Positions 1 to 64,000 of a DNA stretch of 64,000 bases are shown in pieces; within the stretch, counting starts at the first letter, position 1; each line of letters begins with the position of its first letter. The stretch comes from Branchiostoma floridae (taxonomy: Eukaryota), in contig NC_136205.1 in NCBI RefSeq assembly GCF_015852565.1, positions 3,130,707 to 3,194,706 on the forward strand, in the 5' to 3' direction. The translations under genes were made by a program, and so were the position numbers. The notes under the pieces were generated by a model. The model saw nothing but the letters and a program-made list of their open reading frames with translations. It had not been told where the DNA came from and did not search any database.

Positions 1-11100: not shown

Positions 11101-13056
11101 ATTTCAAGTCAATTCCTCTCGTATCAATGCCCAGCACAGTAGTGACTGAAGGACATGATATCAAACCTCATACAGATGGACAAGGTATTGATACTCCATA
11201 CACATTCACAGTAGTGACCTCTGACCTCCTGACCAAATTGTAGACCTGGATCGGATTTAAGGATTGTGATTTTGATTTGACAGCCGTTTCAATGTTTCAT
11301 TTGTATTTATAATTTTGTTCCGAAGTGTGATGTCTATTTATTTTCTTTGTAATATGCTTTTATTTCCTTGTATGTAAATACTGGGCCCTATTGAAAACCA
11401 GTTTCTCTAAACTGAATAGGCTATCCAGGCGTTTGAAAATGTGACACTGGCTTGCTGATACATGGTTGGAATGCCATTCCAATGCCATTCCAACATTGTC
11501 CCCTCACTGGAATTTCATCAATCTGTCCCAGGTTTCTAGGCCAAATACCTCTAGCCCCATGACCCACTTTCTTCCAGCGGCTGGAATTCCAGAAGCCCTG
11601 CCAACATTGGCTGCCTGCCTGGAATTCCAGACATTCCCATGGTCCAGCATTCGAGGTTTTGCACACAATAATATACCATTTGGCTCGCCTCGTGACAGCT
11701 AGTGGATGCTATACTGTATCGGTGACGGAGGAAAAAACCAGAGGGAGATTCTTGCATCGACTATTATTGCTGTGGGTGGCGAAGACATCTATTGTGTGGA
11801 CAGTTCAACCGTCAAGTTATCCAAATTACTGGGATATTGCTGAGTAGGACAGTCATGTGGATTTGGTGCAAGTAAGTTATTCAAGGAAATCTTAAAGTAC
11901 TGAAGTTTTGAAAACAGTTGGTTCTTTCTTAATTTTTTTTCTTCTCCACTATACTCCCCACAATAACCTTGTTGTGTGTATATTATAGAAGTAGGGGAAG
12001 TGCATTACTATTCATTGCTGATAGCTGATAGCAGTGCATTCCATTCCTGATGGCTGGTTCGTTACATGTACAAGGAATAGTACATTTCTCTTGGCTGTAG
12101 GTTTCAGTTACAGGTGCGCCACATTTTGCACTGGTCAAAAAACGCTACAACACCAACCGTCACCAGTCAATGTATTTTTTCCATTGCCAATCTTGTTATT
12201 TTTGGCGACAGGTTGGTTTCGCCGTGAGAGATAAACCTTGTAACTAAACGTATTTAAATATGCAGCGTAATTAAAAATATTGCATATATTTGTGACAAAA
12301 AATAGTATTGCAGAAGTTAAGTGTTATTTTGCATGCATGGGACACTTAAAAATATGCAGAGATGGCTTGGTTGTTAACTTATCGGAGTTCGGACCCCCTT
12401 TTTGTGTTAGAACGTTCCACTGAAACGCAAGTCAAAACCTGCCAATAGTTTCGCGCGCTGTCAAACTACAGTGCGGACTGCAGCTGCTGCCATTAAATGA
12501 AATATATGTCTGCACAGCTTTAATCACAGTTATATGGTTGTTAACAAGATCTTAACTTGCTTTTAATGGGTTCTCAGTAAAATGTACTATGACAACAGCC
12601 ATGCGCATTCACTTGGAACAGTTACCGGACATTGGATCCCCCCCGTTACCGTAGGAAAACGTCAGGTAAACCATCTCGAACATGACCTCACTTTCTACAA
12701 TTACAATCGCTACACACCTACTAAATACATGTATCATGAAAATCCATCCAGAGCTTTTCGAATTATGTAATCTACAAAGTATAGACAAACACAATGATAC
12801 AAAGCCAGCTGCAGTACCGCAGGAAAACGCCAGATAAACCATTTTCGACATTGACCTTGCTTCCCACAAGCGCTACGCACTTGCCAAATATCACGATGAT
12901 CCATCCATAGCTTCTTGATCATGACATACAGACCCACTACACCATGGCGCAGCTGAAAACATAACCTTCTTTAACCTTCTTGACGAAGTTAAAAAAAAAA
13001 ACACAAGAATAACATGCCATATTTCAACCAAAGCTGAGAATACAGTGACAAAATTA

Positions 13057-13180
13057 CCTTTCACATGAACGACCTTAAGCGCAGCTGCAAAGTAGCGTTC
13101 TGCCGTATCCAGATCCCCTGTCTGCAGGGCCCTGCAGCCCTCCTGTAGGTGTTCTATGTAGTCACTGTAGCGGTGTAACA
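13057..13180 (-). CDS. Candidate short exon encoding a further copy of the same L..GDLD.AE..FAAALKV module. It ends in a donor, AAAG|GTAATT.
   Basis: The minus-strand translation [38 protein letters not shown] is followed by gtaatttt. The phase-1 end is compatible with the phase-1 acceptor at 5184, but the linkage is not proven. Confidence 0.25.
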
Positions 13181-14494
13181 ATTAGATGTTTGTATATTAC
13201 ACATATGCTTTGAAGTGAAAACTTGATGAAGGATTATATCAACATTGGCAGGGTTTCATATATTTACATCATTGTTTTACAACATTATGAGTGCCTTAAT
13301 CTATAGTTGTCCTTGGTAAATTCTTTTCACGGAAAAAGAAGTTGAAGACCTCATACCTCCGTCAAGTATTAATTTTTTTGTAAATCTATGTTTTGTGATC
13401 ATGCAAAAATGGGCCCTGGTTAGCTATAGCATACTCCTCTATGTCCATTGATGAGCGCCAACACCTAAATCACATGTCACTAGGGTGTAAGAATCAAGAC
13501 TACTTGATAGCCTCTACTCATTTGTTATGCAAATGACGTCCAAATATATATACCATTTATGCATGATTATAGCAACCTTTGATTAGCTAACATACCGTCC
13601 TTTCCATTATTTACCAAGGCATAGTAGCGCGTTCCTATCATTAGTAATGTTCTGCCCACCCTACGCACTATGTATGAAACTCCTATTCGAATGCCAGAGC
13701 TGTTAACTTTGGTCTTTAGATAAACCCATTTAATCCCTCATTTGCATAATTGATTATGAGCTATCATAAAAACCACTTGTTCTGTTAAGTGTTTCTGAAA
13801 AACGCCTCTGCAGTTCCATGTTTGCGAAAACGCCCATGTAATTCTCAATACCTGTCAGTCTGAGGTGAGACCATTTTGACCTTCTGTTCGATGTAAACTT
13901 CGTGTTAGTCTACGGTTACACCATTTTACATTTCATATACTCTTTCATTTGGTAACATACAGGTAAAGAAACATACAAACACATAGAATACAAAACACGT
14001 CTACTAACTTGTTAGTGTCTTCCTGTGGTTTGTGATCCTTCCGTCCCCTCACGTCTTGTCGCTGCGTACGTGTTGACATCTACAAGAAGCGATAAGACGT
14101 CATGAATGATTAACAGGTGGGCAGTAATAGTTGTATTATGTAACGCACTATTGAACTTTGGCGAGTGGTCAAATGACCTGATATGACTCATGGAAGGCCG
14201 ACTCAAAAATGTTCGCTTATGGACTCTATTCAAAGCATATTTTGCTCTTTGAACAAGATCTTCGTCTACGCACACAGACAAAAATAGTGATGTGTACGTA
14301 GACGAAGATTAAGAAATTCCTTAGGTATTGTGTCCCTCAAACCATACATGAACCCCGCCCATAATTTTTCTAACCGAAGTAGGAAATAGCAATTAGGTAC
14401 ATAAATGAAGAAATTGATATCATCCTTTCATTGGAAATCGTCCTTGAGTTATAGCAATAATCGTATTTCAAGATTCTCTTTTCCTTATGCAAAA

Positions 14495-15217
14495 TTAATA
14501 TAAAAGATCACTCACACTCGTCTTTGTTGCGGCGATATCTTGCCTGATTTTTGCGGTGTGCAGTAAGCGGTGAACTATGACAACTGTTCCGTCGTTACAC
14601 CGTGTCAGTGCCGTGTTGTACAGAGCAGTAGCTCTGGTCAAGTCTCTAGTGTCTCTAGTTTCTGTTCCTCTTTTCAGGTACACGTCGCCTAGACTTTTGA
14701 TCGCTTCAGTTTCTAACATGTTGTTCTTGTTTACTATTCCCTCTACCATTAACTGTGCACATCCAACCAGCACAGAATCTGTATTACCAGAGGTAGCCTG
14801 TTTCCTGTCCACATCTTGAAACTTCACTGCCACCTTTGCAGGTGAAATCGTTTCGTTGTACATTTCTTTCGTTGACTGTTCATTACCATGTGGCCTTTTT
14901 GACGACACCCCTCGTAGAAGTCTCTCCGTGTATTCGCATCGGTGTTTTATACTTTCTCCCTGATCTTCATGGTCACACCTAAACAGGGCAGCAAAGAAAA
15001 GCGACAATGCCCAGTTTAACTTCCCTGCGTCCTTTTCGAGTCTTCCTTTCTCCAAGTCCACGTCGCCCAGACTTTTGAGCAGCTCCACTTCCGCCAGCCT
15101 ATCCATGTCAGCCATGGCGTCCACCAGGGCATGGAGGTAGCCTGTCTCCGCATGGGCTAGTCCGTACTTCCTGCCCTTCGCGTCCGCCTCACGGAGTTTC
15201 TCACAGACCCTCAACAT
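14495..15217 (-). CDS. Possible coding exon (240-aa ORF) that is paralogous to the N-terminal alpha-helical module of the NTase-TPR protein. It could be a 5' exon of the same gene or a separate family member.
   Basis: Two internal segments, EAIKSLGDVYLKRGTETRDTRDLTRATALYNTALTRC and ELLKSLGDVDLEKGRLEKDAGKLNWALSLFFAALFRC, match [36 protein letters not shown] at the start of the 1196-aa ORF. The ATG at 15217 has a GCCATGT context and is preceded by an in-frame stop. A GTGAGT donor motif lies near the 3' end, around 14510. Confidence 0.4.
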   Translation of the reverse strand: MLRVCEKLREADAKGRKYGLAHAETGYLHALVDAMADMDRLAEVELLKSLGDVDLEKGRLEKDAGKLNWALSLFFAALFRCDHEDQGESIKHRCEYTERLLRGVSSKRPHGNEQSTKEMYNETISPAKVAVKFQDVDRKQATSGNTDSVLVGCAQLMVEGIVNKNNMLETEAIKSLGDVYLKRGTETRDTRDLTRATALYNTALTRCNDGTVVIVHRLLHTAKIRQDIAATKTSVSDLLY

Positions 15218-18200
15218 GGCGGACTTCTGCTAAGAGAATGGTTGCAAAACAAATGACCGTTAGTGCACGTGGTCTCCGTGCTAGCTTTATGACTTGAACA
15301 AAGGTTTGAAACAGAAGTAAAAACAGAAGAACATGCAGCCGTGTATTAGAACTGGAAGGATGTCCGTATTTACTATATATATTTACGAACAACCTTCCAG
15401 GTCTATTAATGACGAGCCTAATGGTAAACTATCGTATGCGAGTAGCTTCACACAAGGCGCTAGAGGGAAAACATTCTGCATTTTTGCAGATCGAGATGTT
15501 GCCTTTCTAGTTATATCGGTATCTATATATCTATGTATATACTATGTATACCTATATAGCACCTACGAATGAATGGCCTTGCAATTATATCATGTATGCA
15601 TCAATTACATTTATTCACGGTCAGTCAAACACGTACTGATCATGTCAATATTATCTGTATATCAAATGCTAAGGAGGTGCACTTGGTGACCCCTGCTGAC
15701 CCAAATGCGCTATGCTTTTCTCATACTATACTACTTGTGTTGTTTAGCCAACTCACCCATTGAAGCAGATAAATTTCCATACAGTTTCTTGCTTGTATCA
15801 AAACTCATGGATTTGTGTATATGTATCACCAACAAAAGCATAAGAAAGAGCAAGGCACATTCCCACACAGGGGCCCGGCCGGGCAGCTTTGGGGAACGAA
15901 AAGTATGATATAAAGACACCAAACTATATACAAGATGTGAAGAGAAGAATAAGTCCCGGCCATCATTTGTGAATGATTTTACGTATACATTCTTATTTTT
16001 CGTTTCCACAAACAGCCAGGCCGGGTCCCGGTTTGTAAATGTGACGTCAGCCTAAACTGCATGGGCTGTCTTGGCCTGATATCACCTGGCATTTTCTGTC
16101 ATAATGTACTTAGTCCACGTATCCTGTGCCAAAATTAGACGATTTGATACTACAATATATTTTGAATGTTATCAGCATCTAGACCAACACAAATTGTCCT
16201 ACCTTCTTGGGTGTCACCTGTGCCCCGTGTCTTCTTGAGAAAAAACGGTCTCTTGGACCGGAATTTTAAGGTCCAAACACGAAAGCTCAACTGCGAAGTT
16301 CAGTACACCCCTCCTCTTCCGTTGTCCAATCTGTTACCTGGCTACATGGATGACCTTTGACTTTTGTTGACGTCATTGCATTCATTACGGGTCACGCGAC
16401 AAGCAGGGGACAGGTATCAAAGTTCCACCTGCGTGTTTTTGTTCCGTCAGGTGTATTTACCTTGGCGGTATCGGTGGTTTCTAAGAAGGCCAATTTTTAC
16501 CTGGCCGAGAAAGGTGGCTACAACACTTGACTTTCAATTGTAAACGTTACCCGTCAACCGATCTCATATCATCTGTACGCACCTGCTACATGTCGGGCCA
16601 GTACAATGGGAGTTAGTATGAGTGTGCTAGCTATATAGTTGGTAATGTTACATCTAATTTGCACAATCAATAAGAAACAAGTATAATTACGTAGATGGTA
16701 TATTACGCTGTTGAATCTATCGTACACATTTTAAAGCAAGGTTTCTCTTTATTGCATTATATTGCTCTGAAAATATGTTTCCTATCTCAGACAGCAAACT
16801 CTATTGTAGCCATTGAGGCCGGTAAATAAGACAAGTGACTTTCTTGATTGGTGGCATTCAGCTGTAAGTTGCTTTGTATCCAACCAGTCATGATATGGTG
16901 CGCAAAATGTTTGGATAAAATACTTGAGAATGCGAACAGTTAAGTTAAGTTAAGTAGCGTTACCTGATGTTCACACTTACAAAAGAATAACACACTCGAA
17001 CAAAAGATTACTCACCTGACACCTGGCTCCCTACATAATGAAAAATGTGTTCCTCAAGGGTTCAAGGAAAACAAAAACATAAGTCACGTCATATCACATG
17101 TCTTGACAAACACTGGTGGTGTTGTGTGCGGGTCTCGATTATGCGTTTACACTGAAAGCTAGAGTTCCATGATCTCAAACCTTCTCGAGTATTACAAATG
17201 ATTGTCATTGGTTATGCAAATGAGGTCTTTATTCACATGATGATGCAGATAAAGTCTTTATGTTCCTGTTATATTAGCTGTATTTGCTTCCATGGGAATA
17301 ACACAAGAAGAATGACAGTCTCATAAAAGCAACGAAGCCTATTGTAGCATTCACTCATCAATTGCGTCAATAAGGCCATGATTTGCATCATTCATGTCTA
17401 ATGGTGGTCAGGTTTTATTGAAGCCCTAATGCTAACTAGGAAATTCGGGTAATTTACCGTCTATGAAATTATACTTTTTTTCTTACTGATTATGAAAATT
17501 GGTTCTTCTCTTTCTCAGTTACATATCACACATGGTTGAATAGTACTGCAATTTGATTTGTAAACTTTCCTCACGTATTCCGAAAATTAGATCCTAATTT
17601 GCCATTATATTCATTTAGTTATGCCAATTATCCCTGAAGCTACATACATACCAGATAGGACGACGCATCAGTCCCTTATGGAATCATTTTTCTTTCACGA
17701 TTTTCACCAAAAAAAAAACGCTTCCGAACAAAAGACGTCAAATATTTTCATCTTGATTTATTTCAACATTCTATAGAATTGCTGTGACTATGATACACGT
17801 ATTTACATGTTAATCTATGGAAAACGCTAGAAATAAATTGTGCCGGAAACAAACATCAGCTCTATAAAACGTGATATAAAAAGCTTGATCTCTCTTTTAC
17901 TTTTTACGTTCTAGACCAGTACCTATGTCGGCCCGTTGAAAAGGATCACCAGGTTACAGCATGAGTAAACAAATTTTTGTCTTATTTCCTTTGTGGTAGT
18001 ATCTAGATGGTAATTACACAGGATATTGGTTCTTGTGTGTTACATAGAACTACATGTACAGCAAGAATTATGATAGAAAAATAGTCGTGGCAGACAGGCG
18101 AATATTTACAGCAATTTGCCTTTAAAAATCTATATGTGCACAAATAAAATAAAAACAGTTTCTCCATGGCGTTACAAAGACACAATCATCTGAAACTTAT

Positions 18201-19621
18201 ATGAGATATAAAAGTAAGATCCGTAAGAGCAAACTTTTTGCCTTACATATTTCATATATTGATACCATGTACAATCATTATGGGTCAATTGCTACTGTAA
18301 CAATAGTATTACATAAAAAATCAAATTAAAGCATTTGTAGTGGAATTACCGTGAATGCTAAGTTTACTGCTTTATTTTATAAGCTACAAAAGTTATGACT
18401 CGAAACGCAAGATCATATTCCCATTTACACTATAATATCCACTTTAATATATACAGTGTATCACTAATATACTACAACAAACATCTCTAGTTCTAAAAGT
18501 CTCGTTTGGCCCCATATAAGAATCAACTAAAATTTATTAATTTTACGCTTTGGACAAACAATGACAATGTGGCACTACACTCAAGTTGACAACTTATTTT
18601 AACAGTGCCACTAAAATGTACAATGTACAAAGAACAACATTCTTGATAAGGTAAAAGCTAGACGCATAGCCTTATTGAGGCCCCTCCTTTTTCTTTTTTA
18701 CTTCTTTTTCTTAACATTCATGTGATTGATATGAAACCCTAAGATCAATTTTAAGAACAACATAAGAAACCTGCCTTTTTGCAAATCTCGCGTCACATCG
18801 CAGCTATCACGTGCCGATTGTCTCGTGAGTTGAAGAAGACAGCGAGAATAAAATATTCGTGCTTTATTGAATGATGTAAGATGTTACAAAGCAGCTACAT
18901 AACCTTATTTATCTTTGGAACAATAGCCCATCAACATTTTTGCGTTATCTTTATACTATGATTTTTTATTTTTTATTTAGGCCACAGCAAGTAAATTTTA
19001 TGGATGACATCCGCGCGCTCATTAATTTTCGCCTGATTTCAGAAAAAAAAACAAGAATTTTTTTCTTCTCCAGTGAAGGCCTAATAGATGAAAATGGGTA
19101 AAGGTTGTGTTGTAACCTAATCATTGAATGTTGAATTGACACTAGAGACTCTGTAGCATTGACTGCAGTTGCAGAGGTGCAACTTGATAGATAGTTGTAA
19201 ACTATGGAAGCTATCAGTGTAGTTGCCACCATGGTTAATGATACCAGTCTACCACACTAGTGTCACTTTAACTACACTGGTGCACTTCTTAAATACAGGA
19301 ATGAATGCCTTGTTGGCTGTGATGCCATATTTTGTCACTTCAACTTAGTTCAAGTCTTATTACAACGTCTATTTTGAAAAATTGCCATCTTGTTTTTTTA
19401 CCCATCTTGTTTTTTTTCTCATTATTTTTGCAGTCTTCAGAGGATGTCATCCATAAAATTTACTTGCTATGGCCTTATTGATCTTATGGGGTGGTCCCTT
19501 CAGTCAGCAGACTGATTTCCAAGGGAGCCCTGTATAATGTCACAGTGATTCTCTTTCTAAACTCTACGCATTTCAAAAATTCAATAAAAGTCTGACGATC
19601 GAGGCTAAGTGCAAGGTTACG

Positions 19622-19918
19622 TCATCAGGGCAGGTCGTGAGCAGGCGGCGGTGGCGGCCAGCTTTCCCTCAGCCCCTGCAGGAAATGTAGACTGCTCTCG
19701 TACTCATTTCCGCCAGGCGGCGTTCCTGAACCGTCGTCGCTGCTCGGCGACTCGTAGAACGCGTTGGGGGAGGGCGTGGGGATTTCGTAGACGTTTTCTG
19801 ACGAGTGCGCGAAGGGACGAGCGCGCGTGCGCGCTTCTAAGCCCAGGGTGGTGTTCTTGTTCTCAAAGACGACATCTGGCATCTCGACAACCTGTTGTCT
19901 GTTGTTCTGTTGTTTCCT
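19622..19918 (-). CDS. Terminal exon encoding the cytoplasmic tail (KQQNNRQQVVEMPDVVFENKNTT...ENVYEIP...NEYESS...WPPPPPAHDLP*), including the TGA stop.
   Basis: The acceptor is tacaaatag|G, with AG+G=Arg completing the TKR stop-transfer. The ORF runs to a stop at 19622-19624. The tail contains tyrosine motifs (NVYEI, NEYE) and a PPPPP run. Confidence 0.6.
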
Positions 19919-20497
19919 ATTTGTAAAAAAAACGAAATAAAATGACAATGATCGTTATTGCGCAATAACAAAATCTTTATTGCATGTACATGTCCAACAT
20001 AGGTTAAATGCATTTTTTCAGGTATCTCCTCCTGGACTATGTAACTCAAGTAGCAGTCTTAAGAGGTTATGTTATGATCTAATCTTATTCTCTTTCTTCT
20101 TCTTAAAACGGTCGGAGAAATTTACATTCTCTCTATTACATTTCAGATTTTAGATGGCATCATTGACTAAACGTGAACATTTTATGGTTTGCGCATATCC
20201 GTGGATATATAATAAAATAAAGTCAAGTAATATGAAATATAACTAAAATGCAAGTTAACGCTCTGAACGTCTGTCCAGCTTCCACAGGACAATTGCACTC
20301 ACGTGACTCGACCGCCATATTGGATGATTAAACTTGGATGTTGTCATGTGGCGATCACGTGAACAACACATGCATAAATCCGCAAATCTACAGGTTTCAC
20401 TCCTTCAGATTTACATAACTAGTTTCGTGGATGTGACGTCATTTGCAAGACGCTGACAGAACAACAACAACAACAGTTAACAAAAACTAAGACGCAC

Positions 20498-20594
20498 CTT
20501 TTGGTGAGAACGACAGCCAGCATTATTGTACAGAGTACAAGCACTACTACGCCTGCGCCAACTGCTATCCCAATGATCAGCACCCAGTTGGTAT
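20498..20594 (-). CDS. Exon encoding a single-pass transmembrane helix (DTNWVLIIGIAVGAGVVVLVLCTIMLAVVLTKR).
   Basis: A 23-residue hydrophobic stretch is followed by K R. The acceptor is ttttgcag|AT, with G+AT=Asp continuing from the CUB exon, and the donor is AAAAG|GTGCGT. Confidence 0.7.
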
Positions 20595-21937
20595 CTGCAA
20601 AATGAAAAAAAAGAAGATTTAGCCACTCTCTCATCGGCAAAACTGTTGATTGTCGTGCTATCATTGGTTAGTTTGAACTTAGTCTGTTAATAGTAAAAGA
20701 CAGTCTTGAAGAACCAAATTTGACACAAATGTTGTCAAACACGTCTGAGGAAAAATTAGATATAGAGACATGTCTATATCTGTCCATGAGCATTTGGGCG
20801 CATTTTGAATTTAGAGTTCCCACGAAATGGAATACCCATTTTGGTGATTTTCTTACAAGGGATAGACTGAAAACTTAACATCGCCGGTCCTCTTTAAAAC
20901 TTACAGGCTGTCGGGTAGAGCCAGTAACTACAACCACAAAATTATTTTCTTTTCAATTTTTGGCTTTAATAGAAAACTATGAGTTAAAAGATTAAACAAT
21001 AACATACTGAAATCCTGGTGAGTGTGCGGTTCTATGAGGAGATCGTCCTTCGGTGGCCAGCACGCTTCCCGCCATTCAGCTGACTCGTTATACACAGTGG
21101 TCCGGTTAAGAGCTGTGTGTGACAAACATTTAACATTGTAACAGCTGAACGTTTGTTAAAATAATAACACAACACATTTTCCTACGCAAAGCTCCCCATA
21201 ACCTATATAATATCCAGTGGGGATGTCCTGCAAACCGGGCTGAGGTTTCAACTTTTGTGGTGTGGCCTCTTATAACCAACTGTCAGCCAAACATAAAATT
21301 GGCTGCATGACTTCTCTGTAAGTAAAACCAATTATCTGATTGGCTGACGGATGGTAATAACGGTCACGGCCACAAAAGTGGAAACCTCAGCCCAGTTTAG
21401 TATGGCAATTCATGAAAGAAACATGCAATAACCAAAAGCTAGCTGTACTTGTTGAAGTTTGACAAGTTTTGACAAGTTTTATTGCAACATGTACGACATA
21501 GCAGCTGATAGCTGAATTGCGTCGACATTCACATAATACAAACAGCTGTAGTAAAAAGAAAGGGCACACTATTAAAAACTTTACATAATGTCCTACAAGC
21601 AATTCTTTACTAGAATATTGTAGGGTATTCGTCTTAAAATTTATAATAAGTATAAAATATCAAGTTGCCATACAAACGCTGTATCATTACTGAGTAATAA
21701 ACATATCAGAAGCGGTTTCTAATGAGTAATTACTTATTCAGTAAATATACCAGGTATGGTATCGGTGAGTTCTTATGTCTGTTCGGCAAAATGGAATGTC
21801 TAGTTTCTCAGAACTGCGAGTGGTACGTCCCATCGTTTGCTGTCTGGATGGGGGGAGCCAGTCCCGGAAGTTACAGACTCTTCAATGAAGTATTCACATA
21901 GAACGACCTTTGAAATGGGACATGACCTTCAACTGAC

Positions 21938-22261
21938 CTTGATATGTCATGACGAATCCACGCCCCGTCTTACTTGACGCAGACCGGAAAGAGATATGTA
22001 GCGTTTCGGCACAGGTGATCCCGACATCCGGTATGACGTCACCCGTGAAGGTGGTCCTGAACGCAGCGGCTGGATCCTCCATGGCGATGACGTCACCATC
22101 CGACAGTTGGAGCATGGTGAAGTCTAGATCGATCACGTGATATTCGGGCACCGTGATTGTCCACGTGCATGTCACGTGTTTGGTGTAGTTGCCAGGGAAA
22201 CCAGGAGAGTAGATGAAGCCGTCTGAGTCTGTCAAGTTCCCGCCACACGCCCCCATAGTAG
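21938..22261 (-). CDS. Exon encoding a CUB domain (CGGNLTDSDGFIYSPGFPGNYTKHVTCTWTITVPEYHVIDLDFTMLQLSDGDVIAMEDP...GFVMTYQ). It is phase 1/1.
   Basis: The CUB hallmarks are present (CGG.lt...G.i.SPgyP..Y.....C.W.I.vp.g..i.L.F..f.le....C..D.v.i.DG). The acceptor is ctccag|CT, with G+CT=Ala, and the donor is CAAG|GTCAGT. Confidence 0.85.
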
Positions 22262-22760
22262 CTGGAGTATGCAAATTATATGCAAATAATATGTAAATAA
22301 AACGTACGTATTTGTGTATTCCAGATCATACATACATTTTGCATAAAACAGATCGGAGGTACTACGTGGACTAAGTAATCCGCGACTAAGTAATCAACTT
22401 TATGGATGAAAGTTGCCCACATTGTAGCTGCAAATATAGCATGCAAATCATATGCAAATATCAGTATAGTATGCAAATCACGTGTATGTAAATGTCATAC
22501 AAAATTTTGCATAATACAAACGTCGATCTATTATGCTGGGTCCACAACTTGGCGGGTGTTTGCGGGAACGGAAATGATAATTGGAAGACCACAAAACTTG
22601 GAAAAAATAGCCATGGCATCTCTTGACATTTTGAACATTTTGTTCCCGCAAACAACCCTGTAGGGCTCGAGCTCGGTTAAAAAATGTGGCTACTTCCAGT
22701 ATAAATAAAGGTCATTGATTGATTGATTGATCTAGAACTATGTTTAAAAGCGCCCCCTAC

Positions 22761-23063
22761 CGTCGTATATGGTAAGTCTGTTGCTATTCTCTAGGTAGCC
22801 GCTCCCGCAGACTTGGTCCGGGTCGCCCGCACACTGGTCCTGGCACTCTCGGTCCTTCCGTCGGTTCCCCAGCCGAGTAAAATGCTCGTCCTGTCCGCAG
22901 AAGCACTCCGTTCCTCGCTGGGCCCCGGCGTACTTGTACCCAAGGCCTCGGCAATGTTCGGTACACATCTGAATGGTCATCGCGAATGTCCGGAGGTACT
23001 CGTGATAGAAGACTCGGTCGTCGGGGAGAAGGAAGTCTCGGTAGCAACCAAGATATCCGGGTA
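22761..23063 (-). CDS. Exon encoding a WSC domain (PGYLGCYRD...MTIQMCTEHCRGLGYKYAGAQRGTECFCGQ...CQDQCAGDPDQVCGSGYLENSNRLTIYD). It is a symmetric phase 1/1 exon.
   Basis: The WSC consensus is present (GCY.D...R.L......MT.E.C...C...GY.YAG.Q.G.EC.CG....C...C.GD..Q.CGg.....Y). The acceptor is tttttcag|TA and the donor is GACG|GTAGGG. The phase joins to the previous exon as G+TA=Val. Confidence 0.8.
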
Positions 23064-23464
23064 CTGAAAAAGAGCACAAGAATGTGTTGCTATTGCTCAT
23101 GAATGTAATGTTTATTACTGGCATATCGTGTCCTCCAGTAGATATCTATACGTTAATGTTAAATATATCTTCAAATCGATATATAATGCGGATTTCCTGC
23201 GTACTTGATTGCTGCTTCTCGCCGCTATATGTAACGGATGTAGGTGGCGCTTTTGTGGCTATCACAATCCCAAACGTGGCTAAGTTTGTATCCCCCTCGT
23301 CTCGGTTCATCACTGGAGTTACCTCCTAGATCCACCGGGTCAAAAAAGGAAACTCCAATATACCAACCTGATGAAATTATCTTTGCATCTTCAAAACTCT
23401 TGTTAAAATTTAGACAAATATAATTTTATTATCTCGTCATCATGCGTGTTATTTCTGAACTTAC

Positions 23465-23660
23465 CGTGACAGATAACTCCTGCGTCCTGGCTGTGATCAC
23501 AGAAGTTAGTCTCCCACCCCCCGTGCGCGCACGCCCCCAGGTTGTCCTCGGACCCATCACACCGCAGCTCGCTCAGCCAGATCCGCCCGGCCCCGTGACT
23601 GAACCTCCCGCCGCCGTGAGCCCACGCCGCCCCCGGGAAACCCAGCTGCCGGCACGCCAC
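23465..23660 (-). CDS. Exon encoding the C-terminal half of the SRCR domain (VACRQLGFPGAAWAHGGGRFSHGAGRIWLSELRCDGSEDNLGACAHGGWETNFCDHSQDAGVICH).
   Basis: The motifs CRQLGF, IWLdelrC.G.E..L..C.H.GWg.hnC.H.qDAGViC are present. The acceptor is tttctag|GTG and the donor is CACG|GTAAGT, leaving phase 1. Confidence 0.8.
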
Positions 23661-24862
23661 CTAGAAATGGGTTCGTTATGGTCAAGGTGTAGATTAAATC
23701 TACACGGTAAAGTTTTAAACATTCACAACCATAATTTTACCCTAACGGTAAGTTTGTAGGGACGGTAATAGTCAAGGAAAGTCAAGTTGACTAACGTCCG
23801 TGGAATATTCATGGAGGTAAAACTTCTGAACATGCTATGGTCCCGATTTTTGGGTGTCAGATAGCTCTTGTACTCCGAAAGAAGTGACATACTAGTAAGT
23901 TTGGGCCCCCTAGCGGCTAGTCTTGGGATAGCAGTGGCATTTTTTTATATATTTGCTTTCGGGCAGACGAGGACATTGTGGCACAGAATCTCAAGTTGCA
24001 AAGTACAGACAGAAGGCAAAGGTAGGATCGAAGTCAGGTACCAATTTCTACACAAGCCGCCCCCGGGAAACCCAGCTGCCGACACACGACCTTGAGTAGG
24101 AGCGAGGGAAAATGGGTTCGTCATGGTCAAGGTGTAGATTAAGTCTACTGAGTAAAGTTTTAAACATTCAGAACCATAATTCTATGGTACCGGTAACTTT
24201 GCGGGGACTGATAAATTTACTGTAGACGGTCACATTTCGAAACCGGGTCCCGGGCAGACAGCTTTAGGGAACGAACAGTATAACCAATGAGCTTTTATCA
24301 TGACAAAGGCTTGGTATAATGTAAAAGTCAAATAAACACATAGAATATCAAAACAAATAGTCATTAGCGTAATTCGTGTATATATCTTGATAAACACTTA
24401 TCATCATTGCTTAAACGTTGTGAATGCTTGTTACGCATGCAGTCCAGGCAGTTAAAGTCAAATCTACGGTAGCCTGCAGGGACAAAGTAAGATTAATCTA
24501 CACGAGACCTACGGGAGACGTGCGGAAAAGGGTTCGTCATGGTCAAAGTGTAGACTAAACGTAGGCCTGCAGGGGCATTCACGGATAAATGTACGATAGG
24601 TCTACAGGGACTGTCACTGAAGAGTAGCCTAGAGTCAGAAGTAAAGCTTGCCCTTACATTTCACGTGTGTTGACCATTCTTCCAAATCTACGATAAGCTG
24701 TTGAGGACACTAGCGGATAAATGTACGATAGGTCTACAGAGACAGTCAAAGAGTAGCCTAGAGTCAAGTAAAGTTTGCCCCTACATTTCACTTGTGTCTT
24801 TTCTTCAAATCTAAGGCAAGCTGTTGAGGACACCTGCCCGTGAACTTTGAACTTTGACCTAC

Positions 24863-24990
24863 CTCTGCGTCCTTGATTCCCCACCGATCGTCGCAGACCG
24901 TCCCCCACTGCCGCCCCATGATGTCCTTGTCCCTGACCTCCAAACGACCTTCAAACGGGTTCCGTCCATCTACAAGTCTCAGCTCCAACA
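24863..24990 (-). CDS. Exon encoding the N-terminal half of an SRCR domain ([42 protein letters not shown]). Its start is phase 1 and its end is phase 0.
   Basis: The SRCR signature is present (RLVxG...GRLEV...WGTVCDD.W...DA). The acceptor is tttttctgctcag|TG and the donor is GAG|GTAGGT. Confidence 0.75.
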
Positions 24991-26907
24991 CTGAGCAGAA
25001 AAAGGTTTCAGAAAATCAGATTTAAGTTTAAGAAAGAAAGAAACTAACGGTGTCATTGAAATTAGATATTTAAAGTTTCTCCATCATTCATGCAAAACTT
25101 CTGTGAAAGCTTCTGTGAAATCTGTAACGGGAGGGGTCCGTTTTGCGATAACCGTTCTGAGGTGGATGCGCATGGCTTTTGTCATCGTATGTATTACAGT
25201 GAACTCATCCAAAACAAGTTTAGACCTTGTATACATCCATATAACTGTGATTGAAGATGTACAGATATATATTTCGTTCCGCACTGTAGTTTGACAGCGC
25301 ACGAAACTCACGACAGGTTTTGGCTTGCGGCCTAATAGAACGTTTGGAGAATGGACCTCTCCCGTTACCCCTTTTGTGGGACAAAACAGCAACTCGTCGT
25401 GACGTCACAGAAAAAGTACAATACTTAATCTAGCTAATGAGGGGTGCTTGTTGTGATCAGAGAGTACACAGCAGACAATGCAGCTGATTACAGAGCTATT
25501 TTCGGAAAAGATAATGTGTCTACGTGACTGACAGCAAACGTAAAATTTTACTGGCACTTTACTGCAATATCATTTGTCCATTTGACATATTTTTATGAGA
25601 CTAAAATAGCATAAGACCAAATAAATTATAATTCCAGAGGTTGATTTTTAATGAACTGTTCGAAAGACATCTTGCTCAACTAAAACTATAGCTTCTTTGC
25701 AACTAAGTAGGATAGGCTGTAGTTTAGTTACCCGCCTGTAGATGGCGCTTTTCCCTTGGGAAACCATTTTTGTCGATCTAAAATACTGTAGCAACACTCA
25801 CAATATCCTACACTGTCAATCGACCCACCAATCTTTCACTGGAGGGAAGTAACTCTCCATTACTTAATACAGACACAAGCTGTTGCCATGGCGACAAAGC
25901 CGGTAAATTGTGCGAATCGGACAACAACAACAAACAGTGGTAGGCCATGTTTTGTCAACAAACGTTGTCATGATAGGGTTAACATGAAGACAGGCCGGGT
26001 CCACTTCGCTTCGGTACTTGAGCCGACTAAGTTGTCCTTTCTTTACGTCACATCAACCGTACCTAAGCTGGATTTCTATAGCCTCCATCAGGCCTTCCTA
26101 CAAGGGTGCGGGGATCGTAGAATTCGGGGGAAAATTGGGAAATTGGCCAGGGGAGTCAGTCCACGCGTAGGTTCATGTTTCCCCTCCGGCTGCACGGCCG
26201 GCCAACTCCTCTGGTAGCAAAACTTTCCTGGAAATTACTCTCCCTATAATAGTCAGTCTTCGTGCTTAGCATAAAGAAAACAGTACAGTACAGAATAGAA
26301 TGCCCGATAAAACCCCATCAAACACGTCAAAAGCAGCCAATGCCAACTCTGCTTGGATTGGATAGGTCGGTGCTTGGTTGGGAGTAGCCTAGAATCCAAT
26401 GATACTAGCTCCCGTTTACTCCTATGATCGCATTAAATGGTGACTTTCCTTAATGTTTTTTTTTTCTTTCTATTCTTCAAAATGAATAATTGGCTGGCGT
26501 CAACGACCAACTTCCAACCGCACGTGACTGTTATAGTTGGCGCACGACTAATTCCCAACCATGGTCTAGAGAAGGACGGGAGGCCAAGATCGGCTAAGTG
26601 TGACAGGGGTTTGCTTAAATCACATGCTAGGCAAGTGACTAACCCATTCATAGGCGTCTTTTTGTCTGCGCTGACATGGTTTGATATATAGACTATGTGT
26701 TACTGTCAGAGATCGTGTCAAGTAACAGGACAACAATGTAGTCTGGTCACCGAGCTATGAGCCCGTGACTTCCAGACAGTCTGCAATGCTGGTGACTTCC
26801 TAGAAATACGTTTAAACACACAGGGTATGATAACATGTAGGTCTATAAAGTGATTTTATAAGCAGCTATAAGTAGTGCGTTTTCATCCAACAACACCTGG
26901 TCACCTA

Positions 26908-27372
26908 GCTAGCCTGGGTACCACCCGGATAGTAGTTCGCTAAAGCTAAGGGCACAACCCGCCGTACGTGCAATTTGTCCGTACGTTTTTTGGGAGGCCA
27001 CGTCCGCCACGTATTTCTGAAAACGTTCAGGCTGTACAGGACAGGCGCGTCGTCCGTACTGGCACGTACGGGGGCTAATACGCAGCCCGATGGCACACAA
27101 AGTTTTGCCTGCACGTAACGTTCTACGGCGTGTCTGCGTGCTCCAAAATCAGTCGGATTCCCTAAGAGTTTGTACGGAGGCGGTACTTACCACTTACGGA
27201 TCCCCAAAGATTGCCCACGTTTTGGCACGTAGACAGCACGTATTTGCACATACGGCGGGTTGTGCCCTTAGCTTAAGACGTTTATTATATACTATATACA
27301 GTCGCTTCTCTGCTTAGTAAAAGCGAACACAGGAGCGAATTACTACCCGGATGGTACCCAGGCTACGGGTCA
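26908..27372. mobile_element. MITE (family 5) with TIRs of about 65 bp (ctagcctgggtaccacccggatagtagttcgctaaagctaagggcacaacccgccgtacgtgc). A short related hairpin lies at 39810-39885.
   Basis: The inverted repeat is directly visible. Spurious ORFs on both strands lie inside it. Confidence 0.7.
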
Positions 27373-28059
27373 CTCCTATTTTCGTCGATATTCTGGATAA
27401 TTGTTTTCGTGGGTTATTTTCATACAGAAGAATTGATACCTGAAGCTCCCATGATAGCCTAAGAAGGGACCACCAGTTCTACGTCCATATCCAAAAGGAC
27501 ATATGCAACCCTAACCATGTTGTACCAACCGGGACTTGGACCTCCGCCCTTTAAAATCCTAAAAATTCTTTGAAACTCACGGTATATCTTACCTCTGTGC
27601 CTGAAGTCTGGCAGAGGAAGCAAGGAGTAACAAATACAAATGAGTTAGTAAGTTAGTTGGTTAGTATCATATAAGGGTAGATACACACAGATAGAACACT
27701 TTCAAGTCAATAAAGGACTGTTAATATAGCTTTGGTTCGTTCAATTGTTATTCAGTACAATTCATTCACTCCCAAGTGCCCATTCAGTCTTTTGTCATGC
27801 ATTTTAGTCAGTCAGTCATCATATAGTCATCCACCCATTCATCCATAATTACATTGCACTATCTCGCTCCCGTCCCCACTTTGAACTAGAAATGACTCTC
27901 GCTATTTTTCTCCCCCCTCTCAGTTTCTCAACTCTCAAGGCGTATTTGATAGCCCAGATTCTAGCTTTCTGTCTCCATCCCCTTCTCTCTCATTCCCTCT
28001 ATCCCTCACACGCAAAACTCTCACAGCGACCAACAACAACACGTATTAGATAGATCAGA

Positions 28060-28350
28060 TCTAGATTCTCGCTCTCTGTCTCCCCTAGCCCTCTCTCTCA
28101 TTCTCTCTATCTCTCTCCCCCTCCCTCTCTGTCCCTCTCTGAACTCTCACGGCGTATTTGATAGACCAAATTATAGCTTTAAATTTCTTTTACCCTTGCA
28201 TCTCTCTCTCACTCCATCTATCTCTACTTCACTCTCAAACTATCTTAGCTTCCACCAACAACCATACGTATTTTGCTACATCAGATTCTAGCTTTCTCTC
28301 TCTCTCTCTCCCCTCCCTCCCTCTCTCCCTCTCTCACTCCTGAAACTCTC
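28060..28350. repeat. CT-rich low-complexity region, (CT)n / (TCTC) with interspersed motifs.
   Basis: Direct sequence. Similar (CT)n blocks occur at 29641-29770 and 34321-34480, and (GA)n blocks at 39275-39375 and 39477-39512. Confidence 0.9.
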
Positions 28351-28599
28351 CCAGCGACCAACAACACCACGTATTTGATAGACCAGATGGTCCAGGAGTC
28401 CCGACAGCCGATGACAAAGGCACGAAGTGGGGGGCGACCTGAGGTGACCCAGGAAACGACCGAAATGTCAGCTTGTTGTTGCGGTGTCACGGACAATAAT
28501 GGCGACGTCGTTAGTGATTTATATCGTTAGTAGAGGGGCGAGGGAACGGCCATATGTGGAGGGGAGACGACAAGGTGACAACAGCGTATCAAGTGGAGC

Positions 28600-28850
28600 C
28601 TGAAGGTGGACTCTCACTGCACTTGGGGCAGCGGTGCGGCACTGCTGGGTTCCTTCACTGCGGCACTGTTTTGTTATTTTCGCAATTCTTATAATTTAGA
28701 TATTGCGTAATACAAAAAAAGTATGACTTAGAAGACAACAAAATACACTAAACGGAAGAAAATTAGTTCTTTATCTCTGAAATTTGTTGAGTCATCTACG
28801 AACACCGCAGTGACGCACCGGTGCCCCAATTGCAGTGAGAGTCTACGTAT
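28600..28850. mobile_element. MITE (family 4) with TIRs ctcactgcacttggggca/tgccccaa.tgcagtgag and an internal gatattgcgtaatac core. Other copies lie at 47450-47720 and 56940-57190, the latter in intron 2 of PLAC8-A. In this copy the element is flanked by 90-bp direct repeats (28510-28600 and 28858-28950).
   Basis: The TIRs and about 200 bp of internal sequence are shared among the three loci. Confidence 0.75.
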
Positions 28851-29649
28851 ATACCTTTAGTGATTTATATCGTTAGTAGGGGGCTATGGAACGGCCATAT
28901 GTGGACTAGAGACGGCAAGGTGACAATAGCGTATCAACTGGAGCATTAAGCTTTCTATTGCAATTGTTTGCAGTGCATGCATATGTGTCGATCTATGTTA
29001 GGAAACAGAATTATAAGATTTGTAGCAAGTCTTTGTCCCGGGGGCACGCAGTGTAAGTATGTATCAAGTTAAAAATGAAGAATGAAGGTATACCATATAC
29101 GTATTAAAGATATAGACTTTTGGACATGGTTTATCTGTGCTGATCATCTGATAATTGTAATATCATTTGTCATATCATTCGTCTACAGTCAGTCTAGTAC
29201 TACAGACCAAAATCTGGCTCGGTGTGAAATCAAAGTTAGAACCTGTCTAGTTAACAGCCCGTGTGACCCCATGTTTTAACTCTCTCGTGTTTTTCCTGTC
29301 GCTACCCTGGTCTTGTGGGGCTTACCCCCTCCAAGCTGCAACAACACCGGTAAAGCTTTTATTTTCCCTCGGCGTTTCGGACATGGGTTGATGACTTCCA
29401 AAAGTGTAGCCAGGTGGGGACAGTTCCTTTAAACATTAGGTGTGGGTTGTGTTAGGGATAGTTCCTTAAATGTTCTGTGTGGGTTATGTTAGGGATGGTT
29501 CTTTAATATACTCTAAAAAGAATGGATGAGAATGCAACCCGAAAGGTAGCTAATCAATAAATCAACCATGACAATTAATTAACTAATCATTGAAAAAAAT
29601 TGATCGTTTGTCTTGTTAACTAACATTGAATCAGGACTCTCTCCCCCTT

Positions 29650-29687
<38 letters not shown>

Positions 29688-29710
29688 TCTCTCATCTCTC
29701 TCTCCTCTTT

Positions 29711-29770
<60 letters not shown>

Positions 29771-32700
29771 AACTCCCTAAACACAATTTTGACTGTCGTT
29801 AGCATTGGAACCATTCACAAAACGACTAAATAAAGAATAAAAAACGAAGCTTAGAATTCTACCAAGTACATGTAGTACCAACAATCTAGGAAAATTAAAG
29901 GTAATAACTTTAACTACAGACATCTCTTTATCATTGTTGCCCAAGTCTCTTCCAAAACATATATGGATTGATTTACTTCTTGTATTAATAATGGTTTTTC
30001 TTTATCTTTATAACAGTCGCGACAAACAAATCTGATTAATGCGTCCTAAAATGAGATAAAAGTTCTAGGCCACACTTTAGATCAATATCAATGGAACGAC
30101 CCTGGCCGTTGTTCCCTTTGCACACGTGTGCGTTTTGGGCGACCGTCCAAAGCCAAGGCCGGGTTAGAAGGAGCAATTATTTGTACCGTGGCCCAAATCT
30201 GGAGAAGGTCGGGTGTTGGCAAACACACCGCGGCTATTTGGAACATGTTACCAAGGCCGAGACGAGAGGGAGGCACGGGAGAGAAACGTTTAAGGGGAAA
30301 GTGGAAAAGTAAAAATGATATCGAAGCAGTTTGGCTTTTCAAAGAATATATACAGGCGTTTTCATGAAAGAAAGGACTGAATCAAAGAAAGAAGGCAGGT
30401 AAAAAATGAAATAAAATGGATGATTGAATCCGGAAAGCTAGAGGAAAGAAATTTTCAAAGATAGGGAGAAATCTTTTTCTTGATTCTGGAGCGTGTATAG
30501 GACGGACATATGCTCACAGTGCTGGCACAGCTTGAAGAAACCATAGACTCGGCATGGGAGAGAAACGTTTAAGGGGAAAGAAGAAACTTGAAAGTGATTC
30601 CGAACCAGTTCAGCTAAGACTTAGGTCCCATTTCCGAAACAGGGCCTGGCCTGGAAGTTTGCGTAGTGTTTATCATCGAAAATATAGAAATTATGCTACT
30701 GACCATTTTTTTCGATTATTGTGTTTTGTTTCCTTTCTTATAATATTTTTCGTTTCCGAAAGCTACCCGGCCGGGTCCCGGGTTGGGAATTGGGACCTAT
30801 ACCGTACTAATGTGTTAATATTCAACTCAGGTCGGGATAAAATCTCTACCAGACTCCCACCTGACCGAATAGTAATAGGGGAATTTGGCCAAGTTAGGAA
30901 TAGTCTAGTCGGAGTTTATGATAGGCCTAGGAGTGACTCGAGGGCCCGGCTGGCAGTGATAGCTGAATAGACTGCAAAAGACTGACTGAGGTCTCATGGC
31001 AACTTATTTGCCAAATACAGTGGATTCCAATTATTCGTATTACGCCTTTTTGGATAATTCGGGTAATTGCATAGAATTGCGAAATCCCAAACCATTTGCC
31101 ATTCATTCTAATGTATAAGGCTTCGCAGAATTGGATAACCCCCGGTCTCAAACTTCGGGTTTTGGGATAGAATTACGTCAAATTATAGCGAATAAAATGG
31201 GAAAATATACGCTAAAACTTACAAAATGAGGCCAAAATCAACCAACATCTGTATGTATGAAGGCATTAAAGCATGAAAAGGACCGTAAGATAGGTAGATT
31301 CCACAGAAAATCTTTCCAATACCGCTGTGGTAGCATGCGAACATTGGTTAGGCGCCATTTTTTGTACTTCTTTTTTTTTTTCATCCAGCCGACACCTCTG
31401 CTTGGAGACTAGCGTGATAGAGAAGATAGAGGCTATGTGGATTAGGAAAAGTATGAAAAAGAAAGCTAATCAAATCATAGAAATATAGAGAAAGAAAACT
31501 GGAAAATAAACACAGAACTAAAGAAAAAGAGAGGGCAGGTAGAGAAAAGGAAAAAAATGCGAGGAAAAAGTGTCGAGGGATTTAAAGAATAGATAGAGGC
31601 GGTTTTGCGAAAGACAAGATAGAACTAAAGAAAGAAGAAGACAGATAAAAAGAAGAAAAATTGGTGACTGAATGAATAGGAAAAGAAAGACAAAAAAGAC
31701 AACAACAACAAGAAATATAGATAGATGAAATTCACAAAGAAAATGTTTTTCTCGATTTGGGAGCGAATGTAGGGTGAACATATGCTCACAGCGCTAGCAC
31801 AGCTTGAAGAAACCATACACTCTGTTTAGGAACAAAGGAGTCCATTCAATATTCATGTACATCTTGTCGAAAATAACTCATGCATTGGCTTGTGACGGAA
31901 ATATAAACTTTCCGGGTCCCGCCGGTGTCCGGTGTACGGATGGGATAGTCTCAAACATCCAGACGGTTCAGGACATTCTTAGACAGAAACAATTGTTTAG
32001 GCAGATTTAGGGACAGATTAGAGAGGAGATTAAGAGAAGATCATGCCCACTAATCCGTTTTTAATAAGACACCTGCATCGATTGGGATTTAGTCCCATTG
32101 TGTCTTAACATTTTTCAATCCCAAAGATGTAGGTAATGCTCATTGTAATGTTGCTGATGATCATACAAAAATAAGACAATGAATAGACTGTGAAAAGGGG
32201 TATAAAAATACGTTACACAATTTTTTTCTGTATTTTGTTCTCTCTTAAACTCATTCACATACGTATATCCTTGACGGTAAACCATGGCTACGTCTCTATA
32301 AATTGACAACGATATGTGACAAATAAAAGAGTTAAACCAAGAAAGAAGAAGCAAATGAAAGAAAACGATTAAGCCCAAGGCAATGTGTTTCTTTACTCCA
32401 ATCAACGGAATAAAGCCTATAGCTAGATGTCTTTTGTTTTCGTCACTTATTCCGAAGGTATAAGAAAATCTAAGACATCATGAAGAGATAAGCAAGTCTT
32501 CTTTTTATTTGTATGAATGGAATATTATAGAATCTTTCACGTGGACAGGGAGGTGTTGCTTTTGGTGAGTCAGTTTTTATTTTCGTGTTTAGGTACACAG
32601 GGGACAATGGCAGGAAGTTAGGTCAAAGGTCCCAGAATAGGTTATCCCATTTCCTGTCTTCAATTTCCTGCTATGTGCTTTTAATTATGCCTTATGAGAG

Positions 32701-34363
32701 CAAGGAGCTTTTACTCCTTGATGAGAGCAAATAGGAAAATGCAAAATCAGTGGAAAAATTCATTATAATGAATAAAAGAAGAAGTTCACACCAAAAAACA
32801 ATTTCCCGTTGGCTCGGGACCTTCGATTTCTCGTTAGTATCACGAAATGATTTGTGACCAATAAAAATGATAATTTTGTTATTCTCCTTGAATGTATCGA
32901 TCGGGACGACTCAAGGATGACTCATTTGTGTCAAGCGTCGCCAAATAACGATCATTTACGGCCCTACAAGTATCGACTGCTTTTTATGTAGTTTCAAAAT
33001 TCGAATCTTTATCTTGTTACCTCAGAAAAGAAGGTTATGTTTTGGTGATATTTGCTTGTGTGTTTGTGTGTGTGTGTGCATGTGGACAGCATAACTGGAG
33101 AAGTTGTGAATGGATACTTGAAATATTTGATAGACGAGTCTAAATTTCACTGTATGTGTCAAAGAAAAATAATGTCTTGGTGTTCATTTTTCTAAGTATA
33201 AAATATTTTACAAACGAACCAAAACATCTAGACATTTTGTACAATACCGTTCACCAAAATGTACATCCATGAAAGTTCACAGTGTCAACAAAATTAGACG
33301 TTTGTCTTTTACAAATATAAGATATAAACATAAGCCTTACGATGATTTTTATTATGAAAACATGTTTTAGGATTTGGAAACATTTTGATTGAATTAGTGT
33401 CTGCGACAGACAGATTTTACGACCTCGTCCATGGCCGTAAAACGTCAGATCGCGTGACGTCATGAGGGAATCCCCAGGGAGATGGCATCGGTTCAATGTC
33501 ACGCTAAAGTAAGAACGTCTGTTCGAACTGAAGTATCTGGGTCAAAAGGGAACGGTGTGTTGTGTACTTTCTTTTAAATATTTACTTTCGTGAAAATTAA
33601 AAATCAAACCGCATACTTTCACTTTCTGAGACACCGTTATGCATATGATGAGGCTTGTTCAGTATTCTCCAAGCAGAGGTTCGGCTCCGGTCATTTTTAA
33701 ATGCGTTTTTATCGATCGCGAGCTGTATACATTGTACCTTTTTCTTTGACCCGCACACGTGAAGAAACCGTTATAGAATATAAAGCCCGGCAGAAACGTA
33801 TAAAAACGTGTAAAAAATGCTGGAGCCGAACCTCTGCTAGGAGAGTACTTGTTCAGCACAATTTTGTTCTTAAAACTTGAGTACAAAATTATGAATAGGA
33901 ATAACCGAAACAAATCTAATACACCGATCTTATCATTATATCCAGGTTTGGTTTGTTTTTTTTGTTAGAGTAGAACTAAAACGCAGCAATACACCCATAA
34001 ACCCATCAGTATTCAAATTAACGGCCTCTCTTCCAACAACAAAGTAGAGAAACATTGCTGTTTCTCCACCCAACATCTGCTTAATTATAGATAACTCCTG
34101 TCCTTGGATGAGATATCACAGAAGAGTCAGTAGAGGAGTGACTGTTTTTTGTCACGTGTAATTGGTGGAACCGCCCGACCATGACCGGAGCGCACTTCGT
34201 GATCTATCCAAATGAGAAACAAATGGTGTTTTCCGTTTCAGTCAGAGTTTAGCCTTGAGGGTTGAAAAGATGTGCCAAAAATCAGTCCCAAGTGTCCTTT
34301 CACCCATATCTATTAAGGGCTATTCTCTCTCTCTTTTCTTCTTTCTCTCTCTCTCTCTCTCTC

Positions 34364-34407
<44 letters not shown>

Positions 34408-37400
34408 CTCCGCTCTCTTTTCTCTCTCTCTTTGTCTCTCCCTCTCTCTCTGTCTCTCTCTTTCTCTCTCATTAGTCGCACGGTCGTCGTGCGATAACTA
34501 ACTATGACTGAGAGCACTCGTGGGCTAGCCGTACGTGTGCCGTACAATATTCGGCTGTCTCGTAACCTAAAATGGTGTGTTAGATCTTTGTCGGCTATTA
34601 GTTCTGTCACAGCCTAGCTTGGAGATTTTACATCATCAAAATCGTACGACTTGTCTACGACGACGCATGTATAGAGAGCCGTTTGGCCGCAAATGGGGCA
34701 ATTACTGTCGTATTGAGGTCACCTGAGTTAGCGCCGAATGGCAAGCCACCACAGATCCTTGCGATTTAGAATCGCCTATATCAAAGCTCCTCACAATTCA
34801 GCCCTTGCAATTGGCTGTGAATAGAGCTTTCGGCCCACCCAATAACAATAGTAAAACTTGACGCACCTATTAGCCTTGGGAATTTAACTACCGTATCTAA
34901 CGAGGGGCTTCCTTACCTCTAATCGTAACCACTCTCATTCTACACCATTTATAGACTGCACAAGGAGCACATTACGGTTTAAGATTGACGTGTAACAACA
35001 TGTTAACTTTCTCTAGCCAGACTATTACTGCAATGAAAAACGGTCAACTGTCGCTTCTTTTAGCCTTGCAAATCTATTCTTTAACTACCGTATCAAATTA
35101 CAAGGAGCTCCCTTTACCTCTAATTGTAGCCACTCCCATTCTACACCGTTTATAGACTGCACAAGGAGCACATTACGGTTTAAGATTGACGCGTAACAAC
35201 ATGTTAACTCTCTCTAGCCAGACTAATACTGCAATGAAAAACGGCCACCTGTCGCTTCGCCCGCCGCTGTTTCTACGTTCGGCGCCCCCCTGAGTCTTAA
35301 AAATCAGTTACAACAATTTCCATCAAGTTCAAATCAAATTACAACCAACGGATAATCTTTCAGGTCGATTACTAACGATCTTAGGGCGCCAGTTTTGGCT
35401 GAGACCCTTTTGCTTTGTGACTTAGGGGGGATAAAAACATATTCAGTTTGTGTAAGACCAGGATTTGCTTGTGAGTGGGGTCAGATCAAGAGGATTTCAG
35501 ACGATAATGTAGGGAGCTATGGTAGCCATGGTAACGGTTGCCCTTGGTAACCATCCCTATCAATCAGTAGCGTTTAACTGATCAAATGGAACAAGACGGG
35601 TTTTTTTCCACTGGCAGAAGAAAACTGTCTATAAGACAGATACACCTTCTTTTCGTTAAATGATTAAAACACTACTACACCAAAAGCGTACTGGCCGAAA
35701 GTTATCAACCCTTAAACAAACAAATCAATGGAGTGTGTTTGACTGAAAGCGTAATTAAGTAGTTTTGAAGTACTCATTGTGTACATGTACTTCAAAAATA
35801 ACACAGCAAAAGCATATTTCGAAGAAACCCGAATCACTATAAAAACATATCATTTCACAAATAAAATGCTACTTTTACGCCGCGTAAAACTACACGCACA
35901 CAAACACACATACTCATACACACAAACATCTGTAATAGTTTGAAGCCCCTTGTTTTTCTTCTATCATCTGAACATATTTCACCGTGTAAGAATGACTTGT
36001 AGACCCCATCACTCATCACAGAACTCGCATTACCATGCGTTTTTACTTTAAGGGTCAGACCATCTGACCAAAATGCCTCTTTAAGCCCAAACAGACACCC
36101 TGTATATCATCGACACACACCTAGAAGCCTCTAGGATATAGGTATAACATATCTCAACTCCCGTGGGGAATTTCTAGCACGATCTGTTACCGATATTCAC
36201 TGTAGACTCGGCGGCCCAAAAGAGCTTTGCTACCGAAGCCTGTATAATCTCTTCACGGATGCTTAGAATTTCAAACATCTGTCAATCTACTAGGACGATT
36301 TTTCATACCATTCATACGTAGAAATGTGACAGTTTAGAACATCCTTACAACACAATTTTGAAGACTTATCAACATGGGTTGTGTCAGTCTTTTTTCTTTC
36401 TTTGAGAATGACACAATATACCAGGTGGTCATCGCACAAGGGGTACAGTATTCAGACTACCGGAAAGATTAGCTTTTCGACCCCGTTTGGAATTTCTCAC
36501 TGTGTTGTGGTCAAGTTCAAAGATGGATACCATGCTGCCCCTAACCTCGGAGCATCTCGGCCACCGGACGCTTAACAGACCGCCTAAAATACACGCGAAA
36601 AGTGCCTATGTAGACTACTGTAACCTACCAACTAGGGACCAAGACAAGGGTTAAACAATATAAAGTTTATAAAACGTACCTCCTTCGCATGTTTTCACTA
36701 GTAGGAGAGCGTAGAGGTACAAGCACAATGCCTGGTTCGCCATTTCAGGAAGCAATTCGTCACAGACGCTGAAAGAGAGCCGTTTTGCTTTTCTTCTGCG
36801 TAGCACTCAGCGGCCTTGTTGTTGTTCAATGGAGACCGTCGACGAAAGTGATTTCTCTTCTTCGGCTTGCCCCGTAGTGATCTCTTAGAGCATGTGGTTT
36901 GAATCAGCTTCTGTGGGCGATGCTCCAAAGACAAGAAGCTGATACGCTACTGTCCTTGATAACGAGTTTTCTGCACCTCAGTCAAAGATCTCGAGACAAG
37001 TGGTTGTGTGGGAATCGAACCAGTGTCCAGGCGGTGAAGAATCTCTCTTTCCACCGTAGGTGGCACCGTAATGACCGACTACTCTGTCACACGACTCCCC
37101 TTTATAAATGATTCGGGAGGAAATTTGAATCGGGGGTGTGCGGTCTTGCGTGGAACGACGGGATGACAACTCTCTTTACATCAGGAAGCTACGCGTGACT
37201 TATGGGGGCTTAGCTGAGGTAAAAGCCGCTATGGGGTCTCCTCTTCATCAGACAGCGTCGAGATCTTATCAGACGACACATGCATAATCTCTAGCCTGAT
37301 GACAACTCTCTCGAATCTCTGTGTTGTTTGTTGCTTGATATGCCGTTTACAGAAGATACGAGACAAAGAAAGCACTTAGAGATCGTTTTGCTGCCGTCAC

Positions 37401-38384
37401 GGTCGCTTGCAAACGCAAAGTCTTGGCAAGTTCCGGAACGAATGAATCTGTGGATTAGCGTGGGTTTAAGCACGATCGCGAGCCGAGGAAATTAAGAAAA
37501 GGAAAAGAATCCTGAGCATCAGGAAATTCTATATTACTGACCGGTAGTTTTGTTTCAGGGACTCCAATTTGACCCTAATGCCTCTAAATTGGATTTTAAC
37601 AACATCGGCTTCGTTTGGGGAGGAATTGCACAGTGTAATTTCGTACCCCAGGGAAGCAATACAGATAGTAGAAAATAAATCGTATATTTGCCTTCCAGAA
37701 GATTATACGAACTTGCTTTAGCTTCAATATATTTCAAACGTCAAAAATTGACATTAATAGAGATCATAACATGTACAAGGACACGTCTCTGTTGTAATAT
37801 GATACCCTTGTCATTTCATTTCGGCTTTTAGTCCAATTCTAGAGGATCTCAGTTGTAATCTTTCTGAATCATTTATACAGACGATAAAACATAATGGGGT
37901 CGTTTCCACCAAATAGTCTGCAGTGATTTGATTTGTTTCAAATACCGCATTAATGCGGGTCGGGGAGATATGCAAAATGTGTGCACATGGGACCTTACCT
38001 CTGTAAGGTTAGAAATGTGTCAAATATGGGGGAGGGGGGCAGGAACATTTGCGGGTACTGCGTTATGATAAATTCAATAAATTTCTCGCGAAAGTGTGGT
38101 GATTGAGTCAAATTTCTAACTCTTTCTTGGCCATCGTTGGATCACATGGGACCCTGCCTCTCAGTAAGGTTATAAATGTGTCAAATATGGGGGAGGGCGG
38201 GGGGCAGAAACATGATGGGACTGTGATAATTGACCTTCAATGATGAATTCAATAAATTTCCCGCGAAAGTGTGGTGGTTTAGTCAACTCTCTAACCCTTT
38301 TATATTTATTGTTGTATCATTCTTAAGGGCTGTTTCCAAGAGGGGTTTTAATAGCAGGGTTTTAAAACAATCGCTGTTAGGTGG

Positions 38385-38590
38385 CCGTTATACCCCCCCT
38401 CACATTTAGGCGAAAATCGATCGGACGACGAGTCTACGAGCACTAAATTACGAGGAGGCATGACCCTGGCGGGAAGGGGGGAACACTGCCATTTCTTCGT
38501 CGGCTGTAGGGCCATGCCTCCTCGTAATTTAAAGCTCGCAGACTCGTCGTCCGATCGATTTTCGCGAATGTGAGGGGGGTATTATGGTCT
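38385..38590. mobile_element. Foldback/MITE (family 1) with terminal inverted repeats of about 85 bp. A second copy lies at 62285-62490, in intron 2 of PLAC8-B.
   Basis: The arm cacatttaggcgaaaatcgatcggacgacgagtctacgagcactaaattacgaggaggcatg pairs with its near-perfect reverse complement. Confidence 0.8.
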
Positions 38591-39309
38591 TGAATAGCGA
38601 GAGATTTAACGAGATATAGCTTGTTAAATTTCGTTTTCTTTCTTCAGCGGTAAAGGTAATTCCTAGATCGAAAACTACTTAGCCGAAGACCTGAACTAGA
38701 TCAAAGTCGTCTCTGAAACTATATTCACTTCTTAACAGCAAGCTGAAAAACGAACAAGAGAACACACAGAAGACATGAAAAATTTTAAATGTGACAAAAT
38801 GTACAAATATGAAACTTTATGAACTAGTAGGTCAGGACCGGTCTAAAATGAACATAAAGAATGTGAAAAAATGGTTAATTACAAAAGCCTTATTCAGCGT
38901 CTTTGAAACAACGCCGACTCACTGCAACAGTTAGGCCTAGTGGAGATTTGAGAACGGTCCAACGTTTATTGAATTACCACCCAAGAATTCAACTTAAGGC
39001 GCAAAACTATGCCTGCTATGTAGAACAATTATTGGCGGGAAATTAAAGACATGAGTGACTTACATACCATAAATTCTATATAGATTAGATACTACTAATC
39101 GACTGATGTAATATTATACATTACCTTTGGTTTTAGCTTACAACGGATCCAATAGTCAAGATCGACCAACGAAGTAAGACAAGGACTACAAATTATGTCG
39201 TAAGTAAGTGAAACATTATGGTTTTGTGGAATTTCAAGTTTAATTCATGGTTGTGAATTTCTCAAAAGATAAAGACAGAGACAGAGCGAGAGAGAGTGAG
39301 AGAGAGAGT

Positions 39310-39360
<51 letters not shown>

Positions 39361-42300
39361 GGGGAGATAGAGGGAGAGAAAGAGAGCTATATGCTTAGAT
39401 TCTTTCGGGGCTCTTTTATCTCTCTTTGTCTATCATTCGGGAGAGCTTATCGCGGTCTGAGAAGAGAGAGCAGTCGCGAGAGAGCAGAGAGAGAGAGAGA
39501 GAGAACTGGTTTATTTGATAAACACACAATGTCAGATACTAGATGGTAGTCCGAAGATGGTAGTTCGAAGATGGTAGTCCGAAGTATGACATGCTTGAAG
39601 TTTTCACAGAATTGAGGTCATCAACAAGGATATTATACACGGTATACCTCTCACAAGACTTGAAATTCGCAATAATGATACTGAAGGCATGGAAGGAACT
39701 TCTTGATGTTGTGAACCAGAGTAGTGTGAACAGCTTCAAGAACAGGCGTTACAGCGAAGCCCGTGCATGACGGAGGGATCGACAGTGGGCTATATGGGGG
39801 AATACAGCTAGCCTGGGTACCATCCCCTTTCTACCGGGGCTTCTAACACTTCCTCCGGTAGAAAATAGTTGGTACCAGGCTAGAATACAGCCTTTGTGGT
39901 TCAGGTAAATTAAGATAAAAAATCATTTAATCATTTTCCGTCCACTGGGACCAATCTGCACCCAGCCAAGCGAGAGCAAATTTGCATACATACCAAGACA
40001 CATGGAGAGAAAACAAGAACGACTAAAGAAGGACATTACAAACATATAAGTGACTTAAGTTTTTTCAAATATTTTTTTCGCATCTTATTAGATCATAACT
40101 TCAGAAGTACGTGCGTAGCTTTAGGCTTTAGATTATGTACATTTTCTGTGGGAATTGGTGACGGAAAATCGAGTCATGTGCATGTGTCTATACATGTGCA
40201 TTCCATACTAGAAAATAAGTCGTATATTTGCCTTTTAGAAGATCATAAAAAAGTACATTGGAAACACTATGCGTGTATTTGTCATCAAAAGTAACTTGTC
40301 CAAAACTATTTTATGTAACTGTAAAGATTGAGAGAACAAAATCTAAGATTTTTCTCTCCTCCCTATCAAATTACCACACAAGCACATTTGGGTATTGGCT
40401 TATGCGTACTATGTAATACAATTGGTGGCGGGAAATTGATGACGTCATATGTGGCCTACATTCCATAGATATCTACAACATTCATAGTATTGTTGAATAT
40501 TGTTACATATTAACAGTATAGGTTTGGCGTTTTGCGTGACAAGGGCTAAACAGGCACCAAACAGCTAGCTACATTTATGCAATTACCAAGAAGCGAGAGG
40601 AAGTCGAATATGTATGATTGTTTCCATTGTTACATACATATGATCCTTACCATGTGAACTGTACTTAGCTCAGTGGGGCAAAAATGAGCAATAAAGGTCT
40701 TCTTTCATTATGGAACCCGTTTTCTATCTTTTTTTTTTGTTCACCCGTTTTGTACGCCTTTTGTGCAACACCATTTTGTATCCACTACCCCATTTGTCAA
40801 ATACACCCTAAAAGGTCACGACAACTCCCGCCCGGTCACTTCATTTCTCTCAATGAACAGTCTTGGACCCTTTTGTTATCTTTCACAGTGACAAATGGTC
40901 AATTGGTCAGCACGAACACTGGTCATTTCGCCGCTTACTGACCCCTACATACGTTGGGCCATCACAAAACTCAGAAATGGCTGTCACAAATTCAGCATAG
41001 AAACCGGCTGATCCCAAAAAAAGGTTTGTCCATTCTGTCCATGCAGAGCTAATTGAAAACGAATATCACTGTTTAATTGTTTGCCCCAAATATTCTGAAC
41101 TCAGCGATCTACTGCAAAGTACGAGTACGAGTTAGATGTTTAGATCTATATAATTCAGAACATAACGTTATATCAACACAGACGGTTTTGGAATATCTTG
41201 GGTCCTCAAAATGGTCGTTTCGTGGTTCGTTAAATGCGACACCTAGCGGAAATTTTGGTAACGGCATGCTCTCTAAAGATATGACTTCTGTGTTTCCAGA
41301 TACTGGTAATAGACGTCAATTACAGAATTTGGCTATTATTGTTACCTTTGCCAGAATGGCTAAGGTTTTATTTTCGGTCCGGTCGTGTGTTTTCGCCCTG
41401 TTTGTGAACAGCATAACTCGAGAAGACTGCGACGGATGCAGCTGATATTTAATGGGTGGGTAGGGGTCTGAAAGACAAAAGAGGGAGTTCGATAAGCGGC
41501 TTGCTAAGGTACTGCAGCAAAACCTCCATGTTTGATATCTCGCGTTCTGGACATGCTGCGGTCGTGATTTTTGAGCGGTAGGGAGCCCTTAAAGCAGAGA
41601 GTGATTGCTGTGTGATGATGTCAAGCTAGTGATTTCAATCCAAACGACAATTCAGTCATTTTGTGCTGCAAAAATTTCAATGTCAATTAACCATTTCTCT
41701 ATCTCACAAACTAATGAGTACAATGTCTACTACACTCACATTTTTATATCAACTGTTAAAAAGACACCGTGTGAAAAACAGGAAAACTGGTTTGAATTTC
41801 ATCAAATATCTCGAAAATTCCATATCCCTTACCAGCGGTTCACCAAAAGAAAGTGTAAGGCCTGCAGCCTTTTTGATAGGGCCACGTGAGAGTAAAAAAC
41901 TCATCAAAAATTTCATTTTCCGCATAGATCTGATGACTAGAATAGCCTCAGGCGGGTCATTGACCCTCTATTATAGATGAAATGGGAAAATGATCGAGTT
42001 GTGCTTCTTCAACACGTGTATGCGAAACACGTGGATTAATGCTCGAGAATGTAAATTAGATAAAGCAGCCGAGGGTACATGTTCATGAGAAAGGGTGAGG
42101 CCAGAGCAAGAAAAATTCATGGATGGCATCCTCTCCAGACTGCACAAATAGTTAGATAGGGCGAAAAAGGCAAGATGGCTATCGTGGAATAGGTCAATCA
42201 GTCACGTATAAGTAAGTCGATAGAGTAATTCCTCAATCACTGACTCTTGAAAACACGTAACCTCTAAATTTTCGGTCCTATTCTCGCTGGATCTCGCGAG

Positions 42301-43619
42301 GCTAAGTCATTCCGTGATCAGGGTGTACTGATGAGCGGACACCGAAAATTTGGAGGTACGTGTTTTACGTGTTTTCAAAAGTCACTGGTTAATTGTAATG
42401 ACCAATATTTCTACATTTTCAAAATAGACAGCATTGAACAAGAATTTAATGTACAAAACATGGTGTCACAGCCAACGATGCATGTACTGGTTTAGTAAAA
42501 GTGACACTAGTGTGGCAGACTGGTATCATTAACAAAGCTGGTAACTACACTCGTGGCTTCCATATTGGTGCCACAATTATAACTATCCAAGTAGTTTCAC
42601 TTCTAATATAGCTACAGTCATGGCTACTTCGCTAGTGTCACTTCTACGAGTACAATCATTAGCCTACAACACAACGTATTTGCTCATTTTGGTAATTTTT
42701 CGGTATGTTGACCATCTCCAAAGAAGAAAAATTTAAATCTCAGTGTCATCCATAAAATCTACTTGCTGTGGCCTAACAGATTGATCCCGTACTAGTCCCG
42801 CCCAACTCCGTCGTCAATCCAGAAATGTAAAAATAAAAACACAAACATGCAAAACGTGCAAGCTTTTTGACGGACATGCAGTCACTCTCTCATTGGTCGT
42901 ACCACCAATCCTCATGCTCCCATTGGTTGAGCTGCTAACTATGATGGACAGTAATCAGGGCTGCTCTATTCTATAATTACGCGCCTTTTTCCTTTCCAGA
43001 CCATTTCGGTTCTTGCCGCTACCGGTACCGGACCTCCCACCCGACCGCTAAACATTTGAAGCGCCACTTCAGGCTCCCAGACCTTCGTCTCAAGGTAGGT
43101 TTTGTTTTTTGCTTCTTTCTTTTCAGTATTTTCCTTACATTAATGCTAACCGCTAGTTTCATATGTATTCAAAGAAAACATGTAATCAAAGACAAGTGTT
43201 GCTTTCTTCGCTGTTGTTGTAGACATCTTGAGTTGACCCGTAAATATCAAGACTCTTCAGTTAATGTTAAGATTTATCTGACCTATGTTATGATCTATAT
43301 TTTGACAAGAATGTTATGATTCTTGGTGTGGGTGGTCGTGAGTTCGTTGACTTTGCGGTTAGAATAGTCCGAGATCTTTATGATATTTGGTATGTGGGTA
43401 GATGTTGGCATGAGGATTTCCAAACCGGGGTCCTAACGGCAGACCCCCTAATGGCTTTCTGTTTGCTAGCGTCTTTCTTTGCTGCCGTAAGACATTGGGT
43501 TAATAATTCCACTTTAAGACTCGGTAAATGCCAAGATTTTTCCAACCTATGTTATCTCAAAGCAAGAAGCAAGGTCTCTTCTTTAGCCATACTTGTGCGT
43601 TTTACATTGTAAAGTCATG

Positions 43620-43900
43620 TGTTAACCCGGCTTCGTATATATTCAAGTCCGTATGAGGTCCGTTTGGACATTTTAGCCTCTACCAGGCTCCACAGGTTGC
43701 TGAAAAATAGTAGAAATTGGACAAATATAGAAACATAACATTTCAGAGGAGTTAGCTGTCCGGGGAGTTTGCGACCCAGCTAACACTGCTGGCATGTTAT
43801 CTGTCCAATTTCTATTATTTTTTACTATTTTTCCAGTGACCTGTGGAGCCTGGTAGAGGCAAAGACTTCCATACGGACCTCATACGCACATGTGAACCCA
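43620..43900. mobile_element. Foldback/MITE (family 3). A tandem second copy lies at 44190-44470.
   Basis: The arm cgtatgaggtccgt..gcctctaccaggctccacaggt pairs with acctgtggagcctggtagaggc...cggacctcatacg. The central region is shared between copies (agctaacactgctggcatgttat). Confidence 0.75.
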
Positions 43901-46900
43901 CCTTAACGCAATTTCAATCAATCCACTCTCTAAGCAGAAGTGTCAACCTCGATGAAAAAAAGGAAGAATTTGGCCACATAGGGACAAATAAGTTACCATG
44001 GGATAATCTTTTGCAATCAATCGAGTTTTCCAAGGACGTTATATGAGAGTTTTCACTACATGCGGCTGGCCAAATCCTCTAGTAACAAAACTTCCCTGAC
44101 AAATTTCACATCCCCTACTCAGGTGCCCGTCTGACTCCCTTTGGCCGGCTATACTCTTTGGTCAGTTTTGATACTATCTCTAAAGGTGGGGTCACACATG
44201 CGTATGTATTCAAGTCCGTTTGAGGTGCGTAAGACGCTCTTAGTCTCTACCAGGCTCCACAGGTCGCGGGAAAAATAGTACAAATATGACAAATATAGAT
44301 ACATAACATGCCAGATGAGTTGGCTGACCGAGAAGTATGGTTAGCGACCCAGCTAACTTCGCTGACATGTTACCTGTTTACTTTTGTCCAATTTCTATTA
44401 TTTTTACAACGACCTGTGGAGCCTGGTGGAGGCAAATACTCCCATGCGCGCCTCATACGGACTTACATATATACGCACGTGTGACCCCACCTTTAGGCAC
44501 CGTATGGATAGTACCTGCTTGGGGAATACTCGGCCGGTCTGTTTGTGGAAACGAAAAAAAAATAAGTTTATGCCAATAAATATGCGCCAAGGCATGCTGT
44601 TGAATTATTTTTGGTCCGTTTTGTGTTTTTGTAGTCCTTTATATTGTACTTTTCGGACCCCCAAACTGCCAGGCCCGGCCCCTTTGTGGACATGTGACGT
44701 CAGCCTGACCAAAGCATAGCATGTGAATATGTTACACGTGTGCTACACTGGGGGTTTAAGTAGGTCATATGTTCATGAGGAAGGATATTAAAACTATCGC
44801 TACCCGCCATTTCCTTTCCAGATAGTTTGATACTCGCTGCTGGCCTCGTACTTTCCACACGTCAACATCTGAAGCATCACTTCGGTCGTGCAGGTCTTTG
44901 TAATGTGGTAAGTTTAATCTAATCTTTGTGCTTTTTCAAATACGATTCGATCTCTACAAACGGATAAAAAAAAACACACCGAGATTTAATTCAGGAAGTT
45001 TCGAGTGACATCCATCACTCTTCTTCAGCGTCATTAGAATGAACTAGCAAAACAATGCAGAAAAAGAGTGGTAAATGTCGCTCAAAACGTCCGGAAGTAC
45101 ATTTCCGTTTTTTTATCCGGTTGTAGATGTTGAATTGTATTTGAATATTGTTTACCTGGATGTCATAAACGTATCTTTTTGCTTATTGCTCCCAATATTT
45201 TTTCTACATTTATACTAGCCTTTTCGCATACCCTTTAAGTATCACAAGAATACCATGTAGACATTGTTGAAATATAAACTCAAACTTTACCTTGTACTTG
45301 CCCTAACATGTATACGTACGCCGATGATACTGTAAATGCATTTAAGTTCGTCGGGATTTAATTTCGCGGTAGGGGAAAAGAGGACCTTTCGCGATGGCGA
45401 AGCACCAGGCACTGTAGTCTCTTACTGCCATGGAAAAATGTTCGCGGTGGTTTTAAATTTGCTGTGAAGCGGCCACCGCAAAAACCGCGAACATTAAACC
45501 ACCGCGAAAGTTTCTGCATTTACAGTATACCGAACCCCGTTTGGTACACAAAATGAGCTATTTCTTTACAAGCGTACATTCAGTCTTTTGTAGAGTTGAT
45601 GGGCGGGAACTCAAAGACAGAAATGACTATGATTAGAGTGTTGTGGATGACTATCATAACAAGTGCCGCGTGCTTCTACCATAGAAACATCTATAAGCGG
45701 CTCTTCTTTGTCAGACGCTAAACACCCATTGATATCAATTAGCTGTTCTTTTGAGTTCAACGAAGGCGGGCCTATGAGGTACTACTGGCTCGCGGCAGTC
45801 AGGTTTTTGAAAACATGACTTGAAAAGTTCTCAGAAAATACTTGTTAAAATGTTAAAGGTCAGTTTAATGATTGGTATCTAGCCAGAGGGGATATTTGTT
45901 TTTATTCCTTGATCTGATCTACAGTTAATATTGACTGAAGGTATTAAAAAGGATAAAAGAGAATATCTCACGTGTATCATGACATAGATATACAGATTAT
46001 GAACATGCAAATTCCAGGTTCAATAAACAAGCATACGTTAGAGACGTCACCACTGAGTTTGGTTGCCAGGGTATCTTTCCACAGGAATACTCCCATCTAG
46101 GGGTGGGTACCGGGACAGGAAATTCGGGTCCAGGTACGGTCCAGGTCTAGAGAATCAGGTCCAGGTACGGATCTGAATCTGGACCTAATTATTTGTGAAT
46201 GGGTGATACTCAAAACAATGGTCTATTTCGCTACAAAGGAATCTCGTTTTGGTGGAGTATCCTATCTTAAACAACGCTAACTTCCTCTGTTAAGTTGGAC
46301 TGTAGAAACTTGATAGAAATGAGTATCAACTCTCCTCTACGTTGCTTGCTATTTTCTTGGTCCAATAAGCCCCAAAACACGCCTACCACAGTATATCATC
46401 ATAGTATAGTGCCGGTATAATCTGTGCATTCTAAAATCGGTCCAAAATTAGGACTGATTTTTTTCTGGTCCGGTTTTCTACCGATACCAACCCCTAGTTC
46501 GGCCACAATGTCCCGCTCTCTTTATAACTCCATATCGAACAAACAGAACCCTCCGTCCTATTTCGAACACCCCCTTAAAACAACCCTGTGGGACAGAAAT
46601 TGCCAAATTATAAAAAAAGGCTATGTGTTCTTTGTTAAAGACTACACCCACATTGTATAGTTGTTTTGTGAGGAAGAGCCACTGCGTTGTATTGCTTTAT
46701 TGGTGGGCAGGATGCGCGTGTTAAGCAGGGTACCTATAAGAGATGGGACTTCGCACTTAAGGTCTCATTGATGAGTTTCTTCTTTCCATAGACTTATATG
46801 TTATAATTCGTGTTTTTCATGGGCGCGTTCATAATGACGCTACGTAAAATTTTAGCAGATTTTTCATTCTATGTTGAGCACATTTACCCTATATCGTGGG

Positions 46901-47924
46901 AAAAAATTGCCAACGTCAAATAGACACTGGTTCTTTTTTTATAGCAATTACAAACTACGATTAGTCAATCCCCACAAAAGGCACTTTTTTCGCTTTGAGT
47001 GTACAACCGCACCACTCAGAACCCAGGGCTGTGTACCTCCGACCTACCGCGCGCCTGCAAAACTTTACCTGCTAATATCTTACAAACATGCTTTCACCAA
47101 TCTAACTTTTGAGATCAGTTCCGCTGGCTAAAAGGGAATTTCTCACCGCTAAAAACATGCGTCCGTGCAGCCGTTCATTTTTGGCTCGGATCTCTTTTAG
47201 GGCACCCACTCGCGGAGTAATACATCAATGAGACCTTAAGTCTAGGGGACTTTGTTGTACGGTCATGTTGTACATGTAGTTGGTGTGATTAGTGCAAACT
47301 CTCTCTCCGCTAGTGCCCAAGTTGCTTTCCTCTTAATTTCGTTTTTGTAAGGAGCAAACGCAATGAAAAACCTGCCAGACTGAGATATATGCGTACCCTG
47401 ATATTCATGTGCAGTTTAGAGCTGACGGGGGCGTTTCATATCATGAGCGCAGCGGGTTGCCATTCTAGGTGCACTCTCATTGCACTTGCGTCAAGCTTGC
47501 GTCACTGCGGGGTTCGTTCACAGCGTCACTGTTTTGTTATTTGCTACGTTTTTCATAACTTAGATATTGCGTAATACGACTTAGACTTAGAAGACGACAA
47601 AATACACAAAAGGTATGAAAATTCGTTCTTTATCTCTGAAATTCGTTGAGTATATCTTTGGAACCCTGCCGTGACTCAAGCTTAAAGCAAGTCACGGCTG
47701 TGAGAGTGCACCTTATCTGGTCTCGGTCTCTTTGTCAACAACAACCATTGCCCATGCTAGGACGATTAAAATTAGTACTTAGTATCTAAATTATATCAAA
47801 TTACAAATTGATATCGATCATGCCCGGAAGTTCCATCAACTTTCTGCCTATCAGTACCCATGCGCCACCGTGACGTCGCTCGTAGAGATTTTTTTACTCT
47901 AGCTTCCAGTCCACTAATGCATCT

Positions 47925-48130
47925 TTATCCACGGGGTAACCTTTATCCGTTGTTTTAAAATTTAAGAAAACAGGGTATATATTTAGGGATATCAAGTCGA
48001 CGGACGGTATTTTCAAACTTAAGTATTTTTTAATATTGCAAGTTGAAACCACCGTCTGTGGACTTGATATCCCTGAATACCCTGTTTCCTTTTTAATCAA
48101 CGGATATAGGTTACCCTGCGGATAAAGATG
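47925..48130. mobile_element. Foldback/MITE (family 2). A second copy lies at 63525-63735.
   Basis: The arm gggtaacctttatccgttg...gggatatcaagtcgacggacggt pairs with accgtctgtggacttgatatccc...caacggatataggttaccc. Confidence 0.8.
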
Positions 48131-48205
48131 GACCAGCGTTATGCCTTATATAGCATGTAGGTTCGGCTTCTTTTCGCTTCTCAATAATAGTGAAAGTTGA
48201 TGGGT

Positions 48206-48233
48206 TTTCTTTCTTCATTTTTCTCCTTTGCAG
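48206..48233 (+). other. Polypyrimidine tract plus AG 3' splice site (ttctttcttcatttttctcctttgcag) upstream of the GPCR exon. This implies an intron in the 5'UTR, with the first exon lying further upstream or outside the window.
   Basis: A strong acceptor consensus lies about 105 nt upstream of the start codon. A short upstream ORF (ATGGTTGAGGCGGATTTCAGAATCTAG) is present in the 5' leader. Confidence 0.45.
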
Positions 48234-48339
48234 GTCCCTCTGTGGCATGGTTGAGGCGGATTTCAGAATCTAGCCCTTTTCAAGGTCAAAATGAAAACTT
48301 GATTTGGCAGTCGTACGAGCCACAGAACACAATCCCAAC

Positions 48340-49944
48340 ATGTGGCTAAACGATTCTTTTAACGTTTCTGCCACCGGCAACATTTCCGGGTCCGATGACG
48401 TCATATCCGGCGCCGAGGACATGTCCCAGACGGGCGAATACACGACAGGCCAAATGATCGCAATCGTCGTCATCGTTTCCATGGTAATGACTTTAATCAT
48501 CGTCGGCAACCTGGCCGTCATCTTCTTATACGTTTTCGGCAAACGGATCAAAAAGCCGAGGAACGCCTTCATCGTGTCCTTGGCGGTTAGTGACGTCATG
48601 GTCGGGGCGACCATCATGCCCTTTTCGCTGTCCAATGAGCTGCTCGGTTACTGGGCGTTCGGGAAGATCTTGTGCGACCTGTGGCTCGCCTTTGACGTGA
48701 TCGCGTGCACGGCGTCGATCTACAACCTGTGCGCGATCGCGCTGGATCGCTATTGGTCGGTGACGGACGCCACCTACGTGCAGTACAAGAGTCGGGACCG
48801 GATGAAGATGATGCTGTCTGCGGTCTGGATCAGCGCCCTCGCCGTGGGGATACCGCCCCTCGTCGGGTGGGTAGAAGAACAGGACTGGGAACACGAGGAA
48901 AAACCGTCCTGCGAGCTGAGAACACTGCCTGAGTATGTCTTCTTCTCCGTGGCGCTCTCCTTCTGGGTACCGCTACTCCTCATGACGGCGATCTACTTCG
49001 TCGTTCTCCGAGAGACCAAGAAGCGCTTCTCAGCCAGGCTTCAGCGTAGGAAGATCTCTGAAGAGGTCGCCAAAAGGTACGGACTAAGACGCTCCCGCCG
49101 CGGGGTCATACCAGGGGCCAAAGCCGCCAACAATGCCAGAAAGGCAACGCTCCCTGCACGGTCCACAAACTCAAGCAAAGAAAGCAACGCTAACAGGCAC
49201 AGGTGTAGCATAATGACGCCCAGCACACAAAGAGTTTCTCCAAAACTGAACCATATTGTACGAGTCACCTCTACCTACGTGCGAGATGTTTCATCTGTGA
49301 ACGAGTTTTCAGATTTCCACCTCGACATTTTGTACGAAGAAACGGAGTCAAAAACAAAAGCCCCAAATTCTATCTCCGACCATAACACAGATAACACATT
49401 CAATGTTGTGTCTCACGATTCGAAAGCCAACGGCCAAACAAACGCCCTTGCACCAGCAGTTAAAAAGAATATCTGCGATTGCAAAGGCGAGGTTGTCAGT
49501 CAGGTTTGCCCAGATGCAAATAGAAAGCCCGTTAGCAACAGTTTTGAGACAAAAAGCACTCCTAGGGATGATAGCGTAGAGGTCGGCAAAAGCGGCTATG
49601 TTGGATGCATACCGCTACCAGTACCTGGCACACTAAGAGTCCATGCTCCGAGTTTAAAGCAAGAGACCCGCTTGAACCTGGTGATTGGATTGGTGATTGG
49701 TGCGTTTGCTGCTTGTTGGCTGCCGTTCTTTACCGTGTACCCTCTCTCGGTAGTGACCAAATCCCTCGTTCCGGCCGCCCTGTTCAAATTCTGCTTCTGG
49801 TTAGGATACTGCAACAGTTTTCTGAACCCAATCATCTATACGGCCTGTAATCAAGACTTCCACGAAGCTTTTTCCGAAGTCCGCCGGAAAGTCTTTAAGA
49901 GAAACCGCGACGGGAAAGGTCTCGTGATTGGCCGAAACAAGTGA
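48340..49944 (+). CDS. Intronless class A (rhodopsin-like) biogenic-amine GPCR of 534 aa, alpha2-adrenergic / octopamine / 5-HT1-like, with a long third intracellular loop.
   Basis: There are seven hydrophobic segments. The TM3 Asp (LAFDVIACTASIYNLCAIALDRYWSVT) carries a DRY motif. TM5 has Ser residues (FFSVALSFWVPLL). TM6 reads FAACWLPFF (CWxP) and TM7 reads NSFLNPIIY (NPxxY). ICL3 is about 220 aa. N-glycosylation sequons (NDS, NVS, NIS) sit at the N-terminus. The first in-frame ATG after the stop at 48292 is at 48340 (the ORF track's start at 48304 is a TTG), and the TGA stop is at 49942-49944. Confidence 0.9.
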   Translation: MWLNDSFNVSATGNISGSDDVISGAEDMSQTGEYTTGQMIAIVVIVSMVMTLIIVGNLAVIFLYVFGKRIKKPRNAFIVSLAVSDVMVGATIMPFSLSNELLGYWAFGKILCDLWLAFDVIACTASIYNLCAIALDRYWSVTDATYVQYKSRDRMKMMLSAVWISALAVGIPPLVGWVEEQDWEHEEKPSCELRTLPEYVFFSVALSFWVPLLLMTAIYFVVLRETKKRFSARLQRRKISEEVAKRYGLRRSRRGVIPGAKAANNARKATLPARSTNSSKESNANRHRCSIMTPSTQRVSPKLNHIVRVTSTYVRDVSSVNEFSDFHLDILYEETESKTKAPNSISDHNTDNTFNVVSHDSKANGQTNALAPAVKKNICDCKGEVVSQVCPDANRKPVSNSFETKSTPRDDSVEVGKSGYVGCIPLPVPGTLRVHAPSLKQETRLNLVIGLVIGAFAACWLPFFTVYPLSVVTKSLVPAALFKFCFWLGYCNSFLNPIIYTACNQDFHEAFSEVRRKVFKRNRDGKGLVIGRNK

Positions 49945-50014
49945 TTTGATTAGAAGTCATTCACATCAAAGCGCACCGATCACCAATCAGCAGAGATGGC
50001 GGGCGGCATAGACT

Positions 50015-50095
50015 TCCTGACACTTTTGACCAATCGCTGACGTCACGCGCCCATAAGTGCCACGTGACGTGGGTGATTGGTCTACGAAATTGTGA
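50015..50095 (+). promoter_or_regulatory. Palindromic promoter-like module, CCAAT - CRE(TGACGTCA) - CACGTG E-box/CRE-like - inverted CCAAT, lying 70-150 bp downstream of the GPCR stop codon.
   Basis: The sequence gaccaatcgctgacgtcacgcgcccataagtgccacgtgacgtgggtgattggtc is followed by a possible donor, aag|gtaagg, at about 50153-50158. Confidence 0.35.
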
Positions 50096-50509
50096 GGAAG
50101 ACCGTAGCAGAACAGTCGAAAAATTGTTGCGCTCTCTTTTTGACTTAAATCTAAGGTAAGGCTTAGTGTATTACCAAATATAAACAAAGATGAACATTCA
50201 TAAAAATACAAATTGAATTTGTAAACATTTGACATTTGAAAAATGGAGACAAGAGATGTAATGCAGGAACACAAATGGAACACAAAAAAACAGAAATGAA
50301 ATAAATAAATGAACATATTTGGTTTCACCTTGAAGTTTTAGCGTATGGCTAAAATGCTTTAAGCGTAAAGCTACAAGTAAGTTTTAGAAAAAATCATATT
50401 GATCGTTGGTTTTCAAAAACAGATCTTTAAAAATGTGTCACTTCACTAAATTTAGAAAATAATTTTGACACTGCCAGATAAAACGGACAGACAGGATGTA
50501 AAGATAGTT

Positions 50510-51645
50510 CTGTAGTCAGTTGTTTTGGGTTAAATGTAGTGCAGTGTTTTGGGTCTAAAGGTAGTGTAGTGTTTCAGTCTAAAGGCAGTGTGTTTGGTCT
50601 AAAGGCAGTTTTTTTGTCGAAACGGAGTGTTTCAGCTCTGAAGGTACCAGTGTAGTATTTGGGGCCTAAAGGTATTGTTTGGGGTTTAAAGGTAGTATTT
50701 GGCTCTAAAGGCAGTGTTAACGTTTTGGGTCTAAAGGCAGTGTGTTTGGTTTAAAGGGATCGTTTTAGCTCTAAAGGCAGAGCGTTTAAGCTCTAAGGAT
50801 AATGTAGTGATCTTTGTTGTAAAGGCAGAGTTTTGGGTCTATATAAAGTATTTTGGGCCTTAAGGCAGAGTTTTGGGTCTAAAGAGAGTGTTTAGTTCTA
50901 AGGGTAGTGTAGTATTTTTGGTCTAATGACAGAGTTTTGGCTCTAAAGGTAGTATAGTGTTTTGGCTCTAAAGGAAGTGTTTTGGCTCGAAAAGTAGTGT
51001 TTTTGGTTCTAAAGGCAGAGTTTTGGCCCTAAAGGTAGTGCAGTGTTATGGATATAAAACTGTATTTTGCCTCTAAAAGTAGGGTAGTGCTTTGGGTCTA
51101 AAGGAAGAGTAGTGTTTAGGGTCTAAAGATAGTGTAGTGTTTTGGGTATAAAGGTAACGTTTTGGGCCTAACGGAAGGGGAGTGCTTTGGCTTTAAAGGT
51201 AGCATTATGGTTTTAAAGTTAGTGTATTGTTTTGGGTCTAAAGGTAGTGTTTGTGGTCTATTGGTAGTGTTGTGTTGGGAGTCTAAAGGCAATGTAGTGT
51301 TTCGGCTAGAAAGGTAGTGTTTTGGGTCAAAATGTAGTGTAGTGTTCTGGTTCTAAAGGTAGTGTTTTGGGTCAAAATGTAGTGTATTGTTTTGGGTCTA
51401 AACGTAATGTTGTGTTGGAGGTCTAAAAGCGTTTTTTTAGGTTCCGAAGGTAGTGTTTTTTGTCTAAAGACAGTATAGCGTTTTGGGTCTAAAGGTAGTG
51501 TAGTGTTGTTGTTTTTTTCGTCTAAAGGTAGTGCAGTGCCTTTGGTCTAAGCGTAGTGTACTAGTGTTAGGGGTGTAAAGGTAATGTAGTGATTTTGGAT
51601 CTAATGGTAGTTTTTGGGGTCTAAAAGAGAGGAAGTGTTTAGGGC
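50510..51645. repeat. Minisatellite of about 1.1 kb with a degenerate 26-38 bp unit, consensus ggtctaaaggtagtgtagtgttttg, in roughly 35 copies.
   Basis: The motif repeats directly, with variants ctaaaggcagtg and ctaaaggtagtgt. Confidence 0.85.
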
Positions 51646-51981
51646 CAGGAATGATTTTATGTATGTTGTTGAGATTAGATATAAATACAGGTATATACAT
51701 GTATTTTCTGTTCAGTATCAGCTGAAGGAAGCTAATTCAACGGAGAAATGTGTGTATCGTTCCCTTGCAAGATGTTTTTTGCGTCTGAAATAATCATGTA
51801 AAGTTATGTTGCAGTGATAAGATATTTTATGTAAGAGTTTAAAAAGAATAATGTTATAAAGGAAACAAATATGACATCATGTGGTGTACTTGTTCTTTGG
51901 CTGTCGTGGCCAATGCAGTTAATAAATTGTAAATGTACAACAGTTATGGATCAAGCCCCATTATTTGCAAGAAAGAAGCTT

Positions 51982-52049
<68 letters not shown>

Positions 52050-52056
52050 CGTGTGC
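51982..52056. repeat. Compound (TA)n(GT)n microsatellite.
   Basis: The sequence reads tatatatatatatatatgtgtgtgtgtgtg... Confidence 0.95.
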
Positions 52057-52325
52057 CTATGTGCATACAAACCAATTTTTCATACATGATAACTCACACG
52101 TTCTCATAATCTTGTCTAAGTGTATCAAAGACATAATCATAATGTATATAGGAGGAATTCCGCGGACCAAGAGATAGTTTTAGACTTCGGTCCGTGTATG
52201 GAGGAGTTTCATCTGTCAAATCTCTTAACGCCAAATAACCTAATAAACTTCAAAAAGATTAGGGCCGACCAGGCGTGCTTTGCCAATTTATAACTGTTGA
52301 CGCCCATGTTATATGATGATAAAAA

Positions 52326-52528
<203 letters not shown>

Positions 52529-55500
52529 AAGGAGGTTTATTCAATCATTCATTCACATTTATTGTACCAAACGCATAACACAATTAAAAGAGATTATTAC
52601 TAAACAAATAGGAATGTCTTGAACACAGGAATAGTCTTCTGACTCCATAGCCACAGCAAAACACGTTACCTAGGTGATTTATGACATTAAAACACTACCG
52701 CCCAAATCATTGTCCTTCAATTTTTTTGAATTGAATTTCAGTCCAATTCTCCTTGCGCTTTCTCTTGTCTCGTTCCCCAAAATCACATCACGAAATGTGA
52801 TTTCGGGCATTCTAAAGGCCACATATTTCTCTCCTAGAAACACACTGTGCCCAAGGAGTTAGCAGGTCATTTTTTTAAAGAAATCTATGTAGTCTGGTAG
52901 GGAACAGATCTGTAATCTTGTTCTAGTTCTTGTTCATGTACTGAATGACACCCCTTTTTTTTTGGGGGGGGGGGGGGGCAAACCATCCAGGGTGTAGTGC
53001 TGCTGTTTATTGACCGTTCCTCAGGTGTTGCAACACCTCTTCCTTAAACTTAACGGGATTAGCTTGAAGTAATGCTATTTGTGAAACGTTTGTAGTAGCT
53101 TCAACAGAATACGTGCACACTACAATATGGCGCTTGAACTATACCAAATACGAAGACGTCAGGTTTTGTCCACCCATGTATAAATTGCATTTCCAGCATA
53201 TCATCCGGTTTCTCTGAACTGAAATACGAGGCTAAAACGCAGCTCTATGTAATTACTAATAGACATTTTCTAACGCATACTGAAAGACCTTTATCAGACT
53301 TAGAAGTGGCACTCTCTAGTTTACAAACTTATATTGGCACCACCACTATACATTTATAGAAAAGAAATAAACGTTAAACATACGCTAGATTACCAACTTG
53401 TAACGGAACCATGATGACATGATGACCATGCTTGTAAAAAAAATGTGATGAACTTCTTGATGTGATGAAGCAAATAATCATACAATATTCAACGTTAAAT
53501 CGAGACGTTATATCAAGCACACTATTTAACGTCCTTGGTTATATACATGTACATAAACATCCCATTCGGCATCAAGCTCAAATATCAAAGAGAGAACTAA
53601 TGCATCAATAGCCAGTTTCGCGGGTCATACTTATTTATCGGAAAGGTGGGAGGCCCATCCCGATGTAAGTGTATCAAAGCACATAGTCCGATTGTATGCA
53701 TCTTGTATCATTAGTTACTGTAAAATGGTGCGTAAGCAGTTGACGTATAGCCACCCATCGTGTTTTTCATCATCAAAAGGCTCTCTTTGATGTTCAATTG
53801 ACAGTAAAAAGCTGCCCACAGCCAATATCAACGTACGGCGGTACACAAAGCCCGACAGGGTCTCCAATCTTCGGTAAGGTTTTGAAATCATAGTACTGTA
53901 GCGGATATATGCCCGCACATGATAAGTACCATAATGAACATAACCTTGTTGAAAATAAGTGACTACGTGTCGCAAATTAGTAAAGCCCAACAGATGACAT
54001 GTCAACGACCGCAGCTTTGAAACACATCGCATATTCAACAAGTGCTTCACAAACAAAATCTTTCATTTGAACCTCTTTAATTTTCTTTCGCAAAAAATAC
54101 TATATATCAGGGTAAATGTGTTTGTAACTCTGCAAAATCTTTACAGCCTAAGTCGACAAGTCATGACAGGATGTTTATGATATAACATATGTTGGTGTTG
54201 GCAAAAATGAAGAGAGGGTTAGGTTCTAGTGTCCCTGGTGGCTTTCCTAGGTACTGCAACAGACAGACGAGTTCCAGTACATGTTTGGTGCGCCATATGC
54301 ATGTTATCAAGCCCCAAACAAAGACTTTTACAAGTCAGATGAGAAAGTTAGATTTTATACCGGTCTGCGGATGGCACTTGAAGACAGAATGAAAATGTCA
54401 AGACTGGTGGACGTGCCGACTAATAAGTATCTAAAAAGAACGAAATGTGATAAAAAAGAATGAAAAGCGGATAGACCAGGCAATTCATATTTAGAAAATT
54501 GCTTTTCGTCCGTAATCATAACTGAATAGAGGGTCATCAGGACCTTGATGAACTCATTATTTGAAACTGCTTTGATGTAAAACTTCGTTATTCAGACGTG
54601 ATTTGACATCTGTATTGCCCATGTCATGACAGTAAATATAGTACACATGCAAGACATGTAGCATATTGGATTATAATTCACTACCTCTGCCAACGGGGGG
54701 GGGGGTATATTTCACTCTATGTACCGTGAGGAGGGAAAGGCATATTTGATCCGTGTTTTTGGCGACGCCTCAGGGGTGTGTTGTTGTTCTCTGTCTCATA
54801 ACGCTTGCGTTTTGTTTTTAGCCTGATGACCCTGTTAGATGGAAATGGAGAAATATGTTCTTTAACAAGCAAACGTTTTAGAAGGAGTTTGTTGTTTTTA
54901 TTCTTACTTTCTGTCACAAAATGGATCTCTAAGTGATTAAGTGTTGCCAAAATTACAACAGGTCTGCAGTGGATGACACTTGAGAGCAGAAGGAAGATGC
55001 CAAGACTTTGCATTGACTATCAATAAGTGTACCCCTCTAGTGCCTACGTGCTGGTATGTCAGGTTGCTTGCGTACTTGTGTATTCTTCGCTTTTTTTTTA
55101 AACACTGTCAGGACATTGGCAGGATGCGAGTTGGAAGGTAGTGAAACCACAAATGTCAGTCTTATGAGAGTGACAGAAAATAAAGGTCAAAGATGGTAGA
55201 ACTAGACATTCTTAGGGCTTGAAGAATACAATGCCATCTGAGTGAACTGGTGAATACAAGGTGAATTTATACAAAGTATGTAAACTGATATTTTCATTTT
55301 TTGCTTCAAACACTGAATCTCAGTTGGCTTTAGGCGGCCCAGGCCTGGAATAAAGTAGTATTCTAAAGATGTGATCGTAACTTTTGATTGCTCGGTCGCA
55401 CTACGATGAAACTTCACACAGTTTTAGTACTACTTTAAACACATTGAATACTAGTGATTTTGTTATTCTACATACCGGATTTTGGGTTAGAAATAAACAT

Positions 55501-56122
55501 TTTGGTTTAAAAAAAGTGGTGTTTATTTCATGAGTCTAGTCCCAGCTGGAAACAAGACTTTCAATTATGATATTCTAAATGATGAAAGCCAACCTTAAAC
55601 TTATCATCTTTATCCAAGGGGATTTTGTTTTAAAGTAGGATTACATTGTTTTTTTGGGGGGGCCGAAAACATCAAAAACGACCTTTTTTTCAATTTTTCG
55701 TCGAAAATGCACCCTGGTTAAAAACATTAAATGATTACACAAAATCCCCTCGGACAATTTTGATAAGAAAGGGATAATAAGTAAAACTTGAGTACTATGA
55801 AGATCGATACTGTTATTTTGAACTGGGACTAAAGCCGTAAATGTCATAACTTGACCGCACAGACACCCACCAAGGATAAATGGTCCTTACGGTGCTTGTT
55901 TACGTTAAAAAGTCGCAGCTTGTTTACGTTAAAAAGTCGCAAATAACCACAGATTCGAACGCGCGTTCGGTTCGAATTACGAAATGGAACATCATGGAAC
56001 ACGTGTTCGAATTCGGCTGGACAAGGGGACACGCGCCCGACCTCGGACACAAATCGAGCGTGCCTGGGCCGCCTTAGCTCATGATATGATTGATTAGACG
56101 CTATCAATAAGTGCACCCCCCT

Positions 56123-56239
56123 CTAGTGCCGAATGATGATGGTGGGTTGTTTGTTGACGTAATCGATCTCGCGAGACAGCTGCGCGAGAACACAGCAGGA
56201 GCACCACCAGGAGGAGCAGACGTCGTTGCACAGGTCGCC
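56123..56239 (-). CDS. PLAC8-family gene A, exon 4 (terminal): GDLCNDVCSSWWCSCCVLAQLSREIDYVNKQPTIIIRH*.
   Basis: The acceptor is ttttccctgcag|GGC. It matches the PLAC8 C-terminal motif (CC..C.LCQ..RE). The TAG stop is at 56123-56125. Confidence 0.7.
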   Translation of the reverse strand, partial: GDLCNDVCSSWWCSCCVLAQLSREIDYVNKQPTIIIRH

Positions 56240-56767
56240 CTGCAGGGAAAATATTCAAAATAAGTTGTGCTGTTTTCTTCATGGCTCTCGGCCAAACGAA
56301 AGGGAGGCATAAAGAGAACACCACAAACTAGAGAAAAAACGCCTCAAAACGCATCAAAATAACAGCCGGAGTCGAACATGTCCTTGTCAATGGAGAGTGA
56401 CAAATGTCATACGTCTAGACACAACTACGAACACACAAGAACACAAACATTCAGACACAGTTCAGTTCAGTTCAGTTCAAGTCATCCTCGGAGAGGTGAC
56501 ACCAGCGTCTCCACATTCAGACACACTGAAACAAAACACAAACAAACCCATCACATAGCCTTCGTAGCAGACTTCGAGCAGGTCTGCTTTATCGTAGGGG
56601 AATTCGAACCTTTCACGAATTTCAACGTTTGCTGGGTAGGTTCTCTCTCGAGAAATTCCCTTCCTCTCTCGAGAAGGGGCAAACTCCTTTCCACGGCAAA
56701 CTCCCTTTCCCGTCATATGAGAACCTAGCCAACGTTAAAAATCGCGAACCAGAAGTATCAAACTTAC

Positions 56768-56907
56768 ATTTATGCTATGTTCTGACCGAAAGCTGGCCCT
56801 CATGGCAGATAGGGCAAAGCAGGAGAGCCAGCCGACACAGCAGTTCTCGTGCATACGTGTGAGGGTGTGACATGTGTAGAAGGGCATACAACAGAATGCT
56901 CCCAAAC
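56768..56907 (-). CDS. PLAC8-family gene A, exon 3 (CLGAFCCMPFYTCHTLTRMHENCCVGWLSCFALSAMRASFRSEHSIN).
   Basis: The acceptor is cacag|GT, with T+GT=Cys, and the donor is AAT|GTAAGTT. This is the Cys-rich core typical of PLAC8/cornifelin (CLCG.FC.PCL.C.....M.E.CC.......A.R...R..Y.I.G). Confidence 0.75.
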
Positions 56908-56939
56908 CTGTGTAAAGAGCGAGAATTAGTCGACGTAAA

Positions 56940-57190
56940 AGTGGTATCTCACTGCACTTGGGGCACCGGTGTGGAGTTACGGGGTTCGTTCACTGCGGCA
57001 TTGTTGTTGTTTTTTCTCCGATTTTTGAAACATTTTAGATATTGCGTAATACGTAAAAGTATGGCTTGAATTACAAGACAAAAAAATACACCAATCTTAA
57101 GAAAATTCGTTCTTTATCTCGTTAACTCGTGGAATAATCTTTCGGACCCCGCAGTGCTGCACCGGTGCCCCAAGTGCAGTGAGATACCAC
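56940..57190. mobile_element. MITE family 4 copy inside a PLAC8-A intron.
   Basis: The element runs ggtatctcactgcacttggggcaccggtg...ggtgccccaagtgcagtgagatacc. Confidence 0.75.
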
Positions 57191-57405
57191 CTTTACGAAA
57201 ACACTTTATACGCATTAGGATATAGAGGTTATGATAGTCAATTTCATAGCTTGCCAAAGTTTTGACAATACCTAAGAAAACTAACTCGAAAATACCTTCA
57301 TTGATCGAACGACGATCGTACGGCTACTGTGACGTGACCCAAAAAAGAACAAAAAGACAGAATTTGTAAAAAGTAACAAAACGTGTGAGAAGAATTCCCA
57401 CTCAC

Positions 57406-57499
57406 AGCTACATGGATCCATGCAGCATGCACACATGTCGCTGCTCCAGTCGCGTCTCTGCGGGCCCACTGTGGTGATTCCAGGCTGCTGGGTGATGAC
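57406..57499 (-). CDS. PLAC8-family gene A, exon 2 (VITQQPGITTVGPQRRDWSSDMCACCMDPCS-), the start of the PLAC8 domain.
   Basis: It matches the PLAC8 N-terminal consensus (VVTQPG...W.tG.CdC..D...C). The acceptor is ttgtccag|GTC and the donor is AGCT|GTGAGT, leaving phase 1. Confidence 0.75.
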
Positions 57500-57835
57500 C
57501 TGGACAACATGACCAAATATGGAGGCATTTGCACTCACGTGACTGTGACGCAAGTATTGTCTGCCATGTTGGATGATTAAATCTGACCATCACCACAGTG
57601 GTGATTCCAGGCTGCTGGGTGATGACCTGGACAACATGACCAAATATGGAGGCATTTGCACTCACGTGACTGTGACGCAAGTATTGTCTGCCATGTTGGA
57701 TGATTAAACCTGGCCATCACCACAGTGGTGATTCCAGGCTGCTGGGTGATGACCTGGGTAATATGACCAAATATGGAGGCATTTGCACTCACGTGACTGT
57801 GACACAAGTATTGTTTGCCATGTTGGATGATTAAA
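57451..57835. repeat. Tandem repeat of about 127 bp in three copies. Each copy includes the exon-2 acceptor and the first ~35 nt of PLAC8-A exon 2, plus intronic sequence.
   Basis: The motif gtggtgattccaggctgctgggtgatgacctgg recurs at 57471, 57578 and 57705. The unit is not a multiple of 3. Confidence 0.8.
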
Positions 57836-58320
57836 CCTGAAAGTTGTCTGGTGCGTAGTTTGTCTGGCCATGTTGATTTGATTATATAGTTGACATCCTC
57901 CCGGAACCCCAAAACTGATGCGAGCGTGGGAATAAAAAAGTTTTGACCAAAATGAATTTAAATGTTACCTTCATTATGAAATCTAAGAGGTCAGGAAGGT
58001 TGAAGAAATAGTGATATAATTGAACAGAATATAGTATACCGAACAACAGATTCTTTATTATTGTTCTTTCACATCTTCTTTGACCGGAATATTCTATGAC
58101 ATTAGTACTATAGTATACGTTTTCCGATATTTGTTTTGCAATACACGACATATATTTGCTTGTTTTGAAACTGCTTTTTACGATTTACACTGTATGGTTG
58201 AAAACTATTTCTTTTTCTTTTTGGAAACGTTTGAAAAAATGATACGGATGTCATCTACGTTATGATCAAACGAATAAGGCATTATATGCAAAAAGGGGAG
58301 TGAAAGCTATACATTACCAC

Positions 58321-58572
58321 TTGTTGTTGCATAGGTGCCAAAGGAATGCCCGAAGCCACAGGGGCAGACGTTATGGGCATGGCCGAGGCCCCAGGGTCCG
58401 GTGCCATGGGCAAGACCGAGGGCACAGGACCAGGTGCCATGGGCATGGCCGAGGTCAAAGGTCCATGTGCCATCATGCCGGGATTCATCGTTGCGTCATA
58501 GCTTGGCGGCGCCGGGTCAAAGGTCATCCCCTTTTCGCCCTGCGTTGGATCAGTTGTCACACCAGTCGCCAT
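58321..58572 (-). CDS. PLAC8-family gene A, exon 1: a Pro/Met/Ala-rich N-terminus (MATGVTTDPTQGEKGMTFDPAPPSYDATMNPGMM...PLAPMQQQ) containing a PPxY motif.
   Basis: The ATG at 58570-58572 has a caaaATGG context. The donor follows CAACAA(GTGGTAATG); the boundary is uncertain by about 3 nt. The paralog's exon 1 ends at the equivalent position (PMQPQ|gtaaaa). Confidence 0.65.
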
Positions 58573-59849
58573 TTTGTATACCTTGAAATCATAAAATGGA
58601 TTCCATATTTATCAATTTCTACATTATAATATAAGACTATTTTGGCTGAATCGTGTATAGAGGTTATAGTTGAAAATATAACATATCGAAGTCACCCCTC
58701 TAACCAACTCAAACCAAAAATTATCATAGTTTGTCATTACAACTTGTTTTAATACCAAATTCTTACAAAAACATGTTCAGTGCTTATGCTAACCCTGATG
58801 GTGACATATTGTACAATAAATGATAACTTCATGCGAATTGAAGTTAATTATGTATGCTATAAGTGTGAATAAAGTCTTGCAGACACCTCGATACGACAAT
58901 TCAGGCCATTTGGTTTAATTATTATTAAAGAGAGCACAGGAGCCAAACATACACAATTGTGGTTTAAGACTAGCAATGGGGTCCCAAGAGGTCTTAATAT
59001 CGATCATAAAAGAAGTGAAACTAAACATACATGTACTAGTATCTTAATCTTAAGCCTTCTATGTCCACCTGGTCTTTTGAAAAGAAAAACAATTAAAAAA
59101 TCTCTAGTTGGCTACCGCAGCCCAGTCCATAATTGTGTGCTATGCTTGCGCTTTAATTGCAAGAAATACATCTGGAAATACTTAAACAGACCATAAGATC
59201 ACAAACAATAAGCACAGTCAACAGTCTAGTGTTTCAACAAAGAAGATACAGAGCCTCTTACCTCGGAAATTGTAGGGCTATATTTTGACGGATCTAAAAC
59301 AGCACCTCTGGACTTTGTACCGCAGTTCGATGAGTCAGGCCAGTGACTAAGAAAACAAACTAAGATAATATTTACATATTACATGGCAACCAAACTTTCT
59401 CCAGTGCTATTTGATATGTAACGTTAATACTCAAACGAGGATATATTCTGTCTTCGCCGAGAAGGTCATTACATTTTCGGTATCATGTATGTGTGTGTAT
59501 CTGTGCGTGTGAAAGAAAATTCACTACATATGCGTAAGTATTTGGATTCGTATGCTCTAAAGCTTGTTTTATTCAATTTCTTCAGAAACACACAGTTGTA
59601 TGTGTTAGTATCATTAACAAATCAAAGGAATGCAAGCTAAGTACAACCATTACCTTAAGATAACAATCACACCATTGTGTCAGAAAGTATTAAGATGTTT
59701 GCAAAAAGTACATCACAACAGCATCTCAAAAACATCATCATATATGGTCTTATACGTTGTCATGGCGACGATTTCTTGAACAGACTATAGAGATTTTGGG
59801 CACAATTTTTTGCTTTTTAGCCTTAATAGCCTAAGTACCATCCTCCGTA

Positions 59850-60640
59850 GTGACCGCTGGCTCAATTCTTTCGCTTGCTAACGTTAGCAATGATTGAGCC
59901 AGCGGCTAACTTTTTAACGGAGATAGGTTCAAATCTGACTGATATGCTTGAGTAAGGATTATTTTATATGTCAAAAAATAAGTTAAAGATTGATTTCAGG
60001 TGTGGAATGACATATTTGAGTAACCAGGTTGAATGATATACTTCAGAGATGGCTTAATTCGTTTTTATTTTTGTTTAATAAGATATCAGTTACACCATTT
60101 TGGTACTTTAACTTACGTATTGAATGAACGAACTACTTTAAGTTTTGTATCCGTTATTGTCACATCTCTTTGTAGTTAGCGCGAAAAGCTATATTTTCAG
60201 GGCTACAAAAATGGGATACAGAATCCTAAAGTGACGATAAAGCTGGTTCCAAAGCCTTTTTAAGGTCGCCGAGATCTTGGATTGTTATCCAGCTATTCAT
60301 GTACTAACGTCAGAAAGGATTGAGCCAGCGGTTAGCTTTTTAACGGAAGTGCTGTGGAAAATTGGCAAGGGCAGATAGGTACAAATCTGACTGATATGCC
60401 TGGGTAAGGATTATTTTATGTGTAAAAGAATACGTTAAGGATTAATTTCAGGTGTGGAAGGACACATTTGAGTGAACCGGTAAGTGTTCTAATTACCTTG
60501 TGAAACGGCATACGTCAGAGAAGGCAACTTAATTCGGTTTTACATTACTGCATGATAAAATATCAGTAACTTGGTTTGGTGCTTGCGTATTGAATGAGCC
60601 AAACTACTGTAGCTCAAAGTGGAATACTCTTCTTTCGCGC
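59850..60640. repeat. Tandem duplication of a unit of about 450-480 bp.
   Basis: The 59850-59990 block is nearly identical to 60305-60480 (gattgagccagcgg.tagctttttaacgga...caaatctgactgatatgc.tg.gtaaggattattttat). A related fragment lies at 63000-63125. Confidence 0.7.
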
Positions 60641-61210
60641 GGCGGACGTGATAGATCGAAACGGAAGCCAATGTGGCAAACAAAAGACTGTCCATCATCA
60701 TTGAATTAGTGCTCAGTTCAACCAATGACAGCATTGCAATTAGGAAATCAACCAGAATGAGGATGGCTACATTTCCGTGGAATATTTGCATTATTATGTT
60801 TTTATTTTACCGAAGGATCAGTCTACGGTACTCTAAATTGCTACATCAGTCGGTGCATATCACTAGTTATAATATTTATTATTTGATATTATATTGTGAT
60901 ACTTTTTTGTGGAATGTTGGAATTTTTTTTTAGAAATAAGTTTGTTTGCCTCATTGACCTCGTTTTCGATCTATCATGGCCGCCGCGCGAGAAAGGTGTA
61001 TTAGACACTGTCAGTGGTCAATCTCCAAGCAGATCCTAATATGGCATAAGATTGTACCAAACTGGCCAAGGAGTGTTGTCAGCCAAGAGGTGTCCATTTG
61101 CCATGTAGCGAAACACACTCCTAAGCCGGCTTCACTCCTCTGGCAGCTTTTAATACTATCTTATGCTACCGTAGTATCTGCTTGGAGATTAGTCAGTGGT
61201 GGTCTCCCCT

Positions 61211-61324
61211 CTACTGGCGCACCATGGCAGGCTGCTCGCTGACGTAATCCATCTCGCGAGACATCTGCGCGAGAGCACACCAGGGGCACCAGATTGAGGT
61301 GCAGGCGTCGGTGCACAGGTCACC
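61211..61324 (-). CDS. PLAC8-family gene B, exon 4 (terminal): GDLCTDACTSIWCPWCALAQMSREMDYVSEQPAMVRQ*.
   Basis: The acceptor is ttttgccctgcag|GGT. The TAG stop is at 61211-61213. Confidence 0.75.
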   Translation of the reverse strand, partial: GDLCTDACTSIWCPWCALAQMSREMDYVSEQPAMVRQ

Positions 61325-61882
61325 CTGCAGGGCAAAAAGTATTTTCCGAAGTAAGTTTCAGTCTATAGCGGCCTAGGAAATGCACATACAATGTTAATTA
61401 AGTTCTACATTATCTACATCTACATATTGCTACTTCTATATATGTATCCCCACCAAAGGTGGGTCAAAATAATGATGACAATATCTGCTGATAATAAAAA
61501 TGAAAATAAATCAACACACAGCACAATAGAAAGTACGGGTTTCATCAGTGAGTAACTACATTAGTGAGTAACTACAGTAACTTGCATGTGTTACGTCTAG
61601 ATCGGGGCCGCATCTAAGAGTTAAAATGGCCATATTTTTCAAGGTTCTCGAACTATGAAAATAGTTACTTACATTCCTTCTATGATTCTTCACATTAAAT
61701 TTCTTGTTGATAATCAGTCACAGAGATACATGTTGATAAAAATTAAACGTAATCAAATCATGACATTTGGGTATAACGCCCTAGGGTATGCCATGAAGAA
61801 AAAATCATGGTGTGCCATGAAATAAACAATCAGAATGCCTTCGTCCAAGGGGTGTCGCCAAAATGCATTTCTGTAAACTCAC

Positions 61883-62040
61883 GTGTATGTTGTGTTGCTC
61901 CCGCATCTTGACCCTCATGCCGAAAATACCATACCCCAAAGGAGGCCATGGCCATCCCATCCAACCGACCCAACAATTCTCGTCCATGCGAGGGAGTAGG
62001 TGGCAGGTGTAGCATTGAGCGCAAAAGAAGGACAACAAAC
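61883..62040 (-). CDS. PLAC8-family gene B, exon 3 (CLLSFFCAQCYTCHLLPRMDENCWVGWMGWPWPPLGYGIFGMRVKMREQHNIH).
   Basis: The acceptor is cacag|GT and the donor is CAC|GTGAGTTTAC. It has a 6-aa insertion relative to gene A. Confidence 0.8.
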
Positions 62041-62284
62041 CTGTGTCAATGAAAAAAATGGGCCCAATGCGCATCAAACACTTAACATTACTTATAGTAT
62101 AGTAATCAGTCTCAATTTATTTGTTTACACAAAGGACTTTGAACTTTGTCTCATGTTTTCAAGACAAGGTTAAAGTTTTAGTCAACTTTCAGTAGCCGCC
62201 ATGCATCAACAAATGATTGCTTCATTCATTACAATTATAAAGTTTGAAAATTCATTTTCAAATTTTCCCGCTGAACTCAAGGAC

Positions 62285-62490
62285 CGTCTGCTCGTCATAA
62301 TACCTCCGTCACATGTAGCGAAAATCGCTCGGACGACGAGTCTGCGAGCTCTAAAGTACGAGGAGGCATGATCCTGACAGGAAGGGGGGAACTCTGCCAT
62401 TTTTTGTCGGCATCAGAGTCATGCCTCCTCGTACTTTAGAGCTCGCAGACTCGTCGTCCGAGCGATTTTCGCCACATGTGACGGGGGTAT
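62285..62490. mobile_element. Foldback/MITE family 1, second copy.
   Basis: The arm cgaaaatcgctcggacgacgagtctgcgagctctaaagtacgaggaggcatg pairs with its reverse complement. Confidence 0.8.
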
Positions 62491-62619
62491 AAGGAGCACG
62501 TCGACTATGTTGAGAAAATTTTGGATTCAGAGCCCGACCGGGTTCACAGTCCCTATGGGCACCGTAGTGTAAGATAACGTTATTTATTAACGTTACAGAT
62601 AAGACTTTATGCTACTCAC

Positions 62620-62719
62620 AGCTGTTGGGGTTGTCGCAGCACGCACCCAGACCGCTGCTCCACTCACGTTTCTGCGGGCCCATAGTGGCCACGTACCCGC
62701 CAGGCTGCTGGGGGATCAC
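62620..62719 (-). CDS. PLAC8-family gene B, exon 2 (VIPQQPGGYVATMGPQKREWSSGLGACCDNPNS-).
   Basis: The acceptor is cttttcccgtcag|GTG and the donor is AGCT|GTGAGTAG. Confidence 0.8.
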
Positions 62720-63313
62720 CTGACGGGAAAAAGTGACAGACCATTTATTTAGTACTGAATTTTACGTATAAAACCGTGCATTGCAAAAACATGGTGCTTA
62801 TTGTATTTATGATGTCATGAGTTAGTTTATCAGCACCATACATGTACAGATTATTCATGAATTTCCTCATAGTAAAAAAAAAGTGAACACCTTCTTGTGA
62901 GAAAAGGGGCCAGCGATGGTGTCAGTCCATTTTTTTACTAATACGAAATTCATGAATCACCTTCTCGTAAACAAAATTTGTCAAGTTTTGTACCCATTAT
63001 TAGCACATCTCTTTGTAGTTAGTACGTGTTTCGAAAAAAAAATCATTTTAGGGCTAAAAATGGGATAAATAACCAATCCTTAAGTTACGATAAAGCTATT
63101 AATAAAGCCTTTTAGGTCGTAGAGACAATAGGTTGTTGTCCACTTTGTATATGGCACGGTATTGGGAGCGGAGTCGAACTCTTTCTTTACCGAAGTCAGG
63201 AACCCATTTTCCACCTGAAAATCGGAACACACACTAAAAAAACAAACTTTTAACATATTTATCCCATTTTACGTCATATATTACATTCAAATTGAGCAGT
63301 AGTGACGTTTTAC

Positions 63314-63433
63314 CTGTGGTTGCATAGGCATGGCTGGAAACGCAGGTCCAGCTACAGGCGGGTACTGGCCCGCCATCGCCATCGGGCCTTTCTGTTCCTG
63401 TGTTGGGTCAGCCGCTGGGTGCACGGACGCCAT
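63314..63433 (-). CDS. PLAC8-family gene B, exon 1 (MASVHPAADPTQEQKGPMAMAGQYPPVAGPAFPAMPMQPQ).
   Basis: The ATG at 63431-63433 has a caaaATGG context. The donor is CAG|GTAAAAC. It is paralogous to gene A exon 1 (DPTQ..KG...PMQ.Q). Confidence 0.7.
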
Positions 63434-63524
63434 TTTGAAACCCTCCTTAAGTTCTAGCAAAAAACAAACTGATCTAAAATTTCTACAAACCCCTCAAAAC
63501 TATATATGTTATGCTAGTTCAGCT

Positions 63525-63735
63525 TTATCCGAAGGGTAACCGATATCTGTTGTTAAAACAAATAGGGCATACATGGTATCTAGGGATACCAAGTCAACGG
63601 ACGGTGGTTTCAAACTACAATATTTTGAAAATTGGAAATATTTTGAAAATGTCGTAGTTTGAAACCAACTGCCATCGACTTGATATCCGTCAATACCCTG
63701 TTTTCAAATGCAACGGATAAAGGTTACCCCACGGA
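63525..63735. mobile_element. Foldback/MITE family 2 copy. It ends about 90 bp upstream of the PLAC8-B start codon.
   Basis: The arm gggtaaccgatatctgttg...gggataccaagtcaacggacggtgg pairs with its reverse complement. Confidence 0.8.
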
Positions 63736-64000
63736 TGAAGGGAACTATGGTTCGACTGAGATACCTACCACTAGTAGCGAAAATATACCAATAACTTGCA
63801 CTGAAGCCAAACCTGCAAGTAAACGTTTGAGCTTTTCGTGAAAAACCAGACAGCTACCAAACGTTAACGGCCTTTAGACCATGTAGTCATCAACACGTTA
63901 CCAAAGTCTGTTGACTATGGTGATGACCTATCCCTCTTACGGGCTGCCAAAGGTAATACACAGCGTCAATGAAGTATCAATAGGTAACTAGTGAAACACT

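Follow-up and report, generated by a model that had tools for sequence, protein, structure and literature searches.

The locus examined here raises the question of whether amphioxus DNA that an earlier, sequence-only reading described as a Kremen-like receptor, with an SRCR domain where Kremen has its kringle, encodes a genuine gene and, if it does, how much of Kremen that gene carries. Within the window (the whole 64 kb stretch of Branchiostoma floridae DNA that was analysed), the locus is a real amphioxus gene, already annotated, for a single-pass surface receptor. It occupies positions 36743-19625 of the minus strand and comprises eight coding exons, of which the stretch flagged earlier represents the 3' seven-eighths. 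Translation of the eight-exon model yields a 502-aa protein identical to P0121, which is RefSeq XP_078585749.1 (named "DMBT1-like", Branchiostoma), and RefSeq fragments from B. floridae match the gene at ~98-99% identity. Canonical AG acceptors and GT donors are present at its splice borders, and the reading frame is continuous. The predicted product is a type I membrane glycoprotein that begins with a cleavable signal peptide; single SRCR, WSC and CUB domains and a 35-aa glycosylated stalk follow in this order, and then one TM helix and a 95-aa cytoplasmic tail.

All six of the minus-strand exons proposed earlier are present with AG/GT borders, but the set lacked the first and sixth exons. 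Exon 1 (36680-36743), recognized from the open reading frame list and its GT donor, contains the start codon, the signal peptide (MANQALCLYLYALLLVKTCEG) and one further nucleotide, and ends in phase 1; the N-termini of P0001, P0121 and P0124 agree with it (tblastn 100%). A signal-peptide exon had been expected on the minus strand above position 25000, and this single exon, 11,689 bp upstream, is the one sought. The 11,689-bp intron 1 (24991-36679) holds a 201-bp tandem repeat as well as (CT)n/(TC)n microsatellites, with neither a kringle nor a further coding exon of the receptor gene, and in B. lanceolatum the first intron of the orthologue, at the same place, is 10.3 kb long. The SRCR domain is divided between exon 2 (24863-24990; aa 22-64; phase 1 to phase 0) and exon 3 (23465-23660; aa 65-129; phase 0 to phase 1). 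In the intron that separates them, positions 24042-24090 repeat the start of exon 3 (its first ~43 nt) at 88% identity, inside a ~445-bp tandem duplication and with AG and GT borders; this pseudo-exon is 49 nt long and would therefore shift the frame, and it appears in no annotated product. Exon 4 (22761-23063) encodes the entire WSC domain (aa 130-230, with eight cysteines) and exon 5 (21938-22261) the entire CUB domain (aa 231-338), both in phase 1-1. Exon 7 (20498-20594; phase 1 to phase 2) encodes the TM helix (aa 374-405), and exon 8 (19625-19916) encodes the cytoplasmic tail (aa 406-502) and ends with a TGA stop codon at 19627-19625. All of these exons are on the minus strand.

The remaining minus-strand exon, exon 6 (21008-21112; 105 nt, phase 1-1), encodes a juxtamembrane stalk of 35 aa (aa 339-373, ALNRTTVYNESAEWREACWPPKDDLLIEPHTHQDF) that contains two N-glycosylation sequons and Cys356. 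It is found in every full-length orthologue and in P0001, P0121 and P0125, and the orthologous exon of L001 is at 23606-23710. The codons completed across the junctions are Val22 (G|TG), Val130 (G|TA), Ala231 (G|CT), Ala339 (G|CT), Asn374 (A|AT) and Arg406 (AG|G). Val, Ala and Asp had been named as junction codons; Val and Ala are real, but the "Asp" joining CUB to the TM helix does not exist, as exon 6 intervenes. The agreement of phases had also been offered as strong internal evidence for the model; the check was passed despite the skipped exon because exon 6 has symmetric phases and a length divisible by three, and its omission preserves the frame. As given here, the gene model and domain architecture are almost certainly correct.

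The claimed SRCR, WSC and CUB domains were all recovered, far beyond chance, by a Pfam domain search: SRCR at 97.8 bits (E 4.9e-28, full profile covered, gathering cut-off 26.1), WSC at 62.5 bits (E 4.3e-17) and CUB at 55.7 bits (E 7.4e-15). Hydropathy analysis and the signal peptide of exon 1 agree with the claimed type I topology, with one TM helix and a tail; one 19-residue stretch has a mean hydropathy of 2.9, and the hydrophobic segment (~379-405) is followed by KRKQQ. Group-A SRCR domains are defined in PMC10855680 and PMC3100851 by six cysteines, and in the latter also by two exons per domain. The single SRCR domain of the receptor is group A, with six cysteines (Cys54, 67, 98, 108, 118 and 128), no C1/C4 pair and a phase-0 intron between its two exons. 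Its predicted fold (AF2 model, Foldseek) lies ~1.4-1.5 A RMSD from SCARA1 and SCARA5 and ~1.5 A from DMBT1 domains. All extracellular modules are encoded by single phase 1-1 exons or by exon pairs with these outer phases, the signature of assembly by exon shuffling.

The gene has one-to-one orthologues in three Branchiostoma species, those of B. lanceolatum (annotated "KREMEN2") and B. belcheri being 93-95% identical. The eight exons recur in B. lanceolatum, unchanged in length and bordered by AG/GT, and reproduce CAH1248286.1 exactly. Comparison with this species gives an overall dN/dS of 0.084 at a dS of ~0.39, with values of 0.075 for SRCR, 0.042 for WSC, 0.085 for CUB, 0.025 for the stalk and 0.071 for the tail. 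As estimated from these sequences, purifying selection is strong on every part, stalk and tail included.

These comparisons bear on the B. floridae RefSeq annotation, which divides the gene into two transcription units: XP_035660183.1 (235 aa), with SRCR and WSC, would be secreted, and XP_035659805.1 (270 aa) would separately carry CUB and the TM helix. The two models fall together in one 90% cluster and are nearly identical to the window, and read-through past exon 4 in the window gives ...TIYDGRGRF-stop, which matches how the 235-aa model ends (...YDGKGRL); an isoform produced by intron-4 retention or early polyadenylation is therefore plausible. The 270-aa model, however, begins at an internal Met in the CUB exon and would be an extracellular CUB protein with no signal peptide, a classic flag of misprediction (MisPred rule 1, cited in PMC3927609). 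Full-length 502-aa models exist in B. belcheri and B. lanceolatum (two annotations), as does a protein identical to that of the window; the phases agree across the alleged break (G|CT, Ala231), and all eight exons keep their lengths and evolve under shared constraint. We therefore regard two separate units as highly improbable.

Resemblance to Kremen is concentrated in the WSC-linker-CUB segment, which aligns with human Kremen1 continuously at 100-102 bits and 30-33% identity, with shared module borders (PGxLGCYxD ... DxxxGACGGN ... GFxxxYQA). The WSC cysteines Cys136, 163, 167, 183, 185, 203, 207 and 215 align with Kremen1 C122, 147, 151, 167, 169, 186, 190 and 198, such that all eight Kremen WSC cysteines are retained. 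Like Kremen1/2, the Dickkopf co-receptors of vertebrates, the receptor is type I, with WSC followed directly by CUB and then by a stalk, TM helix and tail; both have an N-glycosylation sequon after GACGGN, and both lack the second canonical CUB disulfide. A tblastn search of the window with Kremen1 gave a match coinciding exactly with exon 4, and opossum Kremen1 was the sole non-amphioxus match in a word-indexed protein search. WSC adjoining CUB was seen in none of the top HMMER matches inspected, and among proteins of solved structure, human Kremen1 alone aligns over WSC and CUB in one stretch. The top Foldseek match of the ectodomain AF2 model (pLDDT 81, pTM 0.69; five models span pLDDT 57 to 81) was Kremen1 5FWS (E 2.5e-22, 216 columns, RMSD 2.3 A), although the interdomain geometry may be borrowed, since the alignment included a fragment of Kremen1 and 5FWS is older than the AF2 training. 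Together, sequence and predicted structure bear out the resemblance for WSC-linker-CUB taken as one module.

The label "Kremen-like" holds for that unit but does not extend to the kringle, to the DKK1- and LRP6-binding residues or to the scores of single domains. Kremen1/2 have an N-terminal kringle where the amphioxus receptor has SRCR; Pfam matched no kringle in the protein, the signal peptide joins SRCR directly, and tblastn with Kremen1 residues 30-114 found nothing in 64 kb on either strand. In the crystal structure, the DKK1 contacts of Kremen1 are divided equally between kringle (D88, D90, W94, Y105, W106, Y108) and WSC (D125, N140, E162, S163, Y165, D201), with D125 salt-bridged to DKK1 R191; adding a glycan to the kringle eliminates binding (PMC5014086). 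Only one of the six WSC contacts is retained (D125 kept; N140F, E162Q, S163R, Y165T, D201S), although these residues were defined on human Kremen1, which makes their absence in the amphioxus receptor weaker evidence than it appears. A 5-residue insertion adjoins the position of D201, and the LRP6-PE2 loop R307-I308-N309 reads S-S-K. The CUB Ca2+ site keeps D263 and D266, and its third ligand, D306, is A. Taken alone, CUB scores 33-35 bits against Kremen1 versus 46-60 against neuropilin, PCPE and cubilin-type CUBs, and WSC scores 48 bits versus 58-63 against multi-WSC proteins. The WSC domain is a single exon, whereas that of Xenopus Kremen2 has an internal phase-0 intron (PMC3927609), and the word-indexed search found no similarity between the receptor tail and Kremen tails. 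With the kringle and five of the six WSC contacts missing, the ligand is probably not Dickkopf, and we consider it likely from sequence that the receptor is not a Dkk receptor in the Kremen mode.

Two other readings of the protein have to be weighed against these data. It could do the work of Kremen in amphioxus, alone or alongside other such proteins, with SRCR taking the kringle's role in a ternary Dickkopf-LRP5/6 complex that modulates Wnt signalling. The unitary match to Kremen1 in sequence and predicted fold, the lone opossum hit, the KREMEN2 name in B. lanceolatum, the retention of D125 and, as Y, of the core residue F207, and the single copy and strong constraint expected of a developmental receptor would all accord with such a role. 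Sequence nevertheless makes it unlikely, given a receptor lacking the kringle that provides half of the DKK1 contacts, the replaced WSC contacts with the adjoining insertion, the altered LRP6 loop, the closer likeness of its CUB to many others, and its unrelated tail. Alternatively, the gene may belong to the expanded amphioxus SRCR superfamily as an innate-immune scavenger or pattern-recognition receptor, whose SRCR and WSC would recognize polyanions or glycans of microbial origin and whose tail would trigger uptake or signalling. RefSeq names it DMBT1-like and SSC5D-like, its predicted SRCR fold matches scavenger-receptor and DMBT1 domains, and PMC10855680 catalogues its N-terminal half (XP_035660183.1, as Bfl010) in the SRCR superfamily beside starfish SRCR-WSC-Sushi-TM proteins and a coral SRCR-WSC-CUB-CUB protein; the InterPro label of WSC is carbohydrate-binding. 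The orthologues are one-to-one, however, no paralogue was close enough to share words in the word-indexed search, no additional SRCR, WSC or CUB exon lies within 64 kb, and a dN/dS of 0.08 with no domain relaxed is the reverse of what has been described for immune SRCR families, namely tandem expansion and fast divergence. On the sequences compared, an immune role is a minority reading.

Proteins close to the receptor in layout stand in the same catalogue. As listed in PMC10855680, Acanthaster planci XP_022089105.1 and XP_022089896.1 (Apl028/Apl029; SP-SRCR-WSC-Sushi-TM) share with the receptor a signal peptide, one SRCR, a 3-4-residue linker, WSC and a single TM helix in 429-460 aa, with Sushi where the receptor has CUB, and Acropora digitifera Adi025 (SRCR repeats-WSC-CUB-CUB) shares the order SRCR, WSC, CUB, with several SRCR domains, two CUBs and no TM helix listed; in both cases the likeness is one of architecture. 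The SRCR-WSC half could therefore equally be an ancestral unit, to judge from these entries, and in the light of that catalogue the gene is an ordinary, already catalogued mosaic receptor. SCARA1, SCARA5, MARCO and Mac-2BP also have a group-A SRCR with six cysteines, but class A scavenger receptors and Mac-2BP are type II trimeric collagenous or secreted proteins with a C-terminal SRCR and no WSC or CUB. DMBT1 and SSC5D have SRCR domains, DMBT1 also has CUB, and many DMBT1-like SRCR domains share 45-54% identity with that of the receptor; however, theirs are group-B domains (eight cysteines, one exon each) in tandem arrays, with no WSC and no TM helix. DMBT1 is moreover a secreted protein, and Pfam found neither its ZP domain nor its tandem group-B array in the receptor. 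We rejected orthology with DMBT1 on the basis of the single group-A SRCR, the absence of ZP and the presence of a TM helix; the RefSeq name reflects the best match.

The explanation we favour, and consider probable overall, is a mosaic type I receptor that combines a Kremen-type module with a ligand other than Dickkopf. In such a receptor, WSC-CUB would form a rigid, membrane-proximal platform of the Kremen type, and the SRCR head mounted on it, in the position of Kremen's kringle, would be the principal site of ligand binding. The tail contains YEIP, YESP, YESS and WPPPPPAH, identical in three species; YxxP, found in two of the three tyrosine motifs, we take to be an SH2-binding sequence, and WPPPP is presumably a target of proline-recognition domains. 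These motifs might relay ligand binding through phosphotyrosine/SH2 and proline-recognition adaptors, or might control trafficking; signalling of this kind through adaptors is a tentative proposal from the motifs.

The substitution of SRCR for the kringle thus describes the architecture, but the data do not carry it further, to an evolutionary event or a functional equivalence. It is improbable, though conceivable, that phase-1 exon shuffling in cephalochordates put SRCR in place of the kringle on a retained, rigid Kremen WSC-CUB-TM chassis and that a tail rich in tyrosine and proline was added, giving a lineage-restricted receptor in which a non-Dickkopf ligand, possibly polyanionic or microbial, is coupled to LRP5/6-Wnt modulation or to a phosphotyrosine pathway of its own. 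If such an exchange did occur, the amphioxus gene would represent a "head-swap" experiment that nature has performed on a Wnt co-receptor.

Both the exons and the domains that the sequence-only reading had observed in a minus-strand receptor gene are real, far above chance. On the minus strand of 19000-26000, each of the six proposed exons is bordered by AG and GT, and the joined exons keep a single frame as far as a TGA at 19627-19625. A domain profile search of the conceptual product against Pfam returned a full-length SRCR domain (97.8 bits), a WSC domain (62.5 bits) and a CUB domain (55.7 bits). The model was incomplete, however. The best database match of the product, the B. lanceolatum orthologue CAH1248286.1 (named “KREMEN2”), is 502 aa long, 56 aa more than the six-exon model, which lacked both a signal-peptide exon and a stalk exon. 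The former, expected above 25000, is exon 1 (36743-36680), located in an ORF containing MANQALCLYLYALLLVKTCEG and matching the N terminus of CAH1248286.1; its one terminal base yields the junction codon G/TG (Val22). The latter is a 105-nt exon at 21112-21008, with AG/GT borders and phase 1-1, that corresponds to a 35-residue segment of CAH1248286.1 between the CUB domain and the transmembrane (TM) helix. The “Asp” codon previously assigned to the CUB-to-TM junction is an artefact, the true junction codons being Ala339 and Asn374. The argument that all phases fit was blind to this exon because it has the same phase at both ends and a length divisible by three, such that the frame survives skipping it. 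Phase compatibility by itself is thus no proof of a complete exon model.

At the B. lanceolatum locus (OV696701.1), the same eight exons are present, with identical order, lengths and AG/GT borders, and joining them gives a translation identical to CAH1248286.1; the first intron of this orthologue is 10.3 kb. The sequence difference from the window product is ~1-2% for B. floridae RefSeq fragments and 5-7% for B. lanceolatum and B. belcheri. Comparison of the window gene with that of B. lanceolatum by the Nei-Gojobori method gave an overall dN/dS of 0.084 at a dS of ~0.39. Because dN/dS was low in the SRCR (0.075), WSC (0.042) and CUB (0.085) domains, the stalk (0.025) and the tail (0.071, comparable to the rest of the receptor), we conclude that the gene is functional and constrained over its entire length, including the stalk exon absent from the earlier model.

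The reconstruction is a correct but incomplete rediscovery of an amphioxus gene that was already annotated: an identical protein is in RefSeq (XP_078585749.1), and the name KREMEN2 and the SRCR, WSC and CUB Pfam tags of the B. lanceolatum orthologue were already public. B. floridae RefSeq also splits the gene into a 235-aa “SSC5D-like” model (XP_035660183.1, SRCR-WSC) and a 270-aa “cubilin-like” model (XP_035659805.1, CUB-TM). The first ends by read-through of intron 4, the window equivalent of which (22700-22763) reads ...TIYDGRGRF-stop, and is catalogued as Bfl010, the N-terminal half of the gene, in entries of the supplement to an SRCR-superfamily survey (PMC10855680). The second has its start at a Met within the CUB exon, and consequently lacks a signal peptide. 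We read this split as a misprediction; a soluble SRCR-WSC isoform produced through the intron 4 read-through is possible. The public names of this one gene conflict (KREMEN2, DMBT1-like, SSC5D-like and cubilin-like), and this conflict, together with one RefSeq annotation that cuts the gene in two, is part of the modest value of the finding.

Two microsatellites in intron 1, (CT)n and (TC)n, run to ~67 and ~76 units (29637-29770 and 34324-34470), and a tandem repeat there has 1.9 copies of a 201-bp unit (34883-35258); together they account for the “ERERER”- and “SLSLSL”-type ORFs in the six-frame list. Intron 2 holds a ~445-bp tandem duplication (23623-24208) in which the acceptor region of exon 3 and the first ~43 nt of that exon are repeated (24053-24095 versus 23623-23665, 88% identity). 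The result is a 49-nt pseudo-exon (24090-24042), flanked by AG and GT, whose inclusion in a transcript would shift the frame. There is also a third, partial copy, at 24519-24558. Besides this pseudo-exon, no additional SRCR, WSC or CUB exon and no tandem paralogue was found within the 64 kb, and the position required for an alternative acceptor for the DFRFR insert of a B. lanceolatum isoform has no AG in the window.

Downstream of the receptor gene, an uninterrupted 1225-aa minus-strand ORF (1625-5299) with >14 TPR_10/TPR_12 repeats of the nephrocystin-3 TPR type resembles a TPR-repeat gene that has no introns or consists of one large exon. The motif SLGDVYLKRG...ALYNTAL links the N-terminal region of this ORF to a 244-aa minus-strand ORF without a Pfam match (14498-15229), which may therefore be an upstream exon or a paralogous fragment. 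In B. lanceolatum, the gene next downstream lies on the opposite strand and encodes a 281-aa protein with a PARP4_MVP-ID domain (OV696701.1 locus, 28486-32542), and because no counterpart was found in the window, downstream local synteny may differ. On the other side, ~11.5 kb upstream of exon 1 and on the opposite (plus) strand, an intronless 549-aa ORF (48295-49941) encodes a rhodopsin-family GPCR with a long third intracellular loop; among solved structures its best match is the alpha-2A adrenergic receptor (236 bits), which makes it an aminergic receptor gene. Beyond it, the composition profile and the ORF translations reveal a pronounced GC skew (+0.42, 50-52 kb), a run of (TG)n near 52.0 kb and, at ~52.3-52.5 kb, a long trinucleotide run of ATT/AAT type.

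A phase-0 intron interrupts the SRCR domain, which contains six cysteines. Six cysteines and an intron-split domain are the defining traits of group-A SRCR domains (PMC3100851; PMC10855680), the group to which this domain belongs, unlike the group-B type of DMBT1 from which the RefSeq name is taken. The WSC domain has eight cysteines, as in Kremen1, and the CUB domain has only the first canonical disulfide, again as in Kremen1. C314 (exon 5, in a CUB strand) and C356 (exon 6, in the stalk) are additional to the canonical cysteines of the domains; both are conserved across three Branchiostoma species, Kremen1 has neither, and the two may pair in a disulfide that ties the stalk to the CUB domain. 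Four N-glycosylation sequons are located in the CUB domain and stalk. The sequence KRKQQ follows a strongly hydrophobic segment, and the 95-residue tail contains YEIP, YESP, YESS and WPPPPPAH, identical in all three species.

The gene had been described as Kremen-like, and at the level of the WSC-CUB module this likeness is strong. Kremen1 is the one protein of all those with solved structures that aligns through the WSC domain, linker and CUB domain in one stretch (~100 bits), with borders that agree at both ends of the module and a linker of equal length. A word-indexed protein search with the WSC-to-tail sequence, the index of which is too coarse for distant relatives, returned the orthologue cluster and, as the sole non-amphioxus match, opossum Kremen1; with the WSC domain as the query, one candidate was examined and no match resulted. 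An AlphaFold model of the ectodomain (pLDDT 81, pTM 0.69), whose input alignment combined 36 single-domain fragments with two orthologues and a Kremen1 fragment, had the Kremen1 structure 5FWS as its best Foldseek match (E 2.5e-22, 216 columns, RMSD 2.3 A). Because this match covers both domains, the WSC and CUB domains are predicted to adopt the Kremen1 orientation, with the caveat that 5FWS predates AF2 training and that Kremen1 is a row of the alignment. Taken domain by domain, the likeness appears to weaken: the CUB domain alone scores 33-35 bits against Kremen1 versus 46-60 against neuropilin-2, PCPE-1, MASP-1 and cubilin-like CUBs, and the WSC domain alone scores 48 bits versus 58-63 against multi-WSC proteins.

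The reported absence of a kringle was borne out, as no kringle-like sequence was found in the whole 64 kb. A hidden kringle exon was considered and rejected; when the whole window was searched by tblastn with opossum Kremen1 and hits up to E 50 were accepted, only the WSC and CUB exons were recovered. In Kremen1, DKK1 is sandwiched against the kringle and WSC domains (Zebisch et al., PMC5014086). The kringle contacts for DKK1 are absent from the amphioxus receptor, and of its WSC contacts D125 alone is kept (N140F, E162Q, S163R, Y165T and D201S in the Kremen1 alignment). In the CUB domain, D263 and D266 are kept, and D306 and the LRP6-facing R307-I308-N309 loop are lost. With these residues missing, the receptor fails the defining tests of Kremen family membership, although it plausibly shares the WSC-CUB chassis of Kremen. 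“Kremen-like” therefore holds for the WSC-linker-CUB unit and its predicted 5FWS-like fold, but not for the kringle or the residues that contact DKK1 and LRP6; the analogy is a fair account of the membrane-proximal half, implicit already in one public name, and carries no evidence of Kremen function.

That an SRCR domain replaces the kringle is accurate as a description, since the receptor has the one and lacks the other; as history, it is one of two equally placed readings. Starfish XP_022089105.1 and XP_022089896.1 are catalogued as signal peptide-SRCR-WSC-Sushi-TM proteins, with the same SRCR-WSC order but Sushi instead of CUB, and a coral protein as SRCR repeats-WSC-CUB-CUB (both in the catalogue of PMC10855680); SRCR adjoining WSC is thus a recurrent invertebrate arrangement. 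Because of this recurrence, the CUB domain could equally have taken the place of Sushi on an SRCR-WSC receptor as SRCR that of the kringle. The relation between the receptor and Kremen could likewise be either paralogy or “epaktology”, the independent import of the same domains (Patthy, PMC3927612). No WSC-CUB adjacency was found in the 15 proteins checked by Pfam among the best 150 of 5,690 HMMER matches; these 150 representatives were all multi-CUB or multi-WSC proteins, the summed scores of which hide single-copy relatives in such a scan.

We propose that the WSC-CUB unit would act as a rigid base, mounted on a glycosylated stalk, and keep the group-A SRCR head clear of the membrane, and that the head, perhaps with a face of the WSC domain, would bind a ligand, probably other than Dickkopf. 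The tail, which carries Y449, Y460 and Y479 (two of them of YxxP type) and ends in a WPPPPP stretch, could pass binding to SH2 and proline-recognition adaptors or, alternatively, direct trafficking. The presence of the gene in one copy, with one-to-one orthologues and a low dN/dS, favours a conserved physiological or developmental role over that of a diversifying immune receptor, although a scavenger function is possible. The gene is a clean textbook case of phase 1-1 exon shuffling: a common WSC-CUB base carries a different head domain. If the receptor acts on Wnt/LRP6, or binds Dkk without a kringle, it would inform ligand recognition by Kremen.

Follow-up and report, generated by a model that had tools for sequence, protein, structure and literature searches.

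The Branchiostoma floridae locus considered here lies on contig NC_136205.1, in a stretch of 64,000 nucleotides that was analysed as a whole and is called the window below. It encodes a receptor for a biogenic amine, and raises the questions of which amine receptor family the gene belongs to and how its transcript is assembled. The original prediction described an intronless coding region, a long third intracellular loop (ICL3), a leader with an upstream open reading frame (uORF) and an intron in the 5'UTR, and held that the receptor could not be assigned to a ligand class from sequence. The gene is an ordinary one, was correctly recognized and is already annotated. We regard it, with a probability of about 0.85, as the gene of an alpha2-adrenergic-family amine receptor of B. 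floridae, and as a fast-evolving paralogue among the at least five alpha2-like genes of an expansion specific to amphioxus. The ligands of such a lineage-specific expansion bear on the origin of chordate noradrenergic signalling from an ancestral mix of noradrenaline, octopamine and tyramine systems.

The gene is known from RefSeq annotation and from descriptions published in 2007–2008. Its protein is 100% identical to P0122 (RefSeq XP_078585576.1, “alpha-2A adrenergic receptor-like”) and shows approximately 98% identity to CAL36770.1, an entry of the AmphiAmR survey of 2007, and it falls into one 90%-identity cluster with XP_035658921.1, XP_002608759.1 and CAL36770.1. The same gene appears as XP_035658921.1/XP_078585576.1, in the AmphiAmR series as CAL36770.1 and under the old model name BRAFLDRAFT_73980; model 73980 was listed as an amine receptor with best matches to fish alpha2 receptors (Nordstrom et al. 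2008, supplement file 3). As for its number in the series, which comprises AmphiAmR1–11 (EMBL AM396589–AM396599), AmphiAmR9 is weakly favoured as a guess, CAL36766 and CAL36770 being four apart and both in the alpha2-like cluster. AmphiAmR11 was ruled out, as its ORF begins with MGVF according to the published primer; the candidates are thus AmphiAmR4 and the uncharacterized AmphiAmR5, 6 and 9. A homology search with a paralogue returned two further amphioxus paralogues and no entry named AmphiAmR.

Coding region, protein architecture and selection

The predicted intronless coding region was confirmed as an uninterrupted ORF of 534 codons (534 aa), which runs from the ATG at 48340 to the TGA at 49942–49944 with no internal stops. 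We compared B. floridae with B. lanceolatum and a B. belcheri haplotype; the orthologous coding sequences at the other two loci (L001, 1527 nt; L002, 1518 nt) are uninterrupted too, so that the single-exon structure is common to all three Branchiostoma species, and it is also found in amphioxus paralogues and in a hemichordate relative. Because the leader carries an in-frame TGA (48292–48294), the coding sequence has no coding extension upstream. An intron in ICL3 was considered on account of two B. lanceolatum models, P0004 and P0005, in which ICL3 and TM6 are spliced out. It was rejected, as these models are left without TM6 and B. lanceolatum has an intact ORF over the full length.

The receptor is a canonical class A aminergic GPCR, with the seven-transmembrane fold and D3.32, DRY, CWxP and NPxxY all present, and the four motifs named in the original prediction were found where it had placed them (Table 1). 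Pfam 7tm_1 covers residues 56–500 (E=8e-59). The AlphaFold model comprises seven helices and helix 8, with a pLDDT of about 90 in the transmembrane region, and places TM1–TM5 at residues 36–66, 72–102, 109–142, 152–170 and 197–246. The TM1–TM5 segment contains D119 (3.32), DRY (136–138), S203 (5.42) and S207 (5.46), and the TM6–TM7 segment contains E442 (6.30), CWLPFF, Y467 (6.55), F482 (7.35), F486 (7.39), Y490 (7.43) and NPIIY. A Foldseek comparison of the model with aminergic receptor structures in the PDB gave TM-scores of 0.84–0.90, a range that includes alpha1, alpha2, beta1 and 5-HT1A alike and thus separates no aminergic subfamilies.

Three N-glycosylation sequons, N4 (NDS), N8 (NVS) and N14 (NIS), are present in the N-terminus, and the C-tail is short, with 11 residues beyond helix 8. 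ICL3, for which about 220 residues had been predicted, spans 192 residues (247–438) between the TM5 and TM6 helices of the AlphaFold model and 210 residues (230–439) by Ballesteros-Weinstein boundaries, which is close enough. The loop is of low complexity, and its richness in Ser, Thr and Arg is real and moderate (27.6% vs 16.4% in the remaining protein). A conserved motif, RLQRRKxSEEV (residues 233–243), occupies the cytoplasmic end of the TM5 helix just before the loop, and CSIMTPSTQ and NEFSDFHLDILYE form conserved islands within it.

Table 1. Coordinates of the receptor gene and its features within the window
Feature	Position	Strand	Basis
Polypyrimidine tract and CAG, putative 3' splice acceptor of 5'UTR intron	48214..48233	+	Tract quality, conservation
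Conserved leader, 106 nt, 5'UTR part of coding exon	48234..48339	+	Alignment; non-coding by in-frame TGA
uORF1, MVEADFRI*, 8 codons	48247..48273	+	ATG 48247, TAG 48271-48273, frame of main ORF
uORF2, MKT*	48291..48302	+	Second uATG in leader
Single-exon CDS, 534 aa, alpha2-adrenergic-like GPCR	48340..49944	+	ORF, Pfam, PDB and database matches
Extracellular N-terminus, residues 1-36	48340..48447	+	pLDDT <50 over residues 1-30
TM1-TM5	48445..49077	+	AlphaFold secondary structure, pocket table
D3.32 (D119)	48694-48696	+	Motif location
DRYWSV, residues 136-141	from 48745	+	Motif location
ICL3, residues 247-438, predicted disordered	49078..49653	+	pLDDT <50 over residues 259-435
TM6, TM7 and helix 8, residues 439-523	49654..49908	+	Pocket table, AlphaFold model
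CWLPFF, residues 459-464	from 49714	+	Motif location
NPIIY, residues 496-500	from 49825	+	Motif location
Probable 3'UTR	49945..50305	+	Ends at first AATAAA (50300)

The receptor is under purifying selection and has retained its function. Across the three species, dN/dS is 0.14–0.19 in TM1–TM5 and 0.10–0.12 in TM6–TM7–helix 8 (0.10–0.19 over the TM core as a whole), and reaches 0.45–0.59 in ICL3, where every indel is in frame; the C-tail evolves fast as well. These values bear on the question of whether the intronless ORF could be a processed pseudogene or retrocopy that is no longer functional. The confinement of the coding sequence to one exon, the longest branch of its clade and the rapid evolution of ICL3 and the C-tail would all fit such an origin, but we consider its likelihood negligible, as the ORF has stayed intact in three species separated by a dS of 0.4–0.9, the TM core is constrained, and the signalling microswitches (D2.50, DRY, E6.30, CWxP and NPxxY) are all present. 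In addition, the splice acceptor upstream is conserved, a single-exon coding sequence is normal for deuterostome alpha2-like genes, and the AmphiAmR set is expressed tissue-specifically (PMC2246102).

Placement among the aminergic receptor families

The opinion that sequence alone could not assign the receptor to a ligand class proved too cautious with respect to its family, which was determined from a ranking against the PDB, database matches, two bootstrapped neighbour-joining (NJ) trees and the residues of the ligand pocket. Among solved structures, the receptor scored highest with alpha2A (236 bits), followed by alpha2C (208), alpha2B (204), alpha1A (183), 5-HT1B/1A (181), beta1 (166) and D2 (159), and among its best 120 database matches, the named ones from outside Branchiostoma were nearly all alpha2 or alpha2-like. 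The trees were distance-based, with Kimura correction, and were built on 273–275 TM-core columns with outgroup sequences that had been checked against the PDB. The receptor fell into the alpha2/Oct-alpha2R clade with a bootstrap value of 90% in the first tree (36 sequences, 300 replicates) and 92.5% in the second (47 sequences, 200 replicates). Within the clade it belonged to a cluster made up of amphioxus sequences only, which received 93% and 86%, respectively. Tyramine-1, 5-HT1A, D2, alpha1 and beta receptors lay outside this clade. Branching inside it was poorly supported (32–53%), and the lineage of the receptor formed its longest branch in both trees.

The check that had been suggested, a phylogeny with attention to the TM5 serines and the TM6/7 contacts, thus places the receptor inside the aminergic alpha2 clade (90–92%), with S5.42 and S5.46 and an alpha2-type pocket. 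The pocket matches human alpha2A at 20 of the 23 compared positions, among them 2.61, 2.64, 3.32, 3.33, 3.36, 3.37, 5.38, 5.39, 5.42 and 5.46, as well as 6.48, 6.51, 6.52, 6.55, 7.35, 7.36, 7.39, 7.40 and 7.43. The alpha2 signature of S5.42, S5.46, Y6.55, F7.35 and F7.39 together with S2.61/N2.64 is complete and is kept in the three orthologues, and the family trait of a long ICL3 combined with a short C-terminal tail is present as well. Position 5.43 is Val in the receptor, Cys in alpha2A and Ser in most catecholamine receptors. Identity as a 5-HT1 receptor was rejected, because human 5-HT1A lies outside the clade and its pocket departs from that of the receptor at 5.46, 6.55, 7.35 and 7.39, 5-HT1A having A5.46, A6.55 and N7.39.

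A rival assignment is to the type-1 tyramine receptor (TAR1) family, as an octopamine/tyramine receptor of the invertebrate type. It is suggested by the EMBL description of CAL36770.1 from 2007 (‘predicted insect-like octopamine/tyramine GPCR’), by a TM-core identity to insect TAR1 (approximately 40%) that is barely below that to vertebrate alpha2 receptors (40–43%), and by the abundance of octopamine in amphioxus (PMC3827198). We nevertheless judge this assignment very unlikely, since five insect TAR1 sequences and two TAR1-like sequences from ticks make up a clade of their own, apart from the 90–92% alpha2 clade, and the pocket residues of TAR1 and the receptor differ at 2.61 (N/S), 2.64 (Y/N), 7.35 (I/F), 7.36 (N/K) and 7.39 (T/F). 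Moreover, the core of a Drosophila-type TAR1 finds 5-HT1A as its top match in the PDB, whereas the receptor finds alpha2A, by more than 50 bits. On the strength of these sequence comparisons, the receptor is a member of the alpha2-adrenergic/Oct-alpha2R family and of neither the 5-HT1 nor the type-1 tyramine family. Rejection of the TAR1 family is compatible with a preference for octopamine or tyramine, which an alpha2-clade receptor may have, as insect Oct-alpha2R does.

Human alpha2A (ADRA2A; PDB 7EJ0, 6KUX and 9PLN) is the best solved-structure match of the receptor (E=4.5e-69). The two share a clade with 90–92% bootstrap support and resemble each other in the long ICL3, the short C-tail and the intronless coding region, but their TM-core identity is only about 41% and their ICL3 sequences are unrelated. 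The receptor differs further in V5.43 (C in alpha2A), W3.28 (Y) and I2.57 (V), in having no palmitoylation cysteine in the C-tail and, probably, in having an intron in the 5'UTR; rather than a 1:1 orthologue, it is a member of a set of at least five paralogues in amphioxus. Protostome CsOA3 (Chilo), DmOct-alpha2R and AmOct-alpha2R belong to the alpha2 clade and have the same S5.42/S5.46, Y6.55, F7.35 and F7.39, and octopamine is the agonist of these alpha2-like receptors. AmOct-alpha2R of the honeybee resembles the receptor in its short C-tail; it signals through Gi, lowering cAMP, and its coding region contains two introns (PMC7762591), against none in the receptor. Arthropod Oct-alpha2R have H3.28 and S/A3.29 in place of W3.28 and L3.29, a pair that recurs in the tabulated Priapulus, hemichordate and annelid alpha2-like sequences. 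The alpha2 receptors of Saccoglossus, Platynereis and Priapulus are activated by nanomolar norepinephrine and epinephrine (Bauknecht & Jekely 2017, PMC5282848). They are single conservative orthologues, in contrast to the receptor, which has diverged as part of a lineage-specific expansion; the hemichordate relative resembles it in its single-exon coding sequence.

Probable ligand recognition and signalling

AmphiAmR4 reportedly has an alpha2-like pharmacology, in which naphazoline is the strongest agonist. AmphiAmR4 and AmphiAmR11, which share both the species and the amphioxus cluster with the receptor, are the only characterized members of that cluster (Bayliss & Evans 2013, Invert Neurosci 13:71; PLoS One 8:e80833); both are Gi-coupled and activate ERK (PMC3827198). 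AmphiAmR4, 5, 6, 9 and 11 have been described as clustering ‘off the branch leading to vertebrate alpha2-ARs’ (PMC3827198).

As with the actual splicing of the gene, we infer the ligand and the G-protein coupling. The amine of a catecholamine or phenolamine would bind D119 (3.32), its ring hydroxyls would contact S203 (5.42) and S207 (5.46), and the ring would pack on an alpha2-type aromatic cage formed by W6.48, F6.51, F6.52, Y6.55, F7.35, F7.39 and Y7.43. By analogy with human alpha2A–C, insect Oct-alpha2R, AmphiAmR4 and AmphiAmR11, the active receptor would signal through Gi/o and lower cAMP, and the long disordered ICL3 with the short C-tail may serve as the platform for phosphorylation and regulation that is typical of the family.

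Ligand preference is labile within the amphioxus cluster, AmphiAmR11 acting in the manner of a D2-like dopamine receptor. Amphioxus tissue reportedly contains much octopamine and dopamine, with noradrenaline present in traces only (PMC3827198). We tentatively propose, as a possibility that we think somewhat doubtful, that the receptor, with V5.43 and the longest branch of the alpha2 clade, has switched its natural agonist and is a chordate octopamine or dopamine receptor on an alpha2-adrenergic scaffold. If this is true, the alpha2-like expansion of amphioxus would amount to a series of natural ‘ligand-hopping’ intermediates at the chordate base.

The leader, its putative splice acceptor and its upstream ORFs

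The strong acceptor predicted in the leader ends at 48233 (...TTTCTTCATTTTTCTCCTTTGCAG, followed by GTCCCT). Pyrimidines occupy 16 of the preceding 18 nt, and among the window's 3737 plus-strand AG dinucleotides just 9 are equal or better (top 0.25%). The pyrimidine tract with TGCAG/GT does not vary between B. floridae, B. lanceolatum and the B. belcheri haplotype, where it lies 105–108 nt before the ATG, and motifs resembling the branch point (yUnAy) lie 20–35 nt upstream of it in all three species. The leader downstream is 73% identical in B. lanceolatum and 67% in the B. belcheri haplotype, and homology between species begins at the acceptor tract, with the blastn match to L001 starting at 48212; such an onset is what would be expected of an intron/exon boundary. 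The acceptor thus behaves as a genuine 3' splice site, which supports the 5'UTR intron of the original prediction, and in the mRNA one or more non-coding exons from further upstream are most probably joined to it. No such exon emerged by conservation when blastn with word sizes of 9 and 7 was applied to the 10 kb preceding the gene in the window, L001 and L002. Just three collinear matches were obtained there (45623–45758, 40753–40950 and 41213–41294), which are weak or repeated elsewhere, and repeat-like. The conserved acceptor at 48233/48234 provides a precise anchor for mapping the promoter and the first exon.

Transcription might instead start near or downstream of 48233, the tract and its AG being a conserved promoter-proximal or regulatory element and the 5'UTR intron being absent. 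To our knowledge, vertebrate alpha2 genes are wholly intronless, which would agree with this, as would the missing donor site, upstream exon and convincing collinear alignment within the 10 kb upstream. We hold this to be unlikely in view of the metazoan acceptor anatomy of the element, (Y)16–17/18 + N + CAG/G, its invariance at −105 to −108 in three species, its rank among the AGs of the window, the branch-point-like motifs and the start of conservation, which coincides exactly with the tract in every pairwise comparison of the three species. A regulatory role was also weighed for the leader uORFs, as GPCR mRNA leaders often contain regulatory uORFs. The 8-codon uORF exists as predicted, has a good Kozak-like context (GGCATGG, G at −3 and +4) and sits in the conserved leader; a second uATG at 48291 had been missed. 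Neither uATG is conserved, the one at 48247 being replaced by ACG in B. lanceolatum and AAA in the B. belcheri haplotype and the one at 48291 by ATC in both. The uORF peptide is not conserved either, the B. lanceolatum leader contains no uATGs at all, and that of the B. belcheri haplotype contains two elsewhere (−106 and −76, with 3 and 1 codons). As the two uATGs in the 106-nt leader are close to the approximately 1.6 expected by chance, a role for the uORFs in controlling translation of the receptor mRNA appears improbable, and both B. floridae uORFs are probably lineage-specific and incidental.

Scans for Rfam families and tRNAs across the whole window returned no matches. In the probable 3'UTR, a block rich in CCAAT, CRE and E-box motifs (49983–50080) is partly kept in the two other Branchiostoma species.

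Family membership and binding pocket

Among solved structures, human alpha2A ranked first against the receptor (236 bits, E=4.5e-69), followed by alpha2C (208) and alpha2B (204), with alpha1A (183), 5-HT1B/1A (181), beta1 (166) and D2 (159 bits) below them; a control query with a Drosophila-type tyramine receptor core had 5-HT1A at the top (280 bits) and alpha2A lower (~241-247). Of the best 120 database matches, those that are named and come from outside Branchiostoma are nearly all vertebrate alpha2A/alpha2D or invertebrate ‘alpha-2 adrenergic-like’ receptors, and they include Chilo OA3, the first alpha2-adrenergic-like octopamine receptor (Oct-alpha2R).

Neighbor-joining (NJ) trees with Kimura distances were built from 273-275 TM-core columns. 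The ingroup comprised vertebrate alpha2A/B/C/D and hemichordate, echinoderm and protostome alpha2-like sequences, and type-1 tyramine receptors (TAR1) were represented by five insect sequences from the database. Human alpha2A was entered as the segments shown in the solved-structure alignment, and human 5-HT1A, D2, beta2 and alpha1A were checked residue by residue against PDB chains. This phylogeny, the check proposed with the original prediction, placed the window gene inside the aminergic alpha2 clade with support of 90% (300 replicates) and 92.5% (200 replicates, 47 sequences), leaving TAR1, 5-HT1A, D2, alpha1A and beta2 outside. Within the clade, an amphioxus-only cluster (93% and 86% in two trees) comprises no fewer than five lineages: that of the window gene, which has the longest branch, CAL36766 (‘No18-like’), XP_002594054, and the lineages of the paralogue proteins P0249 and P0248, the last joining more loosely (53%). 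The cluster agrees with the published placement of AmphiAmR4, 5, 6, 9 and 11, members of the numbered amphioxus amine receptor series, which group off the principal branch towards the alpha2-ARs (PMC3827198).

The pocket is identical to that of human alpha2A at 2.61, 2.64, 3.32, 3.33, 3.36, 3.37, 5.38, 5.39, 5.42, 5.46, 5.47, 6.48, 6.51, 6.52, 6.55, 7.35, 7.36, 7.39, 7.40 and 7.43, but differs at 5.43 (V versus C, the Val being unusual), 3.28 (W versus Y) and 2.57 (I versus V). In contrast, the TAR1 pocket is unlike it at 2.61, 2.64, 7.35, 7.36 and 7.39, and that of 5-HT1A at 5.46, 6.55, 7.35 and 7.39. Structure ranking, database matches, phylogeny and pocket agree, which places the receptor in the alpha2-adrenergic/Oct-alpha2R family; assignment to the serotonin-type or tyramine-type receptors is excluded by the tree placement, the pocket differences and the structure ranking. 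The earlier view that the receptor could not be assigned thus holds for its endogenous agonist only, not for its family.

By homology, the protonated amine of an agonist would pair with D119 (3.32), S203 and S207 would bond the ring hydroxyls, and W6.48, F6.51, F6.52, Y6.55, F7.35, F7.39 and Y7.43 would hold the ring. In addition to these contacts, we infer by analogy Gi/o coupling with a fall in cAMP, as shown for insect Oct-alpha2R (PMC7762591); Gi/o coupling has also been shown for AmphiAmR4 and AmphiAmR11 (PMC3827198), and it is known for vertebrate alpha2 receptors, whose alpha2A/B-Gi/Go complexes are among the matched solved structures. Regulation by kinases and arrestins would probably act on the disordered third loop (ICL3), which is enriched in Ser/Thr and basic residues. 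At 3.28/3.29 the window protein shares W/L with the alpha2-like sequences of Priapulus, hemichordate and annelid origin that we tabulated, unlike arthropod Oct-alpha2R (H with S/A), and norepinephrine responses have been shown for relatives of these sequences in Priapulus, Saccoglossus and Platynereis (PMC5282848). Judged by its residues, the pocket seems able to take noradrenaline. Dopamine is preferred by the paralogue AmphiAmR11, and octopamine and dopamine are reported to be plentiful in amphioxus, with noradrenaline in traces only (PMC3827198).

Coding region, constraint and database identity

The receptor ORF matches Pfam 7tm_1 (E=8e-59) and cannot be extended upstream because of an in-frame TGA. 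Every motif of the original prediction was located in it (Table), the microswitches D2.50, DRY, E6.30, CWxP and NPxxY are all intact, and the N-terminus has three N-glycosylation sequons. An AlphaFold2 model (input alignment of 33 sequences) has seven helices and helix 8 at pLDDT ~90, with TM5 ending at residue 246, TM6 starting at residue 439, and pLDDT <50 for residues 259-435; ICL3 therefore spans ~190-210 residues. Its predicted Ser/Thr/Arg richness is borne out (S+T+R 27.6%, versus 16.4% in the remaining protein).

Table. Features of the receptor gene and of the surrounding window sequence
Feature	Position	Strand	Remark
Receptor coding region	48340-49944	+	unbroken ORF, 534 codons + stop
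D3.32	residue 119		
DRYWSV	residues 136-141		
CWLPFF	residues 459-464		
NPIIY	residues 496-500		
Acceptor AG	48232-48233	+	
uORF1, MVEADFRI-stop	48247-48273	+	ORF reading of leader
uORF2, MKT-stop	48291-48302	+	ORF reading of leader
In-frame TGA	48292-48294	+	
21-nt tandem duplication	48381-48420		imperfect; DDVISGAED
C-tail end	49915-49960		…GLVIGRNK
Promoter-type cluster	49983-50080		40-140 nt past receptor stop codon
CCAAT	49983, 50030		
Full CRE	50038		TGACGTCA
E-box	50061		CACGTG
ATTGG	50076		
Minisatellite, ~1 kb	50541-51501		unit 20-25 nt, about GTTTTGGGTCTAAAGGTAGT
(TG)29	51998-52055		
(AAT)67	52326-52526		
1196-aa ORF	1622-5212	-	uninterrupted
CUB exon	21894-22274	-	5e-16
WSC exon	22744-23124	-	4e-18

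The predicted single-exon coding region is also unbroken in the orthologues from B. lanceolatum (L001, 508 aa) and the B. belcheri haplotype (L002, hybrid assembly, 505 aa). Among the three species (Nei-Gojobori, dS 0.4-0.9), dN/dS is 0.14-0.19 for TM1-TM5, 0.10-0.12 for TM6-H8 and 0.45-0.59 for ICL3, where every length difference keeps the frame, so that the loop is relaxed yet still coding. Conserved islands within it are CSIMTPSTQ, NEFSDFHLDILYE and PSLKQETRL, and the conserved RLQRRKxSEEV motif sits on the TM5 helix at its cytoplasmic end. A single exon might be read as a retro-pseudogene. We reject this reading on the intact orthologous ORFs, the low TM dN/dS, and the single-exon coding regions shared by P0008 and P0248, both paralogues, and by an alpha2-like gene of a hemichordate. 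One paralogue gene model covers 7.2 kb, and the coding region of the honeybee orthologue is split by two introns (PMC7762591). The B. lanceolatum protein models P0004 and P0005, in which ICL3 and TM6 are spliced out, are best read as annotation artefacts, since the products would miss one transmembrane helix. P0005 (CAH1233483.1; 43.9-Mb record) differs from P0002/P0004 by ~10% in the TM region and is placed on another record of chromosome size, which suggests a recent extra receptor copy in B. lanceolatum.

The N-terminal coding region carries an imperfect tandem duplication, and the matching B. lanceolatum peptide is a clearer repeat (ADDVISLADDVISDAGD). The B. floridae C-tail exceeds those of the other two species by 6-7 codons; a 1-nt insertion abolishes the TGA that ends the B. 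lanceolatum ORF, and the DNA past this TGA (TGATTGGCCGAAACAA) is kept in all three species, coding or not.

The top database match is a Branchiostoma entry with 99% identity across 534 aa. Its 90% cluster has four entries: XP_002608759.1 (BRAFLDRAFT_73980), XP_035658921.1 (‘alpha-2A adrenergic receptor-like [B. floridae]’), XP_078585576.1 (B. floridae x B. japonicum), which is identical to the window protein, and CAL36770.1/A0PF34 (‘predicted insect-like octopamine/tyramine GPCR’), a member of the AmphiAmR series. Model 73980 is in the amine receptor list of the 2008 survey of GPCRs in amphioxus, where its best matches are pufferfish alpha2 receptors (PMC2246102 supplement), and according to Nordstrom et al. 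the AmphiAmR series came from unassembled genomic reads (PMC2246102). Both the gene, which is already annotated, and its receptor family are therefore known. It is not AmphiAmR11, whose published forward primer gives the ORF start MGVF and whose reverse primer mismatches the 3′ end of the window gene. The candidates are AmphiAmR4, which is characterised and alpha2-like, and AmphiAmR5, 6 and 9. If the numbering were consecutive, the spacing of CAL36766 and CAL36770, both of the alpha2-like cluster, would tentatively fit AmphiAmR5 and AmphiAmR9.

Leader acceptor, putative 5′UTR intron and uORFs

The strong acceptor noted at 48233 proved conserved. Pyrimidines occupy 16 of the 18 positions before this AG, and only 9 of 3737 AGs on the + strand of the window are equal or better. 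When the 400 nt upstream of the ATG were aligned among the three species, the pyrimidine run and TGCAG/GT were invariant, 106, 105 and 108 nt upstream of the ATG, and the alignment broke down upstream of the run. Similarly, the ATG-adjacent block starts at the pyrimidine tract, 127-158 nt upstream, in each pairwise blastn comparison among the three species, and no convincing collinear match was found in the preceding 10 kb. In each orthologue the conserved site ranks first among the acceptor-like sites up to 400 nt from the ATG, and no comparable acceptor lies at that distance in the paralogues or the hemichordate gene. The invariant tract and the conservation boundary argue well, on comparative grounds, for a 3′ splice site, and with it for a putative 5′UTR intron ending at 48233, to which we give a probability of about 0.75-0.8. 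As a prediction the acceptor is sound; an upstream exon match was not found within 10 kb by blastn. In the B. belcheri haplotype (L002 9890-9905), the conserved acceptor directly abuts GTATGT, a near-consensus donor, giving CAG/GTATGTTGCAG, and a second acceptor-like CAG lies 11 nt beyond; this arrangement might permit alternative 3′ site use or a micro-exon.

The 8-codon uORF of the original prediction is present as described, and a second one had been overlooked, but neither start is conserved: the first ATG corresponds to ACG in B. lanceolatum and to AAA in the B. belcheri haplotype, and the second to ATC in both. No upstream ATG occurs in the B. lanceolatum leader in the three-species comparison, and the two of the B. 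belcheri haplotype lie at other places than those of B. floridae. With a chance expectation of ~1.6 ATGs per 106 nt, the B. floridae uORFs are most simply taken as incidental.

Surrounding sequence

Both B. lanceolatum and the B. belcheri haplotype retain part of the dense promoter-type cluster past the receptor stop codon (mean column identity 71%). The cluster could be an element of the 3′UTR, or else a promoter from which an antisense or neighbouring transcript starts. L002 carries three partial tandem copies of the gene 3′ end (corresponding to window 49831-50047) past its own stop (11609-12104). Between 50 and 52 kb the minisatellite accounts for a GC skew of +0.42, and beyond it lie the (TG)29 and (AAT)67 tracts. 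In the long minus-strand ORF, TPR_10/TPR_12 repeats fill the C-terminal two thirds (E=1e-134), and no Pfam match exceeds the cut-off in the N-terminal 530 aa, which give only faint DUF294 nucleotidyltransferase signals. The ORF-sized CUB and WSC exons are presumably parts of one multi-exon minus-strand gene.

Follow-up and report, generated by a model that had tools for sequence, protein, structure and literature searches.

The array of tandem repeats that lies across the boundary between intron 1 and exon 2 of a PLAC8-like gene in Branchiostoma floridae raises the question of how a gene came to carry several copies of one of its own 3′ splice sites, where the repeated sequence originates, and what it may do to the transcript. 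The host gene, referred to as PLAC8-A, is located on the minus strand of the window, i.e. the whole stretch of 64,000 nucleotides that was analysed. The spliced model of exons 1 to 4 encodes a protein of 201 amino acids, which matches the Pfam family PLAC8 (PF04749) with an E value of 1.4e-10, is identical to RefSeq entry XP_078585415.1 and shows 99% identity to XP_035659817.1. The coding part of exon 1 (58318-58572, minus strand) starts with the ATG at 58572 and is followed by a GTAATG donor after 58318, intron 1 extends from 58317 to 57500, and the authentic exon 2 (57406-57499), which comprises 94 nt and leads from phase 0 to phase 1, is flanked by an acceptor AG at 57501-57500 and a GTGAGT donor at 57405-57400. 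A preliminary description of the locus had assigned the repeat unit to a PLAC8 gene, in which it was placed across the junction of intron 1 and exon 2, and the Pfam match and the identity to XP_078585415.1 bear this out.

The array consists of three head-to-tail units of 127 bp and occupies positions 57466-57846 on the minus strand, as established with Tandem Repeats Finder, a repeat search and a table of the aligned units. Tandem Repeats Finder reports a period of 127 bp with 3.0 copies, 96% matches, zero indels and a score of 694 (window positions 57466-57840), and the repeat search delimits the copies at 57466-57592, 57593-57719 (98%) and 57720-57846 (91%). The triplication proposed in the preliminary description is confirmed by both; the coordinates given there, 57451-57835, denote the same object but are off by 11-15 nt. 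In gene sense the units are W3 (distal, 57846-57720), W2 (57719-57593) and W1 (proximal, 57592-57466), with identities of 91-98% and pairwise differences at 2-7 positions per 120 nt. Each unit comprises the 86 nt at the 3′ end of intron 1, terminating in CAG|, the 34 nt at the 5′ end of exon 2, and a 7-nt filler. On the gene strand the sequence ...TCCAG|GTCATCACCCAGCAGCCTGGAATCACCAC(A/T)GTGG is common to the three copies, and hence all AG acceptors are intact, whereas the remainder of exon 2 (57499-57406, with its GTGAGT donor) is contiguous with the proximal copy only. The earlier claim that each copy retains the acceptor and about 11 codons of exon 2 thus agrees with the alignment, in which the exon part measures 34 nt and the loss of an intact AG, considered there as a possible objection, is seen in none of the copies. 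The three potential acceptors that it counted upstream of the authentic exon are in fact two decoys and the authentic one.

The 7-nt filler is absent from the ancestral sequence, as follows from the unit table and the interspecies alignment, and is located at both internal junctions (minus strand): TGATGGT at 57586-57592 between W2 and W1, and TGATGGC at 57713-57719 between W3 and W2. At the W2/W1 junction it lengthens the palindrome CCACNGTGG to ATCACCAC-N-GTGGTGAT, and the filler looks as if it was templated from the opposite strand, possibly through a fold-back template switch. With both known alleles taken together, TGATGG(C/T) is found at 6/6 internal junctions, including 4/4 in a five-copy allele, and the sharing of one filler by all internal junctions indicates a single founding duplication.

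This five-copy allele is present at the same locus in the reference assembly GCA_000003815.2, which has 5.0 copies as compared to 3.0 in the window. Copy number is therefore polymorphic between the two B. floridae alleles, a variation for which the preliminary description had suggested looking. In the other species the segment occurs once, at the corresponding position: in B. belcheri (locus L002, 8652-8755; 83%), in a B. japonicum-type haplotype (L003, 16496-16599; 84%) and in B. lanceolatum (L004, 10958-11046, 81%, and also L005, 10695-10772). The single copies in these species mark the array as specific to B. floridae. A comparison of the eight units at 22 variable sites reveals that unit variants are shuffled between the alleles, with the acceptor variant TTACCCAG located in the distal unit here, while the reference carries it in its two proximal units. 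The distal units W3 and R5 are the most divergent from their neighbours, R5 being the only unit with the ancestral TTACGTCAT, while internal and proximal pairs of units differ at 2/120 nt. Such a pattern is suggestive, but only suggestive, of concerted evolution in which the edge units have been left out of homogenisation.

It is highly probable that the array represents an amphioxus 'mirage' minisatellite, generated by tandem duplication of the gene's own intron/exon boundary. Taking the definition of a mirage from PMC3087553 and PMC3902484, the locus displays a head-to-tail repeat, a unit that includes a splice boundary, a Branchiostoma gene as its host and a difference in copy number between two alleles. 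The phenomenon as such is already described in amphioxus, and what is new is the locus, a PLAC8-like gene. Mirages have been reported for the globin genes BflGb6 and BflGb9 (Ebner et al. 2010, PMC3087553). The units of the BflGb6 mirage measure 150-160 bp and join the 3′ end of an intron to the beginning of exon 2; one haplotype has 6 of them and another 3, splicing proved to be regular when examined by RT-PCR, and in the globin mirages, too, the edge units are the most divergent (PMC3087553). The mirages of Adh, TnC and PGBD5 copy splice sites without giving rise to aberrant mRNAs (Pavelitz et al. 2013, PMC3902484).

The PLAC8-A array shares nearly the same design with BflGb6, and its unit of 127 bp falls in the published range of 10-160 bp. 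In common with the amphioxus mirages it has boundary-crossing units arranged head-to-tail in a Branchiostoma gene, a copied splice signal, a haplotype difference in copy number, edge units that seem the most divergent, and an annotated mRNA that uses the authentic site. Unlike them, it carries a deeply conserved non-coding element in its intronic part, a donor-like GTGAGT in each unit that results in complete 88-nt pseudo-exons, and a 7-nt filler that is seemingly templated from the opposite strand. The Adh3 mirages, with which the term was reportedly defined by Canestro et al. in 2002, are also said to display somatic instability. Ordinary intronic VNTRs or minisatellites show similar tandem units of about 100 bp, polymorphic copy numbers and concerted evolution, but differ from PLAC8-A in that the unit of the latter, far from being anonymous intron sequence, comprises coding sequence and what looks like a functional 3′ splice module.

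Assemblies are prone to errors where repeats stand in tandem, and a misassembled mirage in an old draft genome was noted by Ebner et al. (PMC3087553). A repeat that was collapsed or expanded by the assembler was considered here as well. Such an artefact is extremely improbable. The array is present at the same place in two independent assemblies, its junction is consistent, and each unit has distinct substitutions, with the units of the independent assembly carrying their own. The window haplotype matches the PacBio long-read hybrid assembly, and in the hybrid-derived assembly PacBio reads of more than 8 kb span the 381 bp of the array many times over.

With regard to the source of the unit, the preliminary description had observed that a segment of it recurs at 20290-20345, and concluded that the unit had its source in a dispersed element. 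The recurrence is genuine: blastn aligns the array to this region in two 19-nt blocks, each with 18/19 identical positions but with a different spacing. With blastn and nhmmer the core of the element (CAAGTTTAATCATCCAATATGGCGG..AGTCACGTGAGTGC) is located a second time, shorter by 13 nt, at 20283-20342 on the minus strand, within the intron of the SRCR-WSC-CUB gene that separates its transmembrane (TM) exon from its cytoplasmic exon. The sequence GTCACGTGAG occurs four times in the window (three times in the array and once at 20298-20307), versus 0.07 occurrences expected. A PLAC8 pseudogene was considered as the source of this copy and rejected, as tblastn with the PLAC8 exons yielded no credible match near 20 kb.

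Insertion of a dispersed or transposable element beside exon 2 could account for the presence of the intronic core in an unrelated gene. It might also seem to be favoured by a genuine member of a MITE family located 26 nt from the array, since the MITE terminus ATATAATCAAATCAACATGGCC resembles the 5′ part of the element, GTTTAATCATCCAACATGGCGG, at about 17/20 positions with one gap when compared by eye. Even so, we regard this origin as very unlikely. In three other species the unit has a collinear, single-copy orthologue in intron and exon sequence (81-84%), and the unit includes 34 nt of coding sequence in common with the neighbouring paralogue, where the copied exon part finds its homologous counterpart in exon 2 (match at 62700-62722). 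The copied exon part can be taken, on the strength of this homology, as ancestral coding sequence. In a search with an nhmmer profile of the element against the window and eight further loci, together about 238 kb of amphioxus DNA (64 kb + 174 kb) and as such a small sample relative to the whole genome, the copy at 20283-20342 was the only other locus detected, all remaining matches being positional counterparts or copies in the introns of PLAC8 paralogues. The 20283-20342 copy itself recurs in the reference allele (L007, 6435-6491), B. lanceolatum has it at the orthologous site, and the intron that contains it is conserved in that species and motif-dense. Neither terminal inverted repeats (TIRs) nor a target site duplication (TSD) were found at the 127-bp unit, and its sequence runs unbroken into exon 2. 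The single-copy occurrence in three species, the profile search and the conserved intron all oppose the proposed derivation from a dispersed element.

The neighbouring MITE (57866-58280, no strand assigned) was identified by an exact match of its TIR, GGCCATGTTGATTTGATTATAT, and by alignment to a complete B. belcheri copy of 246 bp. It occupies half of intron 1 and, like other amphioxus MITEs of this TIR family, is truly dispersed, with three sites in the window and several in other loci. It adjoins the unit, but its sequence ends before the array, and the intervening 26 nt are orthologous to intron sequence of B. belcheri. Moreover, the MITE is not present in the B. belcheri orthologue, whereas the unit sequence is; the MITE is an entity separate from the 127-bp repeat unit. 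The segment 57866-57890, which was considered as a decayed fourth unit, is the MITE terminus. Another candidate mirage in the window, a 132-bp array of 13.9 copies at 1751-3586, was rejected as well, being a coding TPR repeat in one long open reading frame.

Two decoy acceptors lie upstream of the authentic site. Decoy acceptor 1 (AG at 57628-57627), with the exon 2 start repeated after it (57626-57593; together 57593-57628, minus strand), does not differ from the authentic site at any position between -45 and +29. In decoy acceptor 2 (AG at 57755-57754, exon 2 start copy at 57753-57720; together 57720-57755, minus strand) the AG is intact and the pyrimidine tract carries three substitutions (tcatATTACccag). 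Because W1 and W2 are identical over any splice-site scoring window, MaxEnt-type scores are uninformative. For the same reason the sequence of the sites does not by itself explain why decoys are ignored, and any preference among the acceptors should originate from more distant context.

The proximal acceptor (57499) is joined in the RefSeq models of both alleles (XP_078585415.1 for the present one and XP_035659817.1 for the reference), giving ...QQQVV|ITQQPGITTVGPQRRDW, and neither model bears an isoform label. No peptide from unit read-through or from a pseudo-exon occurs in any of the 5.8 billion proteins searched. The use of the proximal acceptor is read from these two automated models and the absence of other predicted proteins, and minor or NMD-degraded isoforms would escape both RefSeq models and protein databases. 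Since 127 equals 1 modulo 3, read-through from either upstream acceptor leads to a stop at residue 144-158. Every unit of the window array furthermore contains a donor-like CAC|GTGAGT, matching the consensus at 8/9 positions. Together with the acceptors these form complete pseudo-exons of 88 nt, which potentially extend from the W2 acceptor to the donor-like site of W1 (57539-57626, minus strand) and from the W3 acceptor to that of W2 (57666-57753, minus strand). Enumeration of the splice paths reveals that the frame is kept only when an 88-nt pseudo-exon replaces the 94-nt exon 2, all other paths ending in a premature stop; the in-frame product would lack RDWSSDMCACCMDPCSC, the start of the PLAC8 domain. 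The frameshift that had been predicted for the use of an upstream copy therefore holds for read-through but not for an in-frame replacement of exon 2.

These properties could be taken to mean that the duplicated acceptors and pseudo-exons are really used, either in regulated unproductive splicing or as a nascent exon that is replacing exon 2. The decoys equal the authentic site also in pyrimidine fraction (0.67), each pseudo-exon combines an acceptor with a near-consensus donor, the replacement is frame-neutral, and a role of mirages in seeding new exons or introns was proposed for the globins (PMC3087553). Such a use is nevertheless improbable, considering that the models of both haplotypes contain the proximal site only, that no predicted protein includes a pseudo-exon peptide, and that the published mirages of Adh3, TnC and globin genes are free of aberrant mRNA (PMC3087553, PMC3902484). 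The truncated domain of the in-frame product and the premature stops of the remaining paths argue against it too, as do the units of the reference allele, one of which already has an in-frame TAG while another has lost the donor-like GT.

Related arrangements resemble the PLAC8-A mirage in part. Exons 2 and 3 of alpha-tropomyosin are mutually exclusive through steric hindrance. In PLAC8-A the donor-like site of a pseudo-exon is located 39 nt from the next acceptor, so that the two probably cannot be spliced to each other, and exon 2 is alike in phase class; the likeness is purely structural, and the alternative PLAC8-A product would be devoid of an essential part of the PLAC8 domain. NAGNAG acceptors likewise offer several AGs to the same upstream donor, but these are 3 nt apart, use one common branch point and result in an in-frame change of a single codon, whereas PLAC8-A has whole 3′ splice modules at a distance of 127 nt that shift the frame. 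In the Rogers model (cited in PMC3087553), introns or exons are gained when a segment that spans an AG|GT proto-splice site is duplicated in tandem. As in that model, an internal duplication in PLAC8-A adds splice sites and a potential 88-nt exon of the right phase, but the duplicated exon part is now intronic instead of being spliced around, and the pseudo-exons are putative. Intron gain by tandem duplication across AG|GT was reportedly also described by Hellsten et al. in 2011.

The intronic part of the unit is a conserved non-coding element of ancestral origin. The approximately 90 nt preceding exon 2 are the sole part of intron 1 that can be aligned between species, with identities (80-85%) similar to those of coding exons 3 and 4 (78-86%). 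In the array, nhmmer locates the element (GTTTAATCATCCAACATGGCAG...TTGCGTCACAGTCACGTGAGTGC...) on the minus strand at 57510-57589 (E 1.1e-22), 57637-57716 (E 7.2e-24) and, in the distal unit, 57764-57845 (E 3.6e-22); the first intron base of the donor-like site is at 57538 in copy 1, and the donor-like GTs of copies 2 and 3 are at 57665 and 57792. A core of 21 nt, CTTACGTCATAGTCACGTGAG, is invariant in four single-copy orthologues or paralogues, i.e. those of B. belcheri and B. japonicum and two B. lanceolatum genes. The motifs CACGTG, ACGTCA and ATGGCGG are conserved under constraint, and we take them to be an E-box (within GTCACGTGAG), a CRE-like and a YY1-like site, respectively. B. belcheri also carries a copy of the element with no acceptor attached to it, in the intron of PLAC8-B (L002, 167-230). 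The strong constraint in the other species suggests that the array may not be a neutral minisatellite.

A structured RNA or a known RNA family in the unit was rejected: Rfam gave no matches in the array at E ≤ 1, and RNAalifold assigned the element a covariation term of +1.28 (a penalty), with compensatory changes in 2 of 29 pairs, which leaves the fold unsupported. The element was also considered as coding sequence, whether as an N-terminal extension or as an alternative first exon, and this was dismissed, as the upstream ATG meets a TGA after 10 codons. Its reading frame is broken between species by indels of 1 nt and 3-5 nt, and a hypothetical 44-nt microexon within it would begin with GTT TAA. 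As neither the coding frame nor RNA pairing is conserved, protein-binding DNA is the simplest reading, and the conserved element of approximately 60-80 nt may constitute a candidate cis-regulatory module.

If so, the array could act as a regulatory VNTR that multiplies this module, for instance an intronic enhancer or internal promoter, such that expression of PLAC8-A scales with the number of copies. This is a reading about function rather than structure, and it is compatible with a mirage origin. It gains from the exon-like conservation, the invariant core, the acceptor-free copy in PLAC8-B, the further copy in the motif-dense, conserved intron of the SRCR gene, and the lack of frame conservation and covariation. 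However, most array copies in B. floridae carry a derived TTGCGTCAC instead of the ancestral TTACGTCAT, and in one reference unit the E-box is lost (CACATG), changes that suggest relaxed instead of reinforced constraint; conservation beside an acceptor, moreover, could reflect branch-point or other splicing signals. On balance a regulatory VNTR is possible but rather unlikely. The E-box CACGTG overlaps the donor-like GTGAGT, and changes of the type CACGTGAG>CACGTGTC provide a way to separate the E-box from U1 pairing.

For the mirage, the following course of events is proposed. In the B. floridae lineage a PLAC8-like segment of 120 nt, made up of the terminal 86 nt of intron 1 and the adjoining 34 nt of exon 2, would have been duplicated once, leaving the 7-nt filler at the junction and thereby creating the 127-bp unit. 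Copy number would subsequently have been altered by unequal exchange or replication slippage, to three units here and five in the reference. The extra copies lie within intron 1, each of them a complete 3′ splice module that can serve as a decoy. The normal transcript would be produced from the proximal copy, which alone leads on into the other 60 nt of exon 2 and the GTGAGT donor, and occasional use of a decoy would mostly lead to a premature stop and, presumably, degradation.

A PLAC8-like gene thus joins the amphioxus genes with mirages, and long-read assemblies confirm that such arrays are real and variable in copy number. With two or four decoy acceptors, depending on the allele, the array offers a clean natural experiment on splice-site choice. 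It is conceivable, though doubtful, that the mirage is not silent, and that by multiplying an element which resembles a promoter or enhancer and has been conserved for 50 million years or more, together with 88-nt pseudo-exons, its copy number tunes PLAC8-A. In that case individuals with three and with five copies would differ in their PLAC8-A output, owing either to the dosage of the enhancer or to decoy splicing with NMD, the 39-nt spacing would force mutually exclusive use of pseudo-exon and exon 2, and the locus would represent a new alternative exon caught in the act of birth from a boundary duplication. As a side effect, an intronic element that is deeply conserved and may be regulatory has been multiplied by the array. 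This by-product of the analysis, common to PLAC8 paralogues and a nearby receptor gene and constrained like coding exons, is a candidate cis-regulatory module.

The PLAC8-A gene lies on the minus strand, with exon 1 running from the ATG at 58572 to 58318 (donor GTAATG), exon 2 at 57499-57406 (donor GTGAGT), exon 3 at 56907-56768 and exon 4 at 56239-56123. When spliced, the four exons encode a 201-aa protein with a Pfam PLAC8 match (PF04749, E 1.4e-10), which is 99% identical to XP_035659817.1 and agrees at every residue with XP_078585415.1, a protein annotated in the assembly of a B. floridae x B. japonicum hybrid. These matches indicate that the window represents a B. floridae-type haplotype. 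Amphioxus hybrid genomes were built from PacBio reads to phase a highly heterozygous genome, with a heterozygosity of 3.2-4.2% and a species divergence of at least 50 My (PMC10013865). The RefSeq models of both haplotypes read ...PMQQQVV|ITQQPGITTVGPQRRDW, which places the junction at the proximal acceptor (57499). Upstream on the same strand lies another PLAC8 gene, PLAC8-B. In addition, exon 1 contains an imperfect 33-bp x 4.3 repeat (58333-58473), encoding 11-aa repeats in a Pro/Ala/Met-rich N-terminal region, and intron 2 contains a 55-nt inverted repeat (56934-56988/57143-57197) whose arms are 85% complementary and separated by 154 nt; it may be a further small foldback element.

With a score of 694, Tandem Repeats Finder detects an indel-free array at 57466-57840 that has a period of 127 bp, 3.0 copies and 96% matches, and a repeat search of the window resolves three in-register copies at 57466-57592 (W1, proximal), 57593-57719 (W2, 98%) and 57720-57846 (W3, distal, 91%). 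The triplicated acceptor-bearing unit of the preliminary description is present, with an acceptor in all three copies, its coordinates having been 11-15 nt off. In gene sense all copies contain ...GCAAATGCCTCCATATTTGGTCATGTTGTCCAG|GTCATCACCCAGCAGCCTGGAATCACCAC(A/T)GTGG, while the remainder of exon 2, GCCCGCAGAGACGCGACTGG..., follows the proximal copy only. In gene sense the unit comprises a 7-nt junction filler, TGATGG(C/T), followed by 83 intronic nt, the CAG acceptor and 34 nt of exon 2. The exon portion matches exon 2 of PLAC8-B (62700-62722, 91%) and thus represents ancestral coding sequence. In the distal unit the ancestral flank CAACTTT takes the place of the filler. The window contains a further tandem array, of 132 bp x 13.9 (1751-3586), which is coding and specifies 44-aa TPR-like repeats within an uninterrupted 1196-aa ORF on the minus strand (1622-5212).

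At the same site the reference B. floridae allele (GCA_000003815.2, L001) carries 5.0 copies (7195-7823, 95% matches, score 1139), as against 3.0 in the window, which bears out the suspected copy-number variation. Between units there are 2-9 substitutions per 120 nt, on a par with allelic diversity in B. floridae. The acceptor variant TTACCCAG occurs in the distal unit of the window and in the two proximal units of the reference, including its authentic acceptor, and the ancestral TTACGTCAT is kept solely by the reference distal unit. Such shuffling of unit variants between alleles is the expected product of unequal exchange or gene conversion. The segment is unrepeated in B. belcheri (L002), in a B. 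japonicum-type haplotype (L003) and in B. lanceolatum (L004, L005), indicating that the array originated in the B. floridae lineage.

The same filler, TGATGG(C/T), is present at 6/6 internal junctions across the two alleles, so that every unit derives from a single founding duplication. The filler is found on neither side of the ancestral sequence. At each unit junction (57586-57601 and 57713-57728) it lengthens the natural palindrome CCACNGTGG to the 17-nt ATCACCAC-N-GTGGTGAT; the chance of four additional palindromic bases is ∼1/256 in what is a post hoc test. Compared with the exon in reverse complement, CCACTGTGGTGAT-T-CCAGG, the junction, CCACTGTGGTGAT-GG-CCAGG, agrees at 18/20 positions. 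These matches hint that the filler may have been copied from the opposite exon strand, in which case the founding duplication would have involved a fold-back template switch and then renewed priming at CAGG microhomology.

Alignment of B. floridae with the other species is possible only in the exons and in the ∼90-105 nt preceding exon 2. This stretch shows 80-85% identity, equal to that of coding exons 3 and 4, which makes the intronic portion of the unit a conserved non-coding element, with consensus CAGGTTTAAYCAYCCAACATGGCGGACAATACTTACGTCATAGTCACGTGAGTGC and an invariant core of 21 nt. A copy precedes exon 2 in a second B. lanceolatum paralogue, and others lie in intron 1 of PLAC8-B in B. 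belcheri (L002 167-230) and the B. japonicum-type haplotype (L003 10714-10768), away from any acceptor and separated from exon 2 by several hundred nt; no copy is detectable in PLAC8-B of B. floridae. A further copy (20283-20342, minus strand; L007 6435-6491 in the reference allele) is located in the SRCR-WSC-CUB gene, in the intron between the TM and cytoplasmic exons. The recurrence of a unit segment at 20290-20345 is real, comprising two blocks of 18/19 each, and GTCACGTGAG occurs 4 times in the window (0.07 expected), but the derivation of the unit from a dispersed, transposon-like element is unsupported in view of the cross-species alignment, and a profile search of ∼238 kb of amphioxus DNA revealed no further locus. 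The SRCR-WSC-CUB (DMBT1-like) intron after the TM exon is ∼73% conserved with B. lanceolatum over its whole length (20200-20490, minus strand; L007 6285-6600; L006 20020-20350). It is dense in TGACGTCA, contains three CACGTG motifs and ATGGCGG, and has a promoter- or enhancer-like appearance. B. belcheri has a different intron at this position, with a MITE inside. The element itself shows no frame conservation, Rfam match or covariation, and the simplest reading is a putative cluster of protein-binding sites, with motifs that may be those of YY1-, CREB/ATF- and USF/Myc/TFE-type factors.

Half of PLAC8-A intron 1 is occupied by a MITE (57866-58280, TIR GGCCATGTTGATTTGATTATAT), which ends 26 nt from the array and is not present in the PLAC8-A intron of B. 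belcheri. Other family members are found in the window (5315-5705 and 18995-19051), in L001 (6293-7169), in L003 and in L008 (27886-28131). Compared by eye, its terminus matches the 5' part of the conserved element at ∼17/20 positions with one gap, which may be coincidence. Inside the MITE of the reference allele lies a 162-bp x 2.9 tandem array (L001 6459-6932) that is missing from the window allele and constitutes a second length polymorphism in intron 1.

The upstream copies had been proposed to act as competing, frameshifting acceptors. From -45 to +29 the acceptors of W1 and W2 do not differ, and that of W3 shows three pyrimidine-tract differences. The pyrimidine fraction from -20 to -3 is 0.67 in 3/3 copies, slightly weaker than the 0.72 at the other acceptors of the gene, and with 86 nt of intron per unit a separate branch point is presumably available to each decoy. 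If splicing used the W2 or W3 acceptor, read-through would add 127 or 254 nt and reach a stop codon at residue 158 or 144, respectively, in agreement with the proposed frameshift. Each unit also contains CAC|GTGAGT, matching the donor consensus at 8/9 positions, with the next acceptor 39 nt downstream. An acceptor and the next donor-like site thereby delimit potential 88-nt pseudo-exons on the minus strand, at 57753-57666 and 57626-57539. Inclusion together with exon 2 gives a premature stop. Substitution for exon 2 is the one path without a frameshift, because 88 and 94 both equal 1 modulo 3; its product would be missing RDWSSDMCACCMDPCSC, with which the PLAC8 domain starts. No read-through or pseudo-exon peptide was found in any protein of a 5.8-billion-sequence collection. 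In the reference allele, unit R3 (L001 7443-7569) carries CAGTAG, an in-frame stop within its exon-derived portion, and in unit R4 (L001 7316-7442) CACATG replaces CACGTG, which removes the E-box along with the donor-like GT. These changes are signs of decay and fit unconstrained decoys. It is rather improbable that the array is a regulatory or splicing-active VNTR, with a nascent alternative exon.

Amphioxus minisatellites that duplicate an intron/exon boundary, known as mirages, have been described before. The globin mirage of Ebner et al. has 6 and 3 units on two haplotypes, is spliced regularly as judged by RT-PCR, and shows concerted evolution in unit trees, from which the edge units are exempt (PMC3087553). 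These authors cite Adh3 (Canestro et al. 2002) as the original description, plus further loci (PMC3087553), and a second paper on amphioxus mirages is that of Pavelitz et al. (PMC3902484). The PLAC8-A array belongs to this class: it is a copy-number-variable mirage minisatellite, a known and well-explained type of structure that is new for PLAC8-A.
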